From an uncultured Bacilli bacterium (lineage in GTDB: Bacteria > Bacillota_I > Bacilli_A > RF39 > UBA660), in assembly GCA_944372485.1 (NCBI GenBank), contig CALVZI010000030.1:1-34525 (forward strand): a stretch of DNA of 34,525 nucleotides, written 5' to 3'. The position numbers and the translations under genes were made by a program. Positions 1 to 34,525 of this stretch are shown in pieces; position 1 is the first letter of the stretch; every line of letters begins with the position of its first letter. A model generated the notes under the pieces. That model was not told the origin of the DNA. It saw nothing but the letters and a program-made list of their open reading frames with translations, and made no database searches.

Positions 1-1
1 A

Positions 2-658
2 ACGGATCCATATATGTTCGAAGATAAGAGTAGTAGTGTAACAGGAACATTAAAAGATAATAGCGAAATAGGAGAATATGTAACATATGCTGGAAGAAAT
101 TATCGAGTAGTAGAAACTAGTGAATCAGGTACAAAATTAATACTTGATGGATATTATGATAGAAATAATGATGGAACAATAGAAGAATCAGATAAAATGG
201 TATATGGAACAAATTGTACATTGTGTACAACAATAAATGAAGATAATTTTATAAATTGGTTAAGTAATAATAATGAAACTGAAAAACAAAAACTTGCAAG
301 TACAACCTGGTATCGAGGAGATAATTGGACAGGTGGTAATTATAAAACAAATTTAGAAAGTATGAGTAATCCATACGAAGGAAGTGTAGGTTTAATAAGA
401 GTAGGAGAAATGTTATCAGGACAAAGTGAAACAATACTTTCAAAAAATCATACTGTTGCAAATGATTATAATAATGCACAAGATTATTGGACTGCAACAT
501 CATATAGTGCTTCTCAAGCTTGGAACGTGGGCTATGACGGTATTGCGAACGGCAATTCTCATTCCATTGCGGGTGGTGTGCGTCCAGTTATAAACATCTC
601 ATCTGAAATAACTATTACCGGAGGTAATGGTACTCCAAATAGTCCATATGAGATATAA
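2..658 (+). CDS. 3' part (5'-truncated by the window edge) of a DUF6273/C-type-lectin-like surface protein; putative DGR target, paralog of 15182-16987
   Basis: Frame is open from position 2 (acg gat cca tat atg). 1-658 aligns without gaps to 16330-16987 (offset 16329; first 60 nt identical), so ATG14 is an internal Met. C-terminus YWTAT..AWxV..GVRPVI is typical of CLec-fold DGR targets. Confidence 0.85.
   Translation, partial: TDPYMFEDKSSSVTGTLKDNSEIGEYVTYAGRNYRVVETSESGTKLILDGYYDRNNDGTIEESDKMVYGTNCTLCTTINEDNFINWLSNNNETEKQKLASTTWYRGDNWTGGNYKTNLESMSNPYEGSVGLIRVGEMLSGQSETILSKNHTVANDYNNAQDYWTATSYSASQAWNVGYDGIANGNSHSIAGGVRPVINISSEITITGGNGTPNSPYEI
512..586 (+). repeat. Variable-region-like cassette VR-A
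   Basis: GC-rich island (GCG/GTG/GGC codons) at the gene 3' end, homologous to 16205-16279 and 16841-16915. Divergence from the paralog is concentrated here. Confidence 0.75.
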
Positions 659-670
659 AGGATTATACTA

Positions 671-697
671 AAAAAGATTCTATTTAAGAATCTTTTT
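671..697. terminator. Bidirectional intrinsic terminator between convergent genes
   Basis: Perfect 11-bp inverted repeat AAAAAGATTCT-attta-AGAATCTTTTT overlapping the rnhC stop. Confidence 0.65.
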
Positions 698-1643
698 CTA
701 TTTGTAATTTAATTTTTTCAGTATTTTTAAAATTTAATTTTGCTATATCTTTTAATTTTTCAAAACCATATTTTTTAACTATTTTAACACCAGCTTCATC
801 TACACTTGTTCCAGCACCTTTAGGTAAAAACATATCAAGTGTTTCTCCTAATTTAGAAAACTCTTTAATAAAAATATATCTACTAATTAAAGATGCACAA
901 GCAACGGCTAATGATTTATCTTCACCCTTAGTCATAAAAGTAATATTTCTTACAACATTATTACTTTCTCTTAAATAATTATAGTAAATAAAACTTTTGG
1001 CAAATTCATCAACTATTATATAATCTACTTGATCATTTGTTTTATCTTTTAATTTTCCTAAAACTCTATTATGTAATATAGCTTTTATTTTATTCATATT
1101 GATATTTTCACTATACTTTGCATTATATTCTTTATTTGTTAGAATAATACTTTCATATGGTATTTTTTTTATTATTTCTGGTACTACTTTCAATATTTTT
1201 TCATCAGTCATTTTTTTAGAATCTTTTACGCCTAATTCTTCTAAAAATTTAATATTCTCTTTGTTTACATATGAAGCAGTTACAACAATTGGACCAAAAT
1301 AATCACCAGTACCAACTTCATCACTACCGATTGCGGAAGAATTATATATTTTAGGATCAATATAAATTTCTTTTTTATCTTTTTTCTTTTTATCATTAGA
1401 GTTTTTTTCTTCAACTTTTTTTCCTGGATTTAATTTTTGTTCCATTTGTTTCCATAAAGATGCATCAATATCAGCACTAATTCCTTGAAAAACAACTTTA
1501 CCAGATTCATATAAAGTTACAACAGTATCAGCTTCATCTGCTTGAAATACTGCATATGGTGGTGTTTTAGGTCTTTTTTTATCTTTAAAATATTCTATCA
1601 TTTTTTCTTGTGTATTTTTACTTAATTTTAATGTAATAGTCAT
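684..1643 (-). CDS. rnhC: Ribonuclease HIII
   Basis: N-terminal TBP-like domain (VTLYESGKVVFQG) plus RNase H2/H3 motifs IGSDEVGTGDYFGP, GVKDSK, VDEF, AVACASLISR, AKLNFKNT. Confidence 0.95.
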   Translation of the reverse strand: MTITLKLSKNTQEKMIEYFKDKKRPKTPPYAVFQADEADTVVTLYESGKVVFQGISADIDASLWKQMEQKLNPGKKVEEKNSNDKKKKDKKEIYIDPKIYNSSAIGSDEVGTGDYFGPIVVTASYVNKENIKFLEELGVKDSKKMTDEKILKVVPEIIKKIPYESIILTNKEYNAKYSENINMNKIKAILHNRVLGKLKDKTNDQVDYIIVDEFAKSFIYYNYLRESNNVVRNITFMTKGEDKSLAVACASLISRYIFIKEFSKLGETLDMFLPKGAGTSVDEAGVKIVKKYGFEKLKDIAKLNFKNTEKIKLQIEKDS

Positions 1644-1743
1644 AAAATCACTTCCTAATAATATTTTACCATAAAAATATAAATAATTTTATTTTACTTT
1701 ATTTTTTCACAAAAATATAATATAATTATAATGGAGGTTGGTT

Positions 1744-2460
1744 ATGAACGTAGTTGATTTAATGATTGTACTAGTTATATTAATAGGTGCAATTATAGGT
1801 TTTAAACATGGATTTACAAGACAATTAGTGTCTTTCTTAGGAATATTAGTTATTACAGTAATTTCATTTGTATTTAAAAATTATATTTCTGAAATATTGT
1901 ATGAAAATTTACCATTCTTTAGTTTTGGGGGGATTTTTAAAGGCGTAACTGTACTAAATATATTAGTTTATGAAGTTATTGCTTTTCTAATCATTTTTAG
2001 TTTATTATCAATTATTTTTAGAATAGTTTTATTAATAACTAAAGTATTTGAGAAAATTTTAACATTTACAATAATTCTTGGAATACCATCTAAAATATTA
2101 GGTGCAGTAGTAGGTGCAGTACAATATTATATTATTTTATTTATAGTATTATATATTTGTTCACTACCATTCTTTACAAATAATATTTTTAAAGAAAGTG
2201 GGTATGCTAATAACATATTGAAACATACACCAATATTATCAAGTAATATTTCTAAAACAATGTCTGTGTTTGAAGACTTTGAAGAATTAAAAGAAAAATA
2301 CGAAGTAGTTGATGATGCTAATGAATTTAATTTAGAAACACTAGATTTATTCTTAAAATATAAAGTTATTACAGTAGAATCTACTGAAACATTAATAGAA
2401 CAAAAGAAATTAGATATAAAAAATATTGATAGTGTTTTAGATAAGTATAGGGAGGAATAA
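1744..2460 (+). CDS. cvpA: CvpA family membrane protein
   Basis: Hydrophobic protein with D..I...GFKHGF start and KILGAVVG motif; divergent from rnhC as in Bacilli. Start moved to ATG1744 after RBS GGAGG (1733-1737). Confidence 0.85.
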   Translation: MNVVDLMIVLVILIGAIIGFKHGFTRQLVSFLGILVITVISFVFKNYISEILYENLPFFSFGGIFKGVTVLNILVYEVIAFLIIFSLLSIIFRIVLLITKVFEKILTFTIILGIPSKILGAVVGAVQYYIILFIVLYICSLPFFTNNIFKESGYANNILKHTPILSSNISKTMSVFEDFEELKEKYEVVDDANEFNLETLDLFLKYKVITVESTETLIEQKKLDIKNIDSVLDKYREE

Positions 2461-2462
2461 TA

Positions 2463-2753
2463 ATGGATAAATTTAATAATGAAATTAAAGAAGGAATTGT
2501 ATTAGTTGATTTTTATGCAACTTGGTGTGGACCATGTAAAATGCAATCACCAATTATTGATAGTTTAAAAGAAGAGAGAAGTGACATCAAAATTATGAAA
2601 GTTGATGTTGATAAAGAAGAAGATGTTGCAAGAACTTATGGTATTATGAGTATTCCAACATTAATGTTATTTAAAGATGGAAAAGAAGTTGCAAAAAATG
2701 TTGGTTTTATGCCAAAAGAAGTTTTAACTGATTGGATTAATGAAAATAGATAA
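2463..2753 (+). CDS. trxA: Thioredoxin
   Basis: VDFYATWCGPCK active site, SIPTL cis-Pro motif, 96 aa. Confidence 0.97.
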   Translation: MDKFNNEIKEGIVLVDFYATWCGPCKMQSPIIDSLKEERSDIKIMKVDVDKEEDVARTYGIMSIPTLMLFKDGKEVAKNVGFMPKEVLTDWINENR

Positions 2754-2762
2754 TTGTAACAA

Positions 2763-2794
2763 AAAAGTCATAACAAATTGAAGTTATGGCTTTT
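2763..2794. terminator. Bidirectional intrinsic terminator
   Basis: AAAAGTCATAAC-loop-GTTATGGCTTTT stem (one G-U pair) flanked by A and T runs, between convergent genes. Confidence 0.65.
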
Positions 2795-3518
2795 ATTTTT
2801 TTATTTTTTGTAATCTAAATTTAATTTTATTTATTAAACTATTATCATACGCTTGGAATTCTTCATAAATTCTTTTAAAGACAATTGGTAGGTCTTCATA
2901 TTCCATAGTCAATGCACTGTAAAATTTATTAGGGATTTTATTTAGTTCAACTTCTTTTAGTTTATTATCAACTTGTTTTATTAAAAATTGTTCATTTAAA
3001 TTAAATTTTAATACATAAGTTTCTTGATTAGGTAAATCTTGAACCTCAATCATATAATAAGAATTATTAAAAAATAAATCAATACTTTCATTTGTAAAAG
3101 TTTTATCGATAACTTTTTTTAAATTATGATCTTCTTCAATTTGTTCTAAAAGATAATTATCTTCACTAGCAACAGTTTCAAAATAAGTATTACTTGTAAC
3201 ACCGTTTTTTGTTGGAATTGGGTCATTACTTTTATAATAAGTTACCTGGTTACCATTCGCATCTGTGATGTTTAAAGCTAAATCATAATTGTTTTCTGCT
3301 TCTTTAATTTCAACAGGATTTTCTTCATCAAAATCTAAATATGATTTATTCATTTGTTCTTGAATTGGTTCTAATTTTTTTTGAATAACGGCTTCTTCAA
3401 CAGTATCTATATTATCGTTATTTTTTACATCATCTTTATAAGTTATGTTAATTCTATCTTTATAGTAATTTAATAATTTAATAAATTCATCTAATGTTAT
3501 TTGATTTTTTTCTTTCAT
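2793..3518 (-). CDS. Hypothetical protein
   Basis: 241-aa ORF with a GGGGG RBS-like run upstream on the minus strand (3526-3530); no recognised motif. Confidence 0.75.
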   Translation of the reverse strand: MKEKNQITLDEFIKLLNYYKDRINITYKDDVKNNDNIDTVEEAVIQKKLEPIQEQMNKSYLDFDEENPVEIKEAENNYDLALNITDANGNQVTYYKSNDPIPTKNGVTSNTYFETVASEDNYLLEQIEEDHNLKKVIDKTFTNESIDLFFNNSYYMIEVQDLPNQETYVLKFNLNEQFLIKQVDNKLKEVELNKIPNKFYSALTMEYEDLPIVFKRIYEEFQAYDNSLINKIKFRLQKIKK

Positions 3519-3639
3519 ATTTTTGCCCCCTTAAATGAGTATATGACTTTTCAATAGAAAAGTAAAGTAATATACCCAAATTTTCATCTTTTTTTCACAA
3601 ATAAATCTAAAATATTGTATAATGTAGTTGGTGATTAAT

Positions 3640-4353
3640 GTGCAGAGATATTTTGCTTATAAAAAAGAATTTGATAATTTTGTTTTAGAAGAATATGATA
3701 CTCATCATATAACTAAAGTAATGCGACTTAACATTGGTGATTTAATTGAAGTTGTTTATGACTCTGTTTGTTATGAATGTGAGATTGTTGGTGTTTCTAA
3801 AAATATAATGGTTAAAAAAATTAAAGAAATACAAAAACAAGAAAAAGAATTTGGAGAAATAACTTTGGTTATACCTGTTTTAAAAGAATTTAAAATGGAT
3901 CTAATATTACAAAAAGCAACCGAACTTGGAATTGATAATATTATTCCGATTCGAACTGAAAGATCAGTTGTTAAAATTGATAGTAAAAAAGAAGAAAAAA
4001 AGTTAGAAAGATGGAAGAGTATCGTTAAAGAAGCAAGTGAACAATCTAAACGTTTAACGATACCTAATATTTCTAATATTAAAGATATAAAAGATTTAAA
4101 AAATATTGATGGTGATAAAATAATTTGTTCTACTAGAGAACCTAAAAATAATCTAAAAATATTTTTGCAAAAGCATAATAAGTATGATAAAATGTTATTA
4201 GTAGTAGGTCCTGAAGGTGGCTTTACTTTAAAAGAAGAAAATGCTTTTATAGACAATGGTTTTATACCTGTTACTTTAGGTAAAAATATTATGCGGGTTG
4301 AAACGGTGCCACTTTTCTGTTTGAGTGCTATTATGTATGAATTTATGGAGTGA
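3640..4353 (+). CDS. rsmE: 16S rRNA m3U1498 methyltransferase
   Basis: MQRYF start (GTG3640), HHITKVMRL, QKATELG, EASEQS, VGPEGGF, LGKNIMRVET SPOUT motifs. Confidence 0.96.
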   Translation: MQRYFAYKKEFDNFVLEEYDTHHITKVMRLNIGDLIEVVYDSVCYECEIVGVSKNIMVKKIKEIQKQEKEFGEITLVIPVLKEFKMDLILQKATELGIDNIIPIRTERSVVKIDSKKEEKKLERWKSIVKEASEQSKRLTIPNISNIKDIKDLKNIDGDKIICSTREPKNNLKIFLQKHNKYDKMLLVVGPEGGFTLKEENAFIDNGFIPVTLGKNIMRVETVPLFCLSAIMYEFME

Positions 4354-4357
4354 TAAG

Positions 4358-5002
4358 ATGGATAGTAAAATGTTTGTATTAATAATTTTAATTGTTGCTT
4401 TTGTTCTTTTAATTTGTTGTTTTGTTTATTTATCTTACGCTAAAAAACAACAAGAAAAATATGAAGAAAAGTTAATTAAAGAAATAAAGAAAAATAAAGA
4501 AGTTGAAAGTCCTAAAGAAGAATTTAAACCAAAGAAAAATCAAGTCGATTTAGAAGCAATGTTGGAAAAAATGCAACAAGATTTAGAAGGGCAAAATAAA
4601 GACAAGGTTGCCAACTTTGAACAAGAACAAGAAGATACTTCAATTATTAGTTATAAAGAATTAAAAAAAGCTGTAGAAGAGTTTGATGAAAGTGAAGAAT
4701 TAGCTCAAGAAGAAAGTCCAATTTCGGTACAAGATGTTCTTGCTATGCGTAAAGAAGAGATAGAAAAACAAGAAGATCCAATTCTTTCAATGTTAGATAA
4801 AAAGAGCAATTCTAAAGAAGCTAAGAAATTTCACAATACTGATTTTATCTCACCAATCTATGGAAAACAAGAAACTAAAACAGAATATCCTAAAGTTCCT
4901 GTTTATGAAGAACAAGAAGAGATTTTAAGTGTATTAAATGATGATACTCTAGAAAATGAAAAGTTTTTAAATGAGTTAAAAGATTTTCGTAAGCAATTAT
5001 AG
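4358..5002 (+). CDS. Hypothetical protein with N-terminal membrane anchor and charged coiled-coil-like tail
   Basis: One TM segment followed by an E/K-rich region containing FISPIYG; start set to ATG4358 after a GGAGTGA RBS. Confidence 0.75.
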   Translation: MDSKMFVLIILIVAFVLLICCFVYLSYAKKQQEKYEEKLIKEIKKNKEVESPKEEFKPKKNQVDLEAMLEKMQQDLEGQNKDKVANFEQEQEDTSIISYKELKKAVEEFDESEELAQEESPISVQDVLAMRKEEIEKQEDPILSMLDKKSNSKEAKKFHNTDFISPIYGKQETKTEYPKVPVYEEQEEILSVLNDDTLENEKFLNELKDFRKQL

Positions 5003-5016
5003 AAGGTTGTGATAAC

Positions 5017-6306
5017 ATGAGTTTTAAAATATTAACACTAGGTTGTAAAGTAAATACTTATGAATCTAATGTTATGCGTGAATTACTTTTAAAAGAAGGA
5101 TATAAAGAAGTAGGACATAAAGAACCTGCTGATATTGTAATAATTAATACTTGTTCAGTTACTAATGTTGCTGATCAAAAATCACGAAAAATGATACGTA
5201 AAAGTGCAAAAGAAAATCCTAAAGTTTTATGTGTTGTTGGATGTATGAGTCAACACGAATATGAAACACTAGAAGAACTAGATTGTATTGATATATTACT
5301 TGGTAATAGTGGTAAGAGTAATATAGTTTTATATATTAAAGAGCTTTTAAAAACAAATAAGAAAATAGTTGATATAAAAAATTTAAATGAAACACCTTTT
5401 GAAGATATGAATTTAGTTAATTTTAATCAAACAAGAGCTTTTGTAAAAATTGAAGATGGTTGTGAAAACTTTTGTACTTATTGTATTATTCCATATACTA
5501 GAGGACCTGTTAAAAGTAGACGTAGAGAAAATATTTTAGAAGAAGTTTGTGAACTAGTTAGGCATGGTCACAAAGAAGTTGTTTTAACAGGGATTCATAC
5601 TGGACATTATGGAAGTGATTTAAAAGATTTAACTTTAACTTCACTTCTTGAAGATTTAATAAAAATACCAGGATTAGAACGTATTCGTATTTCTTCAATT
5701 GAGATGAATGAAATAACTAGTGATATGTTAAAGTTAATGCATGATAATAAAGTTTTAGTAAGACATATGCATATTCCTTTACAAAGTGGAAGTGAAGATA
5801 TTTTAAAAGCTATGCATCGTAAATATACTAAACAAGAATTTATTGATAAAATTAGTGAAATTAGAAGTTATATGCCTGATATTTCAATTACAACTGATGT
5901 TATAGTTGGTTTTCCAGGTGAAACTGAAGAATTATTTAATGAAACAATTGAAATAGTTAAAAAAATTGGTTTTGCTAAAATTCATGTTTTTCCATATTCT
6001 AAACGTAATGGAACTGTTGCAGCTACTTTAGAAAATCAAGTTCCAGAAAATATAAAAAAGGAACGTGTTCACAAATTACTTAGTGTTTCTAAAGATTTAG
6101 AAAATAATTATATGAATAAGTTTATTGGAAAAGTTATTACTTTTTTACCAGAAATAGAAAAAGATGGATATATTATTGGTCATACTGGTAATTATTTATT
6201 AGTAAAAGTACCAGGAACTAAAGATGATTTAAATAAAATTATTAAAGTTGTTTTAACTAATAATGAATATCCATATATGAAAGGAGAAATGTATGCCGAA
6301 ATTTAG
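5017..6306 (+). CDS. mtaB: tRNA t6A37 methylthiotransferase (radical SAM)
   Basis: TLGCKVNTYES, INTCSVT, CENFCTYC, IVGFPGET, HVFPYSKR; lies downstream of rsmE. Confidence 0.95.
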   Translation: MSFKILTLGCKVNTYESNVMRELLLKEGYKEVGHKEPADIVIINTCSVTNVADQKSRKMIRKSAKENPKVLCVVGCMSQHEYETLEELDCIDILLGNSGKSNIVLYIKELLKTNKKIVDIKNLNETPFEDMNLVNFNQTRAFVKIEDGCENFCTYCIIPYTRGPVKSRRRENILEEVCELVRHGHKEVVLTGIHTGHYGSDLKDLTLTSLLEDLIKIPGLERIRISSIEMNEITSDMLKLMHDNKVLVRHMHIPLQSGSEDILKAMHRKYTKQEFIDKISEIRSYMPDISITTDVIVGFPGETEELFNETIEIVKKIGFAKIHVFPYSKRNGTVAATLENQVPENIKKERVHKLLSVSKDLENNYMNKFIGKVITFLPEIEKDGYIIGHTGNYLLVKVPGTKDDLNKIIKVVLTNNEYPYMKGEMYAEI

Positions 6307-7258
6307 TATTATAGTACCTGTTTATAATGTTGAAGATTATATTGAAAAATGTTTAGATTCAATTTGTAATCAAACATTTGAAGATTTCGAAGTAATTGTT
6401 GTAAATGATGGAACTAAAGATAATTCAGGTTATTTTATTGATGAATTTGCTAAAAAGGATAAAAGAATACGTTCATTTAAAAAACGTAATGGGGGATTAT
6501 CAAGTGCTCGTAATTTTGGTGTAAAAAAAGCTCGTGGAGCTTATATACTTTTTGTTGATAGTGATGATTGTATTGAAAAAGATTTATTAAAAAAACTTAA
6601 TGCAGTAATTGAAAAGAATAAAGATTTAGATTTAATTCGTTTTCAAATAAATGAAGTTAATGAATATACGAATAAATCTCAAAAGTTAGATAGTACCGTT
6701 TTTGATGTTTGTAGTGGGGAAGTTGGTTTTGTTAAATTAACAACTAATTCTTTATTAGAACCAGCTTGGGCTTATGCTTATAAAAGTGATTTCTTTAAAA
6801 AATATAATTTTATGTATGCTAGTGGTAAGTTACACGAAGATTTTGGTTTAACACCATATATAATTGTTAAAGCAAAAAAAATGTGTTCTATAGATTATTA
6901 TGGTTATAATTATTTAATTCGTGAAAATAGTATTATGACTAGTGCTAGTGAAGATAAATTAATTGCTCGTGCTAATGATACTTTATATCACTTTGATAAT
7001 TTATTAAAATGGATTGATGAAGATAAAAGTGTTAGTGAGGACACAAAAAAAGTATTTCGTAGTTTTATTGCTAATGTATTAATTTCTAAATCAATAATTG
7101 TTCCAAAAGCTTATTTAAAATTTTATATTAAAGAATTAAAGAAAAGAAATATTAGTAAATATTTACTTTCTAATAATATTCCAAGATTAGTAAAAAAATT
7201 AGTTATTAAATTTGATTTAGATTTATATATAAATAAAGTTTCTAGAAAAATTAGTTAG
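6293..7258 (+). CDS. Glycosyltransferase family 2
   Basis: SIIVPVYNVE, VNDGTKD, NGGLSSARN, FVDSDD, HED motifs. Confidence 0.93.
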   Translation: MPKFSIIVPVYNVEDYIEKCLDSICNQTFEDFEVIVVNDGTKDNSGYFIDEFAKKDKRIRSFKKRNGGLSSARNFGVKKARGAYILFVDSDDCIEKDLLKKLNAVIEKNKDLDLIRFQINEVNEYTNKSQKLDSTVFDVCSGEVGFVKLTTNSLLEPAWAYAYKSDFFKKYNFMYASGKLHEDFGLTPYIIVKAKKMCSIDYYGYNYLIRENSIMTSASEDKLIARANDTLYHFDNLLKWIDEDKSVSEDTKKVFRSFIANVLISKSIIVPKAYLKFYIKELKKRNISKYLLSNNIPRLVKKLVIKFDLDLYINKVSRKIS

Positions 7259-7268
7259 GAGAATTATT

Positions 7269-8231
7269 ATGCCTAAAATTAGTGTTATTGTACCAGTTTA
7301 TAATGTTGAAGCTTATTTAGAAAAAAGTTTAAATAGTTTAAAAAATCAAACATTTAAAGATTTAGAATTTATTATTGTGGATGATGGAAGTACTGATGGT
7401 AGTGCTAAAATTATTAAAGAATTTGTTAAAAGTGATAAACGTTTTAGTTACCATAAAAAGAAAAATGGTGGTTTAAGTGATGCCAGAAATTATGGTATGA
7501 AGTATGCAACTGGTAAGTATCTTGCTTTTTTAGATAGTGATGACTATATTGACTTAGATTTATATGAAAAGATGTATGAAAAAGCAGTAGAAACTAAAGC
7601 TGATGTTGTTGAAGCAGACTTTATTTGGGAATACCCAAATAAACAAGTAAAAGATATTAGTAAAGTAACTGATTTAGGTAGATTACTAGTTGATATTAGA
7701 GTTGTTGCTTGGAACAAATTATATAAAAAATCTTTGATTGATAAAATTGGCGTTAAATTTTCAAAAGGATTACGTTATGAAGATGTTGATTGGTGCTATA
7801 AAATAGTTCCATATATAAAAAAATTTGCTAGTGTTCATGGTACATATATTCACTATATTCAAAGACCAAATTCAATTGCTAATACACAAAATGAAAAAGT
7901 TAGAGATATTTATAAAATATTAGAAAATGCAGTTATATATTATCAAGAAAATAATTTATTAAATAAATATTTTTATGAATTAGAATATTCTTGTTTAAGA
8001 ATTATTTATGGTAGTTCTTTTTTAAGAGTTATGGGAATTAATAATAAAAAACTTAGAAATAGTATTATTAAAGAAGGAACTGATTTTTTAAATAAATATT
8101 TTCCTAATTATCAAAAAAATATTTATTTATTAAGTGATAAAACAAAAAAGAATTATTATTATCGAACTATTAATTCTTTGACACTTCCAATATATATAAA
8201 ACTATTTAGATTATTAAAGAAGGTGAAGTAA
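7269..8231 (+). CDS. Glycosyltransferase family 2
   Basis: SVIVPVYNVE, VDDGSTD, NGGLSDARN, FLDSDD, WNKLY, YED motifs. Confidence 0.93.
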   Translation: MPKISVIVPVYNVEAYLEKSLNSLKNQTFKDLEFIIVDDGSTDGSAKIIKEFVKSDKRFSYHKKKNGGLSDARNYGMKYATGKYLAFLDSDDYIDLDLYEKMYEKAVETKADVVEADFIWEYPNKQVKDISKVTDLGRLLVDIRVVAWNKLYKKSLIDKIGVKFSKGLRYEDVDWCYKIVPYIKKFASVHGTYIHYIQRPNSIANTQNEKVRDIYKILENAVIYYQENNLLNKYFYELEYSCLRIIYGSSFLRVMGINNKKLRNSIIKEGTDFLNKYFPNYQKNIYLLSDKTKKNYYYRTINSLTLPIYIKLFRLLKKVK

Positions 8232-9625
8232 TGAATATAAAGAAATTTAAGATTGAATACTTAATTTATCTTTTCTTATTACTTACACCTTTTTTAGATA
8301 GTTTAAGTTTTATTTTTAGATATTATTATCCAAATAGTATAATTAGTCCAACAACTATTATTAGACCAATTATACCTTGTATTTTATTAATATATATTTT
8401 TATTAAAGATAAAAAATCAAGAAAAGATTTATTTATTCTTGGAATTATTTATTTAATTTATACATTACTTCACTTATTAACATTTAAACATTATTATACA
8501 GAATTTAACGCGGGAAGTGTTTTTAGTGAATTACAATATAATTTAAATTATACTTATATGATAGGTTTATTTTATGTTTTAGTTTGGTTTATTAAACAAA
8601 AAAGATTGCCACATTTAAGAAAATATATAACTTTAATGTTATCTTGTTATTTAGTATTAATATATATTTCAATTATAGCTGGTACTTCAAGTACAACTTA
8701 TTTAGATGGAGTAGGTTTTAAAGGTTGGAATGCTTCTGGTAATGGTTTATCTGCACTATTAGTATTAGGTTTTGGAAGTATTTTTACATATCTATTAAAG
8801 TATATAAAAAAATGGTATATTATTTTATTTATTTTAAGTTTATTTACCTTTTTAATTGTTTTATTTGGAACTAGAACAGCTTTATATGGAAGTGTTTTAA
8901 TAGTGTTTATTTATGGATTATGTTATATATATGATTATGTTTATGTAAAAAAATCAGTTAACTTAAAGAAATTTGGAATTATTCTTACAGCTATAATTAT
9001 TTTAATAGGTTCAGTTTTAGTAGGGGGAAAAAATTCTTTTAAAAGACGAGAAAATATTAAAGAAGTTGGTAGTGAGATGATTGATCCACTTACTAATGAA
9101 GAAACACATTTAACTGGTGATTTAACTAATTTTGTTGTACAAATTAAAAATAATAATTTAGATATAGAGTTAAGTGATGAACAAATTAATGCATTACTTA
9201 AGACTTATGATAAAGCAAATGAAATAGAATTACCAAATAGTAATCGTAGACTTCAACAATTAATATATCAACACTATTTATATCACGAAGAATTTTCTAT
9301 AGAAACATTTTTATTTGGTACTGGTTACTTAAATAATTATCCAGAATTAACTTTAGAAATGGAATTACCAGCTTTCTTATATAACTTTGGAGCTATTGGA
9401 TTAATCTTATATTTAGGACCATTTATATTTATTATAATTAAAGGAATTATTACTTTTATTAAGAAACGTGGAATAGTTAGTATTAATTATTTAATGTATT
9501 TTATATGTATTATTTTAAGTTTATTTTTATCATGTTTAACGGGATATGTATATTTTTATGTATCGTCTATGTTAGTAGTTTTAATGTTATATATTTTATT
9601 TATAGGTGAGGAGGACAAATTATGA
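8231..9625 (+). CDS. O-antigen ligase / Wzy-like polytopic membrane protein
   Basis: About 11-12 TM segments, GFKGW..SGN, GTRT, a large extracytoplasmic loop, FLFGTG and EMEL..LYNFGAIG. Confidence 0.75.
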   Translation: MNIKKFKIEYLIYLFLLLTPFLDSLSFIFRYYYPNSIISPTTIIRPIIPCILLIYIFIKDKKSRKDLFILGIIYLIYTLLHLLTFKHYYTEFNAGSVFSELQYNLNYTYMIGLFYVLVWFIKQKRLPHLRKYITLMLSCYLVLIYISIIAGTSSTTYLDGVGFKGWNASGNGLSALLVLGFGSIFTYLLKYIKKWYIILFILSLFTFLIVLFGTRTALYGSVLIVFIYGLCYIYDYVYVKKSVNLKKFGIILTAIIILIGSVLVGGKNSFKRRENIKEVGSEMIDPLTNEETHLTGDLTNFVVQIKNNNLDIELSDEQINALLKTYDKANEIELPNSNRRLQQLIYQHYLYHEEFSIETFLFGTGYLNNYPELTLEMELPAFLYNFGAIGLILYLGPFIFIIIKGIITFIKKRGIVSINYLMYFICIILSLFLSCLTGYVYFYVSSMLVVLMLYILFIGEEDKL

Positions 9626-10725
9626 AGAAAATAGTATTTGGAATTACAGGACTTACTTTAGGGGGAGCGGAAAGAGTATTAGTTGATATTGCAAATGCTT
9701 TAGTAGATGAATTTGATATTACTATTTTAACTTTATATGGTAAGGGTGCTTTTAGTAAAGAATTAAATAAAAAAATTCATTTAAAATCAATTTATAAAAT
9801 ACCAAGAGAAGAAATGAATAAAGCTTCTAAATTAAAAGTTTCACTTAATTTACTTAATCCAATTACGCGTAAAAAAATATATAACAAATGGATTAAAGAT
9901 AAATATGATGTTGAAGTTGCTTTTTTAGAAGGACCAATGACTTGGTTATTTTCGGAATCTAGTAAAGCTAAAAAAATAGTTTGGGTTCATAATGATATTA
10001 AAGCTGTTTTTGGTGATGGTTTTAAATCCAAATTAAAAGAAAAAATAAATAAAAAAATGTATGATAAGTATGATGATATTGTTTTTGTATCACAAGATAA
10101 TTTAGAAAAATTTAAAGATTGTTTTAAAGAAAATAATAGTCGTAAACATGTTATTTATAATTATATAAATAAAGATGTTGTGATTAATAAGTCTTTAAAA
10201 GGCAAAGCTTTAGAAATAAAAGATGACTTACCAAGTTTTGTACAAGTATCACGTTTAACTGAGCAAAAAGCAGTTGAAAGATTAGTTGAAGTACACAAAC
10301 ATTTAATAGATGAGAACATTATGCATCGTATTTATATTGTTGGTGATGGACCTTTAAAAGATAGTTTACAAGATAAAATAAATAAATTAAATATAAATGA
10401 TACTTTTATATTATTAGGTTCTAGAACTAATCCATATCCTTATATTAAACGAGGAAATTATTTTTTACTTGCTTCTTATTATGAAGGATATCCAATGGTA
10501 TTATTAGAAGCAAAAGTATTAAATAAAAAAATATTAATTACTGATACAGCTGCTCGCGAAGTTTTAAAAGGTTATGAGAATAGTCTAATTGTAACTAATG
10601 ATAAAGCTGGTATTTATGAAGGTATAAAAGAATTTGTTACAAATAAAAATAAAAGTAAAAAAGTTAAAAGTTTTTCTAATGATGAGATATTAGAAGAAAT
10701 AAAAGAATTGTTAGGTGAGTTATGA
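9622..10725 (+). CDS. Glycosyltransferase family 4 (GT-B)
   Basis: LGGAERVL, VSRLTEQK, NPYPY, SYYEGYPMVLLEA. Confidence 0.92.
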   Translation: MKKIVFGITGLTLGGAERVLVDIANALVDEFDITILTLYGKGAFSKELNKKIHLKSIYKIPREEMNKASKLKVSLNLLNPITRKKIYNKWIKDKYDVEVAFLEGPMTWLFSESSKAKKIVWVHNDIKAVFGDGFKSKLKEKINKKMYDKYDDIVFVSQDNLEKFKDCFKENNSRKHVIYNYINKDVVINKSLKGKALEIKDDLPSFVQVSRLTEQKAVERLVEVHKHLIDENIMHRIYIVGDGPLKDSLQDKINKLNINDTFILLGSRTNPYPYIKRGNYFLLASYYEGYPMVLLEAKVLNKKILITDTAAREVLKGYENSLIVTNDKAGIYEGIKEFVTNKNKSKKVKSFSNDEILEEIKELLGEL

Positions 10726-11615
10726 AAATATCAATTTTAACAGCTACATATAACCGAGAACATTTACTTCCTAAGTTATATAATAGTCTAATAGAGAATA
10801 GTAAAACTTTTACTAACTTTGAATGGTTAATTATGGATGATGGATCTAGTGATAATACAGAAGGATTAGTAAAAGGTTGGATTAAAGAAAATAAGATTAA
10901 AATAAAATATCATAAACAAAAAAATGCTGGTAAAATGGCAGCTATTAATAATTTAAGTAAATATGTAACAGGTGAAATTTGGATTGAAGTAGATAGTGAT
11001 GATTATTTTATAGATGGGGTATTAAAAGATATTTCTAAAGATTATGAAACTTTAGATAAAAAAGCTTATGGAATTTTATATTATCGTAAAATACTTAATG
11101 CAGAAACACCAAAAGATGAAAGTTTAAATAATAAAATTATTTCTTTATATCACTTTCACTATAAATATGGATATACTTATGATACTGCTTTGACTTTTAG
11201 AACTAGTGTTCGTAAAAAGTTTAAATATGAACTAGAACACAATGAAAAATTTATTACGGAAGCTAGAACCTATTATAAAATGGATTTGGATAGGGATGGT
11301 TTATTAATTTCTAATAAAGATATTATGATAGCTAATTATGAAGAAGATGGTTATACAAAAGGTATAGTTAATTTATTTAAAAAATATCCATATGGTTATT
11401 ATGAATTTTTTAAAGAATTACTTAATTACCCTAAGCAAGATATTTTATTTAAACAACGTCTATATATGGTAAAACATTACATTTTATTTAGCGTTTTGAC
11501 AAAAATCGGGTTTACTAAAAGTGTTAAGCATGTTAAAATATTAAAGAATAGAGTGATGGTAATGTTATTATATTTTCCTGGAATGGTAAAAACAAAGATA
11601 AAATTTAGGGGGTAA
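10722..11615 (+). CDS. Glycosyltransferase family 2
   Basis: ILTATYNR, DDGSSD, NAGKMAAIN, VDSDD, EKFITE. Confidence 0.92.
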   Translation: MKISILTATYNREHLLPKLYNSLIENSKTFTNFEWLIMDDGSSDNTEGLVKGWIKENKIKIKYHKQKNAGKMAAINNLSKYVTGEIWIEVDSDDYFIDGVLKDISKDYETLDKKAYGILYYRKILNAETPKDESLNNKIISLYHFHYKYGYTYDTALTFRTSVRKKFKYELEHNEKFITEARTYYKMDLDRDGLLISNKDIMIANYEEDGYTKGIVNLFKKYPYGYYEFFKELLNYPKQDILFKQRLYMVKHYILFSVLTKIGFTKSVKHVKILKNRVMVMLLYFPGMVKTKIKFRG

Positions 11616-11617
11616 TT

Positions 11618-13834
11618 ATGAAAAAGAGTACAAAATCAGTAATGCTTACAATGGGATGTTTATATTGTGGAATGACTTCTGTTAATGCTTTAGAAAGTAA
11701 TACTAATGAAGTTTCCAAAAGTACAGTAGAAACTGCTGAAACAAAAACTTTAACAACATCAGCTCCAAAAACTGGTTGGACTACAATTAATGGGGATACC
11801 TATTATATTAATCCGGATGGTAGTAAGTATACCGGTTTTTTAGAGTGGGAAGGTAATACTTATTTCTTTAGTCGTGTTGATGGTAAAATGCGTACTGGTT
11901 ATTTTTCAATTGATTATAACAATTATTATTTTGATAATGATGGAAAAATGTTAACAGGTTGGCAAACAATAAATAAAAAAACATATTATTTTGATCAAGA
12001 CGGAAAACAACATTATGGATTCTTAAAACTAGATGATGGAACATATTTCTTAAGTAGAGTAGATGGAACAAAAAGAACAGGATATTTCTCAATAGATTAT
12101 GTAAATTATTATTTTGACAACAATGGAAAAATGCTAACAGGTTGGCAAACAATAAATAAAAAAACATATTATTTTGATCAAGACGGAAAACAACATTATG
12201 GATTCTTAAAACTTAGTGATGGAACATATTTCTTAAGTAGAGTAGACGGAACAAAAAGAACAGGATATTTTTCAATTGATTATGAGAATTATTATTTTGA
12301 TAATGATGGAAAAATGTTAACAGGTTGGCAAACGATAGATAATAAAACATTTTATTTTGATCAAAATGGGAAACAACATTATGGATTCTTGAAACTAGAT
12401 GATGGAACATATTTCTTAAGTAGAGTAGATGGAACAAAAAGAACAGGATATTTCTCAATAGATTATGTAAATTATTATTTTGACAACAATGGAAAAATGT
12501 TAACAGGTTGGCAAACAATAAATAAAAAAACATATTATTTTGATCAAAACGGAAAACAACATTATGGATTCTTAAAACTAGATGATGGAACATATTTTTT
12601 AAGTAGAGTAGATGGAACAAAAAGAACAGGATATTTCTCAATAGATTATATAAATTATTATTTTGATAGTAATGGTAAAATGCAAACTGGTATTCAAACA
12701 GTTAAAGGTAAAAAATATTTCTTTAATAGTGAAGGAAAACAAGTTAATGGTTTGCAAAAATGGAATGGACACTATTATTTCTTTAGTCGTGTAAATAATG
12801 AAATGCGTACTGGTTTATTTCAAATAGATTATGTATTACATTATTTTAAGGAAGATGGTACTGCTTATAATGGTATTTATACTAAGGGAAAGGATAAATA
12901 TTATTTTGATAGTAAGGGTGCTATTAAAAATGGTTTCCAAAAAGTTGATGGTAAGACATATTTCTTTAGTAGGGTAGACTTTAGAATGCGTTTTGGATGG
13001 GTGTTTGTTGATGGCTATAAATATTATTTAGATAAAACAACTGGTGAAGTACATACGGGAATATATCGTGTTGATGGTATTGATTATAAATTTGATAGTG
13101 CTGGACGATTACAAACAGGTTGGCTTGAAAGTGATGGAAAAACTTACTATTTAAATGCCTATGGAGAAAAAGTTGTCGATTGGCAATGGATTGAAGGGGA
13201 AAAATGTTTCTTTAATTCACTTGGTGTTTTAATAAAAAAGAATGCTAAATATATTATTGATGTTTCAACACATCAAGGTAAAATAGATTGGGGTAAAGTA
13301 AAAAATGCTGATATGATTGATGGAGTTATTCTCCGAATCGGTTATGGAAGTTATTATGAAGATGGACAAGTTGCAGCTAATATCAAAGCTTTAAAACGTT
13401 TAAATATTCCATATGGTGTATATTTGTTTAGTTATGCAGAAAATAAAAGTGAAGCATTAAAAGAGTCAAAAAATATGTTAAATATTATCAAAAAATATGA
13501 TATGAAACCTACATTAGGAGTTTATTATGATATTGAATCTTGGGAATTATCAAATGCTAGTTCAAGTAATATTACAACTGCTAAATATGATGAGATAATA
13601 ACAACATTTGTTAATAATATGCATAATTCAGGTTATAAGGATACTTATGTATATACAGATTTAAATCATATAAGGAATATCTTAAGTACTAATATGCGTA
13701 AATATATTAGATGGGTTGCTCAATATAATCATTATTGTAATTATGATGGTGAATATTTTATGTGGCAATATTCTAGTAGTGAAAGAATTCCAGGTATTAG
13801 TACTAATGTTGATGGAAATGTTTGGTTTAAGTAG
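11618..13834 (+). CDS. Secreted GH25 muramidase with choline/glucan-binding-type cell-wall-binding repeats
   Basis: Signal peptide (..SVNA), many ~20-aa YYF..G.M.TGW repeats, C-terminal GH25 motifs IDVSTHQGKIDW, YYDIE, WQYSS, NVDGN. Confidence 0.9.
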   Translation: MKKSTKSVMLTMGCLYCGMTSVNALESNTNEVSKSTVETAETKTLTTSAPKTGWTTINGDTYYINPDGSKYTGFLEWEGNTYFFSRVDGKMRTGYFSIDYNNYYFDNDGKMLTGWQTINKKTYYFDQDGKQHYGFLKLDDGTYFLSRVDGTKRTGYFSIDYVNYYFDNNGKMLTGWQTINKKTYYFDQDGKQHYGFLKLSDGTYFLSRVDGTKRTGYFSIDYENYYFDNDGKMLTGWQTIDNKTFYFDQNGKQHYGFLKLDDGTYFLSRVDGTKRTGYFSIDYVNYYFDNNGKMLTGWQTINKKTYYFDQNGKQHYGFLKLDDGTYFLSRVDGTKRTGYFSIDYINYYFDSNGKMQTGIQTVKGKKYFFNSEGKQVNGLQKWNGHYYFFSRVNNEMRTGLFQIDYVLHYFKEDGTAYNGIYTKGKDKYYFDSKGAIKNGFQKVDGKTYFFSRVDFRMRFGWVFVDGYKYYLDKTTGEVHTGIYRVDGIDYKFDSAGRLQTGWLESDGKTYYLNAYGEKVVDWQWIEGEKCFFNSLGVLIKKNAKYIIDVSTHQGKIDWGKVKNADMIDGVILRIGYGSYYEDGQVAANIKALKRLNIPYGVYLFSYAENKSEALKESKNMLNIIKKYDMKPTLGVYYDIESWELSNASSSNITTAKYDEIITTFVNNMHNSGYKDTYVYTDLNHIRNILSTNMRKYIRWVAQYNHYCNYDGEYFMWQYSSSERIPGISTNVDGNVWFK
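11890..12690 (+). repeat. Intragenic tandem repeat, 183-bp (61-aa) unit, about 4.4 copies
   Basis: AAGTAGAGTAGA(T/C)GGAACAAAAAGAACAGGATATTT recurs at 12052, 12235, 12418 and 12601 (period 183). Array ends are approximate. Confidence 0.95.
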
Positions 13835-13888
13835 GAAAAAGCTTGAAATAACTAAATAAAATATGTTATATTTTAACTAGGTGGTAGT

Positions 13889-15028
13889 ATGACAGCAACT
13901 GTGAATAAGGATAGAAAATCAAATTTTGAATTAATGCGTATAATATCAATGTTTATGATTATATTATGGCATTATATAATGCATACAGATTTATTATCAA
14001 AAACAGATGGAACTTTACATTTGTTTTTAGATATACTTTATGTTTCAACTGCGGTTCATGTAAATTCATTTATATTGTTAACAGGTTATTTTAATTATAA
14101 TAAAGAGTTTAAAATAAAAAAAATAATTCCTTTAATAACTGCCACTTGGTTTTATAAAGCTGTATTTGCTTTAATATTTTCGATATTATCGTTAGCAGCT
14201 ATTTCTAAGTTTGATTTATTATTATTTTTATTACCATTAAATTACTCTTATCGTTTTGGAAACTTTTATTGGTTTATAAATATTTATATAGCTTTATATT
14301 TATTAAGTCCTTTTATAAATATTTTAATAAAAAATATAAATCAAAAACAACATCGGCTATTATTGCTTTTATCTTTCTTTTTGTTATCAGTAATACCTTA
14401 TATTACAAAACAACAAGTAATAGATAATAGTGGTTATAGTGTTATGTCATTTGTCTTTATTTACTTAATTGGATCTTATTTTGGTAAATATAAAATAAAA
14501 GATAATTTACACTTTAAAAATTATTCAAGATATAAAAGACAATTAATATTCTTAATATCACTAATTACAATAATAATTATTAATGCTTTATTAATTTGTA
14601 CAAGTTCTTATATAAGTAATTTTAATAATAGTTTTTTAACTTATATTAATGATGTAATACTAACTGGTAAAGTTAATTTTACAAGTCCACTAATTATTAT
14701 AGAAAGTGTTTGTTATTTATTATTATTTGAAACATTTAAATTTAAAAATAAATTAATAAATAATTGGGCAAAACTTATGTTTGGAGTATATTTAGTACAT
14801 GAGAATAATTTCTTATTTAATTATATTTATGATTATTTACCATTAGGTAAAGAAAATTATGTAAGTGGTTATAAAGTATTACTAATATTATTTGGAATGT
14901 GTTTATTAATATTAATTATTTCTAGTATTATTGAATTATTAAGACAATTATTATTTAAATTTATGAATAAGCGAAAGTTTATTATAAACATTCAAAATAA
15001 AATTAAACATTATGTAGAATCTTTTTAG
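13889..15028 (+). CDS. Acyltransferase family 3 (OafA-like O-acetyltransferase)
   Basis: RKSNFELMRIISMFMIILWH, VNSFILLTGYF, YWFI..Y, FGVYLVH; about 10 TM segments. Confidence 0.9.
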   Translation: MTATVNKDRKSNFELMRIISMFMIILWHYIMHTDLLSKTDGTLHLFLDILYVSTAVHVNSFILLTGYFNYNKEFKIKKIIPLITATWFYKAVFALIFSILSLAAISKFDLLLFLLPLNYSYRFGNFYWFINIYIALYLLSPFINILIKNINQKQHRLLLLLSFFLLSVIPYITKQQVIDNSGYSVMSFVFIYLIGSYFGKYKIKDNLHFKNYSRYKRQLIFLISLITIIIINALLICTSSYISNFNNSFLTYINDVILTGKVNFTSPLIIIESVCYLLLFETFKFKNKLINNWAKLMFGVYLVHENNFLFNYIYDYLPLGKENYVSGYKVLLILFGMCLLILIISSIIELLRQLLFKFMNKRKFIINIQNKIKHYVESF

Positions 15029-15050
15029 TGAAATCTAAAAAGATTTTTTT
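15018..15050 (+). terminator. Intrinsic terminator
   Basis: AATCTTTTTAG-tgaaat-CTAAAAAGATT followed by a T run. Confidence 0.65.
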
Positions 15051-15130
15051 GTAATATACTATTTTTAAATAAACTAATTTAATAGTAAAAATAAGACAAA
15101 TATCTTAACAAAATTTTACATTAATCTCTA

Positions 15131-15159
15131 TTGACAAAACATACCTTTTAACTTAGAAT
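15131..15159 (+). promoter_or_regulatory. Sigma-A promoter of the putative DGR target gene
   Basis: TTGACA (15131-15136), 17-nt spacer, TAGAAT (15154-15159); RBS GGGAG upstream of ATG15182. Confidence 0.75.
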
Positions 15160-15181
15160 TAATAATAGGGAGATGATATAA

Positions 15182-16987
15182 ATGAGAATGTCTACAAGAA
15201 AGAGAAAAAATATTATTATTGTAATATTACTCGTAATGGTAGTAGGAATGACTATAGCTTATTCAGCATTAAGCCAGTATCTAACAATAAATGGTACATC
15301 AAGTATTACTAGTGATTTTAAAGTAGTATTTACTGATATACAGGAAGGAACAATGAATTCTGCAACTACAGTTAATAAAGAAATAACAGCTCCAACAACA
15401 GCAACTTTCCAAGTAAATTTAAAAAAACCAGGAAGCAGTGCTGAATATAATGTAACAGTGCAAAATCAAGGTAAGTTAGATGCATACTTAGAAAGCATAG
15501 AAGGAATAGATGAAGCAAATGAAAAAGCTCCAACAGATATAACTTTTAAAATAAGTGGAATAACAAGATATACAAAATTACAAGTAAATGAATCGAAAAC
15601 ATTTAAAGTAATAGTAACATTTGATTCTAGTGCAACAAGCTTGCCTTCTGAATCGAAGCAATTAACACTAAAACTTAATTTTGCTCAAGATAGTGGAAAT
15701 GCTCCAGAACCTGAACCAGAGCAACAAACAGTAACAGAAATAACTAATACATTATTAAGTAGTGGTACAACCTATAATTATTTAGATGGAACATATCTAA
15801 AAGGTAAACCAACTACAAACTATGTATGGTTTAATGGATTTATGTGGCGAATCATGGGAGTGAATGCAGATGGAAGTATTCGCATGATAACAGAAGAAAA
15901 TGTAACAACAATCCCACGGGGAGCAAAAGATACTGCAGAACAATATGATAGTAGTTATGTAAATGATTGGTTAAATAATTATTTTTATTCAAAATTAAAA
16001 AATAAAGAATGGTTAGTACAACAAACATGGTGTAGTGAAACAACAGAAGATGATACATCAGCCCGAACAACATGTTCAAAAAATTTATCACAAATACCAC
16101 AATATGTAGGTTTACTATCAATAGATGAATATAATTTAGCAAGTAACTCATCAAGTTATTTAGTAAATTCACAAATATTTTGGACATTAACGCCATATAG
16201 TGCTTCAGATGCTTGGGACGTGTACAGCGATGGCTATGCGAGCAATTATTCTGTGTCTTATGCGCGCGGGCTTCGTCCAGTTATAAATGTCTCATCTGAA
16301 ATAACCATTACCGGAGGTAATGGTACTCTAACGGATCCATATATGTTCGAAGATAAGAGTAGTAGTGTAACAGGAACATTAAAAGATAATAGTCAAATAG
16401 GAGAATATGTAACATATGCTGGAAGAAATTATAGAGTAGTAGAAACAGGGACAAGTGGAACAAAATTAATACTTGATGGATATTATGATAGTGATAATAA
16501 TGGAACAATAGATTCATCAGATAAAATGGCATATGGAACAAACTGTACATTGTGTACAACAATAAATGAAGATACTTTCTTAAATTGGTTAAGTAATAAT
16601 GATGAAACTGAAAAAGCTAAACTTGCAAGTACAACATGGTATCGAGGAGATTATTGGACTGATGGTAATTATAAAACGAATTTAGAAAGTATAAGTAATT
16701 CATATAATGGAAGTGTAGGGTTGATTCGAGTAGGAGAAATGTTATCTGGGCAAAGTGAAACAATACTTTCAAAAAACCATACCGTAACAAATAGTTATAA
16801 TAATGCAGTAACATATTGGACTGCAACACCATATAGTGCTTCCTATGCTTGGCGCGTGAGCTACTTTGGCGATGCGTCCATTACTTCTGTGTCTTATGCG
16901 AACGGGCTTCGTCCAGTTATAAATATCTCATCTAAAATAACCATTACCGGAGGTAATGGTACTCCAAATTCACCATATGAGATATAA
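15182..16987 (+). CDS. Exported surface protein: signal/anchor, beta-rich stalk, PEPEPE linker and two tandem DUF6273/CLec-like domains; putative DGR target with two variable regions
   Basis: Basic-hydrophobic N-terminus ending in AYSALSQYLTING. Two domains each end W(T)xTPYSAS.AW.V...G.A.....S.A.GLRPVIN.SS.ITITGGNGT...PY. Confidence 0.85.
   Translation: MRMSTRKRKNIIIVILLVMVVGMTIAYSALSQYLTINGTSSITSDFKVVFTDIQEGTMNSATTVNKEITAPTTATFQVNLKKPGSSAEYNVTVQNQGKLDAYLESIEGIDEANEKAPTDITFKISGITRYTKLQVNESKTFKVIVTFDSSATSLPSESKQLTLKLNFAQDSGNAPEPEPEQQTVTEITNTLLSSGTTYNYLDGTYLKGKPTTNYVWFNGFMWRIMGVNADGSIRMITEENVTTIPRGAKDTAEQYDSSYVNDWLNNYFYSKLKNKEWLVQQTWCSETTEDDTSARTTCSKNLSQIPQYVGLLSIDEYNLASNSSSYLVNSQIFWTLTPYSASDAWDVYSDGYASNYSVSYARGLRPVINVSSEITITGGNGTLTDPYMFEDKSSSVTGTLKDNSQIGEYVTYAGRNYRVVETGTSGTKLILDGYYDSDNNGTIDSSDKMAYGTNCTLCTTINEDTFLNWLSNNDETEKAKLASTTWYRGDYWTDGNYKTNLESISNSYNGSVGLIRVGEMLSGQSETILSKNHTVTNSYNNAVTYWTATPYSASYAWRVSYFGDASITSVSYANGLRPVINISSKITITGGNGTPNSPYEI
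16205..16279 (+). repeat. Variable-region-like cassette VR-B1 (internal)
   Basis: Differs from 16841-16915 at 18 positions; 17 are codon positions 1-2 of NNC/NNT codons. Confidence 0.85.
16841..16915 (+). repeat. Variable-region-like cassette VR-B2 (C-terminal)
   Basis: Same fixed scaffold as VR-B1 (GCT TGG nnC GTG nnC nnC nnT GGC nAT GCG nnC AnT nnT TCT GTG TCT TAT GCG nnC GGG CTT CGT CCA), 636 nt downstream of it. Confidence 0.85.
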
Positions 16988-17019
16988 GGAAGTTGAAACG
17001 ATAATAATAAATAAGTAAT

Positions 17020-17059
17020 CCCCCACGTGGCGTATTTGCCACAGCGGGTGCTTTTTTTT
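17020..17059 (+). terminator. GC-rich hairpin / intrinsic terminator after the putative DGR target
   Basis: GTGGC-gtattt-GCCAC core, extendable with CCC/GGG, followed by T8. Confidence 0.7.
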
Positions 17060-17077
17060 GTTTTAATTAGGTTTTGT

Positions 17078-17106
17078 TTGACTTAAATAATATTTATATA
17101 TATAAT
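17078..17106 (+). promoter_or_regulatory. Sigma-A promoter
   Basis: TTGACT-N17-TATAAT upstream of ATG17124. Confidence 0.7.
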
Positions 17107-17123
17107 TAATTTGGTGATATTGT

Positions 17124-18209
17124 ATGAAAAAGTTAATATTCTTTGCTTATGATTTAAATGTAGGTGGGATTGAAAAAGCTTTAGTTGAATTATTAAAACA
17201 TATAGATTATAAAAAATATGAGGTTACTTTGGTATTAGAAAAAAAAGATGGGCCTTTATTAAAAGAAATACCTAGTTGTATTAAAGTAATGGAATATAAA
17301 GTTAGTAATAATAAAATTGTAATAGTTAGAAAAGTTTGTAATTTGATTAAAAGAATAAAGTTTATGTTTAAATATAAAAATAAATTTGATTATTCTTGTA
17401 GTTATGCAACATATTCAATTCCTGGTGCAGTTTTAAGTAAGATTGCTTCAAATAATTCAAGTTTATATGTTCATAGTGCTTATGAATTAGCTTTTAAAAA
17501 TAAAGATGATTATATTAACTTTTTTAATGGTTTGGGTGTAACTGGTTTTAAACATATTATATTTGTTTCTAATGAATCAAGAGAGTATTTTAATAAAGTT
17601 TTTACTGGTGTTAAAACTTTAACTTGTAATAATTTTATTAATGAAGATAAGATAAAAGAAATGTCTTTAGAGAGTATTAATTTAAAAAAGAAAGCTAAGT
17701 TTCTATTTACTTTTGTTGGTCGTTTAGATGAAAGTTCTAAACGTATTACTAAATTAATTAAGTTAATTAAATATTTAAAAGATTGTGGTATATCTATTGA
17801 ACTTTGGATTGTTGGTGATGGCCCAGATTATAATTTATATAAAGATTTGGTTAGTAAATATAAATTAGAAAGTGAAATAACTTTTGTTGGTATGAAATCT
17901 AATCCATATCCTTATATCAAAAAAGCAGATTATATCATTTTAACTTCTGATTATGAAGGATTTCCTATGGTTTACAATGAAGCAATTATTTTAAATACTA
18001 AAATATTAACAACAATTAATATTAGTGATGATTATATTTCAATACCAAATAATTTTGGTTATATTATTTCTAAAGATGAAGAAAAAATGGGTAAAGAAGT
18101 TTTAAATATTTTAAAGTCTGATAGTTTAGAAATTAAAAAAATTAGTTATAAAAATATTAATAAAGAAAAAGTAAAATTATTGGAAAATATTTTTGATGAT
18201 ATTATGTAA
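17124..18209 (+). CDS. Glycosyltransferase family 4 (GT-B)
   Basis: VGGIEKAL, FVGRLDESSK, NPYPY, SDYEGFPMVYNEA; paralogous to 9622-10725. Confidence 0.92.
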   Translation: MKKLIFFAYDLNVGGIEKALVELLKHIDYKKYEVTLVLEKKDGPLLKEIPSCIKVMEYKVSNNKIVIVRKVCNLIKRIKFMFKYKNKFDYSCSYATYSIPGAVLSKIASNNSSLYVHSAYELAFKNKDDYINFFNGLGVTGFKHIIFVSNESREYFNKVFTGVKTLTCNNFINEDKIKEMSLESINLKKKAKFLFTFVGRLDESSKRITKLIKLIKYLKDCGISIELWIVGDGPDYNLYKDLVSKYKLESEITFVGMKSNPYPYIKKADYIILTSDYEGFPMVYNEAIILNTKILTTINISDDYISIPNNFGYIISKDEEKMGKEVLNILKSDSLEIKKISYKNINKEKVKLLENIFDDIM

Positions 18210-18235
18210 ATTAGAGCTTAAAGCTTTAATTTTTT
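18208..18235 (+). terminator. Possible intrinsic terminator
   Basis: AAATTAGAGCT..AGCTTTAATTT stem followed by a T run. Confidence 0.5.
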
Positions 18236-18280
18236 CTTTATATTTGGTATAATTAAAAGGTAGAAAAAAGGAGAGTTAGT

Positions 18281-19081
18281 ATGTTAAAAAATATTTGGTA
18301 CAATTTTAAACGATATCAGTTTTTAATGCAACAAATGATTACACGTGATTTTAAAGTAAAATACAAAAGATCAGTGTTAGGAATTTTATGGAGTTTACTA
18401 TATCCATTACTTATGATGATGGTTATGGCGGTAGTATTCTCACAAGTGTTTAGATTCCGTATGGAAGGGGTAAACTATTTAGTTTATTTAATGACTGGTT
18501 TAGTTGTTTGGAACTATTTTAGTGAAGCAACTAATTTAGGTATGATGTCAATTGTTGGTAATTTTAATTTAATGACAAAAGTTTATATTCCAAAATATAT
18601 TTTTCCATTATCAAAATGTCTATTTGTAGGAATTAACTTTTTACTTACTTTAATTCCATTATTACTTATAATTTTAGTTACTGGTAGTGGAGAAACTAAG
18701 TGTTTTATAAATATTTATTATTTATTACTACCATATGCATATGTATGCTTGTTATTATTCGCAATTGGAGTATCTTTTATTACATCTACTATTTCAGTAT
18801 TTTTAAGAGATATGTTCTATATTTATGGAATTATTTTAACAATTTGGAATTATTGGACACCAATTTTCTATGACATTAGTATGTTAAATCCAACACTACA
18901 AAAATTATTCCAATTTAATCCGTTATATCAAATCGTAAACTTTACTAGAACAATTATTTTATATGGTAAAATGCCAAGCTTAATGAATTTTGTTCTATGT
19001 GGTGTATTTGCGTTAGGAACATTTATTGTTGGATGTATTGTATTTAGAAAGAATCAAGATAAATTTATTTACTATATTTAA
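18281..19081 (+). CDS. wzm: Polysaccharide ABC exporter, permease
   Basis: RDFKVKYKRSVLGILWSLLYP, TPIFY, NPLY; six TM segments, ABC-2 type. Confidence 0.92.
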   Translation: MLKNIWYNFKRYQFLMQQMITRDFKVKYKRSVLGILWSLLYPLLMMMVMAVVFSQVFRFRMEGVNYLVYLMTGLVVWNYFSEATNLGMMSIVGNFNLMTKVYIPKYIFPLSKCLFVGINFLLTLIPLLLIILVTGSGETKCFINIYYLLLPYAYVCLLLFAIGVSFITSTISVFLRDMFYIYGIILTIWNYWTPIFYDISMLNPTLQKLFQFNPLYQIVNFTRTIILYGKMPSLMNFVLCGVFALGTFIVGCIVFRKNQDKFIYYI

Positions 19082-19093
19082 TGGAGGTTAATT

Positions 19094-19831
19094 ATGATTG
19101 AATTAAAAAATGTTTCCATGAAATTTAATTTAGGAATTGAAAAAAATAATTCGTTAAAAGAAACTTTTATTCATTTCTTTGAATTTAAAAAGAAAAAAAA
19201 GAAACCAGAAGAATTTTGGGCTTTAAAAGATGTAAGTTTTAAAATAAAAAAAGGTGAGGTTGTTGGTTTAATAGGTACTAATGGTGCAGGTAAATCAACA
19301 ATGTTAAAAGTTGTTTCAGGAGTTATGAAACCTACTACTGGTACTGTTAAAGTAGGGGGAGTAATTTCACCTATGATCGAACTTGGAGCTGGATTTGATA
19401 TGGATTTGACTGCTCGTGAAAATATTTATTTAAATGGGGCTGTCTTAGGTTATTCAAAGAAATTTTTAGATGAAAAGTTTGATGAGATAGTTGAATTTTC
19501 AGAACTTCGTGATTTCTTGGATGTTCCAGTTAAAAACTTTTCTTCAGGTATGACAGCTAAACTTGCTTTTTCTATTTCAACTGCTGTTAATCCTGAAATA
19601 TTAATTGTTGATGAAATTTTATCTGTTGGGGACATAAAATTTCAAGAAAAGAGCAAAAATAAAATGATGGAAATGATTCATGGAGGAACTACTGTTTTAT
19701 ATGTTTCTCATTCACTTCAAGCTATTAAAGATATATGTACAAAAGTAATTTGGTTAGATCATGGTAAAATTGTAAAAATAGGGGATACTGAAGAAATTTG
19801 TAATGAGTATTATGATTCATTAATGAAATAG
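19094..19831 (+). CDS. wzt: Polysaccharide ABC exporter, ATPase (no C-terminal carbohydrate-binding domain)
   Basis: FWALKDVSF, Walker A GTNGAGKST, FSSGM, ILIVDEILSVGD, VSH; 245 aa. Confidence 0.93.
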   Translation: MIELKNVSMKFNLGIEKNNSLKETFIHFFEFKKKKKKPEEFWALKDVSFKIKKGEVVGLIGTNGAGKSTMLKVVSGVMKPTTGTVKVGGVISPMIELGAGFDMDLTARENIYLNGAVLGYSKKFLDEKFDEIVEFSELRDFLDVPVKNFSSGMTAKLAFSISTAVNPEILIVDEILSVGDIKFQEKSKNKMMEMIHGGTTVLYVSHSLQAIKDICTKVIWLDHGKIVKIGDTEEICNEYYDSLMK

Positions 19832-19843
19832 ATGGAGGTAAAT

Positions 19844-21895
19844 ATGGCAAAATTAAATATACTTACAGATAAAAGAATTAAATATGTTTTCTTTGACATT
19901 TTTGATACTATTGTTTATCGTAATGTACAACCGGAATTTACAAAAAAAATTTGGGCCAATCATTTGACTAGAACACTTGATTTAAATGTTAATATGCTTG
20001 ATTTATATAAGACTCGTAATCGTCTTGAAATGGAAATAGGAGCTAAAAATGAACATGCTGGAAATGATTGTGAATTTACATATAAAGAATTAATTGAAGA
20101 ACTTTATCACCATTATAAATTTAAGAAGATTTCTTTTAAAGATTTTTATGAAGCTTCTAAAAATTTAGAAGTGACAATTGAACAAAATTCTCAAAGTGTT
20201 GATGAAGATATTATTAAAGAAATTAAAAATTTAAAAAAAGAGGGTAAGAAAATATATTGTGTTTCTGATATGTATTTATCTAAAGAAATGATTAAAGAAA
20301 TATTTAAACATCATGGTATATTAGATTATTTTGATGATATTTTTGTTTCATGTGAAAATTTAAAAAATAAGAAAACAGGTAATTTATATAATTATGTTTT
20401 AGATAAACTTAAAGCTGAACCACGTGAATGTGCGATGGTTGGTGATAATTATTCATCAGATTATGAAACACCAAAAAGATTAGGAATTGAAGCTGTTCAT
20501 TTAAAAAGACAAAGTAAGTATGAATTTTATGATAAATATTTAACAGAACATGAAACAAGTAATGTTTATGCTTGCCTTGATGAACTTTCTAAAACATCTA
20601 CAGATAACTTTGAACATGCTATATTTTCGTTATATGTTTTTATTGAAAAATTATATTTTGAATTAATTAAAAATAATCATGATGAAGTATTCTTTTTATC
20701 AAGAGAAGGGGAATATTTAAAGAAATTATTTGATGCATATGTAGAAAAAACTAATGGTAAAAAGATTAAAAGTCATTATTTATTAGTTTCTCGTAAAGCA
20801 ACTTATTTACCTTCTTTAAAAAATATTGAAGAAGAAAATTTTGATACTTTATTAAAACAATATTCTTATATTACAGTAACAGAATTTTTAAAAAGTTTAA
20901 ATTTTAGTAAAGATGAATTAACTAAAATTGAAGATAGTTTTAGAGAAGAATCTAGAGAGTTAATTAAAAAGTTAAAGTTAGATAAAAAAGATAAAAAGAA
21001 TTTAAAAGCTATTATTACTGATAATTTTGATGAAAAGATTCCTAATTTTCAAAAGTCTAATGTTTTTAAACAATTAAAAGATAACAAAGTGTTTAAAGAA
21101 ATATTTGAAAAAAATAGAGTTGAACAAAAAGAGTTGTTTAAGAAATATGTAAAGGAAATGACTCCTTCTAAGAGAATTTGTGTTGTTGATGTTGGATGGA
21201 ATGGTTCTATTCAAGATAATATTCAAAATATTTTAGGTAGTGATTATGAAGTTAGTGGTTACTTATATGGTTTAGTTAGTCGTGATTTTAAAGCTAAACC
21301 TAAGAATAAAAAAGGATTAATATTTCATAATGTGCCATCATTAAGTTCTAATTATTCTCTTTATTATGAAAATAGAACAATTTTTGAAATTCTTTTAGGA
21401 GCTTCTCATGGTAGTGCAAATCGTTATACATTAAAAAATAATAAAGTAGAAGTTTTATTATTTGAAAAAGATGAGGAAAAGAAAATATATAAAAATGTTG
21501 TTTCTAAAATTCAAAATAACATGTTTAATACTTATCAAAAATTATTAGATATGTTATGTGATGGATTTTATGATTTAGATGTTGTTTATAAAAAAATAAA
21601 TCAAATTCATTTTAATATGGTTTTTAAACCAACTAAAGAACAATTAGTCTTCTTTAATAAGATTTACCACTACGAAAATTTTGGGGTTTTTGAATTTACA
21701 GAATTTAATTTGAAAAAGAAATTAACTTGGAAGTATTATATTAAAGAAAATGCAAAATTTGTTTTAAGACATAAGGTATTTTTCTATGATACTTTCTGGC
21801 CAGTATTAAAATTAAATAATGAGAAACTTGTTATTCCTAAATTTATTTATGTTAATCATAGAAAAATAAAATTAAAAATGAAAGGTATTATATAG
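19844..21895 (+). CDS. HAD phosphatase + phosphoribosyltransferase-like bifunctional protein; putative PRPP-dependent ribofuranosyltransferase
   Basis: N-terminal HAD motifs FFDIFDT, VSDMY, K, VGDNYSSD; C-terminal FLSREG, SRKA, VVDVGWNGSIQ. Start ATG19844 after GGAGGT. Confidence 0.75.
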   Translation: MAKLNILTDKRIKYVFFDIFDTIVYRNVQPEFTKKIWANHLTRTLDLNVNMLDLYKTRNRLEMEIGAKNEHAGNDCEFTYKELIEELYHHYKFKKISFKDFYEASKNLEVTIEQNSQSVDEDIIKEIKNLKKEGKKIYCVSDMYLSKEMIKEIFKHHGILDYFDDIFVSCENLKNKKTGNLYNYVLDKLKAEPRECAMVGDNYSSDYETPKRLGIEAVHLKRQSKYEFYDKYLTEHETSNVYACLDELSKTSTDNFEHAIFSLYVFIEKLYFELIKNNHDEVFFLSREGEYLKKLFDAYVEKTNGKKIKSHYLLVSRKATYLPSLKNIEEENFDTLLKQYSYITVTEFLKSLNFSKDELTKIEDSFREESRELIKKLKLDKKDKKNLKAIITDNFDEKIPNFQKSNVFKQLKDNKVFKEIFEKNRVEQKELFKKYVKEMTPSKRICVVDVGWNGSIQDNIQNILGSDYEVSGYLYGLVSRDFKAKPKNKKGLIFHNVPSLSSNYSLYYENRTIFEILLGASHGSANRYTLKNNKVEVLLFEKDEEKKIYKNVVSKIQNNMFNTYQKLLDMLCDGFYDLDVVYKKINQIHFNMVFKPTKEQLVFFNKIYHYENFGVFEFTEFNLKKKLTWKYYIKENAKFVLRHKVFFYDTFWPVLKLNNEKLVIPKFIYVNHRKIKLKMKGII

Positions 21896-21903
21896 GTGGT
21901 TAT

Positions 21904-23070
21904 ATGAAATGTATTTTTACCTTAGGTTCACCAGCTATTGGTGGGGGAACTAATGTTATATTTGAACATGCAACAAGAATGGTTGATGAAGGTGAAGATG
22001 TTTATATTGTAACAAGTGATCCAGTAAAACCAGAAGAGTATGCATGGCATGCTTCAGCTCATAAGTTAAAATGGGTTACATATGATGAGATTGAAAAAAA
22101 ACAAATGGAATTTGATATGGCAATTGCTACTTGGTGGCGAACTGTTTATGAGTTATATCGTATTAAAGCTAAAAAATATATTTATTTTGTCCAATCTATT
22201 GAATCAAAATTTTATAATGATTCTGAAGTAGGATTAAAAATGTTAGCTGAAATGACTTATATGCTTGATATGAAAGTTATTACAGAAGCTACATGGATTA
22301 AAGAGTATTTAGAAAATAGATATGGAATTAAAACTTTATTAGTTCATAATGGAATTAGAAAAGATATATTTACTCTTGATGGAGAAGATTATGGTAAATG
22401 TGATGGACTTCGTATTTTAGTTGAAGGTCCAGTTGATGTTCCATTTAAAAATGTTCCTAAAACAATTGATTTAGTTAAACAAAGCGAAGCTGATGAAATA
22501 TGGTTACTTACATCTTCAGATATAAAAGAGTATCCTGGAGTTGACCGAGTTTTCTCACGTGTTCCATCTAGTGAATGTGCAAAAATTTATCGCTCTTGTG
22601 ATGCAATTGTTAAACTAAGTTATGTAGAAGGAATGTTTGGCCCACCACTTGAAATGTTTCACTGTGGAGGAACTGCAATTGTTTATGATGTAACAGGACA
22701 TGATGAATATATTGTTCATAATAAAAATGGTTTAGTTGTTAAAACTGATGATGATGAAAAAGTTGTTGAGTATATTAATAAATTAAAAGATACTGCATAT
22801 TTAAATAAACTAAAAAAAGGAGCTAAAGAAACTGCAAAAAAATGGGTTTCTTGGAAACAATCATCAGCTAATTTCTATAAAGCTGTTTTAGAACTTAATA
22901 AATTAGATTCAGTTAGTCAACAAGTATTAGAAACAAAATCTAAATTCTTCTTTGATGTTTATGTTAAATATGAAACTAAAACAGAAAGATTCAGAACATC
23001 AGTAGGTCGTGTACTTCGTAATCGTGCCCCATTTGTTTATAAAATTTGTAAAAAGATATATGGAAAATAG
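21904..23070 (+). CDS. GT-B glycosyltransferase (GT4 / WsaF-like)
   Basis: GGGTNVIFEHA, AIATWWRT, YFVQSIE, SYVEGMFGPPLEMFHCG. Confidence 0.85.
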   Translation: MKCIFTLGSPAIGGGTNVIFEHATRMVDEGEDVYIVTSDPVKPEEYAWHASAHKLKWVTYDEIEKKQMEFDMAIATWWRTVYELYRIKAKKYIYFVQSIESKFYNDSEVGLKMLAEMTYMLDMKVITEATWIKEYLENRYGIKTLLVHNGIRKDIFTLDGEDYGKCDGLRILVEGPVDVPFKNVPKTIDLVKQSEADEIWLLTSSDIKEYPGVDRVFSRVPSSECAKIYRSCDAIVKLSYVEGMFGPPLEMFHCGGTAIVYDVTGHDEYIVHNKNGLVVKTDDDEKVVEYINKLKDTAYLNKLKKGAKETAKKWVSWKQSSANFYKAVLELNKLDSVSQQVLETKSKFFFDVYVKYETKTERFRTSVGRVLRNRAPFVYKICKKIYGK

Positions 23071-23081
23071 TGAGGAATATT

Positions 23082-24206
23082 ATGAAATATGGATTAATAA
23101 CATACAAAAATACAGAAAATATTGGTGATGATATTCAAAGTTATGTAGCTATGCGTTTTTTACCACATATTGATTATTATATTGAAAGAGAAGCAATGGA
23201 CTTATTTGTTCCTAAAGAAAAAGAACAAGTTGTAACAATATTAAATGGTTGGTTTTTACATTCAAAAATTAATTTTCCATTATCACCTTATATTAAACCT
23301 TATTTTATATCAACACATTTTTCTGGTTATAATTCAGGAGGTATTAGAACTGAATATTTAAATAAATATGCAAAAAAATATTTAGCCAAATATGAACCAA
23401 TTGGATGTCGTGATAATTCAACAATTGAATTATTAAATAAGGTTGGTATTAAAAATTATTTTTCTGGGTGTTTAACTTTAACAATTGAAAGAGATCCTAA
23501 AATAAAAAAACAAAAATATATTTGTTTAGTAGATATTGATGAAGAAGCTGAAAAATTAGTTTTAGATAATACTAAAAAAGATATAAGAAAAATTACTCAT
23601 ACTTTAGATGTTAAAGAAAATTCTAAATTAGATTGGGATACAAGATTTAAAAATGTAAAAAAAGTTTTAGATCAATATCAAGCAGCTAGTTTAGTTATAA
23701 CAAGTCGCCTTCACTGTGCTTTACCTTGCTTAGCTTTAGGAACCCCTGTTTTGTTATTGTATGATGAAGAAAAGGAATATACAAAAGATCGTTTAAAAGA
23801 TTATGCTGAAATATTAAATCATATGTCAACTAAAGAATTTTTAGAAAAGGGTGTTGAGTTTTTAAAACAAAAAAAACACACTAATCCTAGTGATTATCTA
23901 AAAATTAGAAATAGTGTTGAAAAAAGTGTGATTGATTTTATTAAGAATGTAAAAGTTAATAATAATAACTTACCAGAAATTAAAGATTATAGTGAATTAT
24001 ATGTTAAACCTAAAAAGAATATTGATAAATTATATCATCTAGCTGTTGATGATATGTATATTACTAAACGTAATTATGTTAATTTAAATTATGAAAAAGA
24101 ATATTGGAAAAAAGAATTTTATATTTTATTAGATAAATATGAAGAAATGAAAAAAATAAAAGAAGAGTTGGAATTTAAATTTAATAATATAGAAAATAAT
24201 AAGTAG
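23082..24206 (+). CDS. Polysaccharide pyruvyltransferase family protein with C-terminal coiled-coil-like tail
   Basis: NIGDDIQS, IGCRD, VITSRLHCALPCLALGTP; start ATG23082 after GAGG. Confidence 0.85.
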   Translation: MKYGLITYKNTENIGDDIQSYVAMRFLPHIDYYIEREAMDLFVPKEKEQVVTILNGWFLHSKINFPLSPYIKPYFISTHFSGYNSGGIRTEYLNKYAKKYLAKYEPIGCRDNSTIELLNKVGIKNYFSGCLTLTIERDPKIKKQKYICLVDIDEEAEKLVLDNTKKDIRKITHTLDVKENSKLDWDTRFKNVKKVLDQYQAASLVITSRLHCALPCLALGTPVLLLYDEEKEYTKDRLKDYAEILNHMSTKEFLEKGVEFLKQKKHTNPSDYLKIRNSVEKSVIDFIKNVKVNNNNLPEIKDYSELYVKPKKNIDKLYHLAVDDMYITKRNYVNLNYEKEYWKKEFYILLDKYEEMKKIKEELEFKFNNIENNK

Positions 24207-24214
24207 AGGTATTT

Positions 24215-25297
24215 ATGAAGAAATCAAATTTAAAAATTATTGCATTTGAAAATTGTAAAGAATTAGGAGAAAAGATTGATAAACATATAAAGAAAATAAA
24301 TAAGACTAATGAAAGTAGTATTGTTAATGTTACTTGTAGTCGTTTTAGTAATGGGGAAGGGAAGCTTTATATAAGTGAATCTGTAAGAGATAAAGATTTA
24401 TATATATTATCTGATGTTAGTAATTATAATATATCTTATGATTTTTTTGGAAGTGTTCATCATATGTCACCCGATGAACATTTCCAAGATATAAAGCGTG
24501 TTATTTCTGCTACTAATGGTCGTTTTTCTAAAATAACACTTATTATGCCTTTATTATATCAATCAAGACAACATCGAAGAAAAGAGCGTGAATCATTAGA
24601 TTGTGCTTTAGCTTTACAAGAACTTGAGTCATTAGGTGTTAATAATATAATTACTTTTGATTGTCATGACCCTAATGTATCAAACGCAATTCCTAATTTA
24701 CCATTTGAAAATGTTTTCGCAACTGATACAATTTTAAAAGAGATGTTTACTAAAGAAAAATTAGATAAAAACAATTTATTAACTATAAGTCCTGATATGG
24801 GAGCTATGGAAAGAGCTCGTTATTATGCTGAAATATTAGGATGTGATGTTGGATTATTCTATAAACGTCGTGATTTAAGTAAAATTGTTGATGGTAAAAA
24901 TCCTGTTATAGAACATATTTATTTAGGTAAGGATCCTAAAGATTTAACTGTTTTAGTAATTGATGATATGATTGCTTCTGGTGGTTCAATGTTAGAAGTT
25001 GCCAAAGAATTAAAGAAGCGTGGAGCTAAAAAAGTTATTTTAGTTGCTACTTTTGCTTTATTTACTTCAGGAATAGAAAAGTTTAATAAAGCTTATGAAG
25101 ATGGTTTATTTGATCGTTTATATACAACTAATTTAGTATATGTTCCAGAAGAAATAAAAAAATTAAAATGGTTTGAATCTGTTGATTGTTCTGAACAATT
25201 AGCTAAAATAATTATTAATTATAATAAAACTAGTTTAATTTATGAAGCTGATGAAAGAGAATTAATAGAAGATTTAAATAAAAAGGTGAAACTATGA
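24215..25297 (+). CDS. prs: Ribose-phosphate pyrophosphokinase (PRPP synthetase)
   Basis: RFSNGEG, ESVRDKD, YQSRQH, SPDMGAMERA, YKRRD, VIDDMIASGGS. Confidence 0.93.
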   Translation: MKKSNLKIIAFENCKELGEKIDKHIKKINKTNESSIVNVTCSRFSNGEGKLYISESVRDKDLYILSDVSNYNISYDFFGSVHHMSPDEHFQDIKRVISATNGRFSKITLIMPLLYQSRQHRRKERESLDCALALQELESLGVNNIITFDCHDPNVSNAIPNLPFENVFATDTILKEMFTKEKLDKNNLLTISPDMGAMERARYYAEILGCDVGLFYKRRDLSKIVDGKNPVIEHIYLGKDPKDLTVLVIDDMIASGGSMLEVAKELKKRGAKKVILVATFALFTSGIEKFNKAYEDGLFDRLYTTNLVYVPEEIKKLKWFESVDCSEQLAKIIINYNKTSLIYEADERELIEDLNKKVKL

Positions 25298-27102
25298 AAT
25301 TATTAAAAAATAATTATGCAGTAGGTTTGTTAGCTATTATTATTACTCTTATAACTTCACTTTTATATAGTTATGATGGTAATACCTATAATTTTGATAA
25401 TTATATATTTGCTAATCAATTTAACTGGTTAATTATTTTATTCTTTATTATCTTATTAATTAATAAATTTAGGAAAATAGATAATAAAAGAATTTATATT
25501 GTTTCTTTTATTGCTGGTTTTCTTTTATCACTTTTAAATACAATTGGTTTTACTTTTACTAATTATATTTTAAATGATATTGTTATAAGTAAAAAGTTAT
25601 TATTATATTTATTTGTTAAATTTATTAACTTTGGTTTTATTATTAGTATGATTTTAAGTGTTTGTTATAATTATATTGATAAATTTAAGTCTAATAAGGG
25701 AAAGTTAGATAAATATTTTAAATTTAATAAACGTAATTTATTTATTTTAGCTTTAATTATTTTGTGTGGATATATTCCTTATTTCTTACATTATTATCCA
25801 GGAATATGTTCCGCTGATTCTACTTATCAAATGGTTCAAATGCTTACTAATGAAGCAGTTACTAATCATCATCCAGTTTTTCACACATTAGTAATTGGAT
25901 TCTGTTTAAAAGTAGGTAATTTATTATTTAATAGTGATAATGTTGGAATTGCTATTTATTCTATATTACAAATGCTTGCTTGTGCTTTTACTTTTTCTTT
26001 TCTAATATTATATTTAGGTAAAAAGAAAGTTCCAGTTTCTATTCAAAAATTATTGTTATTATTTTTCATGTTTTGTCCAATAATTTGTTTTTATAGTATT
26101 ACGATGTGGAAGGATATTCCTTTTGCTTTATGTGTTACTATAACAACTATATTGTTAATAGAATCATATGTTAATAAAAAGTTTTTAAAAGAAAATAAAA
26201 ATGTTATATTATTAGGATTCTTTATTTTTCTAAGTATAATGTTTAGGCAAAATGGTTTATATAGTTTTATTCTTGCTTTTGTAGTTATATTATTTACAAT
26301 AACTAAAGATTTACGAAAGAAAGTAGCTTGTGCTTTTATTATTCCGATTGCAATTAGTTTTATTATAACTGGTCCAATTTACAATATGTGTGGTATAATA
26401 CCTGGTAATAGCCGTGAAATGATGTCAGTACCTATGCAACTATTTGCAAGAGTTAGAAAGTATCACTCTAAAGAATTAAATAATAATGAAAAGAAAGAGT
26501 TAGATAATTTCTTTACTGATAAAAATTATAAAGATTATTATGATCCTGTATTTGCTGATCCAGTAAAAAGGGTATTTAGTGAAGAATATTTACAAGAAGA
26601 TAAACTTAGAATTGTTCAAACTTATTTTAAATACAGTTTTAAATATCCAACTGAAGCAATAAAATCGTTTATAGTAGGATCTTATGGTTATTATTATCCT
26701 AATTTAGTAGGATGGGAAGTATTTACTACAATTTATGATGATTGGGAACCATTCTTACAAAATCCTAGTGAGAATAATAATAAATTAGAAATAGGGCAAA
26801 CTCCAATTATTAAAAATCCATATGTTTCATTTATGGAGAAGTTTGTAAATAGCCATAATGTACCAATACTTAGTATGCTTACTAGTTGTGGATTTTATTT
26901 CTGGTTATTAATTGTTACAGTAATGTACTATATTTATAAAAAAAGATATCGTCTTTTAGCAACGATGTCACCAATATTATTTATATGGGTAACAACGCTT
27001 GCTTCACCAGTTTTTTGTGAAAGAAGATACGTTTATTCATTATTTATTGTAGTACCATTGTTCTTTGCACTATGTTTTGCAAAAATAGAAAGTAAAAATT
27101 GA
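25294..27102 (+). CDS. DUF6020-like polytopic membrane protein (putative GT-C glycosyltransferase)
   Basis: YPGICSADS, NHHPVFHT, MWKDIPF, FRQNG, SVPMQ, SPV..ERRY; many TM segments. Confidence 0.7.
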   Translation: MKLLKNNYAVGLLAIIITLITSLLYSYDGNTYNFDNYIFANQFNWLIILFFIILLINKFRKIDNKRIYIVSFIAGFLLSLLNTIGFTFTNYILNDIVISKKLLLYLFVKFINFGFIISMILSVCYNYIDKFKSNKGKLDKYFKFNKRNLFILALIILCGYIPYFLHYYPGICSADSTYQMVQMLTNEAVTNHHPVFHTLVIGFCLKVGNLLFNSDNVGIAIYSILQMLACAFTFSFLILYLGKKKVPVSIQKLLLLFFMFCPIICFYSITMWKDIPFALCVTITTILLIESYVNKKFLKENKNVILLGFFIFLSIMFRQNGLYSFILAFVVILFTITKDLRKKVACAFIIPIAISFIITGPIYNMCGIIPGNSREMMSVPMQLFARVRKYHSKELNNNEKKELDNFFTDKNYKDYYDPVFADPVKRVFSEEYLQEDKLRIVQTYFKYSFKYPTEAIKSFIVGSYGYYYPNLVGWEVFTTIYDDWEPFLQNPSENNNKLEIGQTPIIKNPYVSFMEKFVNSHNVPILSMLTSCGFYFWLLIVTVMYYIYKKRYRLLATMSPILFIWVTTLASPVFCERRYVYSLFIVVPLFFALCFAKIESKN

Positions 27103-27111
27103 GGTGTGTTT

Positions 27112-28035
27112 ATGAAAGGTAAAAAAATAGCGGTATTATTACCATGTTACAATGAAAGTTTAACTGTTGCTAAAGTTATAAAAGATTATAAAAAAGCTTT
27201 CCCAACTGCAGATATTTATGTTTACGATAATAATTCAACAGATGGGACTGATGAAATTGCTCGTAAAGCAGGAGCAATTGTAAAATACGAATACAAACAA
27301 GGAAAAGGAAATGTAATTCGTAGTATGTTTAGACAAATTGATGCTGACTGTTATATCATGGCTGATGGGGATGATACAAACCCACCAGTACCAGAGATGG
27401 CTGATCTTATTTTAGAAGGAAAAGCTGATATGGTTATTGGAGATCGTTTATCATCAACTTATTTTACAGAAAATAAAAGATTATTCCACAATACTGGTAA
27501 TCGTTTAGTAAGAGCTTTAATTAATAAATTATTTAAAGTAAACGTAAAAGATATTATGACAGGAAGTAGAGCATTTAGTTATGAATTTGTAAAATCTTTT
27601 CCTGTAATTTCTAAAGGATTTGAAATTGAAACAGAAATGACTATTCATGCTGCTGCTAATAATTTTAAAATGGTAGAAGTACCAACTAATTATCGTGATC
27701 GTCCAGAAGGTAGTGAAAGTAAATTAAATACTTATAGTGATGGAATAAAAGTTTTAAAAACAATATTTACTTTATTTAAAGAGTATAAACCAGGATTCTT
27801 CTTTAATCTTTGGGCTTTATTATTCTTATTAATTTCTGTAATATTTGGAACTCCTGTATTTATTGAATATTTTGAAACAGGATTAGTTCCAAGATTTCCA
27901 ACTTTAGTATTTGCTTTAGTATTACTTGTACTTTCAATGTTATTATGGATTACAGGAATTATTTTACAAGTAATTGTTAAAAAGAATAGACAATTATATG
28001 AACTATATTTAAATTCATTAGAAAGACGTAAATAA
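27112..28035 (+). CDS. Polyprenyl-phosphate glycosyltransferase (GT2, DPM/GtrB-like)
   Basis: LPCYNE, DNNSTD, QGKGN, ADGDDT, DIMTGSRAFS, GFEIETEMTIHA, two C-terminal TM segments. Confidence 0.88.
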   Translation: MKGKKIAVLLPCYNESLTVAKVIKDYKKAFPTADIYVYDNNSTDGTDEIARKAGAIVKYEYKQGKGNVIRSMFRQIDADCYIMADGDDTNPPVPEMADLILEGKADMVIGDRLSSTYFTENKRLFHNTGNRLVRALINKLFKVNVKDIMTGSRAFSYEFVKSFPVISKGFEIETEMTIHAAANNFKMVEVPTNYRDRPEGSESKLNTYSDGIKVLKTIFTLFKEYKPGFFFNLWALLFLLISVIFGTPVFIEYFETGLVPRFPTLVFALVLLVLSMLLWITGIILQVIVKKNRQLYELYLNSLERRK

Positions 28036-28036
28036 T

Positions 28037-28381
28037 ATGATAGAATCTTTTAAAAAGAATCAAAAAGGTATATATTTAATTTGTATTTCAAGTATTTTTG
28101 CTTGTATTGGACAATTACTATGGAAATTATCTAGTGATGGAAATTTATTGTTACTTTTAGTCGGTTTTGGATTTTATGGATTAGGTGCTTTAATTATGTT
28201 AATAGCTTATAAATTTGGTAGTTTATCAGTTATTCAACCATTTTTAAGTTTAAACTATGTACTTAGTATTATCTTTGGTTATTTCTTCTTAAATGAAGTA
28301 ATAACACTAAATAAAGTTATAGGTATATTAATAATTATGATAGGTGTAACTTTAATTGCAGGTGGTGATAATAGTGATTAA
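28037..28381 (+). CDS. Small 4-TM SMR/EamA family protein (ArnE/F-like flippase subunit)
   Basis: 114 aa, GQLLWK, GSLSVIQPFLSLNYV, FLNE.IT..K..G. Confidence 0.8.
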   Translation: MIESFKKNQKGIYLICISSIFACIGQLLWKLSSDGNLLLLLVGFGFYGLGALIMLIAYKFGSLSVIQPFLSLNYVLSIIFGYFFLNEVITLNKVIGILIIMIGVTLIAGGDNSD

Positions 28382-28700
28382 TTATGTACTAATATTAATT
28401 ATGACTGTTATGGGATCAGTTGCTAGTTTATTCTTAAAAAAAGCTTCTAGTTTTAAAAATTTAAAAGAGTTATTATTAAATATTAATTTATATATAGGTG
28501 GTTTTCTATATTTAGGAGCGGCTATATTAAATATAATTGTTTTAAAAAGTATGGAATATTCAATTGTTTTACCACTTACATCATTAACTTATGTATGGAC
28601 AATGTTTATTTCTTACTTATTCTTAAAAGAATATATTTCACTAAAAAAAATTATTGGTGTTTCATTAATTGTATTTGGAGCAATAATAATTGTTTTATAA
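28374..28700 (+). CDS. Small 4-TM SMR/EamA family protein (ArnE/F-like flippase subunit)
   Basis: ASLFLKKA, YSIVLPLTSLTYVW, FLKE.IS.KK..G; start GTG28374 after GGTGGTGA. Confidence 0.8.
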   Translation: MINYVLILIMTVMGSVASLFLKKASSFKNLKELLLNINLYIGGFLYLGAAILNIIVLKSMEYSIVLPLTSLTYVWTMFISYLFLKEYISLKKIIGVSLIVFGAIIIVL

Positions 28701-28718
28701 GGCTTATGCCTTTTTTTT
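28699..28718 (+). terminator. Intrinsic terminator
   Basis: AAGGC-ttat-GCCTT followed by a T run. Confidence 0.65.
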
Positions 28719-28764
28719 GTTTTAATAATATGGTATGATATTGATATAGAGAATAGGTGAGAAA

Positions 28765-30498
28765 ATGTTTGAAAAAATTAAGAATTTTATAGGTTCTAAA
28801 TATTTTAAATTTTTATTAGCTCTTATAACATATTTAGTATTAGTAAATAATTTATTAATACCTAATTATAATATTTTTTCATTTTTAGTATTAATTATGT
28901 TATGTATTTTTTATAATAAAAATTTAAATAAAAATAAATATTTTAAAGAAGTTTTAAGTTTATCATTAATATATGGTTTTCTATGGACTTTTGGTAGTAT
29001 TAGTTTAGAATGTTTTAATGATATAACAATAAGTTTAGCAAGAAGAGTTTTAACTTTTGATTTTGTCTTTAATTTAATTGCTTATACAACTTTAATATTT
29101 TCTATATTAAATTATTTAATTCCGTATTTTTGTAAATTAAAAATAAAAGAATTTAAACAGAAAAAAGTTAAAACAATTTATATTTTTATATTAATTGTAA
29201 TAGGAATTATGTTATTATGGTTACCATATCTTTTAACATTTTTTCCAGGAACTATGTCAGCAGATTCTTTAGGAGAATTTAAAAGGGTAATAGCTAATGA
29301 TTTAAAGTATGATCATCATCCATTATTACATTTATATTTTATTCGTATAGCTTACGTAATAGGTATGACATTATTTAAAAGTAATACAATGGCTGTATTT
29401 ACTTATAGTTTTTTACAAATGTTAATAATGGCTTCTATTTTTGCTTATTTAATAATCTTTTTATACAAAAGAAAAACATCATTAAAATTATTAATAGGTA
29501 TATTTTTATTTTATGGTTTAGTACCACTTTTTGGTTATTATAGTATTGTTATGTGGAAAGATATTATTTTTTCTGGTCTAGTTTTGCTTTTAACAATCGA
29601 GTGCTATAAAATGTTAGAACGTAGAAAAAATATTACGTTAAAAAATTGTTTGATATTTATCTTAGTCTCATTTTTAACAGTATTCTTTAGAAATAATGCA
29701 ATATATATGTATATAATATTAGCTTTAGTTTCTATCTTTGTATTTAAAAATAAAAAAAATATTTTAATAATATTTGGTATTGTAATAGTAAGTTATTTTA
29801 CAATAAAAGGTCCCATTTTTGATTTAGCTGGTATAAAGAAAAGTTCTTCATCAGAATATCTTGCAATACCTATGCAACAAATTGGAAGAATGGTCTCTAA
29901 AGATATAAAATTAACTAATTATGAATATAAGACTATTAATAAATTAATGCCTGTTAAAACAATAAAAAAAGTTTATAATCCACAAGCTTCTGATTACATT
30001 AAATTTAATAAAGAATATAATCAAAAAGTTTTTAATAATAATAAATTAGAATATTTTGGATTATGGCTGAATTTAGTATTAAAACATCCAAGTGTTGCAA
30101 TTGAATCATATGCTGTAAGTACACTAGGTTATTGGTATCCTAATACATTACCAAGAACAATAGAAAATAGTATTATTGAAAATAAATTAGGATTAAAAAC
30201 TAAGTCTTATGTTTCTAAAAATGTAGAAGATACAATTAATAAATTAGGAGGCTTAGAAATACCTATTATATCTTTTACTTGGAATATTGCTTTAGTAATT
30301 TGGTTAATTTTATTATTTTCGGTTATTGCAGTTAAAAGAAAAGGGAAAATTGTTTTATACTCATTTGTACCAATTATTGGAATTTGGCTAACAATTATGA
30401 TTGCCACTCCTGTGTATAATGAACTAAGATATATTTATGCCGCTTTTACAACAATTCCTTTTGTAATAGGGATATGTTTTACTAAAGAAAAGGTTTAA
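28765..30498 (+). CDS. DUF6020-like polytopic membrane protein (paralog of 25294-27102)
   Basis: FPGTMSADS, DHHPLLH, MWKDIIF, FRNNA, AIPMQQ, TPVYNELRY. Confidence 0.7.
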   Translation: MFEKIKNFIGSKYFKFLLALITYLVLVNNLLIPNYNIFSFLVLIMLCIFYNKNLNKNKYFKEVLSLSLIYGFLWTFGSISLECFNDITISLARRVLTFDFVFNLIAYTTLIFSILNYLIPYFCKLKIKEFKQKKVKTIYIFILIVIGIMLLWLPYLLTFFPGTMSADSLGEFKRVIANDLKYDHHPLLHLYFIRIAYVIGMTLFKSNTMAVFTYSFLQMLIMASIFAYLIIFLYKRKTSLKLLIGIFLFYGLVPLFGYYSIVMWKDIIFSGLVLLLTIECYKMLERRKNITLKNCLIFILVSFLTVFFRNNAIYMYIILALVSIFVFKNKKNILIIFGIVIVSYFTIKGPIFDLAGIKKSSSSEYLAIPMQQIGRMVSKDIKLTNYEYKTINKLMPVKTIKKVYNPQASDYIKFNKEYNQKVFNNNKLEYFGLWLNLVLKHPSVAIESYAVSTLGYWYPNTLPRTIENSIIENKLGLKTKSYVSKNVEDTINKLGGLEIPIISFTWNIALVIWLILLFSVIAVKRKGKIVLYSFVPIIGIWLTIMIATPVYNELRYIYAAFTTIPFVIGICFTKEKV

Positions 30499-30539
30499 TT
30501 TATTATAACAACATGATATAATTAAAGTGTGGTGATAAA

Positions 30540-31016
30540 ATGAAAAAGAAAGTTTTATTTATATCAAGTACCGGTGGACATTTAAGTGAAATGTTAGAAT
30601 TAAAAGATTTATTTAATAAATATAATTATCACATTATTACTGAAAAAACAAAATCAACTATTTCACTTAAAAAAAAATATAAAAATAAAATAAATTATTT
30701 AAAATATGGAACTAAAGATCATTTACTTTCATATCTATTTATATTTCCTTGGAACTGTTTAAAAAGTTTATATTATTTTATTAAAATAAGACCAGACTAT
30801 ATAATTACAACAGGAGCTCATACAGCTGTTCCTATGTGTTATATAGCTAAAATATTTGGTAAAAAAATAATTTATATAGAAACATTTGCTAATATGGAAA
30901 CAAAAACTTTAACTGGTAGATTAATATATCCTATTGCTAATTTATTTATTGTACAATGGGAATCTATGTTAAACCTTTATCCTAAAGCAGTATATGGAGG
31001 GTGGATTTTTAAATGA
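30540..31016 (+). CDS. pssD: PssD/Cps14F (Alg14-like) glycosyltransferase subunit
   Basis: SSTGGHLSE, RPDYIITTGA, IYIETFA, TLTGR, FIVQWE. Confidence 0.9.
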   Translation: MKKKVLFISSTGGHLSEMLELKDLFNKYNYHIITEKTKSTISLKKKYKNKINYLKYGTKDHLLSYLFIFPWNCLKSLYYFIKIRPDYIITTGAHTAVPMCYIAKIFGKKIIYIETFANMETKTLTGRLIYPIANLFIVQWESMLNLYPKAVYGGWIFK

Positions 31017-31486
31017 TTTTAGTTATATTAGGAACGCAAGATAAACCTTTTACTAGATTATTAGATGCAGTTGATAAAGCTTGTGATAAAAAAATTATTA
31101 AAGACAAAGTAATTGTTCAAGCAGGAACAACTAAGTATTCATCTAAAAATATGGAAATATTTGATTTAATCCCAATGAATAAATTTAATAGATTAGTAGG
31201 ACAAGCTGATTTAATAATAACTCATGGTGGAGTAGGTTCTATTATTCAAGGTTTAAAAAAAGGAAAAAAGATAATTGCTGTTCCAAGATTGAAAAAATAT
31301 GGTGAACACACCAATGATCATCAATTACAAATAATAGATGAATTTACTAGACAAGGTTACATTGTTCCATGTAAAGATTTAAATAAATTAGATGAAGTTT
31401 TAAATAAAATAAAAACATTTAAAACTAAAAAATATAAGAGTAATAATACACAAATGTTAAGTATTATTACAAATTTTATTGATTAA
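31013..31486 (+). CDS. pssE: PssE/Cps14G (Alg13-like) glycosyltransferase subunit
   Basis: MILVILGTQDKPFTRL, ITHGGVGSI, VPRLKKYGEHTNDHQ. Confidence 0.9.
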   Translation: MILVILGTQDKPFTRLLDAVDKACDKKIIKDKVIVQAGTTKYSSKNMEIFDLIPMNKFNRLVGQADLIITHGGVGSIIQGLKKGKKIIAVPRLKKYGEHTNDHQLQIIDEFTRQGYIVPCKDLNKLDEVLNKIKTFKTKKYKSNNTQMLSIITNFID

Positions 31487-31487
31487 T

Positions 31488-31518
31488 AAAAAAAGATTGT
31501 TTTTATAATCTTTTTTTT
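31488..31518 (+). terminator. Intrinsic terminator
   Basis: AAAAAAAGATTGT-tttt-ATAATCTTTTTTT inverted repeat. Confidence 0.6.
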
Positions 31519-31547
31519 ATATAATACTTTGTAGGTGATATTGTAGT

Positions 31548-32330
31548 ATGAAAAGGTTAATAATTATATTTTTTGAAATAGCTATTATTTTTTTTATTAT
31601 AGAAACTAATGCTTATGAGACAAACGATTTTGATTTTTATAATAAAAGTATAATTTATTTTGGTGATTCAATTTCTGCTGGAAGCGAAAATAATATGGTT
31701 TCTTGGGATAAATATATTAATGATAAAGCTAATTTTGTTAAAAGTATTAATGCTTCTAAGGGAGGCGCAACTTTTTCAAATGTTCGTAAAAATAATATGA
31801 TTATTAACCAAATAAAAAAATATAAAGATCAAAAATTTGATTATGTATTACTTCAAGGTGGCGTTAATGATGCGATGGAGGAAGCAATTATAGGAAAGAT
31901 GACTGATTCTTATGATTTAGAAGATTTTGATCAAAATACATATATTGGAATGCTTGATACTACATTTTATTATTTAACCAATTATTTTCACGGTTCATCA
32001 ATTGGTGTAGTTATTACATATAGAACACCTAATGCTGGTCAAAATGGTTGGGGAGTTCTTTCATCAAATCTTAAATTTTATTATGATGCTTTAATTAAAG
32101 TATGTAATAAATGGGATATTTCATACATAAATTTTTATGATGGAAAGTTAGAAAATGTTATAACTGATCATGAACTTGCTGATGGACTTCATTTAAATGA
32201 TTCTGGATATGAAAAAATTAGTCCATATTTATATGATTTCTTAAAAGAATTAAAACCATATTTAAGAAATTTAAAAAGAGAAGAAGAAATAAAAGAAAGT
32301 AATTTAAAATATTATAATTATACTTATTAA
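31548..32330 (+). CDS. Secreted SGNH/GDSL hydrolase
   Basis: Signal peptide, FGDSIS, GG, QGGVND, DGLH. Confidence 0.9.
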   Translation: MKRLIIIFFEIAIIFFIIETNAYETNDFDFYNKSIIYFGDSISAGSENNMVSWDKYINDKANFVKSINASKGGATFSNVRKNNMIINQIKKYKDQKFDYVLLQGGVNDAMEEAIIGKMTDSYDLEDFDQNTYIGMLDTTFYYLTNYFHGSSIGVVITYRTPNAGQNGWGVLSSNLKFYYDALIKVCNKWDISYINFYDGKLENVITDHELADGLHLNDSGYEKISPYLYDFLKELKPYLRNLKREEEIKESNLKYYNYTY

Positions 32331-32345
32331 TAATGGGGAGGTATT

Positions 32346-33446
32346 ATGGAAGAAGAATATAAAAAAATATTAGATTATATATGGGATTGTTATAGTAATG
32401 ATAAATTTAATGATGTAGAATTTAATTTTTATGAAACTAGAAAAGAAAAAGGAAAACATCGAGCTGGAATATTTATTCAAGATGAGAAGAAATATTTCTT
32501 TAAAATAGTTCATAGTGACGAATATAATAATGAAGATATTATATTAGAAAAAATTACCCCATATTTTAAAATAGTGCCTTTATATAAACAAAAAATATTA
32601 GAGGATTATGTTATAGGTTTATATCAATATGTTGATACAACTGGTATTAATGCTTTTAATTATTTACGTTTAAAGAAAGTTAGTTTATTAGATAAAGAAG
32701 AAGTATTAAATAAATTTTTTGAAAGTAAATTTTCTTTCTTAAAAAATAATATGTATTTAGATAAAGTAACAAATAATCAAAAAGGCGATCGTTGGTTTTG
32801 GCATCGAATAAAAAAAGGGGAACGTGTTGATAAATTTTATGGGACTAATGGAAATAAGTTATTAAGTGATATAAAAGAAGTTTATCCTGAAGGATTAAAT
32901 AATATGGAAACGTTTTTAAATAATATTTATATATATTTAGAAAGTAAGCATAATACTATTTTTAGTTATAGTCATGGTGATTTTCACGATTTTAATTTTT
33001 CTTTAGAAGGTTTATTTTGGGATATAGATACTTTTGATTATAATCCAATTATAAATGACTTTGCGGTATTTTATTGGCATTTTTATGCAAGAGAAGATAG
33101 TTTGATTTATAAATATTCACCGTGGTTAACTTTATATATGAATAATGAATTAACTAAAGAAGAATTAAAACAAGTAAGAAATTTAAAAGAAAAAATAATT
33201 TTAAAATGGTATAGTGTAATTTATGATGCGTTTAAAAAAGAAAATATATTATATGAATTAAATAACGAATTTATTTTTAAATTGTTTTGTCGTATGTTCT
33301 TAATAGATGATGTCACTAAATATGAAGTTAGTGATAAAGAAAAAGTATATAAATTTTTTGATTATATAATTCAAAATAAAGATAAAGATTTAAAAGATGT
33401 ATTATTTAATAGCAAAACAACTTTTGAATATAATAATTATTTATAA
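32346..33446 (+). CDS. Phosphotransferase-like protein (APH/protein-kinase-like fold), substrate unknown
   Basis: YFFKI, Brenner-like motif SHGDFHDFN, WDID, DFA. Confidence 0.65.
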   Translation: MEEEYKKILDYIWDCYSNDKFNDVEFNFYETRKEKGKHRAGIFIQDEKKYFFKIVHSDEYNNEDIILEKITPYFKIVPLYKQKILEDYVIGLYQYVDTTGINAFNYLRLKKVSLLDKEEVLNKFFESKFSFLKNNMYLDKVTNNQKGDRWFWHRIKKGERVDKFYGTNGNKLLSDIKEVYPEGLNNMETFLNNIYIYLESKHNTIFSYSHGDFHDFNFSLEGLFWDIDTFDYNPIINDFAVFYWHFYAREDSLIYKYSPWLTLYMNNELTKEELKQVRNLKEKIILKWYSVIYDAFKKENILYELNNEFIFKLFCRMFLIDDVTKYEVSDKEKVYKFFDYIIQNKDKDLKDVLFNSKTTFEYNNYL

Positions 33447-33456
33447 AATATACAAT

Positions 33457-33484
33457 TTGACAATTTTAACGCATATGATATAAT
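33457..33484 (+). promoter_or_regulatory. Strong sigma-A promoter of the ncRNA
   Basis: TTGACA-N16-TATAAT with extended -10 TG (33476-33477). Confidence 0.8.
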
Positions 33485-33498
33485 GTAATTATAAATTG

Positions 33499-34059
33499 AT
33501 GGCGCATTATTCTAGTCAATTAATTTATTACGAAGACGGGGCTAAAAATCCGTTAAAGAGCATATCTGTGAAACTTTTGGTGCTTGCTTCATACGCCCAG
33601 TTTGGGGTGAGTGCTGAGAGGGAAGAGTGTTGGGCGCTCGTAACGGCATACGACTCCGACCCACCACTTGTGGAGACCTATTCTTGTCGTAAACGAGATA
33701 GATTTATGACATCTTAGGCTTGAACCTACTTTGTGATGAAAGTTATGAGTAGCGTAGCTTGTCTTGCGTGGTAATAGGGGATAAATGATCAACCAAGTAG
33801 TCTATGGCCAAAATTATTTGGTATTGCATTTTGAAACTATTATTGCAAAAAAGAATTAGTAATAAATATTGTTTGAGGAAAACTCCTAGAGTGTCAATCT
33901 ATATGGGATTGCAGTGTGTACTAAGTGGTAATCAAGTCATATATTTGGTGACAATATATTTAGTTTTTTAAAGGGGAACCGCTATATGGTAACGTATAGT
34001 AAGACTAAGGGAAATCCTACTTGACCTAAAGACACAAGGTTTACTATATGGAATGCCAT
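33499..34059 (+). ncRNA. ole: OLE (ornate, large, extremophilic) RNA
   Basis: ~560-nt GC-elevated island with its own promoter, complementary ends (ATGGC..ATTC / GAATGCCAT) and a T run. Blocks recalled from OLE occur in order: ATTCTAGTCA, GGGCTAAAAATCCGTTAAAG, ACGCCCAGT, TGAACCT, GTAGCGTAGC, TGTTTGAGGAAAACTCCTAGA, GGGATTGCAGTG..ACTAAGTGGTAATC, AAAGGGGAACCGC, GGGAAATCC, GACCTAA. Recognised from memory, not by covariance search. Confidence 0.85.
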
Positions 34060-34107
34060 TTTTTTTATATATTAGGAAAGTTCTTTACTAAAAGCATCAA
34101 AAAGTCA

Positions 34108-34136
34108 TTGACATACGTATGTTCGTATGATAATAT
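34108..34136 (+). promoter_or_regulatory. Sigma-A promoter of tnpB with overlapping LexA (Cheo)-like box
   Basis: TTGACA-N17-TAATAT with extended TG; CATACGTATGTTCG (34112-34125) matches 12/14 of CGAACRNRYGTTYG. Confidence 0.55.
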
Positions 34137-34156
34137 TAAATCATGGTGGTGATTTT

Positions 34157-34525
34157 ATGAAGATATATAAAACATATAAATTTAGATTATATCCAAATAT
34201 AGATCAACAAGAATTAATCAATAAAACTTTAGGGTGTGCTAGATTTGTTTATAATACAATGTTATACGAAAAAGAAACTTTATATAAAGAAAATAAAATT
34301 AAAAAAACTAAAAATGATTGTTTAAAAGAATTAGCACTATTAAAACAAACATACCCATGGTTAACAGAAGTAGATAGTATGGCTTTAACAACTACAATAT
34401 TTGATTTAGAAGATGCCTTCAAAAATTTTTATCGAACAAAATATTTTCTTAAATATAAAAATAAAGATAAAAAAATAGTTATCGAACTAATTATATAAAA
34501 AGAATTTATAAAGATAAGCTATATG
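34157..34525 (+). pseudogene. tnpB: IS200/IS605-family TnpB, N-terminal part, frameshifted; continues beyond the window
   Basis: KTYKFRLYPN..Q..LINKTLGCARFVYN, YPWLTEVDS..L, AFKNF. ORF stops at 34498, but the -1 frame after the A7 run (34469-34475) continues NSYRTNYIKR.. to the window end. Confidence 0.8.

What the first reader, a model, noticed from the sequence alone, without database searches (positions are those of the whole stretch)
512..586. Third cassette does not fit the same template: possible multi-template diversification system
Seen: the paralog at 1-658 is colinear with 16330-16987 and roughly 90% identical by eye outside the cassette. Inside VR-A it also differs at positions fixed in both B cassettes (GGT vs GGC, CAT vs GTG, GGT GTG vs GGG CTT) and at third-position C/T of several variable codons (TAT vs nnC, GAC vs nnT, GGC vs nnT, GGT vs nnC). 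It keeps the same length, the GCT TGG nnC GTG..GCG..GCG..CGT CCA scaffold and the NNY codon style. A-only mutagenesis of a single template explains this poorly. Inference: near-identical target genes are rewritten from at least two related templates (a template library or several DGRs sharing targets), which departs from the usual one-template model.
Basis: partly seen in the sequence, partly recalled or inferred. Interest (0 to 1): 0.85.

Follow-up and report, generated by a model that had tools for sequence, protein, structure and literature searches.

The report
DGR variable cassette written from second template
This is one of 16 hypervariable cassettes in a family of surface-protein genes in a chicken-gut bacterium, and its fixed positions match a second template repeat elsewhere in the genome, so a single reverse transcriptase appears to serve several templates.

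Summary
Window 507-587 (VR-A) is a DGR variable region at the end of a DUF6273 target gene cut by the contig start. It differs from the two cassettes of the complete gene (B1, B2) at 13 of 57 positions that are non-adenine in both templates. B1 and B2 differ there at 1 of 57.

The genome (1.18 Mb MAG, 98 contigs) holds one RT operon (MutS-like ORF, Avd, RT; contig C77), two template repeats and 16 variable cassettes. TR2 lies next to the RT. TR1 is an orphan on C16 with a conserved spacer. VR-A equals TR2 at 7 of the 9 positions that distinguish the TRs, and TR1 at 1.

B1 and B2 fit neither TR. Public chicken-gut contigs carry a third TR allele that resolves all mismatches of another cassette. 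Both cassettes of a gene usually share one non-adenine signature although their flanks are about 55% identical, so templates look gene-specific.

Caveats:
- VR-A keeps 5-6 non-adenine mismatches to TR2.
- VR-A lacks the downstream hairpin.
- No activity data exist.
- The genome is a fragmented MAG.
- Multi-TR DGRs have been reported before.

The parts
2..658 (+). 3' part (second DUF6273 domain) of a DGR target gene, cut by the contig start; stop codon at 656-658
   Evidence: Open frame running off the window start. DUF6273 match E=8.9e-4, 19.6 bits, below the cut-off of 23.5. 90.1% identical outside the cassette to 16330-16987. The window is C30:1-34525, so it starts at a contig end.
507..587 (+). 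VR-A: 81-nt variable region homologous to the template repeats (the finding's 512-586 lies inside it)
   Evidence: BLAST to the TR2 locus gives 80% identity over 81 nt. Against TR2, 10/22 adenine columns differ and 5/57 non-A columns differ (p=5.6e-4). VR-A equals TR2 at 7 of 9 TR1/TR2-discriminating columns.
15182..16987 (+). Complete two-domain DUF6273 target gene carrying cassettes B1 and B2
   Evidence: 601-aa ORF. DUF6273 at 37.2 bits, above the cut-off, in 2 stretches.
16200..16280 (+). VR B1 (first-domain cassette)
   Evidence: Against B2, 16/22 adenine columns differ and 1/57 non-A columns differ (p=5e-11).
16836..16916 (+). VR B2 (second-domain cassette)
   Evidence: 7 non-A mismatches to TR1 and 11 to TR2.
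16976..17059 (+). Conserved post-stop element with a GC-rich hairpin followed directly by a T-run. On contigs C77 and C16 the same hairpin is followed by the TR-spacer module instead.
   Evidence: 93% identical to the C77 element. Terminator-like site at 17032-17051 plus T8. The alignment shows the TR-spacer absent here, exactly between hairpin and T-run. No such element follows VR-A.

Best explanation
VR-A is the C-terminal variable region of one member of a family of at least 10 chromosomal DUF6273 surface-protein genes. The family is diversified by a diversity-generating retroelement (DGR).

The genome encodes a single RT operon (MutS-like ORF, Avd, RT) but at least two template-repeat-plus-spacer modules. 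TR2 lies directly upstream of the RT operon on contig C77. TR1 stands alone on contig C16. Each module sits just behind a target gene and a GC hairpin.

Reverse transcription of a TR RNA randomises its adenines and copies every other base faithfully. Each cassette therefore carries the non-adenine 'signature' of the template that last rewrote it. By that signature VR-A belongs to the TR2 lineage, while B1 and B2 were both written from another template that is not in the assembly.

Shown here:
- two TRs and one RT are present;
- differences between cassettes are biased to adenine positions;
- cassettes cluster by signature;
- the two cassettes of a gene tend to share a signature.

Inferred:
- the orphan TR is used in trans by the one RT;
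- further templates exist or existed;
- VR-A's exact donor was a TR2-like allele that differs from the assembled TR2 at a few bases.
For: Components:
- One RVT_1 hit in the whole genome, at C77:4122-5126, 51-53 bits. It contains LPIGNMSSQ and YMDD.
- It is preceded by bAvd/DivGenRetAVD-like (E=2e-9 and 8.6e-10) and MutS_I-like ORFs.
- There are two all-AAY template repeats with the same flanks (92.7% over 354 nt), at C77:3080-3160 and C16:5652-5732. An AAY-codon scan finds no further TR in the assembly.
- The genes downstream of TR1 on C16 occur nowhere else in the genome, so the two TRs are separate loci.
- By my count on the alignment, the ~175-nt spacer is about 97% identical between the two loci and 96% to a same-genus genome, while the TRs differ at 9 of 81 positions. 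This points to a constrained RNA module at the orphan locus too.

Cassettes:
- 16 cassettes lie on 10 contigs.
- Adenine bias without reference to any template: B1 vs B2 differ at 16/22 adenine columns and 1/57 non-A columns (p=5e-11). C12 vs the C16 cassette give 16/22 and 1/57. C2 vs C28_913 give 13/22 and 2/57.
- Flanks and cassettes are decoupled in both directions at third codon positions. B1/B2 flanks differ at 64/155 and cassettes at 1/27 (p=5e-5). VR-A/B2 flanks differ at 28/182 and cassettes at 11/27 (p=0.006).
- Three of 5 physically linked domain-1/domain-2 pairs differ at 2 or fewer non-A columns, against 1 of 55 unlinked pairs (p=0.001).

VR-A specifically:
- It has 5 non-A mismatches to TR2 and 10 to TR1 on the 57 shared columns.
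- It equals TR2 at 7 of the 9 discriminating columns.

Public contigs:
- Contigs spanning hairpin, TR and spacer carry further TR alleles.
- In run X1 a TR2-like contig (depth 11) and a different allele (depth 9.9) co-occur. In X2 two alleles occur at depths 10.5 and 8.2.
- The X1 allele carries, at every listed variant position, the letters that remove all six non-A mismatches of the C12 cassette to TR1. Thirteen of that contig's 15 differences are listed.
Against: - No cassette matches an assembled TR perfectly. The best is C18 vs TR2 with 2 non-A mismatches.
- VR-A keeps 6/59 non-A mismatches to TR2 by the count: one in the codon before GCT TGG, four in CAT TCC vs GTG TCT, and CGT vs CGC. 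This exceeds the limit of fewer than four used by a published DGR finder (passage read).
- The two cassettes next to TR2 on C77 fit TR1 better than TR2 (6-7 vs 11-12).
- Two of the 5 linked pairs (C28, C83) are discordant, at 12 and 16 differences.
- A public homologue, P0001, has GL in one cassette and GV in the other.
- VR-A has no GC hairpin behind it.
- A template with AAT TCC at the deviant codons was not found in the 5 genomes of the genus or in this assembly. No TR with the B-type GGG CTT end was seen among the listed variants, where 32 variants were not shown.
- The genome is a MAG (91% complete, 6.7% contamination, 98 contigs). The links between genes and TRs pass through a repeated hairpin region, so chimeric joins and strain mixture are possible.
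- Only contigs, not raw reads, were available, so no within-population variation at any cassette was observed.
Confidence: 0.68

Rival explanations
1. VR-A is a fossil. It was last rewritten long ago from an ancestral TR2-like allele, is no longer a DGR target, and has since drifted by ordinary mutation. Under this view there is effectively one working template, and the other signatures are frozen snapshots of it.
For: - VR-A lacks the hairpin element found behind 4 of the 10 second-domain cassettes.
- Its 5/57 non-A divergence from TR2 is similar to its flank divergence from its closest paralogue: C18 flanks are 91.0% identical and differ at 17/178 third positions.
- It shares a non-T base at the codon before GCT TGG with the most degenerate cassettes, C28_277 and C83_2812.
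- A paper on zeta crAss-like phages reads TR-VR pairs with extra non-A changes as formerly active (passage).
Against: - Four of VR-A's 6 non-A changes sit in two adjacent codons. Random placement gives P=0.007.
- The same NNT TCC pattern recurs in four other cassettes, in both domains of the C55 and C83 genes. This looks templated.
- Two distinct TR loci are physically present.
- VR-A is more diverged from B2 than its flanks are (p=0.006).
- A single drifting template does not explain why B1/B2 and C2/C28_913 are near-identical at non-A sites while others differ by 7-13.
Confidence: 0.2
2. This is an assembly or strain-mixture artefact. The MAG merges two or more strains, each with one TR, and some contigs are chimeric across the repeated hairpin. 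The apparent multi-template state would then not exist in any single cell.
For: - Contamination is 6.67% and the assembly has 98 contigs.
- Nearly every family member lies at a contig end.
- Unitigs of public runs break inside the hairpin (table 8).
- TR alleles differ between samples.
- The C77 cassettes fit TR1 rather than the adjacent TR2.
Against: - TR1 and TR2 have different, unique downstream genes, so they are not alleles of one locus.
- Two TR alleles occur at near-equal depth in each of two unrelated runs: 9.9 and 11 in X1, 10.5 and 8.2 in X2.
- A relative from another genus (G145, 50 contigs, 94% complete) also has an RT-linked TR plus a 95%-identical TR-like copy behind the same hairpin on another contig.
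Confidence: 0.1
3. No retroelement is involved at VR-A. On this view the cassette differences reflect ordinary paralogue divergence, with gene conversion and selection on a ligand-binding loop.
For: All 16 family copies have open frames through the cassette. Cassette type partly follows the flank tree: VR-A is sister to C83_2170, and C2 lies near C28_913.
Against: Differences between cassettes concentrate at the adenine columns of the TRs (p from 5e-11 to 6e-4). Gene conversion would also homogenise the variable codons, which it does not: 16/22 differ between B1 and B2. A complete RT-Avd-TR set is present.
Confidence: 0.02

Closest known systems
Bordetella phage BPP-1 DGR (prototype; recalled, with abstracts seen)
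   Same: An RT with an Avd partner. A template repeat whose adenines are randomised in a C-terminal variable region. A spacer RNA downstream of the TR. A GC-rich end of the cassette.
   Different: BPP-1 has one TR, one VR and a phage tail-fibre target. Here there are at least 2 TR-spacer modules at separate chromosomal loci, 16 cassettes in at least 10 genes with two cassettes per gene, and an extra MutS-like ORF. The hairpin lies about 95 nt after the cassette, behind the stop codon, and is missing at most targets.
MSL-containing DGRs, 'architecture D' of Wu et al. 2018 (PMC5758913; passages read), which include the Legionella DGR
   Same: A small MutS-like ORF together with avd and RT. Here the MutS_I match is 21.3 bits against a cut-off of 20.6. 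Targets are chromosomal and encode surface proteins.
   Different: The passages I read describe remote targets of one TR. They do not mention several TRs. The supplementary tables of that survey could not be opened and may list such cases.
DGRs reported with more than one TR: Stenotrophomonas sp. SKA14 with two TRs and six VRs, and the statement that 79.9% of 271 multi-VR DGRs have one TR (Yan et al. 2019, PMC6642488; passages); zeta crAss-like phages with TR1-VR1, TR2-VR2 and a putative TR3-VR3 (PMC12386605; passage)
   Same: One RT with two or more related templates. Some TR-VR pairs carry extra non-adenine differences.
   Different: As far as the passages show, those cases lie within one cassette. 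Here one TR is an orphan on another contig with a conserved spacer. Templates sit behind individual target genes. Both cassettes of a gene share a gene-specific signature. Further templates are implied by signatures alone.
Treponema denticola DGR (PMC4891356; passages)
   Same: Many remote targets. TR variants differ between strains, including at silent sites. Target genes persist as leftovers where the core DGR is lost. Multiple TR types occur in one sample.
   Different: In Treponema the multiple TRs are read as different strains in one host. Here two TRs lie at different loci of one assembly and co-occur at equal depth in other samples.

Membership tests
Diversity-generating retroelement (DGR) | Reverse transcriptase of the DGR type | tested here: met
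   RVT_1 at 52.8 bits (cut-off 29.6), the only RT in the genome. The sequence contains LPIGNMSSQ and YMDD; that IGxxxSQ marks DGR RTs is recalled, not tested. No NCBIfam RT model reached its cut-off. Placement in an RT tree was not done.
Diversity-generating retroelement (DGR) | Avd accessory protein next to the RT | tested here: inconclusive
   Pfam bAvd at 38.3 bits, just under the cut-off of 40 (E=2e-9). NCBIfam DivGenRetAVD at 38.9 bits, under the cut-off of 80 (E=8.6e-10). Both libraries agree and cover the whole profile, but neither curated threshold is met.
Diversity-generating retroelement (DGR) | TR/VR pair whose differences fall on template adenines | tested here: met
   VR-A vs TR2: 10/22 adenine columns and 5/57 non-A columns differ (p=5.6e-4). 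C18 vs TR2: 15/22 and 2/57 (p=3.5e-9).
Diversity-generating retroelement (DGR) | Strict target call for VR-A: fewer than four non-A-to-N differences to its TR (criterion in PMC6642488) | tested here: not met
   VR-A has 6/59 non-A mismatches to TR2 and 10/57 to TR1. Of the 16 cassettes, only C18 vs TR2 (2 mismatches) passes.
Diversity-generating retroelement (DGR) | Variable region at the C-terminal end of a C-type-lectin-fold target domain | tested here: inconclusive
   The cassette ends 24 codons before the stop in a DUF6273 domain. The fold could not be judged: the AlphaFold2 model had mean pLDDT 49.1, so no fold search was run, and a profile search of PDB sequences found nothing below E=0.64.
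Diversity-generating retroelement (DGR) | Cis element (GC-rich end plus hairpin) downstream of the target cassette | tested here: not met
   For VR-A no hairpin or terminator-like site lies in 500-900. The element is present behind B2, C28_913, C16 and C77 only, which is 4 of 10 second-domain cassettes.
MSL-type DGR (architecture D, Wu et al. 2018) | Small MutS-like ORF together with avd in the cassette | tested here: met
   A 136-aa ORF between the TR and avd matches MutS_I at 21.3 bits, cut-off 20.6. The class is described.
Multi-template DGR | Two or more distinct TRs in one genome served by one RT | tested here: inconclusive
   The assembly has two TR loci with different downstream genes and one RT. 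Two alleles occur at equal depth in two public runs. However, the genome is a MAG with 6.7% contamination, and use of the orphan TR by the RT is not testable with these tools.

The most novel reading that the evidence does not exclude
One RT-Avd-MSL core serves a dispersed library of TR-spacer modules. Each module is inserted between the terminator hairpin and the T-run of its own target gene and is co-transcribed with that gene. It then acts preferentially on both cassettes of that gene, giving gene-private templates. The modules are gained, lost and recombined between loci and strains, so templates themselves evolve and diversify the scaffold as well as the adenine-coded positions. VR-A, B1/B2 and the C55 pair would each record a different module, some of them missing from the assembly.
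Probability: 0.3. Interest if true: 0.8.

Novelty: new variant of a known kind. Interest (0 to 1): 0.6.

Why it matters
DGRs are usually described and detected as one RT, one template and one or a few targets that differ from the template only at adenines. In this genome that rule would recover 1 of 16 cassettes.

If one RT really uses several dispersed templates, including orphan ones, three things follow:
- Surveys that anchor on the RT and demand near-perfect non-adenine identity undercount targets and templates.
- The sequence space explored by a DGR is larger than one template allows, because scaffold codons and the cassette end also differ between templates.
- The question of how a cDNA is addressed to one target rather than another near-identical one becomes directly testable in a natural system with several templates and many targets.

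If the other signatures are only fossils, the locus is still a clear record of template turnover in a small gut Bacilli genome.

Tried and rejected
Searches and tests that led nowhere:
- Third template in the assembly: an AAY-codon scan and a motif for a hypothetical AAT TCC template found only TR1, TR2 and VR-A itself. The same motif with up to 2 mismatches gave 0 hits in the 5 genus genomes. All are incomplete MAGs, so this does not show absence.
- Public collections: an exact 21-nt TR-flank motif gave 1 hit in genome contigs, which is the same-genus MAG with its TR cut by the contig end. It gave 0 hits in metagenome contigs. The hairpin motif gave one metagenome hit, L023, which is a chance match inside a GTP-cyclohydrolase-like gene of a GC-rich organism. 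I rejected it.
- Orthologue of VR-A in the four other genus genomes: the family and the downstream RNase HIII-like gene are both present but never adjacent, so no cross-species comparison of this cassette was possible.
- Structure: an AlphaFold2 model built on 24 sequences had mean pLDDT 49.1, too poor for a fold search, so none was run. A profile search of PDB sequences found nothing.
- Public proteins: none carries VR-A's S-H-S motif. P0001 has VR-A-like flanks but a TR2-type S-V-S...G-V cassette.
- Gene conversion between B1 and B2 was considered and rejected, because the variable codons are not homogenised (16/22 differ).
- Hairpin as the DGR target-recognition element: doubtful. It lies behind the stop codon, is absent at 6 of 10 second-domain cassettes, and reads as an intrinsic terminator where no TR follows.
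- In one search the rows that involve C55_11611 (3-nt deletion) and C77_2169 (3-nt insertion) are out of register in their 5' part. I do not use them.
- A part without cover, and the absence of a GGG CTT template among its listed variants, is not evidence of absence. Thirty-two variants were not shown, and the runs are kept as contigs only.
- Supplementary tables of the DGR surveys could not be opened. They may list multi-TR or orphan-TR cases that bear on novelty.
- Literature: I searched 'multiple template repeats'; 'multiple TRs', 'two TRs', 'more than one TR', 'several TRs' and 'two template repeats'; 'orphan TR'; and 'TR1' with 'TR2'. No paper listed contains 'orphan TR'. In the passages returned by my term searches of Wu 2018 and Roux 2021 I found no discussion of several TRs per RT.

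Full report
**What is at the coordinates**

The window is contig C30 of a 1.18-Mb, 98-contig, roughly 25% G+C genome. A same-genus record is titled 'uncultured Bacilli bacterium'. The runs that hold this DNA are chicken or bird gut metagenomes.

Window 2-658 is the 3' end of a gene cut by the contig start. It is colinear with the second domain of the complete 601-aa gene at 15182-16987. Identity is 90.1% outside the cassette and 61.7% inside. Both genes match Pfam DUF6273.

The scaffold pattern occurs three times in the window and never in shuffles.

**The retroelement**

A genome-wide search found one reverse transcriptase, at C77:4122-5126. It is preceded by an Avd-like ORF and a small MutS-domain-I-like ORF. 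This is the 'MSL' accessory class of Wu et al. 2018 (passages).

About 240 nt upstream of these ORFs lies an 81-nt all-AAY template repeat, TR2 (C77:3080-3160). It sits directly behind a two-cassette target gene and a GC-rich hairpin.

A second template, TR1, lies at C16:5652-5732 in the same setting of target gene, hairpin, TR, about 175 nt of spacer, and terminator. No RT follows it; instead there is a peptidase S24-like gene. The genes downstream of TR1 on C16 occur nowhere else in the assembly, so the two TRs are separate loci rather than alleles.

The spacer is far better conserved than the TR. By my count on the alignment it is about 97% identical between the loci, and 96% to a same-genus genome. 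The TRs differ at 9 of 81 positions, 7 of them third-codon positions in the cassette's reading frame. The hairpin-TR-spacer RNA folds better than all 100 shuffles (z=-3.4).

A scan for AAY-rich coding-like stretches found no other TR in the assembly.

**The cassette family**

BLAST with eight seeds found 16 cassettes on 10 contigs. Ten are second-domain and six are first-domain copies, nearly all close to contig ends. More N-terminal fragments lie on other contigs. All 16 cassette-bearing copies read open.

Differences between cassettes concentrate on the columns where both TRs have adenine. For B1 vs B2, 16/22 adenine columns differ against 1/57 non-A columns (p=5e-11). This is the DGR hallmark, and it is seen without reference to any particular template.

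**Signatures**

On the 57 columns that are non-A in both TRs, the cassettes fall into groups:
- B1/B2: 1 difference.
- The C55 pair: 2 differences.
- The C77 pair: 2 differences.
- C12 and the C16 cassette: 1 difference. These are probably one gene split over two contigs.
- C2/C28_913: 2 differences. These are two different genes.
- C18 with TR2: 2 differences.
- VR-A, C96, C28_277 and the two C83 cassettes stand apart.

First- and second-domain flanks are only about 55% identical. Even so, 3 of 5 physically linked pairs share a signature, against 1 of 55 unlinked first/second-domain pairs (p=0.001). The exceptions are the C28 and C83 pairs (12 and 16 differences), whose cassettes look degenerate.

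Third-position divergence shows that cassettes and flanks are decoupled in both directions:
- B1/B2: 1/27 in the cassette against 64/155 in the flanks.
- C2/C28_913: 0/27 against 33/181.
- VR-A/B2: 11/27 against 28/182 (p=0.006).

No template has adenine at all the positions where the three cassettes differ.

**Which template for VR-A**

TR1 and TR2 differ at nine columns. VR-A equals TR2 at seven and TR1 at one. On the 57 shared columns it has 5 non-A mismatches to TR2 and 10 to TR1. Counted per TR, these are 6/59 and 10/57.

The CGT form is the majority in all four public runs laid on the TR.

The residual mismatches are one base in the codon before GCT TGG and four bases in two adjacent codons (CAT TCC vs GTG TCT). 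Four of six changes within six bases is unlikely by chance (P=0.007). The same NNT TCC pattern (CTT, CTT, CTT, ATT) occurs in both cassettes of the C55 and C83 genes. This would fit a template allele with AAT TCC there, but no such template was found. A public homologue with VR-A-like flanks has the ordinary S-V-S form.

**B1/B2**

They share one signature that fits neither TR, with 7 mismatches to TR1 and 10-11 to TR2. The GGG CTT end is also seen in the C55 pair and in a loose end of run X1 with a different variable codon (table 7).

B2 is followed by the conserved hairpin, but the TR-spacer is missing exactly between hairpin and T-run. The hairpin then reads as an intrinsic terminator. The same TR-less form occurs at C28, in the same-genus G003:C60, and as joints in runs X4 and X8.

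**Templates vary between samples**

Logan contigs of four runs from four studies were laid on the TR2 locus at 85% likeness.
- Contigs that span hairpin, TR and spacer carry other TR alleles.
- X1 holds a TR2-like contig (depth 11) and one with CAG at columns 4-6, T at column 19 and a TR1-like 3' half (depth 9.9).
- X2 holds two alleles at depths 10.5 and 8.2.
- At every listed position the X1 allele has the letters that remove all six non-A mismatches of the C12 cassette to TR1. Two of that contig's 15 differences are not in the printed table.

So signatures do record real templates. Two templates co-occur at similar depth in independent samples. The MAG's cassettes can match alleles that the MAG's own TR contigs do not carry. 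This last point also warns that the assembly may mix strains or join genes and TRs wrongly across the repeated hairpin.

**Relatives**

RT homologues occur in 52 of the 121 family genomes searched, counting G000 itself.

In G145, which belongs to another genus, the RT-linked TR has a 95%-identical TR-like copy behind the same kind of hairpin on another contig, and a more diverged third copy. In G110 only one TR and one VR were found. Only these two relatives were examined for TR number.

**Comparison with what is known**

The system is a DGR of the MSL class with many remote targets. More than one TR per DGR is in print:
- Yan et al. 2019 (passages).
- Zeta crAss-like phages (passage).
- Strain-level TR variants in Treponema (passages).

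In the passages I read, I did not see any of the following:
- An orphan TR-spacer module at a separate locus.
- Templates placed behind individual target genes.
- Gene-specific signatures shared by two cassettes of a gene.

The supplements of the surveys could not be opened.

**Verdict**

The multi-template inference is largely borne out, but with an architecture different from the one suggested: templates are dispersed rather than arrayed, and there is one RT. VR-A's exact donor and B's template are unidentified. Activity and single-cell co-occurrence of the templates remain to be shown. I rate this a new variant of a known kind and of moderate-to-good interest.

Noticed in passing
L001 514-548 (= G000 C77:3351-3385): TTGACA and TATAAT hexamers upstream of the MSL-avd-RT operon are separated by a 23-nt spacer that is almost entirely (GT)11. 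The promoter scan does not call it at this spacing, and contigs of public runs break there. Loss of three GT units would give a 17-nt spacer, so expression of the RT operon may be phase-variable.
   Followed up: partly
L038/L039/L040 (G145 C1:57226-57526, C10:33319-33477, C31:1132-1217): A relative from another genus has, besides its RT-linked TR, a 95%-identical TR-like copy behind the same hairpin on another contig. Its 3' flank continues like the coding tail of a target gene. A third, more diverged copy also exists.
   Followed up: partly
window 16976-17059; G000 C28:1080-1159; L014 1287-1410: The TR-spacer module is present or absent exactly between a GC hairpin and its T-run. It looks like a discrete insertion or deletion unit that converts a terminator into a read-through into the template. 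The region behind the C18 cassette keeps what looks, by my reading, like a degenerate 3' end of the spacer plus its terminator.
   Followed up: partly
G000 C77:2207-2278 and C55:11651-11716: One first-domain cassette has a 3-nt insertion and another a 3-nt deletion relative to both TRs. Simple replacement from either 81-nt template would not produce these.
   Followed up: no
window 8231-15028 and 17124-30498: The complete target gene sits in a cell-envelope locus: an O-antigen-ligase-like protein, a choline-binding GH25 muramidase (11618-13834), an acyltransferase, a glycosyltransferase, and two DUF6020 membrane-protein paralogues.
   Followed up: no
G000 C16 (L013 2-1396, minus strand) and C77:5272-5784: A peptidase S24-like (signal-peptidase-like) 710-aa ORF follows the orphan TR1. 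Downstream of the RT on C77 starts another gene whose 5' end resembles that of the target genes at DNA level, 69-75% identical over about 360-500 nt.
   Followed up: no
window 1-658 and contig ends of C2, C12, C16, C18, C28, C83, C96: The assembly breaks at nearly every member of this gene family, with cassettes 300-540 nt from contig ends. The family size and the pairing of first and second domains are therefore underestimated. C12 and C16 are probably one gene.
   Followed up: partly

What the first reader, a model, noticed from the sequence alone, without database searches (positions are those of the whole stretch)
16205..16915. Two cassettes in one gene carry the adenine-mutagenesis signature of a DGR
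Seen: VR-B1 (16205-16279) and VR-B2 (16841-16915) share a fixed scaffold but differ at 10 codons: GAT/TAT, GAC/CGC, TAC/AGC, AGC/TAC, GAT/TTT, TAT/GAT, AGC/TCC, AAT/ATT, TAT/ACT, CGC/AAC. All 17 of these mismatches are at codon positions 1-2 with an invariant third C/T. The only other mismatch is TCA/TCC at the 5' edge. Ordinary drift gives the opposite pattern, and the AGC/TCC Ser pair is best explained by independent derivation from AAC. Known: DGR reverse transcriptases mutate template adenines in AAC/AAT codons and diversify C-type-lectin-fold domains ending in GxRP. Inference: both derive from one template close to AAT GCT TGG AAC GTG AAC AAC AAT GGC AAT GCG AAC AAT AAT (TCT/AAT) GTG .. 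.. GCG AAC GGG CTT CGT CCA, giving a protein with two independently diversified binding domains, one of them internal.
Basis: partly seen in the sequence, partly recalled or inferred. Interest (0 to 1): 0.9.

Follow-up and report, generated by a model that had tools for sequence, protein, structure and literature searches.

The report
Two-headed DGR target gene, template elsewhere
This gene encodes a surface protein with two lectin-like binding domains whose tips were each rewritten by a diversity-generating retroelement found elsewhere in the same small gut-bacterial genome; this mechanism is well known, here in a multi-copy form.

Summary
VR-B1 and VR-B2 differ at 18 bases, 17 at codon positions 1-2 of ten NNY codons. 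Two adenine-rich template repeats exist in the same genome, C16:5652-5721 and C77:3091-3160. 17 of the 18 differences fall on TR-C16 adenines (24 A in 82 nt; p = 3.5e-11).

C77 carries a full cassette: two-VR target, TR, MutS-like gene, Avd, RT. The RT's best solved relative is PDB 8ub7 (E 5e-29), which I recall to be the Bordetella phage DGR RT.

The genome has at least 15 such VRs in about 10 paralogous genes. One VR (C18) matches TR-C77 perfectly: 15/21 A sites changed, 0/41 non-A.

Both domains are DUF6273, with moderate structural similarity to C-type lectins.

Caveat: neither assembled TR matches the window's VRs exactly. Three internal non-A mismatches and three at the 3' end are shared by both VRs. 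Their template is therefore an unassembled or older TR allele, and current activity is unproven.

This is a new member of a known kind.

The parts
15131..15159 (+). promoter-like site (TTGACA, 17 nt, TAGAAT; 11 of 12) just upstream of the target gene
   Evidence: a consensus match only
15182..16987 (+). DGR target gene, 601 aa. It has an N-terminal hydrophobic helix, a beta-sandwich domain and two DUF6273 domains, each ending in a VR.
15182..15706 (+). N-terminal part. The predicted helix covers residues 5-33 (low pLDDT) and is read as a signal or membrane anchor. A beta-sandwich covers residues ~47-175. There is a weak camelysin/TasA-family hit (PF12389, E 0.002, below its cut-off).
15734..16357 (+). 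DUF6273 domain 1 (residues ~185-392)
   Evidence: PF19789 at 37.2 bits against a cut-off of 23.5. VIA Z 17.1 to the 9qa6_A N-terminal domain. Z 7.5 to Lcl C-terminal domain 8q4e, Z about 6 to many C-type lectins, Z 6.3 to TvpA 2y3c.
16205..16279 (+). VR-B1, the internal variable repeat. The tract likely to be overwritten is 16208-16269.
   Evidence: 12 of 23 A sites and 3 of 39 non-A sites differ from TR-C16
16281..16324 (+). 3' flank of VR-B1: a 23-nt spacer, then an inverted repeat ACCATTACC-gga-GGTAATGGT (16304-16324). It is a candidate target-recognition hairpin and encodes ...ITITGGNG.
   Evidence: DNA fold -7.8 kcal/mol, z -2.0. The function is inferred by analogy with PMC3240598.
16358..16984 (+). 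DUF6273 domain 2 (residues ~393-601)
   Evidence: hhalign of domain-1 profile against domain-2 profile: probability 99.5%, E 2.3e-22, 174 columns. In the full-length model most 10-residue blocks after residue 400 have mean pLDDT 87-95; the exceptions are 521-530 (68) and 531-540 (58).
16841..16915 (+). VR-B2, the C-terminal variable repeat. The tract likely to be overwritten is 16844-16905.
   Evidence: 14 of 23 A sites and 3 of 39 non-A sites differ from TR-C16
16917..16960 (+). 3' flank of VR-B2: a 23-nt spacer, then the same 9-bp inverted repeat (16940-16960)
   Evidence: (z -3.6)
17020..17059 (+). GC-rich hairpin followed by a T run (terminator-like). On C77 and C16 the same hairpin is followed by the TR instead. 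No TR is present here.
2..658 (+). C-terminal domain of a paralogous target gene, cut by the contig start. Its first 300 nt are 91% identical to 16330-16629.
506..587 (+). Third VR of the window. It fits TR-C77 better than TR-C16 (6 against 10 non-A mismatches). Its downstream inverted repeat is weakened to 6 bp.

Best explanation
The gene at 15182-16987 is a remote (trans) target of a chromosomal diversity-generating retroelement.

Shown:
- The protein has two tandem homologous DUF6273 domains.
- Each domain ends in a ~75-nt variable repeat.
- The repeats differ from each other only at positions where the genome's template repeats carry adenine.
- The same genome has one MutS-like/Avd/RT operon beside a TR on contig C77.
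- A second TR without an adjacent RT lies on C16.
- The genome has at least 15 VRs of this type in about 10 paralogous genes.
- One VR, on another contig (C18), is a perfect adenine-only derivative of TR-C77.

Inferred:
- TR RNA is reverse-transcribed by RT-Avd with misincorporation opposite A.
- The cDNA replaces each VR independently.
- Targeting is guided by the GC-rich VR 3' end and probably by the 9-bp inverted repeat 23 nt downstream. This repeat is present after both VRs, so an internal VR can be addressed like a terminal one.
- The result is a surface protein with two separately randomised ligand-binding pockets.

Both VRs carry an identical non-A scaffold that differs from both assembled TRs. 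They were therefore last written from a third TR allele, either unassembled or since changed. Whether they are still being rewritten is open; I put it at about even odds. The confidence given here is for the claim that the two VRs were written by a DGR.
For: - **VR differences.** 17 of 18 VR-B1/VR-B2 differences fall on TR-C16 adenines, p = 3.5e-11. All variable codons are NNY.
- **A bias in the window.** In the tract 16208-16269 and 16844-16905, A sites are mismatched 12/23 and 14/23 against TR-C16. Non-A sites are mismatched 3/39 each. The A bias is 80% and 82%; Fisher p = 1.4e-4 and 1.1e-5.
- **A bias genome-wide.** Across the 13 VRs of equal length, column entropy is 1.51 bits at A columns and 0.41 at non-A columns.
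- **A perfect pair.** C18 VR against TR-C77: 15/21 A sites changed, 0/41 non-A.
- **Cassette on C77**:
  - RT: PF00078 at 52.8 bits. Best PDB hit 8ub7, E 5e-29, with PIGNMSSQ aligned to PIGSLTSQ and YMDD present.
  - Avd: PF22296 E 1.9e-9 and NF033474 E 8e-10, both below the curated cut-offs.
  - MutS_I: 21.3 bits against a cut-off of 20.6.
- **Localised variability.** Paralogues are 85-97% identical in DNA outside the VRs and 66-74% inside them.
- **Family-wide variability.** 65 homologues show hypervariable columns exactly at the VR positions.
- **Shared scaffold.** The two domains share only 34% identity in the profile-profile alignment. Yet their VR scaffolds agree at 57 of 58 TR-C16 non-A positions. 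Plain gene conversion would have erased the A-site differences as well.
- **Literature.** DUF6273 with a VR at its C-terminal end is a published DGR target type (passages of PMC10743442 and PMC11792537).
Against: - **No exact template.** Neither assembled TR is an exact non-A match. There are 7 non-A mismatches to TR-C16 and 10-11 to TR-C77 (positions 1-81). These include 3 in the GC-rich 3' end (GGG CTT against GGC TTG).
- **No third TR found.** It was not found in the assembly. A degenerate TR pattern found nothing in genome contigs or metagenome contigs.
- **More alleles implied.** Third-position C/T states shared by several VRs but absent from both TRs (for example position 29 = C in six VRs) imply further TR alleles or post-homing drift.
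- **No population variation shown.** The four runs laid were Logan contigs and were fragmentary.
- **Hairpin weaker than the published pattern.** It has 4 GC pairs in 9 and a 3-nt loop. The published pattern is a GC-rich stem with a 4-nt GRNA loop (passages of PMC3240598).
- **Hairpin conservation not special.** It is no greater than that of the rest of the domain.
- **Possible strain mixing.** The assembly has 98 contigs and 6.67% contamination, so TR-C16 and TR-C77 could come from different strains.
Confidence: 0.9

Rival explanations
1. Relic targets. Both VRs were written by a DGR in the past, from a TR allele that no longer exists. They are no longer recognised and now evolve as ordinary coding sequence. 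This rival overlaps the best explanation: it accepts DGR origin and disputes only current activity.
For: - Both VRs share 7 non-A mismatches to the nearest assembled TR, 3 of them in the GC-rich 3' end where integration is expected.
- No TR follows this gene: the hairpin that precedes the TR on C77 and C16 is followed here by a T run.
- Some family members look decayed. C83 has 13-18 non-A mismatches and no downstream inverted repeat.
Against: - The two VR scaffolds have at most one non-A difference between them, so little time has passed since both were written.
- Both keep the full 9-bp inverted repeat, and all variable codons are still NNY.
- Even the perfect C18/TR-C77 pair differs from its TR at 2 positions in the last 10 nt, so 3'-end mismatches do not by themselves exclude homing.
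- The A bias of 80-82% passes the 75% or more criterion used for secondary targets in PMC8144416 (passage).
Confidence: 0.4
2. No retroelement is involved. The two cassettes are hotspots of diversifying selection, or of recombination among paralogues.
For: There are about 10 paralogues at 85-97% DNA identity, which could exchange segments.
Against: - Selection or recombination does not confine changes to positions that are A in a non-coding repeat elsewhere (17 of 18; p = 3.5e-11).
- Neither keeps every third position fixed.
- The TRs, Avd and a DGR-type RT are present.
Confidence: 0.03
3. Assembly artefact. The VR sequences are consensus mixtures of strains or paralogues in a metagenome bin, and do not exist as written.
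For: - The assembly has 98 contigs and 6.67% contamination.
- Many contigs break inside this gene family.
- Public contigs over the region are short and fragmentary.
Against: - The gene is intact, in frame and embedded in a 34.5-kb contig with unique flanks.
- A mixed consensus would not give clean NNY codons with a perfect shared scaffold.
- Hundreds of homologues from other assemblies have the same two-VR layout.
Confidence: 0.04

Closest known systems
Bordetella phage BPP-1 DGR (mtd VR, TR, avd, brt)
   Same: - Adenine-specific TR-to-VR differences in AAY codons.
- Avd plus an RT whose best solved relative is 8ub7 (E 5e-29). That 8ub7 is the BPP-1 RT is my recollection; the table only says 'Reverse transcriptase'.
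- VR at the C-terminal end of a lectin-like domain.
- A GC-rich VR 3' end followed by an inverted repeat (passages of PMC3240598).
   Different: - Chromosomal rather than phage-borne.
- TR of about 80 nt.
- Gene order is target, TR, MutS-like, avd, RT.
- Many remote targets.
- The inverted repeat is AT-richer, has a 3-nt loop and lies inside coding sequence.
MSL-containing DGRs ('Architecture D' of Wu et al. 2018, PMC5758913)
   Same: A small MutS-like protein (133 aa here; 112-283 aa in the paper) occurs together with avd, with no HRDC gene (passages).
   Different: I could not see that paper's supplementary tables, so I cannot say whether this lineage or this target type is among its 16 MSL DGRs.
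Phage DUF6273 DGR targets (tentaclins of phages nd4 and nd12; Faecalibacterium prophages)
   Same: - DUF6273 domain, C-type-lectin-like, with the VR mapping to the C-terminal end of the domain (passages of PMC10743442 and PMC11792537).
- The RT here is about 40% identical to the RT region of phage nd12.
   Different: - Here the protein is cellular.
- It has an N-terminal anchor and beta-sandwich.
- It has two DUF6273 domains in tandem, each with its own VR.
- The gene is multiplied to about 10 copies.
Multi-target DGRs (Treponema denticola TvpA family; DGRs with several VRs in one ORF, Yan et al. 2019, PMC6642488)
   Same: - One RT serves many paralogous lectin-fold targets.
- 31 DGRs with several VRs in one ORF are reported (passage).
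- TvpA (2y3c) is a weak structural match, Z 6.3.
   Different: - Two VRs lie in two separate tandem domains.
- At least two TR alleles are present, one of them without an adjacent RT.
- The host genome is only 1.18 Mb.
N-terminal DUF6273 domain of Thomasclavelia ramosa IgA peptidase (PDB 9qa6)
   Same: Best solved structural match to domain 1: Z 17.1, rmsd 2.6 over 185 residues, 22% identity. The paper names this domain DUF6273 (passage of PMC12402451).
   Different: That domain is part of a peptidase and is not reported as diversified. The passages I read give no function for it.

Membership tests
Diversity-generating retroelement (system level, in this genome) | Reverse transcriptase of the DGR type | tested here: met
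   C77:4125-5126, 333 aa. PF00078 at 52.8 bits. Best PDB hit is 8ub7, E 5e-29, with PIGNMSSQ aligned to PIGSLTSQ and YMDD present. That [I/L/V]GxxxSQ is the DGR hallmark, and that 8ub7 is the BPP-1 RT, are recalled. It is the only RT found in the assembly.
Diversity-generating retroelement (system level, in this genome) | TR/VR pair whose mismatches are confined to template adenines | tested here: met
   C18:7371-7440 against TR-C77: 15/21 A sites changed, 0/41 non-A in the 62-nt tract.
Diversity-generating retroelement (the window's two VRs as targets) | Mismatches to a TR strongly biased to adenines | tested here: met
   Against TR-C16 the A bias is 80% (12 A, 3 non-A) and 82% (14 A, 3 non-A) in the tract. 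17 of 18 inter-VR differences lie at TR adenines.
Diversity-generating retroelement (the window's two VRs as targets) | A cognate TR identical at all non-A positions | tested here: not met
   7 non-A mismatches to TR-C16 and 10-11 to TR-C77. No third TR in the assembly or in two public collections. The assembly is 91% complete in 98 contigs, so absence is not shown.
Diversity-generating retroelement (the window's two VRs as targets) | Observed variation at VR A-derived sites within a population or between strains | tested here: inconclusive
   Only Logan contigs were available. They were short and confounded by paralogues.
Diversity-generating retroelement (the window's two VRs as targets) | Target-recognition element (IMH-like 3' end plus hairpin or cruciform downstream of the VR) | tested here: inconclusive
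   A 9-bp inverted repeat lies 23 nt after both VRs, and after 10 of the 15 VRs of the genome; 2 more have an 8-bp form at the same place. Background: 54 of 3000 random 70-nt windows have a stem of 9 bp or more. The stem is not GC-rich, the loop is 3 nt, and its conservation does not exceed that of the domain.
Diversity-generating retroelement (system level, in this genome) | Avd accessory protein | tested here: inconclusive
   C77:3791-4150. PF22296 at 38.4 bits (cut-off 40). NF033474 at 39 bits (cut-off 80). E values about 1e-9, with full-length alignments.
MSL-type DGR (Wu et al. 2018) | Small MutS-like accessory gene together with avd | tested here: met
   C77:3409-3810, 133 aa. PF01624 MutS_I at 21.3 bits against a cut-off of 20.6, covering only residues 5-37. 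This is a marginal match.
DUF6273 (PF19789) | Profile match over the curated cut-off | tested here: met
   Domain 1: 37.2 bits against 23.5. Domain 2 in the paralogue alone scores 19.6 bits, below the cut-off, but is homologous to domain 1 by hhalign at 99.5%.
C-type lectin fold of DGR variable proteins | Structural similarity of the VR-bearing domain to CLec-fold proteins | tested here: inconclusive
   Domain 1 of the model (mean pLDDT 86.7) scores Z 7.5 to Lcl 8q4e, Z 6.0-6.4 to more than 10 C-type lectins and Z 6.3 to TvpA 2y3c. By the tool's own note these Z values are middling. The domain-2-only model was too poor to search (pLDDT 52).

The most novel reading that the evidence does not exclude
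This 1.18-Mb genome may run a distributed DGR network. A single MutS-like/Avd/RT operon would serve several dispersed TR alleles: two are assembled, one of them an 'orphan' TR with no adjacent RT, and at least one more is implied by the window's VR scaffold. Together these would rewrite roughly 15-20 VRs in about 10 two-headed DUF6273 surface proteins, including internal VRs addressed through a recognition hairpin written into coding sequence. The operon's promoter-like hexamers are separated by a 23-nt spacer that contains (GT)11, so RT expression could be switched on and off by repeat slippage. That would give population-level control of hypermutation.
Probability: 0.3. Interest if true: 0.65.

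Novelty: new member of a known kind. Interest (0 to 1): 0.45.

Why it matters
**Method.** A reader without tools correctly predicted a retroelement template from two variable cassettes alone. That validates the signature it used: a fixed third position, changes only at codon positions 1-2, and two different Ser codons that both derive from AAC.

**Biology.**
- A host-associated bacterium with a very small genome spends about 1.5% of its DNA on some ten paralogous surface proteins. Each carries two independently randomisable lectin-like pockets.
- A single RT is present. The genome therefore suits the study of how one DGR addresses many remote and internal targets, and how TR alleles and target sets co-evolve.
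- None of the individual components is new. Avd, MSL, DUF6273 targets and several VRs in one ORF are all in print.

Tried and rejected
- **Third TR in the assembly.** blastn-short with all three window VRs, and blastn with the C77 TR region, found only TR-C16 and TR-C77.
- **TR in public collections.** An exact 30-nt TR-flank pattern found 0 hits in metagenome contigs. A degenerate TR pattern found 0 hits in genome contigs and 0 in metagenome contigs. The tool notes that records of the own genome may be left out.
- **TR in the genus.** The TR-plus-flank DNA query over the 4 other genomes of the genus found only the TR's downstream flank, at the end of contig G003:C77; the TR itself is cut off. 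G002 has a different DGR with an unrelated TR.
- **Read-level variation.**
  - All 24 listed runs are Logan contigs; none holds half the words.
  - Laying X1, X2, X15 and X16 gave short pieces from many paralogues, so no verdict on polymorphism is possible.
  - X1 and X15 do hold contigs in which the post-gene hairpin runs on into a TR-like sequence.
- **Foldseek with the whole model.** It gave no clear fold for the VR domains, so I used the wide VIA search instead.
- **Domain 2 folded alone.** With 15 sequences the model had pLDDT 52.4. It is unusable and I did not search with it.
- **PDB sequence search with the domain-1 profile.** 0 hits at E of 1 or less.
- **Rfam on the two TR loci.** 0 matches at E of 0.1 or less.
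- **Is the hairpin under special DNA-level constraint?** No. The whole domain is 85-97% identical among paralogues.
- **Does each TR 3'-end type route its own set of VRs?** By my hand subtraction of the 3'-end positions from the mismatch lists, internal scaffold positions do not separate the sets. The idea is unsupported.
- **RT and target co-occurrence across the family.** By my hand tally of the two tables, the target query hits 23 of 33 RT-positive genomes and 34 of 47 RT-negative genomes among the 80 other genomes. There is no association. The query also hits N-terminal-only paralogues, so the test is blunt.
- **Literature on this lineage.** One search combining the DGR term with RF39, Tenericutes, Mycoplasmatota or Erysipelotrichales listed 12 papers, none containing the DGR term. 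That is one search, not proof that nothing is in print.
- **Supplements.** Supplementary tables of PMC5758913 and PMC6642488 could list this or related elements. I could not see them.
- **First hand-in.** I added it and sent the report again.
Full report
**1. The observation**

The ORF 15182-16987 (+) encodes 601 aa. The two cassettes are at the stated coordinates. That is 17 mismatches at codon positions 1-2 of NNY codons, plus TCA/TCC at the 5' edge.

It is in the C-terminal domain of a paralogue truncated by the contig start. The window is a whole contig, C30, of a 1.18-Mb assembly. That assembly has 98 contigs, 91% completeness and 6.67% contamination.

**2. The template and the enzymes exist**

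A short-word BLAST of the cassettes against the whole assembly found copies on nine other contigs. Two of the matches are made of AAY codons and lie in non-coding DNA just downstream of paralogous genes:
- TR-C77 at C77:3091-3160 (+)
- TR-C16 at C16:5652-5721 (-)

The only RT in the assembly is on C77. The cassette reads as follows:

| Element | C77 coordinates | Evidence |
|---|---|---|
| Target with two VRs | 1166-2998 | |
| GC hairpin | downstream of the target | |
| TR | 3091-3160 | |
| Inverted repeat plus T run | ~3316-3340 | read by eye; the scan listed no terminator here |
| MutS-like ORF | 3409-3810 | PF01624 21.3 bits, cut-off 20.6 |
| Avd | 3791-4150 | PF22296 E 1.9e-9 and NF033474 E 8e-10, both below curated cut-offs |
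| RT | 4125-5126 | PF00078 52.8 bits |

- The RT's best solved relative is 8ub7 (E 5e-29). PIGNMSSQ aligns with PIGSLTSQ, and YMDD is present.
- I recall 8ub7 to be the BPP-1 RT; the table names it only as reverse transcriptase.
- The RT is about 40% identical to RT regions of DGR-bearing phages, including phage nd12.
- The MSL-plus-Avd combination is a described DGR architecture (passages of PMC5758913).

**3. Statistics**

- 17 of the 18 VR-B1/VR-B2 differences sit on TR-C16 adenines (24 A in 82 nt), p = 3.5e-11. For TR-C77 it is 16 of 18.
- Among the 13 VRs of equal length, A columns carry 1.51 bits of entropy and non-A columns 0.41 (Mann-Whitney p = 1.8e-10). The copies are paralogues, so this p value overstates independence.
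- Two VRs with indels (C55:11650, C77:2207) were left out of these counts.
- In the 62-nt tract that seems to be overwritten (position 9-70 of the 82-nt comparison), the counts against TR-C16 are:

| VR | A sites mismatched | Non-A sites mismatched | A bias |
|---|---|---|---|
| VR-B1 | 12/23 | 3/39 | 80% |
| VR-B2 | 14/23 | 3/39 | 82% |

- The C18 VR is a perfect derivative of TR-C77: 15/21 A sites changed and 0/41 non-A. The element has therefore acted in trans in this genome, on a target that the assembly places on another contig.

**4. What does not fit**

- The window's VRs carry 7 non-A mismatches to TR-C16 and 10-11 to TR-C77.
- Both VRs share them: one at the 5' edge, three third-position C/T changes, and three in the GC-rich 3' end.
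- Several third-position states are shared by up to six VRs of the genome but by neither TR.
- The two domains share only 34% identity in the profile-profile alignment. An identical scaffold combined with different A sites therefore means both were copied from one template.
- That template is not in the assembly. A degenerate pattern did not find it in two public collections.
- Even the perfect C18 pair differs from its TR at two of the last ten bases. The extreme 3' end is thus probably not overwritten.
- I conclude that the VRs are DGR-written (about 0.9). I leave open whether they are still being rewritten (about 0.5).

**5. How an internal VR could be addressed**

- TR/VR homology ends at ...CGTCCAG.
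- After both VRs come 23 nt and then a 9-bp inverted repeat with a 3-nt loop. It encodes ITITGGNG.
- Of the 15 VRs of the genome, 10 have the full 9-bp repeat. Two have an 8-bp form, two a 6-bp remnant, and one none.
- A G001 paralogue has a different 8-bp inverted repeat at a similar place.
- BPP-1 needs a hairpin or cruciform downstream of the VR. Other DGRs show 7-10-bp GC-rich stems with GRNA loops, 4-34 bp downstream (passages of PMC3240598).
- The repeat here is AT-richer and its loop differs. Its conservation is no greater than that of the rest of the domain. Its role is therefore inferred, not shown.

**6. The protein**

- The AF2 model (65 sequences, mean pLDDT 86.7) shows an N-terminal helix and a beta-sandwich (residues ~47-175), followed by two globular domains.
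- Domain 1 is DUF6273.
- Its structural matches are:
  - the DUF6273 N-terminal domain of the T. ramosa IgA peptidase, Z 17.1;
  - Lcl (8q4e), Z 7.5;
  - many C-type lectins, Z about 6;
  - TvpA (2y3c), Z 6.3.
- Domain 2 is homologous to domain 1 (hhalign 99.5%).
- DUF6273 as a lectin-like DGR target with the VR at its C-terminal end is published for phages.
- Several VRs within one ORF are also reported: 31 DGRs in PMC6642488.

**7. Context**

- The genome holds 3 complete genes of this family, 7 C-terminal fragments and 6 N-terminal fragments at contig ends. That makes about 10 genes.
- Hundreds of homologues exist with the same about-600-aa layout, and some of about 880 aa. One is named from a Candidatus Pelethosoma bin.
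- RT homologues at E of 1e-20 or less occur in 33 of 80 other genomes of the family.
- The window's gene has its own promoter-like site and terminator-like hairpin.
- In G003 its two flanking genes lie 59 nt apart. The gene is therefore an insertion or deletion polymorphism within a glycosyltransferase-rich locus.

**8. Verdict**

It is a new member of a known kind, and is notable for three things:
- the tandem two-VR design;
- the number of remote targets in a very small genome;
- the presence of more than one TR allele.

Noticed in passing
G000 contig C77:3351-3385 (L001:514-548): TTGACA and TATAAT hexamers lie upstream of the MutS-like/avd/RT operon, separated by a 23-nt spacer containing (GT)11. 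This is the only dinucleotide run of 7 or more units in the whole 1.18-Mb assembly. Three fewer units would give a 17-nt spacer, so RT expression might be phase-variable. The promoter scan did not list it because the spacer lies outside 16-18 nt.
   Followed up: partly
G000 contig C16:5471-5823 (L086): A second TR with about 190 nt of the same downstream flank (93% identical to C77 over 354 nt) but no RT operon after it. Next come a 707-aa protein with a Peptidase_S24-like domain and, further on, a short S26-like ORF. It is either an orphan TR or a variant from another strain.
   Followed up: partly
window 15029-17123, compared with G003:C120:2627-2687: In a genome of the same genus the two genes flanking the target gene are adjacent, 59 nt apart. 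Here they are about 2.1 kb apart. The whole target gene, with its promoter and terminator, is an insertion or deletion polymorphism.
   Followed up: partly
window 11618-13834: A 738-aa ORF with five 183-nt tandem units (88-92% identical, the last one 63%), built of about 60-nt sub-repeats. The YYFD..GK..TGW motif reads like cell-wall or choline-binding repeats; that name is recalled and was not tested.
   Followed up: no
window 17020-17059, C77:3022-3052, C16, C28:1086-1159: The same GC-rich hairpin follows the stop codon of several family members. In the window it is followed by a T run and looks like a terminator. On C77 and C16 it runs straight into the TR, which suggests that the TR RNA could be made by read-through from the target gene.
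   Followed up: partly
C77:5272-5784 and many short ORFs in relatives (for example G002:C21, C5, C1): Small paralogues of 170-200 aa consist only of the N-terminal anchor and beta-sandwich of the target protein, without DUF6273 domains. The N-terminal part gives a weak camelysin/TasA-family hit (PF12389, E 0.002, below its cut-off). This may point to a fibre or stalk module.
   Followed up: no
window 6292-7400 and 10797-11030: Neighbouring ORFs share 57-67-nt stretches at 70-88% identity (families D7, D10, D11 and D13). This suggests paralogous genes in a polysaccharide locus; they look like glycosyltransferases, which I did not test.
   Followed up: no
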